Assembly (NCBI GenBank): GCA_026770705.1
Contig: JANJGN010000004.1
Location: 141,794,001-141,858,000, forward strand
Direction of reading: 5' to 3'
DNA length: 64,000 nucleotides
Origin: Isurus oxyrinchus
Taxonomy: Eukaryota
Shown: positions 1 to 64,000 of the stretch, piece after piece
How the letters are laid out: each line of letters starts with the position of its first letter
Position numbering within the stretch: the first letter of the stretch is position 1
Made by a program: the position numbers and the translations under genes
Notes under the pieces: model-generated
Told to the model about the DNA's origin: nothing
Seen by the model: only the letters and a program-made list of their open reading frames with translations
The model's database searches: none

Positions 1-1801
1 ACAAAGGAGGTGCCCTTGATGTGCAAAGGGCACCTCCCAAAAGAGGTAACTCCTCTCCTTCCCATCCTTTCAGCAAGTTTGGTGAAAACATGGGCTTCCC
101 ACTATGGTCCATCTTCTGCTGGCCAGCATATTATGGTAGTGGAGATGGACTTAGGCCCTTAAGTGCCCAATAATTGGTCACTTAAGGGCCTCAATAGGCC
201 TCTGGATGAGAGGCCTGGCAAGTGCCTTACCCACCCCTCCTTATTATACTGACCAGGTCGGGGGGGAGTTCAGCGGGGAGGCAGTGGGCTAGCCACCTGA
301 CACATTTTATGTACTCCCCCAGCCTTCAAACATGCTCGGCAGGGGGCCATAAAACCCAACACTCTATTTCTCACTCCAGATGCTTCCAGGCCTCATTAGT
401 ATTTCCAGAATTTTCTGTTCTTAATTCACTTTCAAAGTTAATTGTTGTGGTCTTATTGACCTCCGTAGGACCCCTGTTTGCTTGGGCTAATGATGCACAC
501 TTCTATTTCTAGGTGGTACTTGCACTGCCCATTTCAAGTCCTTAACCGAAATAGCAGTGATCTGTATATCAGTGGGAACAGGACAGTAAGTGTTGCATTG
601 CCATTACAATCATGCCATCACCCTATTCCTACCTGGAAGAGGAAATAGAAGCCAGGCATCTGATTCAACAAATGGGCAAAGTGATGACTAAATAAGTAGC
701 TCTGTACACAGATGAGAAATAAATAGCTGAAGATTATGTACAATTTATGGTGAATTACAGTAGTTCTATAACTAACAGAGGGTCTATGAGTCATGAGCAT
801 GAACATTGGTGAGAAAGTTTATGATGTAGCCTGCAGAGTTGAAAGATCATCAGTAACAAATTGATATAATACATTACAAAAATCATTTCAGTGACCAGAT
901 AATTGGATCATTAACTGAAAATTCACTGCAGTGAGTAATCCTTATTTAATATTATCATGTATACAAGAATTGGCTAGCAATGCCATATGTCTCACATGAT
1001 ATGTAGAATACATCAGGTCATGCTGAAGTACTGACTGCACTATATTTTCATTTTGCATCAGTGTACCTAATTTAGTGGCTACTGTGCCACTAAATCACAG
1101 TAACAGAAGCTGACAATGTAATGTTAATTTTTTTTAATTCAATATTTTAAAGAATATAAGACATTGATGGGAATGAGTTATATGGTTTTAATTTGACATC
1201 AGTGTTTTCCTGACATTCATGAGCTGTTCAAATATTCCTCTCAAGCTTTATGACACAATGAAAGCTGTCTGATTGGATTAGGGCCTTCTAGATGCCTTCC
1301 AAATTTCTGCATTCTATATTTAATTTCACTTCAGTGAACAATCAGTTCTAATCTTACCGCAGCAAATTGTCAGATTTCTGGGCAGAGAAATTACCATGAA
1401 AATATTTTCTTTATTGTTCTACCTCCTACAGTGGATGGCATTACTTTCTTAATATGGAATGACTCTGTTCATTTCTCCTCCCCCTCCCTTCCTAAATGAT
1501 TCCTCCCGTGCCCCCCCACCCCCCACCAACTTGTCTCAGGTATTCATAAGTTAGGGAAGATCTTTCCATTGTGAACTTCTAATTGTCTCTAAAGCTGAAT
1601 ATGAACTCATGCTCGTGGAAGATTTTCCCACTCGCAAGCTTCTAATGACTGGCAGGTCAATCAACGAGCATGCAATGGGTGATCACAAGAAAAATACAGA
1701 TCAGAAAGATCATTTGGCCTGCCTTAGACCCTACAGTAACACGAATTGTGAAATTCATTTGTGCTATTGCGTTCAATATCTTGTGTGGAAGATCATTCCA
1801 T

Positions 1802-2365
1802 GGACAAGATTTTCGGGTCGTCAGGTGGCCACGTTAGGCGGGCCCGAGAGCGGCCAGGAGATGGGCCAATGCCCGCGATCAGTCCCCAACCACGATTCCA
1901 CACTGGCTGGCCAATTAATGGCAAACCAGCGTGAAATGGGCACTGAAAGGTTCAATGCTGCCGGGTTGGCAGCAGGAGGAGAGCGAGCGCTGAAGTCTCC
2001 CCGGGTGTGGGGGAGTGCACAATGAAAGCTCCCTGAATGCAGAGAACTGCCTCAGGGAGCTAAAGAATTTAAAATGAAGGAATAAGGACGTAAAAATCCA
2101 GGAAAAATGTCCACACATCAGACTCACTCACCTAAGCATACAGATAGTAAAAATTCTGCCCAAACATTGATTTTTAATTGATATCAGAAACCTCATCCCA
2201 CCATTGGATGAGGTTTCCTCAAAAACCTGAAGGACATCTGGCCAACTTGCCTGCCCGCCAGTCATAATGTTAGACGGGCAGCAAAAAATCACAGCTAATT
2301 GATACTTTAATGGTCTTAATTGCCAACTCTCACGTGCACCCATCAACCGAAATATCACACGATAT
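1802..2365 (-). mobile_element. PIF/Harbinger-type MITE, partial copy
   Basis: TIR-like GGACAAGATTTT at 1802; shares internal hairpins (AGCTCCCTGA/TCAGGGAGCT at 2027-2061, GAAACCTCATCC/GGATGAGGTTTC) with the TSD-bounded copies at 13050, 47913 and 50124; right end unclear. Confidence 0.55.
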
Positions 2366-3819
2366 TGAATATAACTGCAATTTGAAATGAGACACCAAAA
2401 AATACTTAAAAATGCAAGGCCATTTTCCAAGGTGAAGGTGAAAAACTCAGGGGAGTGTGAAGAGAGAGACATTTTGTATCATTCAGAGACCCATCAAAAA
2501 TCGTCACTTTTTAAGGAAGAGACATTAAAATGCAAAGTGCTGGACGTTGAAACAATGGCTGCCACAAATAGGCCCACCAAAAACCCCTTGGAAATATATC
2601 CTCTACATCTGACTGCAGCCACAAAGTCAGCTAATCCAAATCAGCCTCAACATTTAAAAATGTATACCTTAAAGACAATCAAAGGACATATAACGATATA
2701 TTCTTTTAACTTTTTTACTGGACTCTAACTTCCCTTATTTCTGATACCTGTTTGTGTGGCATTGTGTTTTTGTTCCTCTCATATTTAGTGGTTAAGAAGT
2801 TTGCTCTTTCTTTAACTCAAGAAACCTTTGTTTGATTGGATCCTTATTGCTCACACCTTAAATCGTTAACTACATTTGGATTCGGAAAATTCATATCCTT
2901 GTGAAAAAAAAACTTAAACCTTTGTTGTGATCAACTGAGAAGGCTGAATAGAGGGGAGCCAGTTTACTCCTTCCCACCTGGTTATAACACACTGTTTTAA
3001 GGGGCTGCATTTAACGTGCCACGACCAGATGGTTTTCAGGGGAAGTTTCATGTAAATAAGGAGGAGGGGGTGCCCATCCCACCAATTTTCCACCCACTCC
3101 TGAGCTTACCCCTATAATACAGGGGTGGGCAGGTGCCAAAATTGTCAACCCGCTCGCTGTATTTAATTAGATAACCAAGGTTCAATTAGGCTTGTTGCTA
3201 ATCTAATTGTCCCTGCAAATACGCTGGCTGTGCCATAAAACATTTGGCATCGGCAGTCAAGTGGGAGTGTGCAGCCAGATTTTTTGAAATCTTGAAAGGA
3301 TGGTAAGGAAGGCGGGGTTTTATCTTCAGTGGCTGCCTTTTGTAGATTGAGGGGGGTGACCCACCTAAGATTGAAACCCCTCCCTTTCTTCCTTCATGCC
3401 TACTGTCTTAAACCCACCACCTCCACACCACCCTCTCTAACTTGTCCAAACCCTTCCCACCCAAGACCTCAGACTTATTTCTTTCTCGGGATCCATTGAG
3501 CCTTCTTTTGTTTCCTTGTTACAGTCCCGGCAGCTCCCATTAATGTTCTCAGTGCTGCCGGGACCGATGTTGTTGCCGGCCAGTACAATTGGCTAGCTGC
3601 TCCTGTGGGCGGTCTTCCACCTTAGTGAGGGGTGAAGTCCCATAGTGGCCCTGTTTAGCCTTCCTGCAGTGCTTAATGGCAAGCCAGCATGGAACAGGTC
3701 TGCCCCATGTCAATTTTTCTTCCAGTGGGTGTGGATAGCTAAGCACCACCACCACCGCACCCCGCACCCCCAGCACACTCCACAATACTGAGTCCAATAC
3801 CTCAGATTGTGTAATTAAA

Positions 3820-4200
3820 ACCCACTGAGGATTTGAATGCATAGCCTAGATTGACACTTGGCGCAGTACTGCAGAAGTGTTATATTTTCAACGTGCTATC
3901 TATTCAATGTGGTGTTAAACTGAGTATCTGTCTGCCAGCTCAGCTGGATGTAAAAGATCCCTTGATACTATTCAGTCTGATGGTTAATATCCCTCCTTCA
4001 ACCAATACCATGGAAACAGGTTACCGAATCACTGATTTATTTGTGATTCTGGGACCTTGCCTTTATATTGGCTGGCATAATTTGTTGGCATAGAAATAGT
4101 TACTATACTTCAAATGAAATCCACTGGCTTTGAAACATTTTGGGAATCCCTAAGGATGTGCTAAGATGCCCATAAATACAAAATTTTTTTCTTTCTTTCC
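3820..4200 (+). mobile_element. Degenerate Deu-domain-type SINE
   Basis: Recognised from memory of the family: CAGTACTGCAGAAGTG...CAGCTGGATGTAAAAGATCCC...CCTTCAACCAATACC...tail ending TTTCTTTCTTTC. Confidence 0.55.
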
Positions 4201-4289
4201 ACCCTTTGTTTAATACCCTTCCGTCATTCATTCCTAAGATTTAACGTGAATCTCCACAATTTGACATGAAAAGTTTCAAAGAGGAATTG

Positions 4290-4760
4290 TGCAATATGAC
4301 TAATGGCTGACAAATGTTCTGGACCAATTAGTCTTATCTTAGTTGTTGGTAAATTTCTAGGAACCATAAAAAAACAAGATGAAATTAATGAACATGGACT
4401 AACAAAAACAATCAGTATAAATTCACAAAAATATATTTGATGAACTTAATTGAATTTTTCAAGACCATCACAGAGTGTATAGAGAGGGAATGAGGTCATG
4501 ACGTATAAGGATTTCACTTATTTGATAAGGTGGCATATAAGAGAATTGCAATGAAAATTAGTCCACTTGGCATTCTAAGCTGTAAAGGTAGAGAGATGGC
4601 AATGGGAGATTAGAGATAGATGAATACTTTTAGGATTGGTGGTTTGTGAGTACTAGGGTGTCCAGGGATTTGTGCTGGGATTTCTTTTGTTTTCCATTAA
4701 TATAAATGATTTGAACATAGGCACAAGAAAAATGAAATCAATGTTTGCTGATAAAACAAT
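4290..4760 (+). mobile_element. Highly decayed CR1 LINE RT fragment
   Basis: Remnants of PISL.SVVGK, FDKV, QGSVLG-like and FADxT motifs with many stops and frameshifts. Confidence 0.5.
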
Positions 4761-4965
4761 TTTCTTTATATATCTTCTCTTGGGAAGTAGGTGACAGTGA
4801 CAAGGCAGCATTTATTGCTCATTCCTAGTTGCCCTCAGTGCATTAAGAGTCAACCACATAATATGGGGCTGGAGACACATATAAGCCAAACCAGAGATGG
4901 GTGATAGGTCCACCCTAGAAGGAGAACAGTAATGAAACAGTTGGATTTTTACAACAATCTGATAT
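4760..4965 (-). mobile_element. SINE copy related to the tRNA-headed LINE (body plus 3' tail)
   Basis: Reverse strand reads ...ATGTGGTTGACTCTTAATGCACTG joined to AGGGCAACTAGGAATGAGCAATAAATGCTG..., homologous to 58492-58812. Confidence 0.6.
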
Positions 4966-6020
4966 CTGTAAAAGCTATGTTTTTCTTCTGGTACCAGACC
5001 AGAAAATACCTGAGTTAATTAATTATATTTCCATACTATTTGTTGTGGTCATTTCATTTGCAGGATGGGGTTCCATGCAGACTTCCAATTCATCTCTCCC
5101 CATGTCATGTCCAGGGGGGCTCCTAAAATAATTGAGGAGATTCTTCCAGTGCATATCCTGATAAGGCAAAAATAATCTATGCCAACTGAGAGCAGGTTTT
5201 ATGATGGACTTAGAGAAGAACACCAACTTATGCTAAAGTAATCAAAACCACATGGATTGGTTGATTTGTTCTACAGGGTAAAAGGCATTTTTTTATCTTC
5301 AGCCTGGAATGTCCTGGGACGCCCTTAGGTCAAGAAGTTGTGGGTTTCTCTATTTTCTGATTGACATATCAGAGTAGCTGCACACAAAACAGCTTGTAGC
5401 CACAATATTCTTGCCCTAATAATGCAAATATCTTCAGTCCTAAGATTTAGGACTTGATCACTGGCTTCAGGCTAAAATGGACAAAGGTTCATCAGGGAAT
5501 GGACCCCCAGGAATTTCAGGGCCATTGTGTTCAAGGCTCATTAAGGCAATGATCCTTCAACAAATGGACAATCTAATGGAAGCCCCCACTATGTATTTTC
5601 AAATAGCAGATAGGTATTTTGTAATCTTTCCCCTTCTGTCTAGCTCCATCAGCCTTCACCTGTGGGCCCGTTACTGGAGTGAAATTTTGCATGGTTGCAA
5701 TATGTATTGGAGTGAGTGGAAGATTGCTTCAAGGGCAATATAGGACAGAAATACAATGGATGATGCTACCCCTGAGCAAATATAAGGCTTTTGAGCTTCC
5801 TCCTCCTCAGTTTCCTCAGTCATCTCTTGGCTAAGGGTCTCTATAGCACTTTGTTCAAGCCTTTGTTCAGGCCATCACATTACTCTTCTTCTTCCTATGT
5901 ATAGATGGTACCTCCAGATATTTGCTGATTTTTCCTGCAAACAGTTAGGAAAGGAACACAAATAAGATAGATGCCATAATAATCCCAAGATTAGCCATTT
6001 TATGGACTATGAGATATTTG

Positions 6021-6058
6021 CAGAGTTAACATTTCAGGCTGATGACCTTTCATCAGGT
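6021..6058 (-). ncRNA. Minimal hammerhead ribozyme-like motif (Penelope-type)
   Basis: Minus strand CUGAUGA-A-AGGU-CAUCA-GCCU-GAAA-UGUUA-ACUCUG: both core boxes intact and stem II pairs; 5' strand of stem I appears lost. Confidence 0.55.
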
Positions 6059-6449
6059 GTTACATAAGGAGTAGTTGAGGTGACTTGCATAGATCCACTT
6101 AAGAGGAAGGTAGATAAATACATGAGGGAGAAAGGAAAAGAAGGACGTACTGATGGGGTTAGATGAGAAAGGTTGGGAGGAGGCTCATGTGGAACTATGA
6201 ACCTATTAGGTTGAATGTCCTGGAAATACTATATAATATTATGTAAGTTTCCTTCCTTCCTTTCTTCCTCCCTCCCTCCTCCACCATGCAGGTTTGGCAC
6301 TGCTGTTCATAACCAAGTGGCAATCAGATTCACAACTAGAGGACATCCCGAAGCACTTCACAGGCAATGAAGTATTTCTGAAGTTGCTTAATAGTCCAAA
6401 ACTTGTATATTGCTTGTGCTCATCAGGAAAACACATGAAGACCAAATGT

Positions 6450-6740
6450 CAAATGATCATCCTATAGTGGAAAACACTACTGGCATAGTCACTGCATTAT
6501 AGCCAGTGTGAAATGGCTAGCTTCACTTGTTGTTCAAAAATTTTAGATACTTTGCCTTTCCAGGGTAATTTGAGGTAGACCAAGTACTTTTGAGGTCCAA
6601 AAATGATGACCTTTGGCCCATTTGTCAGTTTACTCAATACACAGCTAACAACGATCTGATCAGGACATCCATTGTCCAGCAGGATAGCTTTGGTGTGCTC
6701 TGTTTCTGCATCAAGCTTGCAAGATGAGAAAATGAGTATG
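6450..6740 (-). mobile_element. Penelope-like element fragment (RT thumb/linker), inverted relative to its 3' end
   Basis: ORF 6497-6799 contains KLDAE...AILLDNGCPDQIV...YLKLPWKGKVS, matching the PLE NGYP and LPY-G region. Confidence 0.7.
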
Positions 6741-6809
6741 TTAAAAGCTACACTAACAACCAATTTAAGATAATCAGTTGAGTTCGTAACATGGCTCATT
6801 TATTCCTGC

Positions 6810-8100
6810 CAGAAGGCAGTTCTATCAAACAGCACTTACTCAGCCATAGCCTGCACACTGATGCTCAGATTGGGTTCCGCCAGCGCCACTCAGCTCCTGA
6901 CCTCGTTAAGCCTTGATCCAAACATGAACAAAAGAACTGAACTGAAGAGGGGAGTTGAGAGCGACTGCCCATGACATCAAGACAGCTTTTGACTGAGTGT
7001 GACATCAAGAAACCCGAGCAAAACTGAAGTCAAAGGAATCAGGGGAAAGCTCACCACTTGTTGGAGTCATACCTAACACGAAGAAGATGGTGGTGATTGT
7101 TGGAGATCACTCATTTGAGCCCCAGGAGATTGCTGCAGGAGTTCTCCAGAGTAGTATCCTAAACCCAGCCATCTTCAACTGCTTCATCAATGACTTTCCT
7201 TCCTTCATAAGGTCAGAAGCGGGGATGCTCCCTGATGATTGCACAATGTTCAGCACCATTCACAACTCCTCAGATACTGATGCAGCCTGTGCCCATATGC
7301 AGCAAGGCTTGGACAACATTCAGTCTTGGGCTAATAAGTGGCAAGAAACATGCGCACCACACAAGTGCCAGGCAATGACCAAGTCCAACAAGAGAGAATC
7401 TAACCATCTCCCCTTGAAATTCAATGGCATTACCATCCCCCACCATCAGCATCCTTGGCATTACCATTGACCAGAGTTGAACTGGACCAGCCATAAAAAT
7501 ACTGTGGCTACAAGAGCAGGTCAGAGGCTGGGAATTCTGCAGCAAGTAACTCACCTCTTGACCTGCAAAGGCCAGTCCACCATCTACAATTCACAAGTCA
7601 GGAGTGTGATGGAATATTCTCCACGTGCCTGAATGAGTGCTGCTCCAACAACACTTAAGAAGCTCAACAACATCCAGGGCAAAGCGGCCTGTTTAACTGG
7701 CACCACATTCCCACCACCACCAACACACAATGACAGCAGTGTGTGCCATCTACAAGATACACTGCAGCAATTCAACAAGGTTCTTTTGACAGCACCTTCC
7801 AAACCAGTGACCCCTACAACCTAGAAGGACAAGGGCAGCAGATACATGGGAACACCATGACCTGGAAGTCTGCCTCCAAGCCACACACCATCCTGACTTG
7901 GAGGTATATCATCATCCTTTCACAGTTGCTGGGTCAAAATCCTGGAAAATCCCCTCTTAAGAGCATTTGTATGCACCTACAACACATGGACTACAGCGGT
8001 TCAAGAAGGCAGCTCACCACCACTTTCTTAAGTGAAATTAGGGATGGGCAACAAAAGCTGGCCAAGCCAGCAATGCCCACATCCTGTGAACAAATTAATT
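6810..8100 (+). mobile_element. 5'-truncated non-LTR retrotransposon of the tRNA-headed APE-RT family
   Basis: DIKTAFD, GVLQSSIL, FINDFPS and MLPDDCT RT motifs; family tail AATTAGGGATGGGCAACAAA...CCCACATCCTGTGAA. Confidence 0.85.
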
Positions 8101-8332
8101 GTAAAAAGCAGACATATATTCATAGGCACGGACCCATTCCTTGAAAGAAAAGGAATATGTTCAAGCCTTGCACATTTTTTGAATTTTCTGGGAGCTTCGG
8201 GAGCCGTTAGTTCCCTGTTGCTTTCTCCATAGCAATGCTTCAGCCAATCAAAGTTGACTTGACAATCAATCAGCACTCTTTTCTCCTGTAGTATAAATTG
8301 TTGTGCTCATTTAAAGTTTGGCATTTTTGCAT

Positions 8333-8368
8333 TTGTCCTGATGAGTGCAAGACGAAAAGTTTTGGTAA
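8333..8368 (+). ncRNA. Minimal type I hammerhead ribozyme-like motif
   Basis: UUGUC-CUGAUGA-GUGCAAGAC-GAAA-AGUUUU-GGUAA: core boxes intact; stem I UUGUC/GGUAA pairs with G-U wobbles; lies in a PLE 3' region. Confidence 0.65.
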
Positions 8369-8749
8369 CATATCTCCCTTTTCACCAATACTTCTGAACT
8401 GCTGTAATATAAGGTATAAGGCAGCCAACCTAAACCTTCTGACTCAGAGTGCTACCAACTGATCCATGTCTGACACAATAGCTTTGAGGTAGTTTTAAGA
8501 GCTGCAGGTGCCTAATAACATGGCCTCTGATTCTAGTGCCACTCAGTATCAGGGGAGTTTCTCCAAAAAATTCAAATGATGTAAGAAATGCAGTTAGAAG
8601 AGGTCATAAAAGGAAAATGGGATTCTAAGTTTTGTAATGGGCAGCAATGAATACAACAGCAAGGAACTGATGATGAGCTTGCTTTAAACAGCTGTTTGGA
8701 CACAGCTGGAATATTGTATGCATTTCCTGTTATCAAAAGGATAGTGGAG

Positions 8750-10060
8750 TGAAAGGAGAGAACACTCCCTTTGTAATGTTGAATGAGGAGGGGGTGATTT
8801 GTTTTGTGGTTGTACCATTCTGGAGTTGGCAGGAATGGTGGACAGTTATCCTGTCAATGTGAAGACTGGTCAGGTGGAAGATATTGACAAAGGGAATTCT
8901 ATCATGGTTCAGGGAGGGGAAGGGACCAAATCAGAAGTGCAGGAAATGGGGTTGACATGGTCAAGGGTTCTGCTTACCACAGTGGAGGGGAATCCTTGGT
9001 TGAAGAAAGAGGAAGATATAATGGAAATACATGTAATGAAGGTGGCATTGTCAGAACAGATACAATGAAGACAAAGAAGCTGGGAGAATGGAATAGAGCC
9101 CGTATAAGTAACAGAGTAGGAAGAAATGTAATCAGAGTAACTGTGGGAGCCAGTCCACTTTTAGTAGATATTGGTCGACTACCATCTCTAGAAATTGAGT
9201 CAGAGAAGTTGAGGAAGGGGAAGGAAGAGTCAGAGGTGTGGGAGGGACAAAAATTTGAAGCAAAGTTTATGAAATTTTCTAGTTCAGTGGGAAAGTAGAA
9301 ATTAGTGCTAATACAGTTATCATTGTGCCAGAGATGAGAGACGTGACCTGAGGAGGGAAGGAACAGAGAATATTCCACATATCCCATGAAAAGTTAATTG
9401 TTAGGACCCATAAAGCTTCCTATAGCAACACCTTTTATTTGGAAGAATTGAGTGGAGTCAAAGGAGAAGTTGTTCAATATAAGTTCTGGCAGGTAAAGGA
9501 GGGCAGTGATGGATGGGAATTGGATGGGCTTCCATTGCAGAAAAATGTTTAAGTGTCAGAGGGCATTGGGAAAATTGAGGATGTTGGTGGGAACATACTG
9601 GACAAGGGGAGAAAAGTTAGGTTGAAATAGAAAGAAATCAGTTGTATGGGCCAAGAAGATATTGGAACAATGGATCTACCTGGGTATTCCTGTTTGTGAA
9701 TCTTAGTAAGGAGATAGAAATGTGAGGTTGGTGGGTTATGAGGTTGGAGTCCTGGATGGAAGATCTCCAGAGGAAATAAGGGCAGTCTAGGAAACGATGG
9801 GTTGATTTTCACTGATGTGGTCATGGTCCTGGGGGAGGTAAAAGAAGGTGTCAAAGAGTTGGCATTCAGTCTCTGGGAGGTTGGTTGGTTAGCTGAACAA
9901 CAACAGCACCACTCTTGCCAGCAGCTTTGATGACAATATTTAGGTAGAAGCTGAGAGAGCAGAATGCTTCATGTTCAGAGGGAGGTAGGCTAGAATGAGT
10001 TAGTGGAGTAGAAACTAGATAGAGGATGTCATGCCAGCAGTTCCCAATGAAAATGTCTGG
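8750..10060 (-). mobile_element. Old Penelope-like element, RT region, decayed
   Basis: Fragments IVIKAAGKSGAVVV, FYLLTKIHK..PGRSIV, MGYVEYSLF and ELENFINFASNF are collinear with the 27644-29722 ORF. Confidence 0.8.
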
Positions 10061-10707
10061 AAAGTGTAAGAAGCTAGAGTGAGGAATTAATTGCCCATTT
10101 ATAAGCATCAATTGATGGCGGGGCTGGAAGGTTGTCCATGGGCCTTCCCACCATGGACTTAATTGGGGTGGAGGCAGGAAGGGGCCCACTCAATTAAATG
10201 CATCCCCCACCACCAAACTCATCATGGGGGAAGGCACAAGATTCTGCCCAGAATTTCCTCATAGCAGCTGGAAATCTCAGCAGTTAATGCAATTTCCAAC
10301 TTAAGCCCTAGGATCCAGTTATAGGCCCATGTTGCAAACAACAATCACTTAACTGACCAACTTTTTGAGTCATCTTATTTATAATTATCTTTATGTTACA
10401 CTATGAATATGATTTACAGCTGAAAACATTAACCTGACTAAAGAAGGAAAAGAGAATTGAAGACAGTGTGAAGAAATTATTTGATTTTTTTTCACAGTTT
10501 GGTTTTGTGGTACTTGCTGGATTGTGAATAATGGCTTTGAAAAAAAACATTTGAGAACTTGATTGCTTAGATTTTTCTGGTTACTCATTCTTTATTGGTA
10601 CTTTTTACAACTTTGGATTTATTTGCATTTAGTTGATCAAGTATTTGATGGTTAACTTTAAAAAATCAGGGCTATTCGAGGCATTCATAATTTTTTACCA
10701 ATAGACT

Positions 10708-10830
10708 AGTGACACTTTGGAAGTGTTATGTCCTAACATGTGATACTTTGAGGTGTCATGCCCTAGGTTTGACACTTTGAAATGTTGTGTTTTTGAAGTG
10801 ATACTTTCTCAGATCTGACACTTTTGAAAA
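10708..10830 (+). repeat. Degenerate ~30-bp tandem repeat
   Basis: TGAYACTTT recurs at about 10710, 10741, 10770, 10799 and 10816. Confidence 0.45.
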
Positions 10831-12509
10831 CTGTGATGTTATAGATGAACGCTAAATGCAGGGCTTTTAATTATATGGATATATTGATGTAAACAGAAAT
10901 CATATTCTTAAAAGCATGGCATGTTCTAAACCGGTCCCTCGAATGCACATTCTAGTTTAGCAGCTTTTTAACTTACTTTAATCCAAACAAATGTGAGTAA
11001 TAAAATCGATTATTATTCCTGTTTTTATTCATGGTCATGTTTTTTTCCAGATCATTTTATGAAAAGATTCACTGGCATAATCATAAACAAATGAATAAGT
11101 GCTTATTAAGGTTCTTATTTTAAATTGTTAACATGATTATTAATTGATTGTAACTTTCAGATAACTATGATATTGTGGCACTGTAAACATAGGTTTATTT
11201 TGCAGTAAAATTGTGGTTATTATATGAAAATGAACAGGTAACTTTTTGTTTTTGTACTAATAAGTAATATCACATGGGACAAGTTTTTTTTTAAATAGTT
11301 TTACCACATTTTTCTGTGTCTGTACACTATCTGTTCAACAGTGGCTTCTTAACCAAAGAGAAACATTAACCCTATTGATACATATGTTGCTCAGAAATTT
11401 CACTGTGATTGGTATTATCCGTCATAGATCGCTAAAATCTCAATTGATGCTGAAACAGCATATAGTTCCAAAGCAAGTATTTATGTCAAAAATTAAACTG
11501 CTATAACCTTGTTTACTATATTGGAATTTGGAACAAGGAAGCATTTTGAATGACAAAGCCTTTGATTCTTCTTGAGCATTGTAACTGTGTCACTCAGGAT
11601 TATGCACCATTACTTAGGAGATGTGTGTTGAATGGCAGAACCTGTGAGACCAGCTCTAATTGTAATCACATTGTATTTTAATTTGCTGTGTGTTAAGCTA
11701 GAGCACATACCAATGTAATAGATGCCCTCTTCTACCATGCCTGACCCACACAAAGTTCTTCAATTATGTGTTAAGTGATACAGTAGTATTATTTTAGATT
11801 TGACATTAATTGGTCAGGTGTTATATTTTGATCATGCTCTTCACTCAGTTGTTGGTGTAAATGTTGTTAAGATAGTGCAATGCACAAACCACACAGTAAC
11901 ACTTTTTTATTTGTTTAGCAGAGTTGAACATTTTCCCCAGCATTTACTTCAGACCTATTTGGCTTTCATCTCTCCTATATAATGTTAACATTCGAGTGCT
12001 GGAGGGAGCCCATAAAGTTACGGGGTAAGGATAGCAGGAAATCTTCCTAAGAGAGGGATAAATCAATAAACTCCAGAGAAATGACTTCATATCAATGCTT
12101 GTTGTTGGGAGGAAAAAGAACAATAACATGATCTGGGAGATCAAGGTCACAGGACTCACGACAATTCAATGAAGCTTGAGTTCCATTGACATGCTACCTA
12201 CTTGGTCCTCCAAAAGGGAGTAGGATATACAGAGTATATGGTTTCAAAAGTGTGCCTGAATCCAGAATTAGATCTATGGCAATAATGTTCTCACTGGAAG
12301 TGAAAGTGACCACCACTGTTGGCACCATGCTGATATGACTTGGATCACTCGATATGGGACTCATTGATTTACTACTAAGGTAATAGATACCCTCTTCTAC
12401 CATGCCTGATGCACACAAAGTTCTTCAGCAACTTGCAGCCCCCACTGAAGAAGTGGACACAGTCTCACTAGTCATCTGATATTTCATAACGCTAAGCTAT
12501 CATTTTTAA

Positions 12510-12603
12510 AAATTAATTCATGAGATGTGGCTGTCACTGGCTAGGCCAGCATTTATTGCCCGTCCCTAATTGCCCTTGAGAAGCTGGTGATGAGCTGCCT
12601 TCA
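12510..12603 (-). mobile_element. 3' tail of the tRNA-headed LINE family
   Basis: Revcomp GAAGGCAGCTCATCACCAGCTTCTCAAGGGCAATTAGGGACGGGCAATAAATGCTGGCC. Confidence 0.65.
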
Positions 12604-13049
12604 TTGATTACAGTTGCAAAGTAAATCAACTGCAGAAGACCAATGCAATGGGTGCTGATCAACATTTATTTTCCTTTGAGGCCTTGATATGGTTATTCCT
12701 GAAAACAGAACCAAATACCTATACATTGCCATTGTAAAGATATTGACAGTTATATGCATGTATATCAATGTGATATTATGCATCACGATCCTGATTATTT
12801 GCCTTGGCATTTCAAACTGTACATGAACTTGTGTATCTGTCCAAGTGTGATAGCTTGTTTGAGTTTTCATTTGTTTCCACCTCACACTTGTGGAGCTCTT
12901 CATTTAGCAATGCCTGTTCAACCGATAAAAGACTTTTCTTAGTTCTGTTATACCATCCCTCATATAAAAATTCATAATATTCTGAAGGTTGTGGCATTAA
13001 AATGGGCCAACTTGTCCAATTTTTATATTCAACAGTTGAGAAGAACATT

Positions 13050-13740
13050 GGGCAAAACTTTTATCTCGGTGGGCGGGCACATGCCCAACCCACTGGAGCG
13101 AAAAATGATGTGTGTTGACGTCGGGTGAGCGTCCCAACATCAGTGCACAGTCACACGATATTTCAGTCAGCGGGCACACACATGAATCGGCAGTGCGCCC
13201 GCCAACAGCTGAAAGGCCTGTTAAGGCCATTAGTCTCAATTAAGTTAAATTTAATTTACGCCTTACGGGGTTCACGGGCAGGCGAAAAAGCCAAGTGGCC
13301 TTTGCCTTTTTTGGAAAACTCATCCACGGGCAGGATGAGGTTTCCTACATCAAACAAAAATAAAATGTTTTAAATTTCACTTACAACATTCCCATACTTA
13401 TGTGACAGAGTCAGATGAGGGGACGTGTATTATAATATTTCTCAAATCTTTATTTTTTGTTAAACTCTTCATCTCCCTGAGGCAGCTCTGTGTCTCAGGG
13501 AGATTCTCAAGTACGCATTTGCATGCATGCGCAAAGTTCACGCTCGCACCGCTCACCCTCCTCCGCCCCCCCTCGCACAGGCAGCTCTGAGCACTGCCGT
13601 TCATGTTTTACACTGGGCAGGCCTTAATTGGCCCGCCAGCTTGAAATCACCTTCTGGCCTCGATTGCAAGTGGCTGTCGTCTTCCCAACCGCTGTTCCCT
13701 GCCCCCGCCGAGTCCGCCCATCAAAGGCTAAATTCTGCCC
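13050..13740 (+). mobile_element. PIF/Harbinger-type MITE
   Basis: Imperfect TIRs GGGCAAAACTTT / TAAATTCTGCCC; 3-bp TSD ATT; no coding capacity; several homologous copies in the window. Confidence 0.75.
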
Positions 13741-14249
13741 ATTATCTCTAATGCTAGCCTGCCTACTGAAGATGATTATTGTACATTCTTTTCTGAGTTC
13801 CAAGAGTGGGTGAAATGAAACCTGTGTGTTTCTGCCAAGAAAACAGTGAAATAGTAATTATTGTTGGTGCACAATTAGTGCACAAAGTGCGCAGTGAATT
13901 TTATAAGAAATGCTTTATGGCTGGCATCAATTGATGTTTCAAGAATGCAGTTTATCTAAGTAGCGCTGTCGTTTAATTTATAGTTGACATGAAATCAGAC
14001 AATCAAAATTATTAGGTACTATGGAACTGGGGCTGCAATTATTTCATTTGTCATTGTCTTCCTAGTCATTGTCATTTAATAAGTGCGCAGATCAGTCAGC
14101 TTTCCTAATCCTTTTACTGAAAACCTTTAAATAATAAATTAATAAATTCACTCATAAATAAATGTGCATCTAACTTGCCTGAGCCTTGTTTAGTGTACTA
14201 TGCCACAGCAGTACTAACTGGCAGTAAGTACTCCTCCAGGTTGAACATC

Positions 14250-14842
14250 ACATATAAATACTGTGGCTACAAGAGCAGGTCAGAGGGTAGGAATCCTGTG
14301 GCGAGTAACTCACCTCCTGACTCCCCAAAGCCTGTCCACCATCTACATGGCACAAGTAGGAGTGTGATGGATGAGTGCAGCTCTCACAACATTCAAGAAG
14401 CTCGACGCCATCCAGGACAAAGCAGCCCGCTTGATTGGCACCACATCCACAAACTTTCACTCCCTCCACCACTGACCCACAGTAGCAGCAGTGTGTACCA
14501 TCTACAAGATGCACTGCAGGAATTCATCAAGGCTTCTTCGACAGCACCTTCCAAACCCATGACCACTATCATCTATCAAGGGCAGCAGCTAGATGGGAAC
14601 ACCACCACCTGGAGGTTCCCTTCCAAGTCACTCACCATACTGATTTGGAAATATATCGCTGTTCCTTCACTGTCGCTGGGTCAAAATCATGGAACTCCAT
14701 TCCTAACAGCACTGTGGGTGTACCGACACCAAAGGGACTGCAGCAGTTCAAGAAGGCAGCTCACCACCACCTTCTCAAGGATAACTAGGGAGGGGCAATA
14801 AATGCTGGCCTAGCCAGTGATGCCCGTAAATGAATTTTAAAA
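14250..14842 (+). mobile_element. 3' fragment of the tRNA-headed LINE family
   Basis: Collinear with 36010-36630; ends in the family tail. Confidence 0.8.
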
Positions 14843-15189
14843 AGCGCAGGTAAACGGACTTCTCAGAACTAATGACTGCATGGATTAAAACTGTAGTGAA
14901 ATTAAAACTTTATATTATGAGCTATATTTTCCTCTATCTGGGATAACATCCAATAACAAGAATTTAGTCAAATGTAAAACAAGGTATAATATGTATATCC
15001 ACTTTTCATTTTTGGAGACTAAGCTATTAATGAGGATAAAACATTGTGTAATGTTTAATCCTTGTCAGCATTTGTTCCACATACACAAAAGGTACTATGG
15101 TTTAACTTGTCAGGTGCGATTCCCAATACCAAGTATACTTAAGTGAACGCAGAACTACCCCCGCTCTGGGCAAAGACCAGCAAGCAAGA

Positions 15190-16560
15190 TCACTAATCCA
15201 GCATGGGAAACGATGACAGCGGTGGTCAATGTCAATGCCTAGGAAAAGAGGACAGCCACCCAGTGCTAAAAAGGGTCTCATCTGTTCCGCCAGGGTAACA
15301 CTCTTCTCATCACTCTCAACTCACACACTCACAAATCCACCACACATCCACAGGGATCTCATACCTCAAGAGACAACACCACTAACTCTCACACACACCC
15401 TCACATCTCCATCAGGCTCATATCCTCTCCAGCTTATGTTCTCATCCTGTCCATGCATTGCCATGCATCCTGCTCAACCCTCTCCATCTATTTTCATGCA
15501 GCAGAAGATGGCTCACATCAGCAGCAAGAGGTCCCAGACTGGGGTGTGGAGTTGTCCACAGTAGGCCCCTCACTCACTTTGAGGAATGTGCCATTGCACT
15601 GACTGGTGAGGAGGTGGACTGTGCCTGCAGTGACGGTGAGGTCCGCAACAAACACCCACTTGAGGATCCTGCACCACATCATCCCTCTCTCAACTCAAAT
15701 GTGAGTGCTCTCTCTCATGCTTTTCACTCTGCTGCCATGCAATAATTATCTCTACTTTGGTTCACAGGGAGCTCTGCCAAACGACTGACACCCTCAGCCA
15801 GCCAGTCCCTCAGTTCCATCCATGTCCTCATCAGCAGGCAAGAGGATGCCTCCTCCATTGAAGAGTTGGAAATAAACAACCTGGAAGACCCATCACAGTG
15901 TTTACCCACACCATCCGCCAGTGCAGAGGCCCACCTTGGTGGGACCTAGATCTAGAGCAGGCTTAGGTTCACAATCTGGTGGGCACCGCTTGGACACATG
16001 TCCACAGCAGGAGTCAGGTTCAGCTGATCTCCCGGCACTTGGACGACTTCTGGGGAAGAGGCATCTGTGAGGTCCAAGTCAGATGATGAGCCTCTGGGTT
16101 CGGCCTTCCAACTCATCCTGGAGAGTCAGCAGAAGACAGCGGAACATCACGCAGAGTTGTTGTAAGCCCTCAACACAGTGGCACACAAGCTGGAGGAGTG
16201 TGTCCACCTGCTCTTTGATGAAGTGGTGCTCACATGTGCGCATTTGGAGGCCTTCATGGGAAGGATGATGGATACCATGGAGGCCTTGATCCAGCAGAAC
16301 ACAGAGATGCACGCAAACCTGCACTCCATCATGGTGGCCGTGGGTGAGTTCCTGCAGTGGCAATGTGAGGGAGGAATGGGACACTTTGATGTCCCACCAG
16401 GTGCTCCTTCCCCTCAAGGAGTCAGGCTGTGGCCTTCAGGCATCTGAAGGGAGGAAGAGCATCAACTTGACTCTCTTGGATCATCCACTCGGGGATCTCA
16501 GAGGCTGTCCTCTCCCTCCGAGTCCCCTTTGCCTGTGATTCCCATCTAGCTCATTCTCTG
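15190..16560 (+). pseudogene. Spliced Myb/SANT-like gene remnant of a Harbinger-type transposon (element right end at about 18060)
   Basis: KRTATQC then donor at 15295; acceptor at 15501 followed by QKMAHISSKRSQTG and RPLTHFEECAIALTG; coiled-coil-like LEAFMGRMMDTMEALIQQN; 17815-18060 resembles 59340-59599 and ends GGAAAATTCCACCC. Confidence 0.6.
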
Positions 16561-16809
16561 TCACCATACAGGGAGCAGGGTACTTTGGAGCCTCGTGCAA
16601 GCAATCTCCCACGTTTGTGGATTCTTCCTGAATCACACTCATTTCAATGTCCCGAGCATTTTCAATGGTGCCTGCTCGGGTTCTCTTTCAGTTGTCCATT
16701 TGAGCTGACCTGCCTCTCCACCCACCCAGTGATCACTGTTCCCACCAAGCATGACTCACGTTTCACTTTCGATTTAACAAGCATGGGAGTGCTATAGTTT
16801 TTTTGTGTG

Positions 16810-17590
16810 GTTCCCCATCCACTCGCCTCCCCCAGTCAGCCATTTCCTTTCCCCCATCACTTTCAACAGCCCCGTATCATCTTCCAATTCCCCACAATGA
16901 TCTACCAGCCACAACCCTTTTGCCCCGGGAATATACAGATGAACATGCACATTCCCTTCTTCCCAAAAATCCCATATCCATCCACATTAACTTTTCAGGC
17001 CTCCTCCATCCCACCCCCAGTGTCTGCATCTGCCTCCGAGTCTCCACCAACCACTCTTGCCATCTCTTCTACTGATAGCATTGAACTCTCACCCTACTGC
17101 CTCACTCTGCCCTTGATCATTCTCACCATTCCTTCCTATCATGCTCACCCTCAATTCATTCCCCAGGAAGCAGTCATTGACTCCACAGGCCCCTCACTTG
17201 CACATTCACTTGGACATCCACCCTTTCCCTAACCCCACTCGACTCCTTCCCCCCGACCTGACTTCTTCTCCCCCACCAGACTCCTTTCTCCCCCCGGACT
17301 CCTTTCCTCACACCTTCCTCCCCCTTACGCCTTCCCCCCAGTTGCCATCTTCTCCATGTTATTCCCTCCTTGCCCCATGCTTCCTCCCCCAAACTCACCC
17401 CCCTGACAACTCTGTTCCCCCCTCCCAACCTCACCCCCCGACACCTTCATTCCCTCCCTCGCAACGTCACATCCTGACTCACCTTTCTCTTCGAGTTGAG
17501 CCTAGACCTTCCTCTCCCACCACCCCCAGTACATCTTCCTCTCCTGAATACAGTTGGACCTTCCTCTGCACCCTCTCAACGATCATCCAT
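16810..17590. repeat. C-rich low-complexity tract
   Basis: Dense CCC/CCT runs; source of the Pro/Ser-rich spurious ORFs. Confidence 0.6.
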
Positions 17591-18768
17591 TGCTGATCAT
17601 GGTCATGACACTGAGCAGACCCTCAGTGGTAACTTTGCACCTTCTGTTAGCTGTTTCACGGCGGAGCCACATCCATCAGAATTCACCCAATAGGCATTGG
17701 ACGTACGTCCAGGGTCCAGTTGCTATCAGGCTCTAGCATCTTCTGCTCCTCGGATGTCCGCATGTGAACAAGGCCCTAACCATGTAAGTCCCGACTTCTG
17801 AACGTCACGCTTGTCAGACGTGTTCTACACTGGTGTGTTTTCCCACCGATGTGCTCAAATGGTCCAGCGTTGCGGGATGATCCTGATGGACTGGTCTTAT
17901 GATGATATGCAGATGTATTACAATAAGGCTTCCGATGGTGGGAAATGTGGCCGCTATTGATGGGCAGAGCGGCTGATTGCAAACTGGTCTTGAAACTGAT
18001 TTTTGGTCTTCTCACTGTATTCTCTGCCCACACTACCAGTGGGCATGGAAAATTCCACCCAATGTGTCTGAAATATTTTGCATATGCAAATAAAGGGCTA
18101 ATGCCTGTTTAACCCCTCCCCCCACCACCCTACAAAATTGGTTTGCCTTGAGCCAGCTGTTGTATATTTTGTATCTTGGAACAATGCAGGGATCACACTG
18201 GTTTCAATGTTTGTAACAGGTGTTATTCAGTGTTTAAAATATCTGCCCCAAGCTTACAGCTCTAGTTTCCAGCTCCTACTAGCAGCTAGCTACAGTTTGT
18301 TTATTTTTCCACAATCAGGCTTGACTTATTGAGCACATAGAGCATAGAACAGTCAACAGATATACATACTCAAACACAGGATAATTGAACTATCAAATAC
18401 TATACTAGCCATTGCCTGCAGTAAGGAAATTCAGGTCTATATGTGGCCTAGCAAGCAAGGGTTCTTAAAGGGACTTCATGCATGTTTAAATTTAAAATGT
18501 ACTTAGCTAATTGTGGAGCAGAGAGGAGCATGAGCGATCTTCATGACTCCATTTAAAATGGGGCAATGACCTGCACAGCTCCCCCTCCCCAGATTTTTGC
18601 CATTACTTCCCCAATTGCTGTTGGCCACTGCTGCCTTGGGCCTCAGCTTCATCATTCAGCCACATGTATTGTTGCTATGATGGGTATGCTCAAATTTCTA
18701 GTCCAGAATGACTTCTGATGTGGATCTACATACACTACCCATCCCTAAAGAAGAACATCAGACACAAG

Positions 18769-19265
18769 GGCTAGGATTTTTGAAAGGGTTAGGGGTCTAG
18801 GTTGAAGGCGGGTGGGCATGCAATTTGGCACCGCTGACCTCAGTGCCAGTTCCCCTCAGTGCCAGTTCCCCTCTGTGCCAGTTTCCACCACAATCTTCGA
18901 ATTTCCAATGAGCAATGATCATGGTTGCTCCTCTAGAATCATGGCCAGGCAGCTGTGGCTTTTTAAAAAAACAAGAATATACTTACCCTCACTTGTTCCT
19001 TGCTGTCTCCATCTCCAGATCGGCAGCTCCCAACTCGGCCAGTGGGGCTTCCAATCACTGAGTGCTGGAGGGTCTCCCATTGGCCCTCCAGCATTGGGAA
19101 TCTGCCTGCCAACCCTGATTAGATGGCAAGCTGACTCCTTAATTAGCCTTTTACTGGCTCAGGATTTGAAAATTCCCATGGGCAGCCTGAAGCTCACAAC
19201 ATGATGTCGGGACCTGGAAGTAGCCAACATTTCCAGTTCCCTACTCCTGATTGAAAACCTAGCCC
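18769..19265. mobile_element. MITE with GGCTAGG-type TIRs
   Basis: GGCTAGGATTTT / AAAACCTAGCCC with probable AAG TSD. Confidence 0.5.
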
Positions 19266-19899
19266 AAGGTCAAAGAGAAATTAGCAGTCTTCTTCTGGTG
19301 AAGATCATGAGGTTCAACTGCCAGTTGCTAGTTCACTGATTCTTTTGAGTATTAAGCCTGGAAATTACTATTGGCAGCAGACTAAAGCTTAATCTATTCA
19401 GAAGACATTTTACGTCAGGTTATTTTGTAGAGGTATGAACAGATGTAAAATAACTGCATAACTAACTCAATAAAAATAGCGGCCATGTGGTTTAAAGTGA
19501 AGTTAATCAACAACTTTATACTATGAACTACAACAACATATGTTGATTACTGCCTGCATGAAAAGGTATATGTAATGAACACAGTAAGTGTTCATCCTTT
19601 AATGGTGCCACTAGAAATTTCTAGGCTCAAAAAATGTAGTGATTAAAAGTACGGACTCACAATTTTTTGCCATTCCAGCCGGAACTTGCTGTCACAGAGA
19701 AAGAAACAAGGCATCGCTACAGGGATGCGCATAGAGGACTGATGAGGAGAAGGAGTAGTGATGCCAGGCCCCTTTCTCATGTCACAAGCTAAAGTAATTC
19801 CCCATAACGTCACTGTACTTGCGGTGTTACAGTAAGTTTTTAAAGCTCTTAAGTTTTTTTTTAACTTCTTCTAATATTTAAGGCTTCTAATTGCTGCTA

Positions 19900-22045
19900 T
19901 GCGTTTGTGTTGGGTGTTGCTGTGGATGGGAGGTATGGGGGTTGGAGGAGTGGGTGGGTGGGCATTGACAGGGTTGCAGCGGGGTGGGCATTCTCAAGGG
20001 TGTTGGGAGCTTGAGCATTGTCGGCAGGCAGATTGAGGGGGTGGGCATTGTTGAGGGTGTGTGGGCAGATGAGAATTTTTGGGGATGCAGAGTCTGCTCC
20101 GCCATTCAATCATGGCTGATAAGTTTCTCAACCCCATTCTCCCACCTTCTCCACGTAACCTTTGATCCCCTTACCAATCAAGAACCTATCTATCTCGGTC
20201 TTACATATCGTCAATGACCTGGCCTCCACAGCCTTCTGTGGCAATGAATTCCATAGATTCACCGCTCTCTGGCTAAAGAAGTTTCTCCTCATCTCTGTTC
20301 TAAAAGGTCTTCCCTTTACTCTGAGGCTGTGCCCTCGGGTCCTAGTCTCTCCTACTAATGGAAACTTCTTCCCCATGTCCACTCTATCCAGGCCTTTCAG
20401 TATTCTGTAAGTTTCAATTAGATCCCCCCCCCCCTCATCCTTTTAAACTCCATCGAGTATAGACCCAGAGCCCTCAAACGTTCCTCATATGTTAAGCCTT
20501 TCATTCCTGGGATCATTCTCGTGAACCTCCTCTGGAACCTCTACAGGGCCAGCACATCCTTCCTGAGATACGGGGCCCAAAATTGCTCACAATATTCTAA
20601 ATGTGGTCTGACCAGAGCTTTATAAAGCCTCAGCAGCACATCCCTGCTTTTATATTCTAGAACTCTCGAAATAAATGCCAACATTGCATTTGCCTTCCTA
20701 ACTACCGACTCAACCTGCAAGTTAACCTTAAGAGAATCCTGGACTAGGACTCCCAAGTCTCTTTGCACTCCAGATTTCTGAATTCTCTCCCCATTTAGAA
20801 AATAGTCTATGCCTCTATTCTTCCTACCAAAGTGCATGACCTCACACTTCACCACGTTGTAGTCCATCTGCCACTTCTTTGCCCATTCTTCTAACCTGTC
20901 CAAATCCTTCTGCAGCCTCCCTGCCTCCTCAATACTACCTGTCCCTCCACCTATCTTTGTATCATCTGCAAACTTAGCCAGAATGCCCTCAGTTCCTTCA
21001 TCTAGATCATTAATGTATAAAGTGAAAAGTTGTGGTCCCAACACTGACCCCTGCGGAACTCCACTAGTCACCAGCCGCCATCCTGAGAAGGACCCCCTTA
21101 TCCCCACTCTCTGCCTCCTGCCAGACAGCCAATTTTCTATCTATTCTAGTACCTTGCCTCTGACACCATGGGCTCTTATCTTACTGAGCAGCCACCTTGT
21201 CAAAGGCCTTCTGGAAGTCCAAGTAGATAACATCCATTGGCTCTCCTTTGTCTAATCTACTCGTTACCTCCTCAAGAATTCTAACAGATTTGTCAGGCAT
21301 GACCTCCCCTTGATGAAACTATATTGACTTTGCCCTATTTTACAATGCACTTCCAAGTATTCTGAAATCTCATCCTTAATAATGGACTCTAAAATCTTAT
21401 CAATGACCGAGGTCAGACTAATCGGCCTGTAATTTTCCATCTTTTGCCTCACTCCCTTCTTAAACAGCAGTGGGGGGGGGTACATTAGCGATTTTCTAGT
21501 CCTCTGGGACCCTCCCTGACTCCAGTGATTCCTGAAAGATCACCACGAATGCCTCCACTATGTCTTCAGCTATCTCCTTGTTGATTATTGTTGTGGGTGC
21601 AGGGGCAGTTGATTATTGCCAGGGTATCAGGGAGTTGAGCTTGTCAGGGGTGCTGTAGTGGGGGGGGGGGTGTGGGGTGAACATTGTTAGGGTATAGGGG
21701 TGAACATTGCTATTGGTTCAGTGGGGTGAACATCATTGGCAGGGGGTTTGAGGGAGTAGGCATTGTCGGGGGGCAGCAGTGGACTTTGATGGGGTTAAGG
21801 GAGGTTGAACATTGTTGACAGTGCAGGAGGTGAACATTGCTGGGAGGAGGATTGAGGACGTGGGCATTGCAAGGGGTGCAGTAAGGGTGAGCATTGTTGG
21901 CAGGGGGTTGAGGGGGTGGGCATTCTTGAGGTTGCATGGATTAAGGTTGAGGGAACGTGGGTCTTGTCTGGGATGCGGGGAGTGCTTAGTATTGCTGGAG
22001 GTGTGGAGGTGATGCATTGTTGGGGGAATGGGGCGGGACATGTTT
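19900..22045 (+). repeat. Degenerate G-rich minisatellite (core GGGGTGRRCATTG), interrupted by a CR1
   Basis: Core recurs about every 23-30 nt in 19950-20070 and 21670-22025. Confidence 0.6.
20090..21578 (-). mobile_element. CR1 LINE ORF2 (RT) fragment, relatively young
   Basis: NYRPISLTSV, GRSCLTNLLEF, SGVPQGSVLGP, KFADDTK, LVRPHLEYC and RRNFFSQR motifs. Confidence 0.92.
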
Positions 22046-22199
22046 TTTAGGCCTTCCTGATACAGCTCCTGTTGTTATTCACCGTACTATGCTTGACATT
22101 AACAGTGGAAGAAGGATGGGGTTAATGTCTGTGTAAGTATAGGGCAGCAAGCTCAAGTCTCCTACACTCGATATCCAGGCAAGTTGGACCCATTCAAGA

Positions 22200-24265
22200 A
22201 GGAAATAGGGAGAGTACAGGGCTAACATATTCCAGTAAAGATAAAGGGTGTGACCAACAAATCCAGGGAACCCTGGATGTTGAGTGATACACAGGATTGG
22301 ATAAAGAGAAAAAGGGAGGCTTATGGCAGACACTGAGGGCTCAAAACAGCGGAAGCCCTAGAGGAGTATTAGGTGGGAACTTAAAAAGGAAATTAGGAGA
22401 GCAAAAATGGGGCATGGAAAAACATTGGCAGGTAAAATAAAGGAAAATCTAAAGTTATTTTACAAGTACATTAAGAGTAAGAGGATAACTAAAGAAAGAG
22501 TAAGGCCCATTAAGGACCACAATGGTAATTTGTGTGTGGATCCGGAAGACGTAGGGAGGGTTCATATGGATACTTTGTGTCGGTGTTCACAAGTGAGAGG
22601 GACGATGTGGGTATGGAAATCAGGCAGAAGGACTGTGATATAGTTAAAGAAATTAGAATAGAAAGGGAGAAATGGTCTGGCAGGCTTAAAAGTAGATAAA
22701 TCTTCAGGCCCGGATGAAATGTATTCCAGCTGTTGAGTGAGGCAAGGGAAGAGATAGCAGGGGTGCTGGCAATAATTTCCAATACCTCTCTGGCCACAGG
22801 AGAGGTGCCAGAGGACTGGAGGACAACCAAAGTGGTGCCATTATTCAAGAAGGGAGGAAAGGATAAATCAGGGAACTACAGGCCAGTCAGTTGAACCTCA
22901 GTGGCGGGGAAACCATTGGAAGCAATTCTGAGAGACAGAATTAATCTACACTTGGAAAGGCAGCGATTAATCAAGAACAGTCAGCATGGTTTTGTTAAGG
23001 GGAAGTCATGTCTGATCAATTTGACTGAATTTTCCGAAGAGTTGACCAGGTGTGTAGATGAGGGCAATGCATTTGACGTAGTCTACTTGGAGTTCAACAA
23101 GGCTTTTGATTAGGTCCTGCATGGGAGGTTGATAAGTAAGGTAAGAGCCCATGGGATCCAAGGCAATTTGGCAAATTGGATCCAGAATTGGCTGAGTGAC
23201 AGGAAGCAGACGGTGATGGTCGAGGGTGTTTTTGTGACTGGATGCCTGGGTCCACTGGGGTTCCACAGGGATCGGTGTTAGGTCCCGCGCTGTTTGTGGT
23301 ATATATAAACAATCTAGACTTGAATGTAGGAGGTTTGATCGGTAAGTTCGTGGATGACGTGAAATTTGGTGGGGTGGTAAATAGTGAGGTGGATAGCCTT
23401 AGAATACAGGAGGATATAGATGGGCTGCTCAGATGGGTTGATGGGTAGTAAATGGAATTTAATCTGGATAAGTGTGAGGTGATGCACAAGGCACGGGAAT
23501 ACACGATGAATGGTAGGACCCTAGGAAGTACCGAGGATCAGTGCGACTTGGTGTGCATGTCCACCGATCCCCTAAGGTAGTGGGACAGGTAGATAAGGTG
23601 GTTAAGAAGGCATATGGGATACTTGCCTTTATTAGCTGAGGCATAGAATATAAGAGCAGGGAGGTTATGCTGGAACTGTATAAAACGCTGGTTAGGCCAC
23701 AGCTAGACTATCGCGTGCATTTCTGGAATCTGCATTATAGGAAGAATGTGATTGCACTAGAGAGAGTGCAGAGGAGATTTACCAGGATGTTGCCTGGGTT
23801 GGAGAGTTTTAGTTATGAGGAGAGATTGGATAGATTGGGGTCAGTTTCTCTGGAGCAGAGGAGATTGAGGGCGGTCATGATTGAGCTATATAAGATTATG
23901 AGGGGCATAGATAGGGTAGACAGGAAGGAACTTTTCCCCTTGGTGGAGGGATCAATAACCAGGGGGCATAGATTTAAGGTAATGGGCAGGAGGTTTAGAG
24001 GGGATGTGAGGAAGAATTCTTTCAGAGGGTGGTGGGAATCTGGAACTCACTGCCTGAAAGGGTGATAAAGGCAGAAACTCTCATAACATTTAAGAATAAC
24101 ATTAATAACATTTGGATGTGCACTTGCGATGCCATGATGGCATACAAGGCTATGGGCCTAGTGCTGGAAAATGGGATTAGAATAGTTAGGTATTTGTTTG
24201 ATTGATGCAGACTCGATGGGCCGAAGGGCCTTTTTCTGAACCGTAGACTTCTATGACTCTATGTC
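22200..24265 (+). mobile_element. CR1 LINE, 5'-truncated, with 3' end
   Basis: SQHGFVKGKSCL, VYLEFNKAFD, GVPQGSVLGP, KFVDDVK and LERVQRRFTRM motifs; terminal CTATGACTCTATG repeat. Confidence 0.92.
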
Positions 24266-25139
24266 TAATTGACTAATGTCAATGTCAGAGACATTCTTAA
24301 GTGGAGCCTGGGCAACATGATTTTGCCCATTGGAAGTTTAACCTTCCCGCGTAAATACCGTGCATGTGCATGGGTCGGCATTTCCGCTGTGCCTCAAAAT
24401 CTCAACATTGGCTGCTGTTGCCATTGGAAGATGCAAGCCAATATATTGTTTTAACATAAATGATTCATTGGTTTCATAATTTCCTGCCCTGTTCGGTAAA
24501 CATATTCCTGTTCACATCAAAAATTATTTACATGTAAATATAAAATTGACTGGAAATTGCAGCAAAGTGTAAAAACAATATATTTTCTGGGTGATCAAGA
24601 AAATAACTTGCATTCATGATGTGTAGTTTATCCATTTACAAAATTCCACTGCACTACTCGAGGCATGGTTTTTGCCTAATTGTTTTCTTTCCATTTATAA
24701 GCAAAAGAGAACTCAAGACAGTTGATTTCCGTTTACCCCAATGTAAAAAATCATAAGTTACACAATAAATATTCCCTAGCAACTACAGTGCTAAGAATGA
24801 ACAGAAGGCCTAAACTAGCCAGCTAAAATCTTTCTTGTTCTCATAGCCATAACAATAGAGTCATGGTCCACTTACACATCACTGACCAGCATGCTCAGCA
24901 TGGATGCAAACTGAAACAGGACTGAGGTAATTTTATTTTAATAAGCATGACACATTGCAAGATAAGAAAGTGATTTTGAGATGGTGGCTGATCGCAGCTG
25001 GCAAGTCCAGATACCACTCCCACACTAGGCCTCAGGAGTGATCTGCTTTAAAAATGTTCACATGAATCAAGAATGGAATTAGAGATGCTCCGTGTGCATG
25101 TCCTTCATTAAGAAAATAATAGTAATACAGTATTTTACA

Positions 25140-25385
25140 GCCTAGAAGGCCAAGGGGTGCATGGGACACCACCACCGGCAAGTTCCCCTCCAAGCCACAC
25201 ACTATCCTGACTTGGAAATATATCGTCATTCCTTCACCGTCACTGGGTGAAAATTCTGGAAATCCCTCCTAACAGCACTATGGCTGTACCTACACTACAT
25301 GGTACCACCTTCTCAAGGGCAATTAGCATTGGGTAATAAATGCTGGCCTTGCCAGCAAAGGCCCACATCACACGAACAATTAAAT
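25140..25385 (+). mobile_element. 3' tail fragment of the tRNA-headed LINE family
   Basis: AAGTTCCCCTCCAAGCCACAC...TCAAGGGCAATTAG...CCCACATC. Confidence 0.75.
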
Positions 25386-25454
25386 TAAAAGGTCCCAGAG
25401 ACATTCCCTGGACAAATAAAAATATTCTACAGGCCACAGGAATCATCCTATTTA

Positions 25455-26425
25455 AGAACATACAAACCTAAGAAACAAGAGCAGGGGTAGACTACAGGGC
25501 CCATCGACCCTGCTCAGCCAATCAAAATGATCACAGCTGATCTCCTGCCTCAGCTCTACTTCCCCACTCAATTCTCATATCCCTTGATTCCTTGAAAGTC
25601 CAAAAATCTGTCTATCTGAGCCTTTAATATACTCAGTCCATCTTGATGAAGAATTCTATCATATTATGGTCGCTCATCCCCATTGCCAATTATTCCTTTC
25701 TTATTACACAATACCCAGTCTAGGATGGCCTGTTCTCTAGTTGGTTCCTCAATGTATTGGTCCAGAAAACCATCCCATATACACTACAGGAATTCCTCCT
25801 CTACGGTATTGTTACTAATTTGATTTGCCCAATCTATATGCAAATTAAAGTCACCCAAAATTACAAATGTTCCTTTATTGCATGCAAATCTAATTTCCTG
25901 TTTAATACCATTCCCAACATCACCACTACAGTTTGGGGGTCTATATATAACCCCCACTAATTTTTTTTGCCCCTTACTGTTTCTAAGCTATACTCATACG
26001 GATTCCACATCGTCAGAGCTAATATCTTTCCTCACTTTTGCATTAATTTCCTCTTTAACCAGCAATGCAACTCCACTGTCTTTCGTTTTACTATGTCCTT
26101 CCTAAATACTGAATACCCCTGGATGTTCAGTTCCCATCCCTGGTCACCCTGCAGCAGTCTCTGTAATCTCGATTCTACCATACCTGTTTATATCTATTTG
26201 CGTGGTTAATTCATCTACTTCATTGCAAATGCTCCTTGCGTTAAGCCACAAAGCCTGAAGGCTTGTCTTTTTAACATTACTTTTCCGCTCCCTCTATTTT
26301 TCACTGAGGCCCTGTTTGATTCTTGCCCTTGATTTCTTTGTCTATCACTTTTCTTATTCCCCTTTCTGTCTTTTGTTCTTGTCCTTGATTCCTCCTCCTC
26401 TGACTCCTTGCATAGGTTTCCATCC
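25455..26425 (-). mobile_element. Internally deleted CR1 (3' tail fused to the APE endonuclease region)
   Basis: Tail at 25455-25635; revcomp VILGDFNLHIDW and GVIYRPPN endonuclease motifs at about 25830-25960. Confidence 0.7.
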
Positions 26426-26426
26426 C

Positions 26427-26855
26427 CCTGCCATCTTCCTTTGTGTTAGGTATGATTCCAACCAGTGGAGAGTTTTCCCCCCGATCATCATTGACTGCAG
26501 TTTTGCTAGGGCTTCTTGATGCCACACTCGGTTAAATGCTGCCTTTATGTCAAGGGCAGTCACTCTCACCTCACCTCTGATGTTCAGCTCTTTTGTTGAT
26601 GTTTGAACTAAGGCTGTAATGAGGTCAGGAGTCGAGCGACCCTGGCAGACCAAAACTGAGCATCAGTGAGCAGGTTATTGCTAAGCAAGTGCCGTTTGAT
26701 GGCACTGTTGATGACTCCATCCATCACTTTATTAATGGTGGAGAGTAGACTGATGGGGCGGTAACTGGCCAAGTTGGATTTGTTCTGCTTTTTGTGTATA
26801 GGACATACCTGGGCAATTTTCCACATTACCGGGTAGATGTTAGTACTTTAGCTTG
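26427..26855 (-). mobile_element. RT fragment of the tRNA-headed LINE family
   Basis: MWKIAQVCPIHKK, YRPISLLS and ALDIKAAFNRVWHQ motifs. Confidence 0.8.
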
Positions 26856-27188
26856 TACATAGAAACTATTTTAAGGATCATGGCAGAAAAGCCAGACACT
26901 AATAAAAAAAATCACCAGATCTTTTGCTTTTACGTAAGAGATTGGAAAGAAGAAAAAAATCTATGCCCCAATTTCGACTCTGGGTTGGTTTGGGGTGGCT
27001 GGGCAGCCATGAGAGTTAGAAACTCACCTGCTGCTTCAGAAATAAGGCCTGGATCTCAATTAAATCTTGCCAGACAGTGAAAAGTCATAAAAACAAAAAA
27101 ACTGCGGATGCTGGAAATCCAAAACAAAAACAAAAACAGAATTACCTGGAAAAACTCAGCAGGTCTGGCAGCATCGGCGGAGAAGAAA

Positions 27189-27228
27189 AGAGTTGACGTT
27201 TCGAGTCCTCATGACCCTTCGACAGAGT
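27189..27228 (-). ncRNA. Hammerhead ribozyme-like motif in the PLE 3' region (variant core)
   Basis: CUGUCGA-A-GGGUC-AUGAG-GACUC-GAAA-CGUC-AACUCU; core differs from CUGANGA at A6. Confidence 0.55.
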
Positions 27229-27643
27229 CCAAGGAAGAGTTGAAATATAAGCTGGTTTAAGGTGTGTGTGTGGGGGGCGGAGAGATAGAGAGAGAGAGAG
27301 GTGGTTGTGTAGACAAACAAGCAGTGATAGAAGCAGATCATCAAAAGATGTCAACAACAATAGAACAAAAGAACACATAGGTGTTAAAGTTAAAGTTGGT
27401 GATATTATCTAAACGAATGTGCTAATTAAGAATGGATGGTAGGGCACTCAAGGTATAGCTCTAGTGGGGGTGGGGAGAGCATAAAAGATGTAAAAAAAAT
27501 AATAAAATAAATAAATATTTTTTTTTTCCTTTTCTCTTTTTATAATGGAAATAGGTGGGAAAAGGAAAATCTATATAATTTATTGGAAAAAAAAGAGAAA
27601 AGGAAGGGGGAAACAGAAAGGGGGTGGGGATGGGGGAGGGAGC

Positions 27644-29722
27644 TCACGACCTAAAGTTGTTGAATTCAATATTCAGTCTGGAAGGCTGTAAAGTGCCTAG
27701 TCGGAAGATGAGGTGCTGTTCCTCCAGTTTGCGTTGGGCTTCACTGGAACAATGCAGTAAGCCAAGGACAGACATGTGGGCAAGAGAGCAGGGTGAAGTG
27801 TTAAAATGGCAAGCAACAGGGAGGTTTGGGTCATTCTTGCGGACAGACCGCAGGTGTTCTGCATAGCGGTCGCCCAGTTTACGTTTGGTCTCTCCAATGT
27901 AGAGGAGACCACATTGGGAGCAACGAATGCAGTAGACTAAGTTGGGGGAAATGCAAGTGAAATGCTGCTTCACTTGAAAGGAGTGTTTGGGTCCTTGGAC
28001 GGTGAGGAGCGAGGAAGTGAAGGGGCAGGTATTGCATCTTTTGCGTGGGCATGGGGTGGTGCCATAGGAGGGGGTTGAGGAGTAGGGGGTGATGGAGGAG
28101 TGGACCAGGGTGTCCCGGAGGGAGCAATCCCGGGGGGGTGAAGGGAAGATGTGTTTGGTGATGGCATCACGCTGGAGTTGGCGGAAATGGCGGAGGATGA
28201 TCCTTTGAATGCGGAGGCTGGTGGGGTGATAAGTGAGGACAAGGGGGTCCCTATCATGTTTCTGGGAGGGAGGAGAAGGCGTGAGGGCGGATGCGCGGGA
28301 GATGGGCCGGACACGGTTGAGGGCCCTGTCAACGACCGTGGGTGCAAAACCTCGGTTAAGGAAGAAGGAGGATATGTCAGAGGAACTGTTTTTGAAGGTA
28401 GCATCATTGGAACAGATGCAACGCAGGCGAAGGAACTGAGAGAATGGGATGGAGTCCTTACAGGAAGCGGGGTGTGAGGAGCTGTAGTCGAGATAGCTGT
28501 GGGAGTCGGTGGGTTTGTAATGGATATTGGTGGACAGTCTATCACCAGAGATTGAGACAGAGAGGTCAAGGAAGGGAAGGGAAGTGTCAGAGATGGACCA
28601 CGTGAAAATGATGGAGGGGTGGAGATTGGAAGCAAAATTAATAAATTTTTCCAAGTCCCGACGAGAGCATGAAGCGGCACCGAAGTAATCATTGATGTAC
28701 CGGAGAAAGAGTTGTGGAAGGGGGTCGGAGTAGGACTGGAACAAGGAATGTTCCACATACCCCATAAAGAGACAGGCATAGCTGGGGCCCATGCGGGTAC
28801 CCATAGCCACACCTTTTATTTGGAGGAAGTGAGAGGAGTTGAAGGAGAAATTGTTCAGCGTGAGAACAAGTTCAGCCAGACGGAGGAGAGTAGTGGTGGA
28901 TGCGGATTGTTCGGGCCTCTGTTCGAGGAAGAAGCTAAGGGCCCTCAGACCATCCTGGTGGGGGATGGAGGTGTAGAGGGATTGGTCGTCCATGGTGAAG
29001 AGGAAGCGGTTGGAGCCAGGGAACTGGAAATTGCTGATGTGACGTAAGGTGTCAGAGGAATCACGGATGTAGGTGGGAAGGGACTGGACAAGGGGAGAGA
29101 GAAGGGAGTCAAGATAATGAGAAATGAGTTCTGTGGGGCAGGAGCAAGCTGACACGATCGGTCTACCGGGGCAGTTCTGTTTATGGATTTTGGGTAGGAG
29201 GTAGAAGCGGGCCGTCCGAGGTTGGGCGACTATCAGGTTGGAAGCTGTGGGAGGGAGATCCCCAGAGGAGATGAGGTCAGTGACAGTCCTGGAAACAATG
29301 GCTTGATGTTCAGTGGTGGGGTCATGGTCCAGGGAGAGGTAGGAGGAAGTGTCTGCGAGTTGACGCTCAGCCTCCGCGAGGTAGATGTCAGTGCGCCAGA
29401 CAACAACAGCACCACCCTTGTCAGCAGGTTTGATGACAATGTCAGGGTTGGACCTGAGAGAATGGAGTGCAGTAAGTTCAGAGAGAGACAGGTTAGAATG
29501 AGTGAGAGGAGCAGAGAAATTGAGACGACTAATGTCGTGCCGACAGTTCTCAATGAAAAGATCAAGAGAAGGTAAGAATCCAGAGGGAGGGGTCCAGGTG
29601 GAGGGAGAATATTGGAGATGGGTAAAAGGATCCGTTGAACTGGGAGAGGACTCCTGCCCAAAGAAGTGAGCCTGAAGACGAAGACGGCGGAAGAAGAGTT
29701 CAGCGTCATGCCGAGCCCGAAA
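27644..29722 (-). pseudogene. Penelope-like reverse transcriptase / GIY-YIG endonuclease (692-codon open frame, disabled)
   Basis: By my reading the frame is open 189 codons upstream of the listed 503-aa ORF: KPADKGGAVVV, PKIHK..PGRPIV, MDDQSLYTSI, GVAMGTRMGP, RYIND (YIDD expected), CPRKRCNTC, LVYCIRCSQCGLLYIGETKR; frameshift near 29722 separates the LSKGLSF segment. Confidence 0.88.
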
Positions 29723-32700
29723 CTAAGTCCTTTGCTGAGCACTGAACATTCAGCATCGGAGAGGGGAAGGTCAGGGGGTATAGTGAACACACGGCTGGGG
29801 TTGGGATTGGAAGATGGGGTGGGGACGGAGGGACAGGCCGGGGTGGAGGGGCCTAGATGTGTGTTGGTGTCGATGAGTTGTTGGAGCTTGCGTTCCTTAG
29901 CACTTGAGAGAAAGAGAAAAAGTTTCTTGTTGAGGCGTTGGATGAGCCGGAGGATAAAATGAAACTGGGGGCACGTGTCAGCTGCCCACTTAGATTAGGC
30001 ATGCAGCAGGATTTGCTGCCAAGGCCATGTCAAGGGTATCTTATGAATGGAAAGTGGGTAAGGAACAGCTTAGCAGGCTAAAACTTTTCTTGTGGGGCCC
30101 CTAGGAGCAGACTGAAGTTCTACCCGTTGTACTACTTATTTATATACTAATGAGCTTACCCTGAGAATTTCAACGGGGTCAGCGGAGCATGACATGGTTG
30201 GTCACGAGCATCACCCCTCAGTAATTCTGACATCTACCTGGACCTCAAAGATATTTGGGGCTATAACCTCCACTCTCATCTTCACCACTGCCTCTTTTAA
30301 AAGCACAAACCATTTCACTGAGGATATCATTGTCTCAGGTAAATTCATTGTCTGATTTCCCAAATCTGCCATCAGGAATCCATTGTTTTGCTGTCCTTGG
30401 GTAATTAATTATTTTAATTCTGCAGGTGGACCTCATTGGCCACAAAGAATGAATATTTACAAGGGATCTTTAGTGTCGGCCTTGCTTTTCAAAATTACTC
30501 ATAAGTGAATGGCCCAGCATTTTATTATCACTGGCAAATGTTTGATAGCCCTGTGGTAACTTTTTGATAATCTATTACTGAGGGAAAGGAATTTGAGGTT
30601 TTCATATCCAGTGATAGCTGGCAATAAATAAATGTTCTTCATGCACCACTCCTGTCTAGATTTCGAGCTGAATCCAGTTTAGTGACTCACAAAATTGTCA
30701 TGTTTTTAAAAGGTTCATAACAATATTGATATGCTATTCAGAATAGGTACTAAAACAACTGCAGAAGAAATAAATCAGGTATCATGAAACTTATGATAGC
30801 AAGAAAGTGACTAGGTTTGAAGACTGAAATAATTGAAATAAGCCAAAACAGTTGACAATTAAAAGCTTGTACCCTCAGAGTTGTGAAAAAAATGTAACAA
30901 TTTATGTTTTAAATTGAATCGGCTTGTAATTTCTCTCTTGTCTGTTGTTTTGTGTTTTAAGTTCTTCTGATGCATCAAATTATTTTGTGATATTCTGACA
31001 TATTTTCATGGATTTTGGCACCATGAGGAGTTGCTCCAGAATAAAGTGATAATGCAGTATCAATGTCGTGTTCTGGATGATCTCTAGGTATTAGCACTTT
31101 AAAAGTAATCTGGCAGTGTACTAAACTTAAAATCCTATTTGTGTCTTAGGGCCAATCAGATAAAACCAACAGTGTTAAATTGTCTATATCTATGGTTTTC
31201 AATTTCTTAATCTGATATTATAGAAAATTTGCCCATGTTTACACCTGTCATTTCCAAATGCTAAACTCCCAAGATCATTGTCAATTATTGATTGACAATA
31301 TACTCTGCGGGGTGAAGGCAGCAAGGGGGCATGGGCACCTTGCTATGAACAAACAAGAAGAGAAAACAAATAATTGTTTATTTTAGTCCATTGATGTTTC
31401 TACTGGCAACCGATTCGGAGTAAGTTGCCTGGCCACTCTTTCTAGAGGAGATTGCTGCATCGTACAGGGTAAGCTTAGTAAGCAATTTACAAGGTAGGCC
31501 ACACAACAAAAATATAACTTTGTTGAAATAATCTGCAATAATATGAACATAATTGAAAGTCCGAGCCAAGATTAAAGAATAGAGTGTAGATCAGAGGGTT
31601 ATATCCGAGAGAATATTAACTCAACTGAGATCTAGTTTGCTGCTTCGAGTGGAAGCTGATGATTCTCCTGCTTGAATATTTTATTCCTTCAAGTGATGCA
31701 GTATACTCGTAAGTGGCATATACCTGTCAACCATTAAACATTTTCCCTTCAACAATTTTTCAGAGGTGAGCAAGAGAAAGGTTCCACAAGTTCAAGAGGG
31801 CCATGAGATACAAGCTTCCCTGTCCAAGAATTCCAAATACAGCAGTGCTATCACAGTGTGTTTACAATGTAATTTCACTTTACAAGGTTTTGCAATATCC
31901 TTCTTAAGTTTTCTTTTAAATTTATAATGATGAAATAGTATAGTTCTGAAATATTTAATTTTGTTATTTCATATTATTTTGATGAATTAACACAAGAATT
32001 ATAATCTTAACTGAACACAATGGGGAAAAATTCATTCACGTAGCACCACTACTCACAGAGCCACATGGATTTACATTGGAGTAGACAATGTTATGGGCCA
32101 CCACCTTTTCCGTGTTCTCCATTAAATTTCTCCCCCAATACTATGTGGTTTCTTACAATTAAACACAATTGGTTCTTGTGGTATGTTCTAATGGGGGTAC
32201 ACTAGCATAATGGTTATGTAACTGGACCAGTAAACCAGTAACTTGAATTATTGATCCAGAGACATGGTTCAAAAACCATTGTGGAGAATTTAAATTCAGT
32301 TAAGTTTTTAAAAATTGTATAGTAGGCTAGTAGCAGCAATGGTAGCCATGAAACTACTGGATTATCGTAAAAAAAAACACCTGGTTCACTCATGCCCTTT
32401 ACGGAAGGAAATCCGCCATCATCATCTCTTTTTGTCACTCGAGACCCACATCAGTATGCTTGACACTTAACTGCCCTGTGAATGGCCCAGAAAGCCACAA
32501 AGTTGCATCAAACTGCTACAGAAAGGTCAACTAAGAATAAAACCAGGTGGGCCACATGGCATCAACCTAAGCACCAGATACAACAAAGCCCAACCTAGCC
32601 AACATTTCAAAGGCCCCCTCATGAACATCTGGGGACATGTGCAAAAATTGAGTGAGAGAGCTGTCGCACAGACTAGTCAAACAATAGCCTGATATAGTCA

Positions 32701-34249
32701 TACTCACCAAATCATACATTCACCCATGGCTCCAGACTCCTCCATTGCCATCCCGTTACCAGAGATGGCAGCACATTGGTTTACAGTTAGGAGGTAATGG
32801 CCCTGGGTGGTTCAACATTGACTTCATAAATTCTCATGACATCTTATCAAATATGGCTAAGGAAAGCCCCTGTACTGTGACTGTAAACCAATGTGTTGCC
32901 ACCTCGGGTAATGGGATGGCAATGGAGGAGCCTGAAGCCATGGATGAAAGGTATGATTTGGTGAATATGACTATATCAGGCTATTATTTGATTAGTCTGT
33001 GTGACAGCTCTCTCAATTTTTGCACAAGCCCCCAGGGGGCCTTTGAAATGTTGGCTGGGTTGGGCTTTGTTATATCTGGTGCTTAGGTTGATGCCATGTG
33101 ATCCATCTGGTTTTATTCTTAGTTGGCTGATTACCACTTATCATCCTCCTTCAGCTGATGAATCAGTGCTCCGCCATGTTGACCACCACTTGGAAGGGCA
33201 CAGAATGTACTCTGGATGTAGTACTTCAATGTCAGCAGCATCATTCCTGACCGAGCTGGCCAAGTATTGAGGATGTAGCTGCCAGATTGGTTTGCGGCAG
33301 GTGGTGAGAGAAGCAACATGAGGGAAAAGCTGACTTGACGTCATCCTCACCAATCTACCTCTCACGGATGCATCTGTCCATGACATTATTGGTAGAACTA
33401 CCACACAGTGATTGTGGAGCTGAGGCCCTACCTTCACACTGAGGTCACCCTCCATAATGTTGTGTGACACTACCGCCATGCTAAATGGGATAGATTCAGA
33501 ACAGATCTAGCAGCTCAAAGGTAGGCATCCAGGCACTGTGGGCCATCAGCAGCAGCAGAATTGTGTTCAACCACTATCTGCAGCTTTACAAAAATGTACA
33601 TGTCTCTCTCTATCATTACCCTAAAGCTGGGGGTCTAAGCCTGGTTTGATGAGGAGCGTGGGAGAGCATCCAGGAGCAGCACCAGATATACCTGAAAATT
33701 CGATGCCAATTTGATGAAGGTACAACACAGGACCACATGCATGCTAAACAGTGAGTGCAGCATTTAATATACAGGGTTAAGCAATCCCACAACCAAAACA
33801 TCAAATCAAAGCTCTGCATTCCTGCCACATCAAGTGGAGAAGCATGGTGCACAATTAAACAACTAACCAGAAGAGGAAGCTCAATAAAAAATCTCTATCC
33901 TCAATGATAACAGGGCCCAGCATGTGAGTGCAAGAGACAAGGCTGAGGCATTGGCAATAACCTGAGCTGGAACTGCCAAGTGGATGATCCATCTCAGCCT
34001 CCTCCTGAGATTCCTGCCATCACAGAAGCCAGTCATCAACCAATTTGATTCACTACACGTGATATCAAGAATTAGCTGAGCACCCTGGATACAGCAAACT
34101 TGATGGGCTCTGAAAACATCCCAGCTAAAGTACTGAAGACTTGAGCTCTGGAACTAGCTCACTTCTAACCAAGCCTACAAAACTGGCATCTAGCCGATAA
34201 TATGGAAAATTGCATAGTTTTGTCCTGTCTGCAAGAGCGGGATAAATCC

Positions 34250-36637
34250 TAAAGGACATAGCTGCTAAATAGCTGCCCTAAAGGACATCGCTGCTAGGCT
34301 GGGCCTACAGCAGGTGGACAGGGAACCAACAAGAGGGAAAAACATGCTTGACCTCATCCTCACAAGCCTGCCTGCCACAGATGCATCCATCTATGACAGT
34401 ATCAGTAGGAGTGAATTCCGCACAGTCATTGTGGAGACAAAGTCCCGCCTTCGCATTGAAGATACCTTCCATTGTGTTGTGTGGCACTACCACCATGCTA
34501 AATGGGTTAGATTTTGAACAGATCTAGCAACTCAAGACTGGGCATCCATGAGGCACTGTGCGCCATCAGCAGCAGCAGAGCTGTACTCAAACACAATTAG
34601 TAACCTCAGGATCCAGCATATGCCCCATTCTACCATTACCATTTCGCCAGGGGATCAACCCTTTTTCAATGATGAGTCCAGGAGGGCATGCCAGGAGTAG
34701 CACCAGGCATACCTAAAAATAAGGTGTCAACCTGGTGAAGCTATAACATAGGACTACTTGTGTGCCAAGCAGAATAAGCAGCAAGTGATAGACAGAGCTA
34801 AGCAATCCCACAACCAACGGATCAGATCTAAGCTCTGCAGTCCTGCCACACCCAGTCGTGAATAGTGGTGGATAATTAAGCACCTTGCTGGAGGACGAGG
34901 CTCCACAAATATCCCCATCCTCACTGATGGGGGGAGCCCAGCGCACCAGTATAAAAGATAAAGCTGAAGCAGTTGCTACAATCTTCTGCCAGAAGTGCTA
35001 AGTCAATGATCCATCTTGGCCTCCTCCGGAGGTCCCCTGATGCCAGTCTTCAGCCAATTCAATTCACTCCAACAGCTGAAGTCACTGGATACTGCAAAGG
35101 CTATAGGCCCCGAAAATATTCCAAAAATAGTACAGAAGACATGTGCTCCATAACTTACCATGCCCCTAGCCAAGCTGTTCCAGTACAGCTACAACACTGG
35201 CATCTACCCGGCTATGTGTAAAATTGCCCAGGTATGTCATATACATAAAAAGCAAGCCAACTCCAACCTGGCCAATCACTGCCCCATCAGTCTACTCTCG
35301 ATTATCAGTAAACTAATAGAATGGGTCATCAACAGTGCTACCAAGTGGCACTTGCTTAGCAATAACATGCTCATTGACTCCCAGTTTGGGTTCCACCAGG
35401 GCCACTCAGCTCCTGACTTCATTACAGCCTTAGTTCAAACATGAACAAAAGAGCTGAACTTCTGAGGTGAAGTGAGAATGACTGCCCTTGACATCAGAGC
35501 CGCATTTGACCAAGTGTGACATCCAGGAGCCGTAGCAAAACTGGAGCCAATGAGAATCAGGGGGAAAACTGTCCACTGGTTGGAGTTATACCTAGCACAA
35601 AGGAAGATGGTTGTGGTTGTTGGAGGTCAGTCACCTCAGCTCCACGGCATCACTGCAGGAGGGTAGCGTCCTAAGCCCAACCATCTTCAGCTGCTTCATC
35701 AATGACCTTCCTTCCATCATAAGGTCAGAATTGGGGATGTTCGCTGATGATTGCACAATGTTCAGCACCATTCACAACTCCTCAGATACTGAAGCAGTCC
35801 ATGTCCAAATGCAGTAAGACCTGGACAATATCCAGGCTTGGGCTGATAAGTGGCAAATAACATTCACGCTACACAAGTGTCAGGCAATGACCATTTCCAA
35901 CAAGAGAGAATCTAAGCATCGCCCCTTGACATTTAATGGCAGGCATTACCATCACTGAATCCCACACTATCAACATTCTGGGCATTATCATTGACCAGAA
36001 ACTGAACTGGATTAGCCATATAAATACTGTGGCTACAAGACCAGGTCAGAGGGTAGGAATCCTGTGATGAGTAACACACTTCCTGACTCCCCAAAGCCTA
36101 TCCACCATCTACAAGGCACAATTCAGAACTGTGATAGAATACTCCCCACTTCCCTGGATGAGCACAGTTCCAACAACACTCAAGAAGCTTGACACCATCC
36201 AGGAAAAAGAAGCTCACGTGATTGGCACCTCATCCAGAAACATTCACTCCCTCCACCACCGATGTACAATAGCAGCCGTGTGTACCATTTAAAGATGCAC
36301 TGCAGGAATTCACCGAGGCTCCTTAGACAGCACCTTCCAAACTCACAAACACTGCCATCTTGAAGAACAAGGGCAGCAGATAGATGGGAACACTGCCATC
36401 ACCAAGAAGTTCCCCTCCAAGCCACTCACCATTCTGACTTGGAAATGTATTGTCGTTCCTTCACTGTCGCTGTGTCTCCCTCCTTAACGGCATTGTGGGT
36501 GTACCTACAGCACACGGACTGCAGCGATTCAAGAAGGCAGCTCACCACCACCTTCTCAAGGGCAACTAGGGATGGGCAACAAATGCTGTCCCAGCCAGCG
36601 AAGCCCATATCCCATGAATGAGTAAAAATAAATAACT
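34250..36637 (+). mobile_element. Younger 5'-truncated copy (B) of the same LINE family inserted into copy A
   Basis: REPTRGKNMLDLILT, KIAQVCHIHKK, FGFHQGHS and FINDLPS...MFADDCT motifs; complete tail; AATCC repeated at both junctions. Confidence 0.88.
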
Positions 36638-37465
36638 AATCCAATCCAGTTAATTACCACCCCATCAGTCCACTTTCAATTATCAGTGAAGTGATGGAAG
36701 GGGTCATCAACAGTGCAATCAAAAGGCGCTTACTTACTAATAACCTGCTCAACTATCCAGAGCTTGGATTCTGCCATGACCACTCAGCTCCAGACCTCAT
36801 TACAGTCTTAGTCAAAACAGCATTAAAGGGCTGAATTTAAGAGGTGAAGTGAGTATGATTGTCCTTGACATCAAGGTAGCATTTGACAAAGTGTGACATT
36901 AAGGAACCCTAGCGAAATTGAAGTCATGGGAATCAAGAGAAACTGTCCATTCCTGAACCTTACCTAACACAAAGTAAGATGGTTGTGGTTGAAGGCCAAT
37001 CATCTCGACACCAGAACATGTTGTAGGAGTTCTTCCAAGTAGTGTCCTAGGTCCAACCATCTTCAACTGCTTCATCAATGATCTTTCCATCATAAAGTCA
37101 GAAGTGGAGATTTTTGCTGATGGTTGCAGAGTGTTCAGTACCATTCATGACTCTCCACATACGGAAGCAGTCTGGGCCCCCATGCAACAAGACCTGGACA
37201 ACGTTCAAGCTTGGACTGATAAGTAGCAAGTGACTTTTGCACCACACAAGTTCTAGGCAATGAACATATCCAATAAGAGAGAATCTAATCATCTCATCTT
37301 GACATTCAATGGTATTACCATTACTGAATCCCCCACTATCACATCCTTGGGGGGACCAGAAATTTTACTGGACCAGCCATATAAATATTGTGGCTACAAG
37401 AGCAGATCAGAAGTTGAAAATACTGCAGGAAGTGATTCATCTCCTAAATCTCTAAAGCCTGTCCA

Positions 37466-37614
37466 TAAGATCATAAGACATAGGAGCAGAAATTAGGCCA
37501 TTCGGCCCATCGAGTCTGCTCTGCCATTCAATCATGGCTGATAAGTTTCTCAACCCCATTTTCCTGTCTTCTCCCCGTAACCTTTGATCCCCTTACCAAT
37601 CAAGAACCTATCTA
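37466..37614 (-). mobile_element. Short CR1 3'-end insertion
   Basis: CATAAGA tail repeats; body nearly identical to 20090-20193; TSD CCTGTCCA at 37458-37465 and 37615-37622. Confidence 0.85.
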
Positions 37615-39073
37615 CCTGTCCACTGTCTATAAGGCACAAGTTAAGATTGTGATGGAATACGCTCCACTTACTTTGATGAATGCAGCTCCAACAACACTCA
37701 AGAAACTCGACACCATCCAGCACAAAGCAGCCTGCTTCATTTACAGCCCTAACCACCACCTCCCACCACCAGCACATTGTGGTTGCAGAAACTCAACAAA
37801 GCTTCTTACAGCACCTCCCAAACCACAACCTCTATTGCCTAGATAGACAAGAATAGCAGGTACATCGAAACACCAACACTTACTATTCCCATCCAAGTCA
37901 TGCACCATCTTAATTTGGTACTATATCCCCGCCCATTCATCATAACTGGGTCAAAATCCTGGCACTCCCTACCTAAAAGCACTGTGAGTGTACCTTAGCC
38001 ACATGGACAGCAGCTCATCACCGCCTTCTCAAGGACAATTAATGACGTGCAGTAAATGTTGACTTACATCCCATGAACGAATACAAAAAATCCCTCTCTA
38101 TAGAATATATACAAGTCATTCTATCATAATGAACAGTTAGTTTTAGCACTTGAGATGAGTGACCCTTGTCTCGTAGATCAACAAAGGCCATTATTAATCT
38201 GGTGCTGAGACTTCAGTTTGTTTACCAATACGTTTTGGAAAGAATGATTGAACAGGCCTGATCTCCCTTAATCTCTGAGTTGAGTCATTTGCTTGACACT
38301 TAACCAGATGATATCCTCAGAAAAATCTAGTGACTGTAATTTCTTTATTACATAAAACGATGCACTTGGAAATGAATAATAAAGACAGGTTCAGTTTGAC
38401 TTGCACAGTGAGATGTGTTATGATAGACTGAACCATGCTTACCAGTTCAAACAGGGGACTGGAAAGTCCAATGTGTCAGGGAATGGAGTTGACAGGGTGT
38501 CGCCAGAAAAGACACATGGCCTGGGATTCATAATTGCCCACCATGTCAAAAACAGAAGTAGGTGTGCTTTGAAAATAATACTCCCGGATTGTGTGTTAGT
38601 GTTCTGACACCTCCAGGACATGCTGGAATTTTCAAAGCGAGGACAGAGTACAGGGAAGTTAGGAATCCACTCACCTCCAATTGACGGCCTTATAAGCTCC
38701 TTGAAGAGCCTGTGAATAGGCCTGGGAGGGCCAGAAAGCGATTTTTAATTTGTAAACTGTCAAACCTGAACAGTCTTGGTGCACTTTAGTGCACAGCTAT
38801 TGGGTTCAATGTGGGGAAAATTTAAGTGATTCTTTTTGCAATGAGAAATTTTTGGAACTAGGGAATTTTGCAGCGGATCAGCACAGCACTTTCCATTTTG
38901 CTGTTTCGCCACTTTTGTGCTTGGGGAGGCTGCTGGTCCTGTGATGTGCTTCTTCCTCTCTTCTGCAAGGCCTCATTTTGGCTGCTGTCTGCCTTTGCTG
39001 CTTGTGCTCTGCTGGCATTCCCATTAATTGGGTGCCAAGCTCACCTTTGACCCAGTTAGGGCACTTACATTTG

Positions 39074-39499
39074 GGGGATGATTTTACCCTCGTCAGTTGC
39101 ACATGGTGGGCGGGCCAGAGGACGGTTGCGAAACCGATCGTCACCTGCAATTGGGCCCCAACCACGATTTCATGCTGGCTGGTCAATTAACAGTCAGCTA
39201 GCATGACCGGCGCGCTCAGAGCCTCAGCATTGCCGGGGCGGGAGGAATGCGAGCTCTGAAGTGTGCGCATGCACAGGGACGCACTCAGTGAAAGCTCCCT
39301 GAAAACACAGAGCTCTTCAGGGAGCTGAAGATTTTTAACATTAAAAGGAAACATTTCAAAACTAAGGAAAACTTGTTTCCTCGTGTGACTCTGTGTGAGT
39401 GCGTGATGACGTTGGGACACTCGCCCGATGTCATTGTGCACTAATTTACTCCCGTTCAGGTCAGGCATGCGCCCGCCCGACGAGGGAAAAATTCTGCCC
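39074..39499 (-). mobile_element. PIF/Harbinger-type MITE, internally deleted
   Basis: GGGGATGATTTT / AAAATTCTGCCC; TSD TTG. Confidence 0.72.
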
Positions 39500-40419
39500 T
39501 TGAAGATTGCACTGCGGCCCAATGCAGATGCGGTGCAGGTTTAGGACCCAGACGTTATGTGCAGGTGGTGTTCCCAACCTGGGATTGAAAATCAAGCCCA
39601 CTGTTTCAACCCCATCCCTGACACTTTGGAATGGTGAATTATAAAATAGTAAAGGAAAAGCTACAACCCTGGCACAGATTAAAGGCAGCCAGCTGGCCTG
39701 CCTTTTCAGCTTTGTTGAGGTCGAACTGTACTTGTGCATTATCTTGCATTGCATTAGTAGCCTTTACCCCCTGGGCATATGTATGGGTTGTCCTTCAAAT
39801 AGATTGCAGTTGATTTGGAGAGAGTTACATATCAACATCTGTTTTCCCATATGGATAATAGACTCATTTGGCCCTTTTTCCCCCACAGGCAATAAGGTAG
39901 ATCTGGTAGATCTGAGAGACATAGTGGTATTTCAGCATGCTTCCTATTAGGAAAGAATTGGGAAGTGAAGCATAAATGCCAAAAGTCTAAAGGTTGGTGC
40001 CAGCTTCTGTCCATTTAAAGAATGGAATATTCTTTTTCCAATTTGGAGGGCAGTGCCATTCACAGGGGTCTCTCAGAGGAGTTTGGTAATAGATTTGTGA
40101 GCAGAAAATCTTGAACCATGCTAGTTATCTGGGTTTGGCTCACATGCAGGTTGATAAAGTATAACAATTATACTGAAATGAAGTGTGATGATAATGTAAT
40201 TAATGGTAATCAAACATTCCATTTGAACTAATAACACTATGTAAACTTAAATATCTACGGCTTTACATTTTTAGATTACTTGTGATAATCTTCAAGACTG
40301 TAATATAATTGCATTTTCAGATTCATTATCAGCATCTATAAAGTTGTTTACAAATGTAGAGATAAAGACCTTGGTCCCAGTGATGGAAAGTTTCTCAGCA
40401 AAGGTTGAGATGTTGAACA

Positions 40420-42460
40420 CAAACATAAGAACATAAGAAAAGGAGCAATAATAGGCCATTTAGACCTTTAAGTCTTCTTGCCATTTAATAAAATCATGGC
40501 TGAATTTCAATCTCAATTCCACTTTTCCACTCGATCTCCATTTCCTTTGATTCCCTTACAGCCCAAATGTCCATCAATCTCTGCCTTGAATATACACAAT
40601 GACTGAGCAACCACAGCTCTTTGGGGAAGAGAATTTCAAAGATTTACAATGCCTTGAGCGAATAAATTTTTCCTCATCTCAGTTCTAAGTGGTTCCCTCT
40701 TTCTTGTAGCTAAATGCCCACAAGTTCTAGACTTTCCAGCCAGGAGAAACAGCCTGCCAGCAGCTACCCTGTCAAGCCCTCTCAGAATCTTATATGTTTC
40801 AATGAGATTACCTTTCATTCTTCTAAAATCCAGAGAGCAGGGGTCCATTTTACATGATTCCAGATCCACAGCAATGTGGTTGACTCTTAACTGCCCTCTG
40901 AAATGGCCAAGCAAGCTGCTGAGTTCAAGTGCAATTAGGGATGGGCAGCAAATGCTGGCTTTAATCCACATCCCACATGAAGGAATAAAAAAGTTGCAGT
41001 AAGACTTCTTATACTCCAACCCTGTTGCAGTAAAAGCCAAAAGACATTTATGCCTTCATAATTGTTTGCTGTGCCTGCATGTTAACTTCATTGTTCCATG
41101 TACAAGAGCACACAAATCCCTCTGAACATCGGCATGTAATAGGTTACCTCCATTTAAAATACTCTGTATTTCAACGGAGAAGTGCAGCTGAAGAAGAGTG
41201 AAGTGCAGATCAGGTGAAATGCCTTCCAAGCATTTAGCCATCACCCGTCATGCGGTGATAACACTCTCACCTGGCCATGGCTGAAGATCATAACTGACGA
41301 AAACATTCCCAGCTTGTTAGTTCACCTAAGGAAGTCTCTCCCACTGTACATTTGCCTTCTCCAGCTTGCTGGGTTTGAGATACAGCATGCAATTGCTCTG
41401 CTGTTGGGATATAGGAAATACATGAAGGAAGTCCCTCTATGGTCTCTATGTTTTAAATGCCTTCAGTTGGCTTCCCATTTCAGCTGTGGAGGGTTCTCAA
41501 TTTCATCCAACAACTTGTCCCAGGAAAGACAGAAGGAAACAAGAATTTAATGTGTTGGAAAGTGGCCTAGTAACATTTTCTGCAATTTCCCAGCACCACC
41601 CCCAAACCCACCTTCACTGGCTTGGGAAAATTCTCCCCATTGTGTCCTGTTCATAGTTTACTTTTCCACCTACCTTTGAATTGTCAGCAAATTTGGATGC
41701 ATTCCACTTGGTCCTTTCATCTAAGTCATTAATGCAGAATATAAATAACTGAGGTCCTGAAACTGATCCTTGCTGTAGGCCACTGCCAATATTCTGCTAA
41801 CTTGAAAATGACTTTTATTCCTATTCTGTTTCCTGTCCTTTAGCCAAACCTGTATCCATAGTATTATTTTATCTCCAAACACATGAGCCCTTACCTTGTG
41901 CAAAACCTTTTGTTTAGCACTTTATTGAACGCCTTTTGCATCCAAGTATACTACATCCAATGATTTACCTTTCTCTACTCTGCTATTTACATCCTCAAAA
42001 CTCTTAATAGATTTGTCAAACAGGATTTCTCTCTCACAAACCATGTTGGTCGTGCCCAATCCTATTATGATTTTCTAAGTGCCATGTTACAACTTTCTTA
42101 ATAATGGTCTCCACCATTTTCCTGATGACTGATGCTAGGTTAACTGGCCTTGTGTTCTGTCTCCCAATTTTCTAGAATAGTAGAATTACATTTGCTAACT
42201 TCTAATCCACTGGGACCATTCCAAAATCTTGGAAATTTTGGAAGAATACAAGCAGTTCATGCACTATCTCTGCAGCCACCTCTTCTAGAGCCCTGAGGTG
42301 TGAAGTATTGGGTCCAGGGACATTGTCAGCTTTTAATCCCATTAGCTGCTTTTCTCTTACTAATATTAATTACCATAAGTTCCTCACCCTGATGATATCT
42401 ATGGTTTCCCATTATTTCTGGTACATTTTTTGTGTCTTTTACCGTGAACACAGACACAAA
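40420..42460 (-). mobile_element. Old CR1 LINE, fragmented by SINE and MITE insertions
   Basis: AACATAAGAACATAAG tail at about 40422; GNLIETYKILRGLDRV and KFADNSK-like remnants. Confidence 0.75.
40850..40995 (+). mobile_element. 5'-truncated SINE related to the tRNA-headed LINE
   Basis: LINE 5' leader ...GAAATGGCCAAGCAAGCTGCTGAGTT joined directly to the LINE tail CAAGTGCAATTAGGGATGGGC. Confidence 0.7.
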
Positions 42461-42461
42461 C

Positions 42462-43390
42462 AGGGGAATTTTAATTTGTCGGGGTGAGTGGGTGTCGATG
42501 CATACAGGGATTTAAAACATCAAAAATGCCTGTGTTTCAGGAAACCGCCAGGAACCTGCCGATAACCACATTTAACTGGAGAGCATGCTGGAGCATGTGG
42601 AAAACTCCTGTGGGACAGGGGGTCTGCTTTTAACATTTACTAAAAGCCAATTGACTGCATCTCAAACAATGAATTCTAGATTTAACTGATAGTACCAGGC
42701 TTCCTAGAACTCACCTCTTAAGTAAGGCCAGAGGACAGCTGGTATTGATGGGGCTGAGCAATTGACAGGCTGGTAAGCCTTTAAATACAGAGATATGACA
42801 GCTGCTTTGCCTAGGTGAAAGGTATTCGCCTGTTCTGAGAGTGTGCTTTGGAGATGGTTTCCAAGACAAGAGGGCATTTCTGTTGCCTTGGAGTTTTTTT
42901 TGACTTTGATATGCACCTTCAGATTAGCATGGGAGCACCTTATACAGCTCCACTTTATATAACTGAAACTAAGTACGCCTCTCACTACTTAGAGATGTAA
43001 AATAAATTCTAAAATGTGTTTTCAAACTTTTGACTTGCAAGTCATATGGTTAATCTACCAGTTATACTGGGAATTTTTGCTTGACATGGCAAAAGAAAAG
43101 GTAAAACAAAAAAGGAGACAAGTAATGAATCAACCAAAAGAGAGTCACTGGTGTAACCTACAGTTTGGCACTCTTTGCCCTGCAGCGAGATGTTCAAACT
43201 CAAATCTTGATGAGGAACAAGAGCAGCAGCAGCACCAGGAGCAGAACCGGGAGCAGTCCTAGTAGCAGCAGCCTTTTCCTCCACCACCTGTCTCACCGCA
43301 GAACAGAGGCTATGGACATAAAGTTCTAACTCACAGGAGGTGATACCTCCAGTACAGGGATAGGCAGAAGATTGATTTTTGCACATGATG
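42462..43390 (+). mobile_element. Possible Harbinger fragment with a transposase N-terminus remnant
   Basis: TIR-like GGGGAATTTT; Q/E-rich stretch then RR*YLQYR...RQKIDF, resembling the N-terminus of HARBI1-type transposases; weak. Confidence 0.3.
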
Positions 43391-43790
43391 GTACCATGGT
43401 CATTTGCTTATCCAACTGCAAATTTTGCCCTCATCCACACAGGTAGCCAGTACCTTGCATCTGTTGGATAACAGCAAAGGTGGAGATTCCTCCAGCACTG
43501 GACTGGGTTCCCTTACCTGCCTGACTCACAGTCACACCTACCAGATCTGTATATCTTCCTAACCTAATGGTGTGACTGCATCTAGAGCAAATTATCCAGT
43601 TAACCTACCCCCTCCCTGATGTTCAATTACATCTGCACTTCAGATTCCATTTCAAATACTTGAGCTCAAGTCTCTCAAGATGCAGACACTTATTGCAAAT
43701 GTGATCATCCTGGATTGCATTACTCTCCACAAACTCCCACATGCTGTGCTTGTAGCACACCACCTGTTACCATCTCTATTTAGCCTTGTT
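43390..43790 (-). mobile_element. CR1 ORF1 N-terminal remnant
   Basis: Revcomp QVVCYKHSMWEFVE...HICNKCLHLERLEL...NIREG matches the zinc-finger/leucine-zipper start of vertebrate CR1 ORF1. Confidence 0.55.
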
Positions 43791-44697
43791 TTATTTATTT
43801 TAATTAATTAATATAATAATTTAATTAATTATATTTTATGTATATGATCAGCATAGCTTTTACTTTTTGTTAACCAATTACTTGATCCAATTTAAGTTGT
43901 AGGGAAACTAATTTAAATGCTTGCCTATAACACAAATACAATGTTACAGAGGTGAGTTGATGTAAAATATTAACTTTCAATTTCATCCGCTAGACTCACA
44001 TATGGAATTTTTAAAAAAAGGCAGTTTCATCTGTTAAAATAAAGACACTGACCTAAGATGGCTGCCACAGTTCATCTGACATTTGGGACTGAAAGTTGGC
44101 CAAGCTTCTGAAGTGGATTACAATGAACATATAGACTACCTACTTATGGGATGGTGTACCAGCCCTTGTCAGGACTTATCCCAAAACAACAAAGACAATA
44201 AGGCCTCAGAATTTCTGTCTCCAGGATGATCAGGTAACAAAGGGGAACTCACAAAACTGACTACACACAAGTGAAGTGCTAAAAAACACTATCTGCCTCT
44301 ATTGTATGGCAATGGTTTTGACCGTGGGAGTCAAAGTATTTTATTGCAAAACCCTGCTGGCTTTGAGGCAGTCCAGAGAAGGGACATCTGAAGGCAGCAA
44401 AAAGTTGTTTGCCTCTCTCTCTCACTCTTTCAACTGAACTGGGCCCTGCATGCATATATTATACAGTGGATAGCAGACAGAGAAATTCTAAAGATGACTT
44501 CAGATTCCAAAGCATCATTTCCTGGGAAAAAAAAAACAAGGGCTGTCACTTTAAGAACTGCTTCAGCCATGAACTCATAAACAATGAAATCTGTATATCT
44601 TTGCCTTCTAATGTTAAATCTTAATTTGGCCAAAAGTTAACCTCCTCTACTTTGTAACTTGCATTTTTGCATGTGTGTGGATGAGTGTGTACATTTT

Positions 44698-47600
44698 TAA
44701 TTCATTCACGGGATGTGGGCTTCACTGGTGGGGCCAGCATTTATTGCCCATTCCTAGTTGTCGTTGAGAAGGTGGTGGTGAGCTGCCTTCTTAAACCAGT
44801 GCAGTCCCTATGTGGTGTTGGTACAGCCACAGAGCTGTCAGGAAGGGATTGTCAAGGGCAGTCACTCTCACCTCCAGGATTTTGACTCAACGATGAGTGA
44901 AGGAAAGTGAAGGAACGGTGATATAGTTCAAAGTCAGGTTGGTGAATGACTTGGAGGGGAACAACTAGGTGGTGGTGTTCCCATCTATCTGCTGCCCTTA
45001 TTCTTCTAGATAGTAGTGGTTGTGAGTTTGGAAGGTGCTGTCTACGGAGCCTTGGTGAATTCCTGCAGTGCATCTTGCAGATGGTACACACTATTGCTAC
45101 TGTGCGTCGGTGGTTGGGGGAGTGAATGTTTGTGGATGTGGTGCCAATCAAATGGGCTGCTTTGTCTTGGACAGTGTCAAGCTTCTTGAATGCTGTGGGA
45201 GCTGCACTCATCCACAGGAGTGGCGGGGGTTTCTATCACATTCCTAACTTGTGTTTTGTAGATGGTGGTGAGGCTTTGGGAAGTCAGGAGGTGAGTTAAT
45301 TGTTGCAGGAATCCTAGCCTCTGACCTGCTCTTGTAACCACGGTATTTATATGGCTAGTCCATTTCAGTTTCTGGTCAATGATAACCCCCAGGATGTTGA
45401 TGGTGGTGGATTCAGTGATGGTAATGCCATTGAACTACAAGGGACAATGGTTGGATTCTCTGTGTTGGAGATAACTATTGCCGGACACTTGTGTGTCACG
45501 AATGTTACTTGCCACTTGTCATCCAAGCCTGGATATTGTCCAAGTCTTGTTGCATTTGGACATGGACTGCTTCAGTATCTGAGGAGTCGTGAATATGTGG
45601 AACATTGTGCAATCATCTGCGAATATCCCCACTTCTGACCTTATGATGGAAGGAAGGTCATTGATGAAGCAGCTGAAGATGGTTGGGCCGAGGACACTAC
45701 CCTGAGGAACTCCTGCAGTGATGTCCTGGAGCTGAGATGACTGATATCCAACAACCACAGGCAGCTTCCTTTGTGCTAGTTATGACTCTGATTTCCATTG
45801 ACTCCAGTTTTGCTAGGGCTTCTTGATGACACACTCTGTCAAATGCTACCTTGGTGTCAAGGGCAGTCACTCTCACCTAACCTCGGGCGTTCAGCTCTTT
45901 TGTCCATGTTTGAACCAAGGCTGTAATGAAGTCAGAAGCTGAGTGGCCCTGGCGGAACCCAAACTGGGTGCCAGTGAGCAGGTTATCACTAAGCAAGTGC
46001 TAGCACTGTTGATGACTCCTTCCATTACTCTACTGATGATCGAGAGCAGACTGATGGAGCAGTAATTGGCTGGGTTGGATTTTTCATGCTTTTTGTGTAC
46101 CAGACATACCTGGAAAACTTTCCACATGGCCAGGTAGATGCTACTATTAAAGCTGTACTCGAACAGCTTGGCTAGGGGTATGGCAATTCTGGAGCACAAG
46201 TCTTCAGTCCTATTGCCGGAATATTGTCAGGGCCCATTACCCTTTGCAGTATCCAGTGCCTTCAGCTGTTTCTTGATATCATGTGGAGTGAATTGAATTG
46301 GCTGAAGACTGGAACTTGTGATGCTGGGGACATCCAGAGGAAGCCGAGATGGATCATCCACTCGGCACTTCTGACTGAAGATTGTAACAAATGCTTCAAC
46401 CTTATCTTTTGCACTGATGTGCTGGGCTCCTCCATCATTGAGGATGGGGATATTTGTGGAGCCTCCTCCCCCTCCAGTGAGTTGTTTAATTGTCCACCAA
46501 CATTCACGACTGGATGTGGCAGGACTGCAGAGCTTAGATCTGATCCGTTGGTTGTGGGATCGCTTAGCCCTGTCTATCACTTGCTGCTTATGCTGTTTGG
46601 CATGCAAGTAGCCCTGCTTTATAGCTTCACCAGGTTGACACTTCATCTTTAGGTATGCTTGGCACTTCTCCTGGTATGCCCTTCTACACTCTCCATTAAA
46701 CCAGTGTTGATCCCTTGGCTTCATGGTAATAGTAGAGTGGGGATATGCGGGGCTACGAGGTTGCAGATTGTGTGCGAGTACAATTCTGCTGCTGCTGATG
46801 GCCCATAGTGCCTCATAGATGCCCAGTCTTGAGTTGCTAGATCTGTTTGAAACCTATCCCATTTAGCGCAATCGTAGTGCATACAACATGATGGGGGATA
46901 TACTCAATGTGAACACAGGACTTCGCCTCCACTATGACTGTGCGGTGATTATTCCTACCAACACTGTCATGGCCAGATGCATCTATGGCAGGTAGGTTGG
47001 TGAGGATGAGGTCAAGTATGTTTTTCCCCCTTGTTGGTTCTTTCACCGCCTGCCACAGACCCAGTCTAGCAGCTATGTCCTTTAGGATTCGACCAGCTCA
47101 GTCAGTAGTGATGCTACTGAGCCACTCTTGGTGATGGACATTGAAGTCCTCCACCCAGAGTATATTCTACGCCCTTGCCACATTCAGTGCTTCCTCCAAG
47201 TGGCGTTCAACATGGAGGAATACTGATTCATCATCTAAGGGAGGGTGGTATGTGATAATCAGCAGGAGGTTTCCTTGGCCATGTTTGACCTGATGCCATG
47301 AGACTTAATGGGGTCTGGAGTCAATATTGAAGACTCTCTCCTGACCGTATATCAGTTTGCCTGTCCTCCTGGTGGAAAAGGACACTTCAGGGGTGATTCA
47401 TGAATCGGGAGTGCACTCTTTCACGCATGCATGCGAAAGAGCGCAGAAATGGAAAAGGACATACCCAGGGATGGTGATGCTGGTGCCTGGGATATTATCT
47501 ATAAGGTATGATTTCGTGAGGATGACTATGTCAGACTTTTGCTTGACTAGCCTGTGAGAAAGCTCTCCCGATTTTGGCACTAGCTCCCAAATGTTAGTAA

Positions 47601-48629
47601 GGAGAACTTTGCAGGGTCCACAAGGCTGAGATTGCCATTGTTGTTTACGGTACCTCTGTTGATGCCGGGAGTTCCATCTGGTTTCATTCATTTTTTGTGA
47701 CTTTGTTGAGGTTTGTTACAACTGAGTGGCTTGCTAGGCCATTTCAGGGGGCATTTAAGAATCAACCACATTTGCTGTGGGTCTGGAGTCACATGTAAGC
47801 CAGACCAGGTAAGGACGACAGATTTCCTTCCCTGAAGGACATTAGTGAACCAGATGGCTTTTAATAACAATCGACAATTCTTCCACGGTCATCATTATTC
47901 TATTAATTCCAGAGGGAGAATTTTCGGCTTGGAGAATGGGGGTGGGGCCCACTCGCTGAGCTGTAAAATAATGCGGGGTGACGTCAGGCATGCAGTGGCG
48001 CGTCATTTAGATTTTCAGTTCGGTGGGCGAGCACCGGAGTCGGCTGTGCGCCCACCGAACTGTCAAAGGCCTGTTAAGGCCATTAATTAACTAATTAACC
48101 CTATTGAGAATGCTACCGATTCAACCATAAGGTTGGCGGGCAGGCGAAGAGCCCAGGCGGCCTTCACATTTTTCATGGACCCTCATCCGCGGGTGGGAGG
48201 GGCTTTCATGAATGTTTTTGAAATCTTGGAAACATTTTTAATAAAATTAATACACATGCCCCAGCTCATGCGACAGTTTCACATGAGGGGACATGGTCTA
48301 AAGATTTTTTTCTCCTTTATTAAACTTTAGAAACTTTAAACTAATCTCTCTGAGGCACTTCTGTGCCTCAGGGAGGTTTCTGCGCTTTTTCACATGCATG
48401 CATGAAAGACCGCACTCCCGATTCAGGGATCACCTCTCCCACCCGCACAGGGAGTGCTCAGCGCTGGGCAGGCTGGGGGCACCAATCGGGACCACTCCCG
48501 CCCTCACCCACCCTGGCACAACCAACCCCCCCCAACCCCCCTCTCCCACCGACAGGGGGAAAATTCTACCCCAGCATTTTATTGAAGTCAAATTCCACCA
48601 TCTGCCGTGGCAGGATTCGAACCAGGGTC
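44698..48629 (-). mobile_element. Near full-length copy (C) of the tRNA-headed APE-RT LINE; 5' end runs into the gap
   Basis: B-box GGTTCGAATCC at 48623-48613; leader; CKVLLTNIWELVPK...DIVILTKSYL APE start; EPTRGKNILDLILTN; GVPQGSVLGP...IFADDCT; tail at 44698-44790. Confidence 0.9.
47913..48571 (+). mobile_element. PIF/Harbinger-type MITE inserted in the LINE C leader
   Basis: AGGGAGAATTTT / AAAATTCTACCC; TSD CAG; removing it restores the leader seen at 58590-58620. Confidence 0.8.
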
Positions 48630-48981
48630 NNNNNNNNNNNNNNNNNNNNNNNNNNNNNNNNNNNNNNNNNNNNNNNNNNNNNNNNNNNNNNNNNNNNNNN
48701 NNNNNNNNNNNNNNNNNNNNNNNNNNNNNNNNNNNNNNNNNNNNNNNNNNNNNNNNNNNNNNNNNNNNNNNNNNNNNNNNNNNNNNNNNNNNNNNNNNNN
48801 NNNNNNNNNNNNNNNNNNNNNNNNNNNNNNNNNNNNNNNNNNNNNNNNNNNNNNNNNNNNNNNNNNNNNNNNNNNNNNNNNNNNNNNNNNNNNNNNNNNN
48901 NNNNNNNNNNNNNNNNNNNNNNNNNNNNNNNNNNNNNNNNNNNNNNNNNNNNNNNNNNNNNNNNNNNNNNNNNNNNNNNNN
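48630..48981. other. Assembly gap (352 N)
   Basis: Run of N. Confidence 1.
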
Positions 48982-49059
48982 TGTAAATAGGCCACGGCCC
49001 CTTTCAACTGCACTGGCTGCCGTAAAGCAGGTAAGTTTAAAGGTCCACCCACTTCAAGC

Positions 49060-49690
49060 AGTCGCGGGGGGAGGGGGTGCTGGTTGGTGGTGTGGGGCAT
49101 TCGGGGATGAGGTTCAGAGGCTTTGGATAATTAGTGTGGGGGTTTGGGCAGTGTTTGGGGGTCAAACAGTTGCGGGGTGTCTTGCAGCGGGGGGATGTTG
49201 GGCAATTGTTGGGGGTTTGGGCAATCAGTAGAGTTGGGTATACAGCGGGGTGGGTGGGGGGGGTCGGACGGTGGGAGATGGTGGGGTGTGTCCCGTTGTG
49301 GAGGTAGGGGAGTCCCATGGGGAGGGGAATTCCTTTGGTGGGGGGTCCTGTTAGCGTTGGGGCAGTCCCATGGGGCAGTGGAGGGGGCTGTGATGGGGGG
49401 ATGATCTGTGGTGGGGGAGTGATGTGGGGGACTAGGAAGACCTGTTGTGGGGAGCCCTGTAGGGGGGCAGGGATGGTTCCCCTTGGGGAGAGGGAGGGCA
49501 TCTTTTGGAGGGTTGAGGGTGTCCCATGGGGAAGGGGAGATACCCATGGCAAGGGGAAGACCCGTGGTGTGGAGGATGGAGGGGGAGTCTTGTGTGGGTT
49601 GTGGAACACCCATGGGGGGAAGAGGGTGATGTCCTGTAGTCACAGGTGGGGGAAGTCCCATGAGGGGTCGAAGTGGGCCTATACAATAGC
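49060..49690. repeat. G-rich low-complexity tract, probably internal to a TIR element ending at about 49972
   Basis: Dense GGG runs with recurring CCCATGGGG; downstream TTGCCCATTGGAAGT also occurs at about 24323; TIR-like AAATTACAGCCC. Confidence 0.5.
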
Positions 49691-49994
49691 TACCCAAAAG
49701 CTAGAAGTGGTAAATTCTTCTAACTTTTTCCGGGTAACTATTGATGTAACATTCTGGAACCATCTGAAGTTTGCGATTTAAATCACATTTTCAGAAGGTT
49801 CCTAGTGTAGGGTAATTGCCCATTGGAAGTATTCACTCTGGGCAATTGATATACAGTCCTTACCTGGGAACCTCCAGGCAGGTTGGGGAAGTGGGCAGTG
49901 GCGGGGAGGCTCCCCAGAGCATCTTTGGGGTGCTCCCAGATACACTGTCCTGGAGCTCAGAAATTACAGCCCAACATTTTTAATATCTTTATTC

Positions 49995-50088
49995 AAAACA
50001 GAAAATGCTGGAAAAGCTCAGCCGGTCTGGCAGCATCTGTGGAGTGAGAAGCAGAGTTAACATTTCGAGTCCGTATGAATCTTCTTCC
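49995..50088 (-). mobile_element. Isolated Penelope-like 3' terminus with a broken hammerhead motif
   Basis: Homologous to 27135-27225; revcomp GAAGAAGATTCATACGGACTCGAAATGTTAACTCTG lacks the CUG of the core. Confidence 0.65.
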
Positions 50089-50123
50089 CGGGTACCTTAC
50101 CACAATAAAAACTAAACCCTTAT

Positions 50124-50823
50124 GGCTGCAATATTCTGGTCAGCAGGCGGGGGCGGGCCCCATCCGCCGACACATAAAATGACACGTGGTGACGTTGAGC
50201 GTGTGTCCCGACGTCACTGCGTATTATTTCGATCTTCATTTTGGCGGGCGCGCACCGGAATTGGCTGCGCGCCTGCCGAACTGTCAAAGGCCTGTTGAGG
50301 CCATTAATAATCTAACTGAGCTAATTGTCAGGGCTGTCTGTCCAACCTTAAGGTTGGCGGGCAGGCGAAGAGCCCAGGCGGCCTTCGCATTTTTCATAGA
50401 ACCTCATCCACGGACGGGTTGAGGTTTCATGCAGGGTTTATAAATTCAATAAAATGTTTCAACAAAATTTATAAACACGTCCCAGCTCATGTGACAATGT
50501 CACATGAGAGGACATGTCTGAATAATTTTATTTATTCTTTCTCCCAATATTTGAGAATGAAATTAATCTCCCTGTCCGTGCTCAGGGAGATTTCTGCGCT
50601 CTTTCGCGCACTTGTGCAAAGGAGCGCAGGCCCAGACTCTCTCTCCTCCCCCCGCCTGCACAGATAGCGTGGAGCACTTCCGGGTGCGCATCACACTGGG
50701 CAGGCCTTAATTGGCCCACCCATGTAAAATGGCGGTCTGCAACCAATCGCCAGTGGCAATCGGCGGCACCCCCGCCCGCACCTGCTCCCGCCCAGCCTGC
50801 CCAATGGGAAAAAAATTCTCCCC
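50124..50823 (+). mobile_element. PIF/Harbinger-type MITE
   Basis: Degenerate left TIR, right TIR AAAATTCTCCCC, TSD TAT; collinear with 47913-48571. Confidence 0.78.
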
Positions 50824-51398
50824 TATGTGTTTAAACTCAAGAAAGCTTGTCTGACTGAGTTCTTTACAATCAGCATGGAAATAATTAAGTACATGTACTG
50901 AATTGGCACATTCATCCTTATAAATTTTGGAAAACTCTGTTATTATCAACCGAGGATTGGGAAAGAGGGGAGAGTCTTTGCACCTTTCCTCATCTGGTCA
51001 TAACAATAAGTATTGGAGGCAAAAATGCAACACCTCTTTTTCCTGTTGCAGCAAATTCCCATTGTCACCAAATTCCCAACAGTTAAGTTCCGTTCAAGAT
51101 GTACTCTGTTTCTGACCACTTTGGGTGAACAGGTATTATTTACTTTTATTCATATTTTTGAGCCACACCCAGGTTACAAGTGCTCACTCAACTTCCTGCT
51201 TACGGAAATGAACCCTTATTCAATCATTTGCTACCACTGCCACTGACAGCAGCTTCTGTTAATTGTAAACTAATTGCAGTTTATTTTACTGTTTTTAAAG
51301 TTCTAAGATAACTCAAAAAATTACACTAAATTTGGGACTACTTACCTACTACTTACCAGGGAGTTCCATTCTCACCAAATTCCCAACTTTTACACTCT

Positions 51399-52480
51399 GG
51401 GTGGAATCATCCCAGATTTGCATAAAATGCAGTAGTGGGTGAGAAAAAAGCTGTATTACCCGCCAGCAGCAATGGCGTGTTTCTGCACCATATCGTCCCA
51501 TTTCTGCTTCATTAATTATGCAGCCACACGCCATCTTGCTGGTGGCAGCCTCTGATTAGCCCGCCATGCAGTTCCTCACACTTCCTCATGCAGGGTGTCA
51601 TGTTTAAACTGCAGCCACGCACACACTTCTCAATGCTTGCAGCCCAGGACTGCTCTAGTGAAGACATGGCCCCAAAAGCCATGAAGAGTGCAGACCCCCC
51701 ACAACCCCTACCCAATTCAGTGACACAACCCTGGGATACCTTCTGGGCACCGTGAATGCCCGTCCCGATGTCCTCTACTCTGGCTCAGGCCACAGGGGGC
51801 ACATCAGTCTCACCACTCCGGCTTGAGAGGCGGTGGCAGAGGTGGTCAGTGCCAATGCTGCACACAAGAGATCGGCCATCCAATGCACACCCCTTCCTGT
51901 CAACAGCTCTCGCCCTCAGCCTCTTCCTTTGCCTGAGATCACTTCTCCCCCTTCCCCAAGCAAGCCCTAGCCCTGCAGCCTTTGCAAAGCTCCCATCTTA
52001 CAGCTGGTCTGGTAGGTAGAGACCTGCCCGTGAGCTCCTCTATAAGTGATGTGGTGCTGCCTGTGATGTCTGGTGCTGATGGCCATGAGTGTTGCCTGAA
52101 GCAAGGTAGGTAAATAAACCTCAAAGTCCCAAGTAAAGTGTAGCTCACCAGGTGCACATTGCTTATGTACAGTTGTGAAACATGTCAGCTTACAATCACA
52201 CTGATGTGCCCAGTTGATCCAGCGTGGAGGATGATTCTGGTGAACAGGTCTTATAATGAAATGCTAAAGTATTGAAATTAGTTTCTAGACATGTGAGAGC
52301 GCATGTTAGTAACATAAGTAATTTTAGCCCTTTAATGCATTTATGCATATCCATTTGTGAAATCCATTCATTACCTTTTAGGCCTGTCTTCTGTGACACA
52401 TATTAAATAAAGTCTTGGTGTCCTTACCACTTCATGGGCCTCCATTTTTGCTGAACTGAGTGAGTTGTGGACATTTTGCC
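51399..52480 (+). mobile_element. Non-autonomous Harbinger-type element with a Myb/SANT exon remnant
   Basis: Left end GGGTGGAATCATCCCAGATTTG; from ATG 51666 QFSDTTLGYLL...A*EAVAEVVSANAAHKRSAIQC; collinear with 58040-59599; right end uncertain. Confidence 0.62.
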
Positions 52481-55400
52481 TGAACCAAAATGGAGGGAAT
52501 AGCTAACAGCAGATTTTATTGCTTTATTTATTCTTCCCTATGTTGTCCATTCATTTGTTGAGTTACAGGTTTAAGTGGATGGGAACGGCTATGCATCTGA
52601 ATAACCTGACATTTATTGCATGTAGAGGGGGAAGCATTTCCCAGCAGTGGTCCAGATCACAGCTCCCTACTGTAGTGTTATGGAGGAATCCAAATAAATA
52701 TAAATACTCGTAAAAATGTAAAAATTTAGGTTCAAAACATGCGCACTATTAGTGAAATTGTTAACACTTTTAATTTAAAGAAAAGAAGCTATAAAATATA
52801 GCCAAAGAAATTCTATGCAAACAAACAAATCATTGCATTAACACAGTGTATTATAGATCAATTATCTAACTGTCCATTACTTGCAGAGAGCTTCAACCAC
52901 CAAATGTCCCTGTGGCGGAATCATGGACCTGCTTCCCAGCAAGCAAGGCTAGTGATTGAAGATTACTGGTAGCATTCATTCGGAAATCAGTTCCTAACTT
53001 GATCCATGTCACTGAATTTGAGGGGAGTCATTTGACTTTGGACAATATTGTGAAATGGACAAAATTGGATCAACTGTCTGTTGTACATCTCTCCTCTATT
53101 ATCTTCATGGACTATCACCCAAAGTCAAAATGATAGGTGAGTTACGTAAACTCCAGAATCCAGGGAAACTTATTTTATTAGTCAACTATTACATACTTGG
53201 TCTAAATCATACTTACATTGTAATCAGCGCATAGTTCCTTATTGTATGGTTCCTGCCATTCCAGCCATTATTGAAATATGTCACTTTCTATCACTGAAAC
53301 CTTTTGAACTCCTCCCCATACGAATGTCTTAAAGAAAGTTCAGCTTCTAAGCAGTAATACACCTGCCTATAAGACATAATTCAACCTCTTCCCTGGCAAT
53401 AGTCCTAAATTATTTTCACTTATTTCAACATATATTTATAGCAAACTAACAGCAGTTATGAATGAGTGTTATTTGGTATTTTTTCCAAGTGACAAAAAAT
53501 ATCACCTCTGAGTAGAAAAGAAAGTGTCAATGTGTTATTTTTAATTTACTTCAGAGGCTATATTTTACCCCTTGTCTGAAATAGAGCCCCTAACACTTTG
53601 CTTTAAAAGTTATTTATGATCTGGTAACACAGGAGTGAGTGTGTACAATTGTTAAACAGGTGATGTTGTGCACTGCAATTTCCATGTTACAACCAGCAAG
53701 ATCAGCCAATCATGACACACCTGTAATAGTGGTGCTTTAATGCTGCTTGAATAGCTAACAAATCACTTAATCAGAACTGACAATGGAAAGTTCATGAATC
53801 AAGCTGCGGTCTGCACAATACTTTTACGAAATAGTAGACTGGAAATGAAGAAAGCCCAATTTACCCGCAAGTACTATATGCAGATAGAACTATTTGAATT
53901 CTTGAAATATATTTCTCAGTGCACTGACTGCTCTATCACCTTTGACCTTTTGAGATGTTTATATAGATAGATTCTATTTGACACTTTCTGGATTAGCAAA
54001 ATGGGAACAAACAGAATTTTAACAAAAGGCACTTTGCAGTATCCAAACAGTTCCACTACCCAAACAAATACCATAGATCACTTTTTAATTTTCTCCTTGA
54101 ACATAACCATACTCATGTCTCCTGACAGCACAATTTATTAATATATTAATGACAAAAAATATTATCTTATGAAGAAAGAACAATTTGAGAACCTGCTCAT
54201 CGGTCAACTCTTGTTGGCTGCAATAATCTATCAGAAAATGACCAGCTCCCACTTCCCTCCCACAGCTTTTTTTCCCCCAAATCAACTAATCTGTTAGTGA
54301 GTATAAACAAGGTATTAATAATCATATTAATAATCATTAATAATTAATGCAGGGCAGGCTGATTTTAATTCATTGCACTTGCTATATGTAAACAAAGTTT
54401 AAAAGCTTCCCTATTAACTGTGTGCTGTTATCATGTATGTGCAATTGAGAAGCGTACTGCGTTCGTTCCAAATAAACCTCCTGTCTCCCCAGCTGTCACG
54501 CATAGTTATGGCCATCAATCAGGGACTGGAAGTGGCCAACAACTGTGTGGCCCTATAGAAGTGAGAAAAGGATAATGCTAACATGCTTTGTCTCACTCTG
54601 CTGCCACAGGCTGTCATTAATGGACTAACAGCAGGCTGCAACAGCATGGGGCAAATTTCAAGGAGACTGAGTGTGACAGTGGTACAGATAAAAAACAGTT
54701 GTATCAGAGCCTGTTTCAAGTCACCAGTAGTGACAGAAGAAACAGGAGAGCTGCCTTCTTCACTAAAGGATGTACATTTGTGTTGTTACAGGGGAACCTG
54801 TCTAAAATATGCTGTTCCATGGATAAAAAAAGAGCAGAAGACTGAAAATTGGCACAATATTTGACATGGGCCTAAACACTATCCGATTAAATCAGGCCTG
54901 TAAACATCTGAATAATATGGTGCTAATTAAAGTTCTTGTATTTATATATGATATACAAATTCTGGTAAAGGTGACTTGTGGCATGAGTGAATTTTGCCTG
55001 ATACATTTCACACTGACTACACACAGATGGAATCGGCCCGGGTTTTTGGCTGTTGTGGAATTTAAATGCAGCTTGTGCGCTCCTAGCATGCTTTGTATTA
55101 TGCATTGGGAGACTAGGCAGAAGCAGAAACCTGCAGATGCTCCTTAAAGCAGCTCCTGCTTTTCTGGTTGTGGCAAACTCTGAAATTATGAGCGGTGCAA
55201 ATGTAGGTGGAGTCGGCTAATGTCGAGATAACAGAAAGGACCACCAATGTCAGAGAAATTGTTTTGAATGGTTGTGTTCAGTATTAAAGTTGATACGGAA
55301 TCAAATGGAGCAGATAAACATCTGATCTAAATCAATGATGAAATGGCAGGAAAGATTGAAGCCGAACCTCAGCATAAGATCCAACTATTTCCTGTTGCTG

Positions 55401-55689
55401 CATACATACAGGTATATACTTTGCTGCAATCTTTATAGGTGCACAATTCTGTAGGGCCTCCTGCCAACAGGAGAACACATTCAAATTCCAGCTGTTGCAA
55501 GGATTTGACCCCAATATCCTCCAAAATTAGTGCACTAGTAGGAGGTTCAGCACACAGTAGCTAGGCATCTTTTCCTCCCACCTTTGTAGCACTGAAAGAA
55601 GAACTCAGTGCAAAACATGCACAAAGACAAAGAACTCAATTTTCCGGCCCCTGGAATTCTGACACACAGAAGTTTTATTTTAGGCCCAG

Positions 55690-56280
55690 GGGCAGAAGCT
55701 CACGTCCCATTGGCGGGCGCACGCCTGAGCCAATAGTGCGTAAAATCGCGCAAGATAATGTCAGCCGATATTTCGCTTGGCGGGAGCATACAAAAGCCGG
55801 AAGTGCTTCTGCCGACAATTAAGAGGTCAATTAAGCCCATTAACAGTGCAATTGTCTGCGAGTTCTCGTGGTCCGTCCAGCCTTATGGTTGGTGGACAGG
55901 CGATTCGGCCTTTATATTTTTCATGAAGCCTCATCCAAGGGCAGGATGAAATCTCCGTTAGGAAATAAAATTAAAAAAATCATCTGGGAACAACACTTTT
56001 ATGAGATATGCTTTCAGGTGCATGATTGTGATACATGGGCATTTTTTTTTGCAGCTTTTTAATGCTTCGTTTCATTATTTGCAGGTCTGCAGCTCCCCAA
56101 AGCAGCTCTCTGCCTTCAGAGAGCTCTCTCGACGTGCTCACCCACGTCAGCTGTGACATCATCACCAGCCCTCTTCCTGAACTGACCAGCCCAGTGCGAA
56201 ATCGCGGTCGGGGGCCCGTTTCCTGGCTGCTCCCGGGCCCGCCAATATCGCGCATGCCTGAGGAGAGAAAAATTCAGGCC
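55690..56280 (+). mobile_element. Diverged MITE of the same family
   Basis: GGGCAGAAGCTC / AAAATTCAGGCC; shared CCTCATCC..GGATGA hairpin; TSD not clean. Confidence 0.6.
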
Positions 56281-57035
56281 ATGAGCTGGATTTTTCTTCT
56301 AACCCAGCCACTGGTGGGGGCAAGTCAGCATGTATCAGTACCAGCCCCCAGCCCAGATAAATGGGACCGGGTTAGCAGCAGGAAGGCACCTGGCTGTAAA
56401 TGCACCTTCCAAATCCAAAAAAATCTTCACTGATAAGAAGGACTGATCAGCCAGTATTGTGGCAAACCATATAACATGCAAAAAGAGAAAGGAAAAGGGG
56501 TTATATTTTCCTTCTGGGCTGGGAAATGGATGTTTCCCAGTCTGGCACCTGCTCCTGGACGGGAGGCTGGATGGGGCTGAAACAGTCTCTGACCCAGTTT
56601 TCATGAGGGCACCCCTTTAATTGGCCTGGGAACATGTTTGGCAGCCAGTTAGTGGCCTCAGGGGTGGGAACAGAGTTGAGACTATTGAAGTGCAGACCTG
56701 ATTTAAACAGACCATGTCAGCCACTACTGTGATTGTCGTTTCATTGCTTTACCTTCAGTATAAAAGATGTTGGAGGAGAGGCTGCCTCCTGCAGCATCTC
56801 AAGGCAGCTCCTTCCTCACTGGTAGGCCCAATGCTGAAGTTATGGTCTCTGTTGTTTTCCTGCCCCTCAACCCTCTCCTCTAATCTCCTGATGCCCAGGG
56901 CTCAGTCATTCCTGTGGGATGTGTTGCTCTTCGTTGTGACTGGGCCCAAAAATCTGAGGGTCATGCCCCCATTGTCAGCTGCTGCCTTCCTTATGCTCAG
57001 GTGATCCCCTCTCATGCTTGGCAGCCTTGAGCGCC

Positions 57036-57105
57036 CCCCCCAACCCCATCTCATTTTTTGGCCCTATGACCCCCCCAACCCCATCTCCTTTTTTGGCCCT
57101 ATGAC
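57036..57105 (+). repeat. 35-bp tandem duplication
   Basis: CCCCCCAACCCCATCTCMTTTTTTGGCCCTATGAC twice, one mismatch. Confidence 0.85.
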
Positions 57106-57701
57106 GTCAGGAGAGTAAAGACCCACCACATTGCCCGAGGGCCTACTGCCCACTCTCCCCACAAGTTGCCTTGTTTCAAGGGCACCTGTTTCCCAATGGC
57201 CAAGTCACCCTCTGCTCATGTGGCCCACCTAATTCCTTGAGCCAGCCATGACTGGTTCTCCAGTCCACTTACATTCACCTGGTCTGCCTCAGAAAGCATG
57301 TGCAGCCCATGCATGCCTGACAAAATCAGAGCATGCCCCTTAATGAGCGCTCAATGAGCCCTATAACAATATTAATTGTGTTGTTTGTGGATCAAGGTGG
57401 GAATCTTAGATTTATCCTTCCCATACCCTTGGTGAAACTTGCCAACTCTGTGAATAGTGCTAGGAAACCGACACACTGGGCGGCACATGTCCCCCACCGC
57501 TGTACTTGCCCTGTGCGGTATGTGAACAGTCAGACCCTGGTGTGCTCTTGTAGGGTGTGAGCATTGCTGAGAAGGCAAACATTTGATGCCCATCCCTGTT
57601 TGCTCTTGAGAAGATGATGGTGAGCCATCTTCTTGAACCTATCTGCTGCCCATAATTATTTTACTGAGAAATCAAAATGATGGGTTACCTCCTCTAATAC
57701 A

Positions 57702-57729
57702 ACACACACACACACACACACACACACAC
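57702..57729 (+). repeat. (AC)14 microsatellite
   Basis: Perfect AC run. Confidence 0.95.
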
Positions 57730-58039
57730 GGTTAAAAAGGTAGATGACAATCAGTAAAGTGTCTCTCAAAATACTTGTTCAGGCATATGAGTTAAAATAA
57801 AACAGAATGCATAGAAAGTTAATTGATCAACAGGATATAGAGATAAGGTAGATGTGAGTTGCTCAGAACTGAGGGTGAGAAAAGGCAGGAATCAGTGCTA
57901 GATATAGTTTTGTCTTTGGAACATATTGATGATTTGCATTTGGGTGATGGGGAACAAAACCTTGTCATTTGTTTATGATGCAAAAGTAGCAGGCCATAGC
58001 AAACAGTGAAGAAGAGTGTAAAGCCTTCAGGAAGGTATA

Positions 58040-59599
58040 GGGCAGAATCGTCCCAGATTTGCACTAAGTGCAGTAACCGTCGGGTAAAACAGCTGCAACG
58101 GTGGATTTTCATCCCGTATCATCCCAAACCCACAGCATTACTTATGCATTCCCGGGAAACATGCCATTTTAATGGCAGGCAGGGTCTCCTTCACTCACCA
58201 CGCCATCACCTCGCCACTTCATCACACTGGACGCCATATTTAAAGTCAAGCTGTGCGCACACATCTCAGTTCTTCCATCCCACGACTACTGCAGGGAAGA
58301 TGTCCATGAAAGGCAAAAAGACTGGAACCCTCAGGTTTAGTGACACATCACTGGAATACCATTTGGAGGCCGTGGAGGCCTGCCATGATGTCCCCTATGC
58401 CTGCTCTGGCCACAGGATGGGCAGCAGTGTGACCAACCAGGCTTGGGAGGTGGTGGCAGTGGTGATCAGTGCCAGTGCTGTACAGAAGAGGAGGTGGTGG
58501 CATAGTGGTATTGTCACTAGACTAGTATTCCAGAGGCCCAGGGTAATTCTCTGGGGACCCAGGTTCAAATCCCATTGTGACAGATGACGAAATTTGAATC
58601 CAATAAAAATCTGGAATAAAGTCTGATGGTGACCATGAAACCATTGCTGATTGTTACAAAATCCCATCTGGTTCACTAATACTCTTTGGTCTGGCCTACA
58701 TGTGACTCCAGGCCCACAGCAAATGTGGTTGACTCTTAAAATGCTCCCTGAACAAGGGTAATTAGGGGTGGGCAATGAAAGCCAGTGACACCCACATCCC
58801 ACAGAAAAATAAAAGAGGGTTGGCCATCCAAGATAGAGGATGAATGATCTCATCTGTGCAGCCAGGGTATGGCAACCATCTTATCATTCTAAACTCACAC
58901 ACTCAAGCCCATCATACTCACTGTCAGCTCAAGGGACATCACCACCCATTCTCTCACATTTCTATTTGGCCTCATCTCCTCTGGGGCTTGCTTCCTCAGC
59001 CCCCACCATTTTGAGGCAACTTGCACAGATCAACATGTGCCCCCACACACACCCTGGGTTACCCTCCTTCCCCAGTACAGACCTTGGTCTGCAGTCTGTT
59101 TTCTCCCCCTTCACCAAGCAAGCCCTAGACATGCAACCATTGAAAATCAACCCACATATGGCTGACCTGGTAGATAGAGACCTGCCCATGAACCCCATTA
59201 AAAGTGATGTGGTGCTGGCTGTGAAGCCTAGTGCTTGTGACTGTGAGCGCTGACTGAAGCAATGTAGGCAAACAAACCTTGAAGTCCTGAGTGAAGTGCA
59301 GCCCGCCAGGTGCACATTGCTTATGTGCTGTTGTGAAACATGTCAGTGTGTTTCCCACTGACTTTGGCAGATGATCCAGCTGGGGGGGTATCGATTCCGG
59401 TGGGCAGGCCTAATAATGATGCGCTGATGTATTACAATGAGGTTCCTGATGTCCGATGGCAGGAAACGCAGCCTGCCATTGGTGGGCTGAGTGGATGATC
59501 GTGAACTGGGTTCAGGGTGTTGTGAAACCAATCGTGCCATATTTTCTGCTCATGCCACCATACATGCCTGACGCCAGCAAGCATGGAAAATCCCAGCCA
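58040..59599 (+). mobile_element. Non-autonomous Harbinger-type element with Myb/SANT exon 1
   Basis: Ends GGGCAGAATCGTCC / GGAAAATCCCAGCC; LRFSDTSLEYHLEAV...QAWEVVAVVISASAVQKR, then a SINE, then RMNDLICAAR and a GT donor. Confidence 0.68.
58492..58812 (+). mobile_element. Full-length tRNA-derived SINE sharing head, body and tail with the APE-RT LINE
   Basis: A-box TGGCATAGTGG 58498-58508; B-box GGTTCAAATCC 58562-58572; LINE tail; TSD AAGAGG at 58486-58491 and 58813-58818. Confidence 0.85.
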
Positions 59600-60279
59600 T
59601 ATACTGGAATGGACTGACTGATACAACTGAATACAGATAATTGTGACGTGATGCATCTTGGCAGCATAAACAGGGAACAGGATTGTCATCATTGGCTGTC
59701 CCTCAATTCGAAAATGATGTCTGCTCAGGGTCGCTCGTTTTTGCCATGGGTCTCTATGTGGCCAAGCACACATAAACAGGAGCATGTAATTATGGGAAAG
59801 ACACTGTGTGGATTTTAATATAGGTGATGGGGTCCTTGCCCACAGACTGAAGAGCCGGCAAGAGCCCTACATTGCCTACTTTCAGGAAGGCCCGCTGCAT
59901 TAAGTGCCAACCAGGCACTTGACTGGACAGCAATGGTCCTTCCCGGGATCAAGGACCAGGTGGGACAGGCCGGTGTGGGAATTCCATTCCTGAGAGCTGC
60001 CAATCCTCTCTGCATTGCTCAGCAGCACTACCAACAGGATGGTGGCTGCTGCCGATAATGCACCCATCTGCAGCCCAGAACCCAGGCCACAGGTGAGTGG
60101 AGGCAGGAAGGGGATTGCAGACACGGTGAACGAGGAGGTTGAAGAGGGTGAGCAGCAAAGCTGGGGGCTAGCTTCCAGCCGGTCATTCCCCCACCTTCTG
60201 ATGCTGGATCCCTTGATCAGTGCTATCGAACACGGGGGTCCCCGAAAGCTGCACTCAACCCTACAGGGTTTACTTTACT

Positions 60280-60557
60280 GGTTTCCCACATGGTGCGTCC
60301 CTTGCACATCACCTGCAATTTCCCCTCCAAACCATACACCATCCTAACTTGGAAATATATCGCCGCCAATCCTTCACTGTCATTGGGTCAAAATCCTGGA
60401 ACTCCCTTCCTAACAGCATTGTGGGTATACCTACACCACACGGACTGCAGCGGTTTAAGAAGGCAGCTCACCACCAGCTTGTCAAAGGCAATTAGGAAAG
60501 GGCAATAAATGCTGGCCTAGCCAGTGATGTCCACATCCTGTGAAAGAATTAAAAAAG
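60280..60557 (+). mobile_element. 3' fragment of the tRNA-headed LINE family
   Basis: GSKSWNSLPNSIVG...LQRFKKAAHHQL plus family tail. Confidence 0.8.
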
Positions 60558-61666
60558 AGCTTACTATGGTGTGCTATTTAAAAACAGGAATGAGAAACTG
60601 GCCCTGATACTGACTGAAAGATTGGGCGGGAGCAAGGGCAAGCTTTCTCTGCAGCTATAATCAGCCAGTTCCCCACCGGGAGGCCATTGGCTGCAACACA
60701 CTTTATTCGGCGTTTATAAATGGTAGGAGCAGGAGCCGGCAGACCACACAGTTCTGGATTGGACTCTTACAACCTTAGCTCTTCAAATCCATAATTTGAG
60801 CTTTTCTACAGACTGCAGAAACACTCCCAAATGAGCAATGTGATGGCACATGTTTTTTTTCAGGGGGATTAGCTGTTATGTAGCAAGAGGTACACTTTTA
60901 GCCTCTTTAGAATAGAAGATTACCTTGAGATTACCCTAGGTTAATGCAGTCAGATTACATTGGGAGATTGTATTCAGTTTGGATCAAGCTGATTTGAACT
61001 GAATGTGATCTCTCAGCAGTACATTCACCTCTACCCTGACCCTGTCCATATGTCAAATAGGATTACCTTATCAAACTACCTCAGGCAGCATTGTATTTCT
61101 CCAGGAGACAGTGTTTGCCACAGCTACTTTTAACTGCTATCAGAGCATAGATCCTTGGATCAGAGTAAGTTACTCCATGCCATTTAGATAGCACACCTCA
61201 TTTTAGAATGGATGTACTGTGAGTTTTCTTCTTGCATATGTAAATAGCACCAGTCTGTACTAGGAAATGGGTCAGATGCCCAGGAGCTTATGCATGTTAT
61301 ATATAAACATTTTTACATTTTTAAAATGTATTTCATAATTATTTTATTATATTTTTAACATGCACTATTTGACATTGGAAAATGAGCCTGAAACAAAATT
61401 GGATGTTATATGTAGTGGCCTTTAATGAGAGGTGAAAGAGTGGTCAGTGGGAATACACGTCAGGGACTGAATTTTGAAAGTAGCAGGCAGTCACGGTCGG
61501 GAAATGGCCTGGCACCCGCCATATCATGCTGGTGGACCAATTAACTGAAAAGCGGCTCTTCACTGGTCAGGAAGGGTCGAGGGGGTAGGGGCCTGTCAGC
61601 TGCTGCGTCCAATGGCGACCCAGTGGCCAGTTTGAAAACAGTCCAGGTAGCCCCAAAAAGGCTGCC

Positions 61667-63538
61667 ATGGAAGGACATCTGTCCTGCGACATCTTAATGG
61701 AGTTAAGTGCAGTTAGAGACACCAGGTGGGAGGGCAAGTCAGATGGACACTTGGCCCCTAGCTTTTCAGATGAGTGCCTCGTGGTCCTGCTGGAGGAGGT
61801 GGCTGCCGTGAGGGACACCCTTGTCCCTGGAGATGGAAGGAGGAGGCTACAACACCTCACAAAGAGGGCATGGGTGGAGGTGGCAGCAATAGTGAGCAAC
61901 CATGACATGGTGCGGTGCACATGAGTGCAGTGCTGGAAGCGGTTCAATGACCAGCTGTGCTCAGGAACAGTGAGTACCATGTTGGCATGGGTCAGCGTGC
62001 AGAAATGTGAAGTTGTGGCCATCCCCTCAACTCAGGGGTGCTAGAGTCTGAGTGTCAACTGTCAATGACACCAGAGCTGGTCAAGGGGGTGAGGCCTGGC
62101 TGCTTGGACTGAGTGCCTTGCGGCTCGAGGCCCATGACTCAGATGTGCCCTGCAAGGTGCTCCTCAGGTGGGGTTGGCCAAGCTGCAATAGCGCTGCACG
62201 TAGATAGTGGACTAATCCACGCTCCTCTGTCCTTTCAGAAGAATACAAGCCATAACCAAGCAGAGAGAGCACGTACAGGTGGAGCCATGCCCAAGCTGCT
62301 GCTGCTCAGCAGGTTTGAGCAAGACGTCTGAGAGCTGGAGAGCTGGCATGCTCCCCGTGCAACCGGGCATGGAGTGTGGGGGTGCCAGGCGAAGGTAGGA
62401 GTGCAGTGCACAGAGGTGAGAGTTTTGGGTTATGCAACCGTTGTAGTGTAGTCTCTTCATTGATGTGAGCCTTGAACCTGGAGTCCCTTTTGATCATTGG
62501 AAGATGATGGCACCGTGATGCAGATCTCCATTGTCTCACCAGGGTGCCTGGCATGCAGGGTGACAGTTTAGTGACAGTGATGGCTTTAACTAATGACATG
62601 ACCTTGTTCACTCTTTTAGGTTTGCCAGCACATACTCGCTCTGCAGACCCTGAAGGACCACCGCTGATGCTGGAGGGCCACCTGCGTCACACCCGCTCTC
62701 TGAAGCAGGTACCTGCGCAGTTACCAGCACCTCAATAGACATTAGATGGGCAGCTAGATCGTCGGTGCATATTGGTGAGAGCACTTTGCACTCACTTGAG
62801 GTGCAGGCAGAGGCACTGGGCGCTGGCAATCAGACCAGGATGATGCTCAGTTGAAGGCAGATGATGAGCCTCTAGAGTCGTCCATTAGGTGACAGATGCT
62901 GGATGCCCAGTGGGCCGTGTGGGTGGATCTGGTGGAGATCCAGGAGGGTATGTGTGCCATGGCCTCTGTTGTGGAGGAGTCCATGCAGAGCATGACAACT
63001 GTGTTGACCCTCATGGCCAAGCGCACTGCCCCCTCCATTGAGAGAGCGGCGACTCTCATGGAGAGGCAACTCCAGGAACAGAATCGGGTTCCTGGGGTTG
63101 CGCTCGGACCTGCAAGCCCTCACACAGGCAATGACCTCAGGTGGTCAGTGCCAGTGTGGGAGATGGATGAGGTGCCCAGCATCCCAGCTAGGTTGTTGTC
63201 CATCCATGTTGTGCAGGGAGATTCAGAGCGACGTCAAGTTGGTGCACGAGCTGATTGTCACCTTTGCAGGCTCCTCTCAGGGTACTCTGGATGGAGGCAG
63301 CAGCTCCTCCACCCCTCTGCCAGTGACCGTGACATCTGATGAGGCTGCAGTGACAATGGTGGCATTGGCCACTCCCTCCCAGGTGGGGCCAGCACAGACT
63401 CCTCTGACCAGAGGACACCTAGCAAGGTCATCAAGGCCAACAAGACACCAGAGTCAGCAGGCTGCCTCCATTGCCGATGCAAGCGAGTGGGGGGCACCAA
63501 GATGTAGCACTTGCAAATGTATGTTTAAGGCACCATAA
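61667..63538 (+). pseudogene. Three-exon Myb/SANT-like (MSANTD/NAIF1-type) gene of a Harbinger-type element starting at about 61464
   Basis: Exon 1 61667-61969 (APSFSDECLVVLLEEV...AWVEVAAIV...T*VQCWKRFND) with GTGAGT donor; exon 2 62239-62394 (SHNQAERARTGG); exon 3 from 62620 with a coiled-coil-like segment; in-frame stops and frameshifts; TIR-like GGACTGAATTTT at 61464. Confidence 0.72.
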
Positions 63539-63631
63539 GCATGAGAAGGACAGTTCAAGGTTGATTTTCTGTTCATTTATGTTTGGTATTCTGGGGTGCA
63601 CATCAACACCTGTAATGTCGTAATGATTCCA

Positions 63632-63962
63632 ATTTTTTTTATTCATTCACAGGATGTGGGCTTCATTGGCTGGGCCAGCATTTATTGCCCATCCTTATTT
63701 GCCCTTGAGAAGATGGTGGTGAGCTCCTTCTCGAACCGCTGCGTCCATGTGGTGTAGGTACACCCACAGTGCTGTTAGGGAGGGAGTTCCAGGATTTTGA
63801 CCCAGTGACAGTGAAAGAACGACCATATATTTCCAAGTCAGGATGCTGTATGACTTAGAGGGGAACTTCTAGGTGGTGTTCCCATCTATCTGCTGCCCTT
63901 GTCCTTCTAGGTGGGACCGGTCGTGGGTTTGGAAGGTGCAGTCTAAGGAGCCTTGGTGAATT
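63632..63962 (-). mobile_element. 3' fragment of the tRNA-headed LINE family
   Basis: Near-identical to 44698-45060. Confidence 0.8.
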
Positions 63963-64000
63963 TGACAACAATATTAAATTTACTTTGGTTCTGATGGCCT

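Follow-up and report, generated by a model that had tools for sequence, protein, structure and literature searches.

A tRNA-like head and a SINE body at the 5′ end of the elasmobranch Zenon LINE, a family with a conserved APE-RT frame and likely transcription by RNA polymerase III

LINEs are normally RNA polymerase II (Pol II) units, and the divide between LINEs and SINEs is that between coding RNA made by Pol II and non-coding RNA made by Pol III. How should we then read a locus in which a tRNA-like head stands in front of LINE coding domains? Such a locus lies in the 64,000 nt of Isurus oxyrinchus DNA analysed here, which we call the window. If a major LINE of sharks and rays does stand on the Pol III side, it would break the LINE/SINE rule and would provide a case from nature in which a Pol III transcript is translated.

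The preliminary description of the locus proposed an element of about 3.1 kb, nested insertions apart, which runs from a tRNA-like head through a leader to the APE endonuclease, RT and tail and carries no ORF1. We recovered this arrangement in copy A (Table 1). With three nested inserts taken out, the remaining sequence has the order tRNA-like head, short leader, APE (motif N-I-W-G near 32624, read from the sequence), RT and poly(A), and there is no space for ORF1 between head/leader and APE. The nested reading of the region was borne out by junction analysis: the younger same-family insert, whose ORF stop is at 36567-36569, and the CR1 3′-tail-like piece each lie between short repeats of the host copy's sequence. 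The window segment matched by the latter lies directly 3′ of a minus-strand CR1 RT frame. Copy A is old: outside CpG sites it diverges from the family model by about 20%, and its frame is broken. It is a decayed copy of a 3.3-kb elasmobranch Zenon LINE, and the shark family that contains it is an abundant retrotransposon. This family, of the CR1 group, is already present in the supplement of PMC13343379, head sequence included.

Table 1. Family-related features of the window. Element positions are those of the family model; copy A is the sum of 32193-32872, 33126-34249, 36635-37465 and 37615-38090 (3,111 nt).
Feature	Position	Strand	Basis
Decayed tRNA-like head, copy A	32193..32290	+	Sequence; homologous to family head
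SINE-type body and leader, copy A (element ~139-425)	32338..32611	+	Match to element; putatively Deu-like, by position
APE endonuclease start, copy A (to element 723)	32612..32872	+	Pfam Exo_endo_phos on better copies
Old inverted duplication of leader/APE start, nested in copy A	32873..33125	-	Self-match 32528-33125, 81%
Copy A, element 723-1908: remaining APE, linker, RT start; broken	33126..34249	+	
Younger 5′-truncated same-family copy in copy A, element 900-3291, 89% to model	34250..36634	+	
Copy A, element 1901-2752 (RT), broken	36635..37465	+	
Insert unrelated to family, likely CR1 3′ tail	37466..37614	-	93% to window 20090-20195
Copy A, 3′ end from element 2745, with tail and short poly(A)	37615..38090	+	
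Second long family copy, 5′-truncated at element 122; body, leader, APE, RT, tail	44694..47913	-	
Short SINE: element 1-291 joined to tail at 3216	58490..58812	+	
Longer SINE form, 3′ part: element 244-314 joined to tail	40855..40990	+	

The head of copy A includes an A-box-like motif (TAGCATAATGG, 32203-32213), an anticodon-arm-like segment (CTGGACCAGTAAACCAG, 32222-32238) and a degenerate B-box (GGTTCAAAAAC, 32266-32276), and it represents an older, dogfish-like variant which by eye resembles the head of SquAca_Zenon-1. By itself it is too decayed to call as a tRNA. ARAGORN detected no tRNA in the 64-kb window, and Rfam gave no match in copy A or in four better copies. The head of the family model has an A-box at 10-20, a B-box at 74-84 (both assigned by the box consensus) and a 5-bp stem with a 7-nt loop; on folding it forms anticodon-like and T-like arms only.

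Does this head belong to the LINE? One might suppose that a SINE and a 5′-truncated LINE came to lie side by side by chance, as SINEs do adjoin truncated copies at a few loci (e.g., L133, L156, L163, L173), but this is refuted by the constancy of the head-APE junction, which recurs with the same spacing in dozens of copies and in seven published consensuses. A continuous match from element position 10 or earlier to 700 or later was found at 31 of 88 long loci in the genome, in agreement with the claim that the head is part of the family. Column identity is 0.74-1.0 at the first G run versus 0.32-0.55 immediately upstream, and the upstream flanks of the copies have no common sequence. The 48 distinct copies selected by RT protein alone start at positions 1-10 (9 copies), 11-440 (13) or beyond 440 (26), with no other shared 5′ end among them. 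The majority model of 39 copies is 3,292 nt long, with the head at position 1, a single long frame and a poly(A) tail. Target-site duplications spanning head to tail had been expected and were not found, 15 complete copies scoring like 75 mismatched control pairs. CR1-group elements often have no target-site duplications. Nor were long copies seen that extend upstream into an ORF1: only 318 nt precede the frame, and the shared sequence stops at the head. The absence of ORF1 had been presented as unusual, which was overstated, since it is described as universal in Zenon LINEs and common in L2 (PMC13343379).

APE and RT share one frame, with Pfam Exo_endo_phos, Exo_endo_phos_2 and RVT_1 domains on open pieces of copies. 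This frame has 892 codons in the 39-copy model, where one CpG-decay stop lies near the ORF end, and 969 codons in an 81-copy model. The nearest named proteins come from sevengill shark (77-84%), amphioxus (38%) and crustaceans (31-34%). Between the young and old models pN/pS is 0.17 (19 synonymous, 11 nonsynonymous; 53 synonymous, 31 nonsynonymous), and when three young copies are each compared with the model it is 0.85-0.92. The frame is under purifying selection between subfamilies, and the master copies are protein-coding. As to the autonomous SINE-headed element that had been suggested, the family head, the constant junction and the protein-coding masters speak for it, while the expected target-site duplications are missing.

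If the masters code for protein, then we can ask: Where does translation begin? The first in-frame Met of the 969-codon frame is codon 285, and the AUGs upstream of it are stopped or out of frame. The sole upstream in-frame AUG, at element 292, is kept in 72/82 copies; behind it, 58/82 have TAG at codon 3 and 29/82 have TAA at codon 9, a stop also present in all three dogfish consensuses. Readthrough from this AUG is disfavoured by the second stop, because the copies that carry it differ from the rest at almost no other site. For a start at AUG 347 with a -1 frameshift, the offset to the frame is constant in 57 of 70 copies, but copy A and the very old model read ATA at this position, and we disfavour this route as well. 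An Arg-rich stretch precedes APE, and the intact relatives P0002, P0006 and P0013 also have a basic stretch before APE. A protein search of the N-terminal piece against longer proteins gave no match. An HDV-like ribozyme descriptor had no match in element 1-650 (shuffles, 0-19), and folding of head, body and leader windows revealed no special structure (z from -1.3 to +0.8), so that these searches found neither a ribozyme nor a stable leader structure to explain cap-independent translation.

The lack of an early in-frame AUG and the stops behind AUG 292 would also suit a non-autonomous giant SINE, its RNA made by Pol III and its protein supplied in trans by a less common LINE that has an ordinary 5′ UTR and AUG. 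The white-shark family, with intact ORF2 in 0 of 2,313 according to a table of PMC13343379, points the same way. However, the 48 RT-selected copies show no alternative 5′ end that such a LINE might own, and the low pN/pS between age classes requires selection in cis on propagating masters. We consider a giant SINE very unlikely.

The next question is which polymerase transcribes the masters. TTTT is absent from the sense strand of all 3,292 nt, which has 15 AAAA runs (mononucleotide shuffle P=0.01), and it is absent from the first, young, old and very old models alike. TTT occurs 6 times versus 13 expected, the lowest of 64 trinucleotides (P=0.025). Three retrotransposon controls of 2.2-2.4 kb from the same genome have 7, 14 and 17 TTTT and TTT observed/expected ratios of 1.07-1.21. 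Among 48 head-less relatives, 47 have at least 8 TTTT runs and the remaining one (L245) has none; their TTT ratio has a median of 1.04 and a minimum of 0.73, versus 0.39 in the headed Zenon ORF. Four RNA-like runs gave coverage, in contigs that carry no strand, start or level.

The same data could be read in another way: Pol II would transcribe the LINE, as is general for LINEs, from the Deu-like body or the leader, the tRNA head would be a passenger, and the scarcity of T runs would reflect base composition. The sense strand is indeed only 20% T, a synonymous shuffle that holds the amino-acid sequence and the codon pool constant leaves the T-run signal non-significant (P=0.098), and Phe codon bias is not significant either (Fisher p=0.21). 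Some Deu-domain copies act as enhancers, as stated in the available part of PMC4824008. However, TTT depletion exceeds dinucleotide expectation, unlike in a CR1 control of similar T content, and by eye the A- and B-box-like motifs are kept in shark and ray Zenon consensuses amid sequence that varies. Full copies also begin a few bases 5′ of the A-box, as Pol III transcripts do. We regard transcription by Pol II as unlikely. The head at the 5′ end of full-length coding copies, together with the lack of Pol III stop signals, makes it likely that the master copies are transcribed by Pol III.

In the SINEs of this genome, the tail from 3216, a breakpoint within the last codons of the ORF, directly follows element 1-291 in 20 copies and element 1-314 in 9. 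These non-coding forms measure 370-390 nt, versus 3.3 kb for the headed form with its selected frame, and make up 24/29 of the head-selected loci. The body of the headed element occupies the positions reported for Deu (124-258), and by this position we label it as putatively of Deu/SacSINE1 type. Which came first, the SINE or the headed LINE? The breakpoint inside the ORF and the prevalence of short forms would fit an ancestral headed LINE of which the Deu SINEs are internal deletions, the Deu body being an old LINE 5′ UTR; Kojima proposed that SINE bodies derive from LINE 5′ UTRs (PMC5786205). Against this, both SINE forms have one common 3′ breakpoint, for which a single origin suffices, and chimaera and coelacanth both possess SINEs built from the same head, body and tail (PMC5499810). 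In addition, two hagfish consensuses and one coelacanth Zenon consensus have no head in the 400 nt given in PMC13343379, where they may be 5′-incomplete, and neither head nor body was found in 80 metagenome loci (best E 3.1), many on contigs so short that the comparison is weak. One locus, L187, has two A/B-box motifs, but away from the ORF start. Descent of the SINEs from the LINE thus seems rather doubtful, and by parsimony only we prefer transfer of the head from SINE to LINE.

We consider it fairly probable that the family is a Zenon LINE with a 5′ tRNA-like head and SINE body, one APE-RT frame, and masters transcribed by Pol III from the A and B boxes. This reading brings together the family's architecture with its sharply defined 5′ end, the purifying selection on the frame, and the lack of both sense TTTT and any early in-frame AUG. 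In the shark/ray ancestor, the first 314 nt of a partner Deu-type SINE were likely fused to the LINE by template switching, and the captured segment would have replaced the LINE's own 5′ UTR. Because no oligo-T terminator lies inside, Pol III would read the entire element and stop in flanking DNA, as for SINE transcripts. Translation of the uncapped RNA would begin at a non-AUG codon directly ahead of the Arg-rich stretch. Through the 3′ tail common to LINE and SINE, the protein would then copy both its own RNA and that of the SINE by target-primed reverse transcription. More tentatively, the whole sequence of events may be that an autonomous LINE swapped its promoter for the tRNA head of its SINE before the shark/ray split and became a 3.3-kb Pol III unit, that terminators were purged from its coding sequence, and that it relies on uncapped, AUG-less translation with the Deu body possibly acting as a ribosome entry element.

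The role and origin of the conserved Deu body are an open question, for which the family offers a direct handle: because the body precedes an ORF here, one can ask by experiment whether it serves in transcription as a promoter or in translation. For repeat annotation, headed Zenon would be split into a SINE and a LINE, and both would be miscounted.

R2 elements also make uncapped RNA from a non-Pol II transcript and translate it without a normal AUG, as we propose here. In R2, Pol I makes the RNA by co-transcription and an HDV-like ribozyme releases it; no such ribozyme was found in element 1-650 of headed Zenon.

Closest to our family is the elasmobranch Zenon set itself (CarCar_Zenon-1, RhiTyp, ScyCan, HypSab and SquAca-1/2/3; Stuart et al. 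2026, PMC13343379). The published CarCar_Zenon-1 is 3,288 nt long versus 3,292 nt here, both without ORF1 and with a poly(A) tail, and over the first 400 nt, the part available for comparison, it is by eye nearly identical to our model. The head starts all seven elasmobranch consensuses, from five species including a ray, in the first 400 nt given in the supplement. The word "tRNA" occurs nowhere in the text and supplement of that paper, which in its available part mentions neither the head and its link to SINEs nor T-run avoidance and the missing AUG. New here are selection on the frame, depletion of TTTT and TTT, the lack of an AUG in the 969-codon frame before codon 285, and the composition of the SINE from element parts plus tail. 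The ORF1-less L2 clade B LINEs have a single APE-RT frame as well, but form a different clade for which the same source, as far as available, reports no tRNA head.

The Deu-SINEs SacSINE1 and LmeSINE1 combine a tRNA head, a Deu body and a LINE-derived tail, as in our family; they are described as non-coding and as sharing only the tail with a LINE (L2-2_CM, CR1-4_DR-like; PMC5499810, PMC4824008), whereas here the coding LINE also carries head and body. In the bipartite derivatives of RTE, Vingi and Ingi (the SINEs Bov-A/Bov-tA and SINE2-1_ACar), SINE and LINE share both 5′ and 3′ sequence, as here, and only RTE and Vingi were found as body donors (PMC5786205). There, however, it is the deleted derivative that gained the tRNA head, the LINE being head-less and Pol II-driven, whereas in Zenon the LINE itself is headed.

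All three head motifs of copy A, the old LINE copy at 32193-38090, are present at the positions read in the preliminary description, and its nested dissection is borne out by alignment to the family model, where the pieces resume at the positions at which they are broken (723, 1908/1901 and 2752/2745). Copy A thus consists of 680 + 1,124 + 831 + 476 = 3,111 nt and is heavily decayed, with about 20% non-CpG divergence. No tRNA was called on the head by ARAGORN (window) or by Rfam (copy A and four better copies). The host genome comprises 4.98 Gb in 5,558 contigs with repeats of shark type, and the nearest named proteins to the element, from sevengill shark, are 77-84% identical.

Insertions in copy A and other repeats of the window
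Feature	Position (strand)	Remarks
Inverted duplication nested in copy A	32873-33125	old; ~250 nt, arms 81-86% alike, spanning 32528-33125
Younger copy of the same family nested in copy A	34250-36634	by alignment to the family model
CR1-tail-like piece nested in copy A	37466-37614	
CR1-type RT piece	20541-21140 (-)	young family; other copies 97-98% identical
Penelope-like element	27644-29722 (-)	open 692-codon frame; RVT_1 and GIY-YIG matches weak; other copies 98-99% identical, family therefore young
Open frame split by the short SINE	58000-58587 (+)	Myb/SANT-like by eye; no Pfam match
GC-rich repeat family, separate	47998-48297, 50219-50518, also 13167, 55777	one copy adjoins the second Zenon copy (44694..47913, -) at its 5' truncation

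The majority model of the family (3,292 nt) was built from 39 genome loci chosen by the leader of the second window copy. It runs through head, body, leader, a single APE-RT frame and a short 3' UTR to poly(A), and in open stretches of genomic copies Pfam detects both an APE and an RT domain. The model head has an A-box at 10-20 and a B-box at 74-84, and between them, at 29-45, a 5-bp stem with a 7-nt loop. For a sample independent of the head, 49 loci were chosen by the RT-region protein, leaving 48 after removal of one duplicate. The main match began at positions 1-10 in nine of these, at 11-100 in five, at 101-440 in eight and beyond 440 in 26; their upstream flanks matched one another in scattered pairs only. 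Among 88 long loci, 31 match without a break from position 10 or earlier to at least 700, only two pairs share sequence between upstream flanks, and column identity is 0.32-0.55 upstream versus 0.74-1.0 from the first G run, CpG-type sites excepted. Therefore the element ends 5' at its tRNA-like head as had been proposed, with neither an upstream ORF1 nor a variable head-APE junction. The tRNA-like head on this LINE is real and family-wide. The target-site duplications expected around complete copies were not detected: 15 such copies scored 1-7, like 75 mismatched control pairs.

Tandem arrays occur in some of the fetched loci. In L136 (30-875) and L138 (209-1115) a unit of ~61 nt from element 525-577 is repeated directly before the remaining LINE. 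The 3' ends of L145, L163, L166 and L179, on four different contigs, carry arrays of ~56 nt from element 3119-3178, which represent either a minisatellite derived from the LINE or a subfamily whose 3' region is amplified.

How far has the coding capacity been maintained? The majority models of young (47 RT-selected) and older (17) copies differ at 19 synonymous and 11 non-synonymous sites, and the young model differs from that of the 10 oldest copies at 53 and 31, respectively; pN/pS is 0.17 in both comparisons. For three single young copies, each compared with the model, the ratio is 0.85-0.92, which is what neutral decay would produce. It follows that the propagating masters were selected for protein, and to this extent the idea of an autonomous SINE-headed retrotransposon is supported. 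The longest open piece among the fetched copies has 593 codons, and the family looks inactive at present.

The frame has 969 codons from position 319, and its first Met is codon 285. Of 82 copies, 72 retain an in-frame AUG at 292, but reading from it meets TAG at codon 3 in 58 of the 82 and TAA at codon 9 in 29; another AUG, at 347, is offset from the frame by one base in 57 of 70 copies and reads ATA in the oldest model. An Arg-rich peptide is encoded before APE, likewise in the intact relatives P0002, P0006 and P0013, and the N-terminus of a related single-ORF element (P0014) has before APE what we take to be a 2A-like peptide motif. This arrangement suggests that initiation would be non-AUG and cap-independent, for which R2 and L1 ORF2 are precedents. 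No HDV-like ribozyme was found within element 1-650, and no fold of unusual stability in windows of head, body and leader.

A Pol III unit cannot contain four or more consecutive T on its sense strand. In the model TTTT is absent and AAAA occurs 15 times (mononucleotide shuffle mean 4.5 TTTT, P=0.01), and TTTT is also missing from the models of young, old and very old copies. TTT, with 6 observed versus 13 expected from dinucleotides, is the lowest of the 64 trinucleotides (P=0.025). Control models of 2.2-2.4 kb from the same genome, two CR1 families and one Penelope-like family (24, 24 and 19 loci), contain 7, 14 and 17 TTTT runs, with TTT observed/expected ratios of 1.15, 1.21 and 1.07. From 80 metagenome relatives, the 48 with an open frame of at least 2,400 nt were compared: 47 have at least eight TTTT runs, and the TTT ratio of the 48 has a minimum of 0.73 and a median of 1.04, versus 0.39 in this element. 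The remaining one, L245, has none in a 2,736-nt frame versus 5.6 expected, on a contig without the 5' end of the element. Shuffling the element's codons among synonymous sites gives an expectation of only 2.0 TTTT runs (P=0.098), and the Phe codon skew (4 TTT versus 14 TTC) is not significant (p=0.21). The scarcity of T runs is suggestive of Pol III, not proof. The element is present in public RNA-like runs, as contigs only. Judged from sequence, Pol III transcription would on balance be the best reading, given that T runs are avoided, the frame was under purifying selection and an early AUG is missing.

The head and tail are shared with a SINE: 24 of 29 loci chosen with the head of the window's short SINE have head and tail only. 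Among 152 classified tail starts, 107 are preceded by LINE sequence, 20 by element 291, 9 by element 314 and 16 by something else. Both SINE forms (ending at 291 or 314) join the tail at 3216, within the last ORF codons, so a single origin is sufficient. For the body and the SINE we use the names Deu and SacSINE1, presumably correct, matched to PMC5499810 by position only. The head was not found on the 80 metagenome relatives, a weak result as their contigs are short; one of them, L187, has two SINE-like heads with A/B-boxes at about 6405 (+) and 6885 (-), downstream of its LINE ORF. Nor do the Zenon consensuses of hagfish and coelacanth in PMC13343379 show the head within their first 400 nt. 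PMC5499810 describes SINEs with a tRNA head, Deu body and tail of this kind in dogfish, whale shark, skate, chimaera and coelacanth. In the accessible part of Kojima 2018 (PMC5786205), the LINE 5' regions found in SINE bodies come only from RTE and Vingi, and no LINE source was found for the conserved SINE domains. The SINE may have arisen by deletion from a headed LINE; it is more parsimonious that the LINE captured the 5' part of the SINE, and we consider this fairly likely.

The Zenon family and its loss of ORF1 are already known. According to the accessible part of PMC13343379, Zenon elements have no ORF1 and terminate in poly(A) whatever the phylum, and the elasmobranch ones, from five species, are stated to be absent from repeat repositories. 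The word 'tRNA' has 0 occurrences in the accessible text and supplement of that paper, and no description of an autonomous LINE that has a tRNA head or is transcribed by Pol III was found in the literature searched, which included few subscription papers; the SINE head on the autonomous LINE appears unremarked in print. By eye, the first 400 nt of CarCar_Zenon-1 (3,288 nt; supplement of PMC13343379, seen in part) are nearly identical to our model, and within the same span all seven elasmobranch Zenon consensuses start with the head, as here.

Follow-up and report, generated by a model that had tools for sequence, protein, structure and literature searches.

We found that the SINEs in a 64,000-nt stretch of Isurus oxyrinchus DNA (hereafter the window) are probably short internally deleted derivatives (SIDEs) of an elasmobranch Zenon LINE, and we give this reading a probability of about 0.6. 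The full-length SINE is colinear with the 5′ leader and the 3′ tail of the LINE and has no part of its own. Zenon deletion derivatives and tRNA-headed bipartite SINEs are already known; what would be new is a SINE that is also a SIDE, derived from a LINE with a SINE head.

The LINE is made of a tRNA-like head, a body of ~250 nt, one APE-RT ORF, and a stem-loop tail, and its ATG lies ~350 nt from the 5′ end. Copy A (44694–47913, minus strand) has its leader body at 47913–47688, the ATG at 47687, a broken APE-RT ORF with its stop at 44756–44754, and a tail reaching 44694. A fragment of its head with a perfect B box lies at 48572–48629 (minus strand), and the rest of the head falls in an N gap (48630–48981). 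Copy B (32193–34249, plus strand), with a complete tRNA-like head, is the 5′ part of an older full-length Zenon of the dogfish-type subfamily, and copy D (36638–38090, plus strand) is its 3′ continuation with the tail. Thus, B and D are one older full-length element, interrupted by copy C (34250–36637, plus strand), a 5′-truncated A-type Zenon inserted with the TSD AATCC. The tRNA-like head is present in both window copies that reach that far (A and B). These two copies are 65–74% alike (65.5–70% in head and leader), and the leader-to-ORF junction is common to both. In addition, RVT_1 was found in the single broken ORF of copy A, and the whole LINE ORF is colinear with a 983-aa APE+RT protein at ~35%; close protein matches came from Rhincodon, Heterodontus, and Heptranchias, in line with a shark-type host genome. 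The leader contains 6–9 upstream ATGs, and thus translation would need something besides plain scanning.

Several other repeats touch these copies. A MITE-like repeat with short terminal inverted repeats (47914–48571) is inserted in the leader of copy A. It belongs to a non-coding family of ~650 nt with related sequences near 1884–2322, 13102–13720, 39156–39338, 50176–50803, and 55828–56128, and a ~75-nt piece of it lies inside the copy A ORF at 47377–47452, between two similar flanks. Within 32528–33125, the 5′ ORF region of copy B is duplicated in inverted orientation. Copy D carries an insertion (37466–37615) that matches 20090–20195 at 93% over 106 nt; with such likeness to a second locus, this insertion must be much younger than the Zenon copies.

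Judged from its sequence, the LINE is an elasmobranch Zenon, a member of the CR1 group with a single APE-RT ORF. It has no ORF1, and the tail alignment shows A-rich ends, that is, a poly-A tail. Furthermore, in the first 400 nt, compared by eye, all seven published elasmobranch Zenon consensuses (CarCar, HypSab, RhiTyp, ScyCan, and SquAca-1/2/3; 2886–3314 nt long) begin with the head and body of the window LINE and agree with its ORF start; the same inspection, over the same length, showed no such head in the hagfish (2) and coelacanth (1) Zenon consensuses. Since the head occurs in seven of seven shark and ray consensuses, it characterizes the family, dates back at least to the shark–ray split, and is no accident of one locus. 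In a quick tree, from which a named Zenon reference was absent, copies A and C fell in a group with proteins of amphioxus and moth (SH-aLRT 99) that did not include the CR1-like RT of the window. The latter represents a second LINE family (20482–21329, minus strand; 22979–23821, plus strand), which was far from the Zenon copies in the tree and was used as a control.

Elasmobranch Zenon LINEs were reported by Stuart et al. 2026 (PMC13343379), and in the available portion of that paper they resemble the window LINE in having ~3.3 kb, no ORF1, APE and RT, and a poly-A end. The main text of PMC13343379, as far as that portion extends, contains no "tRNA", "polymerase III", or "promoter", and its sole "SINE" stands in a reference title; the head and the short derivatives are undescribed there. 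A tRNA-headed Zenon or these SINEs were likewise undescribed in the literature searched, which included the accessible portions of PMC7245038, PMC3747384, PMC5753468, PMC4824008, PMC11481361, and PMC5804259 and had Repbase, Dfam, subscription journals, and bioRxiv supplements outside its scope. The SINE may already have a database name. As a separate observation, the gene models P0002, P0003, P0004, and P0049 (for example, shark aldo-keto reductase and storkhead-box) contain pieces of the Zenon ORF, which is either an annotation artefact or exonisation.

Outside the sharks and rays, the head was sought among metagenomic relatives. None of the 23 relatives with at least 300 nt upstream had an A+B box pair there, including L001 and L003, the nearest ORF-intact metagenomic loci in the quick tree, and no tRNA was found in any of the 35 metagenomic loci scanned. 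In blastn against 80 metagenomic loci, no match of the leader, head, or tail went below E 0.027. Exact leader patterns had no match in metagenome, viral, or prokaryote contigs, and relatives of the LINE ORF were not found in viral contigs. Neither an RT fragment nor the conceptually translated leader had a match in protein searches, and the matches of one further motif search were within chance.

The full-length SINE (SINE58) occupies 58491–58812 on the plus strand, with a tRNA-like head, a body, a LINE tail, and an A-rich end. The sequence-only reading had described it as bounded by target site duplications (TSDs), and this holds: AAGAG(G) stands on the plus strand at 58486–58490/91 and again at 58813–58817/18, and a paralogue of the host repeat keeps an empty site, a single AAGAG without insert, at 51866–51870 (plus strand). 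The host repeat extends over 58215–59445 and the empty paralogue over 51579–52285; the translation near 58330–58490 of the host repeat presumably resembles the Myb/SANT-like protein of Harbinger transposons.

In the head of SINE58, a Pol III type-2 promoter-like pair lies at 58498–58571 on the plus strand (A box from 58498, B box at 58562–58571). It is the only A+B box pair with at most one mismatch on both strands of the 64-kb window, and we regard it as a putative Pol III promoter. D-, anticodon-, and long extra-arm stems are visible by eye (fold z 0.77), and the head may resemble a class II tRNA (Leu); ARAGORN and Rfam gave no tRNA hit in it. The folds of head, body, and tail were mostly no better than those of shuffled sequences, with only the head of copy B at z −2.95. 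The leader part of SINE58 aligned with that of copy A in two stretches, one of 66 nt (92%, E 2e-21) and one of 73 nt (77%, E 2e-9), and ~27 nt of body are missing near 58686. The tail (58753–58812, plus strand) includes the last three LINE-ORF codons and the stop, the 3′ UTR, and a GGGATGGGC/GCCCACATCCC-type stem, and it aligned with a LINE tail along 58 nt (74%, E 1e-5). These matches confirm the earlier description of SINE58 as the LINE head and leader joined directly to the last ~65 nt of the LINE, although that description did not mention the ~27 nt missing from the body. The SINE58 family has 5′ A and B boxes, a LINE-derived tail, a TSD, and several loci, as a tRNA-derived SINE (SINE2) does, and it is also made of the 5′ and 3′ ends of its partner LINE, as a SIDE (a bipartite non-autonomous LINE) is.

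The window contains two other short copies. The copy at 40850–40992 (plus strand) is a 5′-truncated SINE whose leader is 23 nt longer than that of SINE58, and it matched leader and tail with E 2e-18 and 1.5e-7. The copy at 4762–4959 (minus strand) is also 5′-truncated and is the most decayed of the three (67–72% to LINE copy A and to SINE58); its leader and tail matches had E 3e-12 and 2.6e-6. Both had been called SINEs from the letters alone. The leader and tail matches agree with that name, but both copies are truncated at the 5′ end and lack a tRNA head, and a clear TSD was not seen at either.

Three different junctions had been claimed for these elements, and the quoted strings are indeed present: CCCTGAA/CAAGGG at 58752/58753 in SINE58 (type 1), GCTGAGTT/CAAGTG at 40925/40926 (type 2), and TGCACTG/AGGGCAAC near 4838 on the minus strand (type 3). 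However, all three share one tail start (within ~2 nt), and the differences are confined to the leader side, so that the junctions form a nested series. From the common tail start it is 10 nt to the ORF stop and ~12 nt to the terminal stem. The SINE leader is cut 33 or 56 nt before the LINE ATG and is followed by the last ~65 nt of the LINE; type 1 equals type 2 minus 23 nt. Both types are colinear with the LINE, with no SINE-specific insert. Microhomology is limited to 1 nt at type 2 and is absent at type 1. Among the 13 tail copies listed from the window, LINE sequence stands upstream in 10 and the leader in 3. Given the strong decay of its copy, type 3 may be a type 1 that has undergone small deletions.

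To estimate the recurrence of the junctions, the contigs of four runs from two organisms (X1, X8, X20, and X23) were compared with 44600–47990 at 80% likeness; contig counts and depth in this comparison are not copy numbers. Type 2 appeared as a loose end at 47720 in 31 X23 contigs, and the consensus there is the tail. For type 1, a joint 44756–47743, at the exact point of SINE58, was found in 2, 2, and 1 contigs of X1, X8, and X20, of which some in X1 or X8 may be SINE58 itself or its orthologue; the letters of the X20 contig differ from SINE58. A joint 44760–47772 occurred in 13 contigs over the four runs, and the one listed reads as type 1. Among the between-letter rows listed (all from X20), 7 of 12 ran from leader to tail: three are type 1 with letters unlike SINE58, two are type 2 or near it, one has further deletions, and one shows a new junction. 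Type 3 was not seen in other contigs among the joints listed. The leader had a higher contig depth than the adjacent ORF start, but this depth is no copy number and carries no weight here; the two "RNA?" runs may be DNA. No contigs bridging leader and ORF were counted under a 31-letter rule.

The new, fourth junction (joint 44792–47749) was seen in one X20 contig; relative to type 2, it is longer by a few bases on the leader side and by ~26 bases on the tail side. It retains LINE-only bases on both sides. TCAA microhomology is possible there, which does not fit types 1 and 2.

Junction types 1 and 2 thus exist at several loci: they recur in public contigs and are not single-copy deletions, and both behave as an amplified family with a fixed junction. 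The proposal that the junctions mark amplified subfamilies is upheld for these two types (type 1 in three runs of two organisms, type 2 in one run), but type 3 was seen at one locus.

To trace the direction of descent, subfamilies were tracked with five window sequences and the published heads. The head of SINE58 is 79% identical to that of copy A and 63% to that of copy B, the latter distance being inflated because B is more decayed; A and B are 65.5% identical to each other. At the 66 sites where A and B differ, SINE58 agrees with A at 41 and with B at 19. In addition, a segment of ~17 nt common to B and the dogfish consensuses is absent from A, SINE58, and the white-shark type; the indel pattern of SINE58 is that of A, and the B head matches the dogfish type. 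The site just before the junction has the state of A (AAA) in three of three type-1 sequences and that of B (AAC) in the type-2 copy, so that the link of type 2 to a subfamily is a single nucleotide. Overall, A is the closer match for each of the three SINEs. The leader–ORF fusion is common to A and B; the departure of the SINE58 leader from the LINE lineage must therefore postdate their split, unless copy A exchanged its leader. Type 1 would then have acquired its leader from the A-type LINE lineage after that split, and a type-1 leader that follows one LINE subfamily favours a deletion from LINE to SINE, as far as such sequence comparison can tell.

Repeated birth of SINEs by deletion, which the sequence-only reading had proposed, fares in two ways. 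Deletion is favoured for type 1, whose head tracks A, but three independent births are not shown, because one tail breakpoint is common to all three junctions. Types 1 and 2 may have arisen by separate deletions from the LINE, or the product of a single deletion may have lost a further 23 nt. Moreover, the choice once offered between deletion from a tRNA-headed LINE and capture of an ORF by a SINE is not exclusive. Non-elasmobranch relatives lack the head, so the deletions were presumably preceded by a single acquisition of it, either from a tRNA or from an older SINE. We infer that this acquisition took place on the elasmobranch stem and that at least one deletion followed it. In target-primed reverse transcription, the LINE protein recognizes the tail and can act in trans. 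If the head supplies a Pol III promoter and the tail supplies the stem-loop recognized by the RT, an internal deletion that kept both LINE ends would immediately give a working SINE, and this SINE would be copied in trans by the LINE protein through target-primed reverse transcription. The fixed tail breakpoint could reflect the minimal stem-loop needed by the RT.

Two other histories deserve consideration. The short copies might be single LINE insertions that lost their middle during or after insertion and were never amplified. The copies at 40850 and 4762, with no clear TSD, would suit such losses, as would type 3 and the fourth junction, each seen once; the 31 type-2 contigs of one run and the type-1 contigs of two organisms, with differing letters, already refute this account for types 1 and 2, and we consider it very improbable. 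In a more serious alternative, the founder was an ancient tRNA SINE that had a Zenon tail, and a Zenon ORF obtained head and body from it through template switching. The SINE junction classes would then derive from one another through nested deletions in the body, and the subfamily characters in common with LINE A would stem from later recombination in the shared leader. Points against deletion from the LINE are that independent deletions need not have one tail start, that type 1 has no microhomology, and that the joint counts are small; a single tail breakpoint and nested leader ends are what a SINE ancestor would leave. The lack of the head in hagfish and coelacanth Zenons, of the A+B pair in the 23 metagenomic relatives, and of a tRNA in the 35 loci also suits a SINE ancestor. 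Furthermore, the accessible parts of two studies describe module exchange between SINEs as common (PMC5499810, PMC7245038), and those of a third report that CR1-Zenon drives several SINE superfamilies in bivalves (PMC11481361). Nevertheless, the SINE58 head groups with LINE copy A and not outside A and B, and one X20 contig retains LINE-only bases on both sides of its junction. An outside SINE with this body was not found either: short motifs had no match in three supplements and the full-text library, a weak result from exact matching only. Thus, we regard a SINE ancestor as rather unlikely, and the SIDE reading is preferred.

Pol III RNA cannot contain oligo-T runs. In the majority sequence of the window copies, the sense strand has no T4, against 12 A4, 9 C4, and 2 G4. 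Its 679 in-frame codons contain 3 TTT against 10.6 expected under synonymous permutation (0 of 2000 permutations), with A, C, and G runs as expected; the T4 count (0 against 1.6 expected, 308 of 2000) is not significantly low. For five raw copies pooled, there were 36 T3 against 51.9 expected (0 of 1000, z −3.4) and 9 T4 against 11.9 (195 of 1000). Taken singly, copy C and a copy at 6817 have a significant T3 deficit, and copies A, B, and D do not (200, 577, and 171 of 1000, respectively); no copy has a significant T4 deficit against dinucleotide shuffles. The controls were 61 related non-shark ORFs from the 80 metagenomic loci, selected for a stop-free RT frame of 450 codons or more. T4 occurs in all 61, and each has at least 7.5 T3 per kb, against 1.5 in the shark majority sequence, which is not like-for-like with single intact control ORFs, and 5.3 in the raw copies. 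Two of the 61 have T4 as rare as the raw shark copies. The T content of the shark ORF is 0.22 against a control median near 0.30, and most controls are richer in T. In the first 400 nt, T4 was found by eye in none of the seven elasmobranch Zenon consensuses and in all three of the other vertebrate ones. Two of the controls, the unrelated metagenomic LINE ORFs L011 and L019, likewise have a TTT deficit under synonymous permutation (z −3.8 and −3.4), which equals or exceeds that of the pooled raw shark copies; L011 has no A+B pair upstream.

The T-run poverty of the sense strand hints at Pol III transcription, and we put transcription of the LINE itself by Pol III at roughly even odds. With less weight, we suggest that the LINE would be made by Pol III and purged of oligo-T terminators. 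The fullest version, an autonomous Pol III Zenon with a captured tRNA head, a T-purged strand of 3.3 kb, an uncapped RNA translated via a structured leader, and a SINE born by internal deletion from each subfamily, is tentative, and we would put it below an even chance; SINE and LINE would then be two lengths of one element. Alternatively, the head may be a passenger on a LINE made by Pol II, from the leader or by host read-through, and the T runs may be scarce because of composition or avoidance of splice or decay signals. This possibility, which leaves the SINE anatomy unaffected and is a separate matter from whether a SINE came first, falls only a little short of even. Uncapped Pol III RNA is a poor mRNA, and the upstream ATGs of the leader, the non-significant T4 deficit, the low T content, and the two controls at similar z would all suit a passenger head. 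Against it, both LINE subfamilies have retained the A and B boxes, which can also be recognized by eye in all seven consensuses, from sharks to ray; the T3 deficit persists with amino acids and codon usage fixed; and the CR1-like and Penelope-like ORFs of the window have no significant T-run deficit.

Among known systems, a close one is Persaeus, a lepidopteran Zenon SIDE with at least four origins (PMC6740152). According to the accessible text of that source, Persaeus resembles the shark SINE in joining the Zenon 5′ leader to the 3′ end and in having 263–386 nt, poly-A, variable breakpoints, and several independent origins; however, it has neither tRNA homology nor a Pol III promoter, and it includes the ORF start and a variable middle (PMC6740152). 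The shark SINE, in contrast, carries A and B boxes in its head and lacks a middle of its own. Also close are Bov-tA, WALLSI2, CoeSINE4/5, and SINE2_Gav, which, in the portion of PMC5786205 available, also consist of a tRNA head, a LINE 5′ part, and a LINE 3′ part. In those SINEs it was a non-autonomous RTE or Vingi derivative that received the head, and the LINE from which that derivative came is headless (PMC5786205, same portion), whereas in the shark case the parent LINE carries the head. The general statement that SINEs usually share only the tail with their LINE is fair, but bipartite LINE derivatives are known, as the available parts of PMC5786205 and PMC6740152 indicate.

The SINE here is ~320–400 nt long with a Zenon tail. 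Its body presumably differs in sequence from the Deu domain. The DeuSINEs SacSINE1 and LmeSINE1 are similar to it in representing a shark tRNA SINE that has a body and a LINE-derived tail (accessible parts of PMC5499810 and PMC2746220). SacSINE1, however, has 463 bp and a tail of the L2-2_CM type and shares only the tail with its LINE, as described in the part of PMC5499810 at hand; the shark SINE has neither that length nor an L2 tail. As a candidate identity, a SacSINE1 or Deu-SINE with an L2 partner was ruled out by the tail, the length, and the Zenon consensuses.

For human L1 and Alu, Pol III SINE RNAs retrotranspose without ORF1p, according to the available text of PMC2666806. This offers a reason why an ORF1-less LINE could use a Pol III promoter (PMC2666806, same text); the parallel is limited in that Zenons lack ORF1 whether headed or not.

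A CR1-group LINE with 612–2313 long copies per genome in three species here contains every part of an abundant vertebrate SINE, from head through body to tail. ORF-intact Zenon copies number 3 in stingray and 1 in whale shark. With all three SINE parts in such a LINE, the direction and number of SINE births can be resolved by a tree. To our knowledge, the origin of SINE bodies is not known in most cases. An origin from LINE 5′ UTRs has been proposed, and in the accessible part of PMC5786205 it is documented only for RTE and Vingi. If the LINE is a Pol III transcript, the usual split between Pol II for LINEs and Pol III for SINEs would be broken, and the question would arise how an uncapped 3.3-kb RNA gets translated. 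For repeat annotation, these SINEs and the Zenon 5′ ends will mask each other.

Besides the LINEs and SINEs, the window contains a fairly intact Penelope-like element at 27644–29722 (minus strand), with a stop-free frame of 692 aa and RT and GIY-YIG matches. A second Penelope-like copy lies at 8788–10084.
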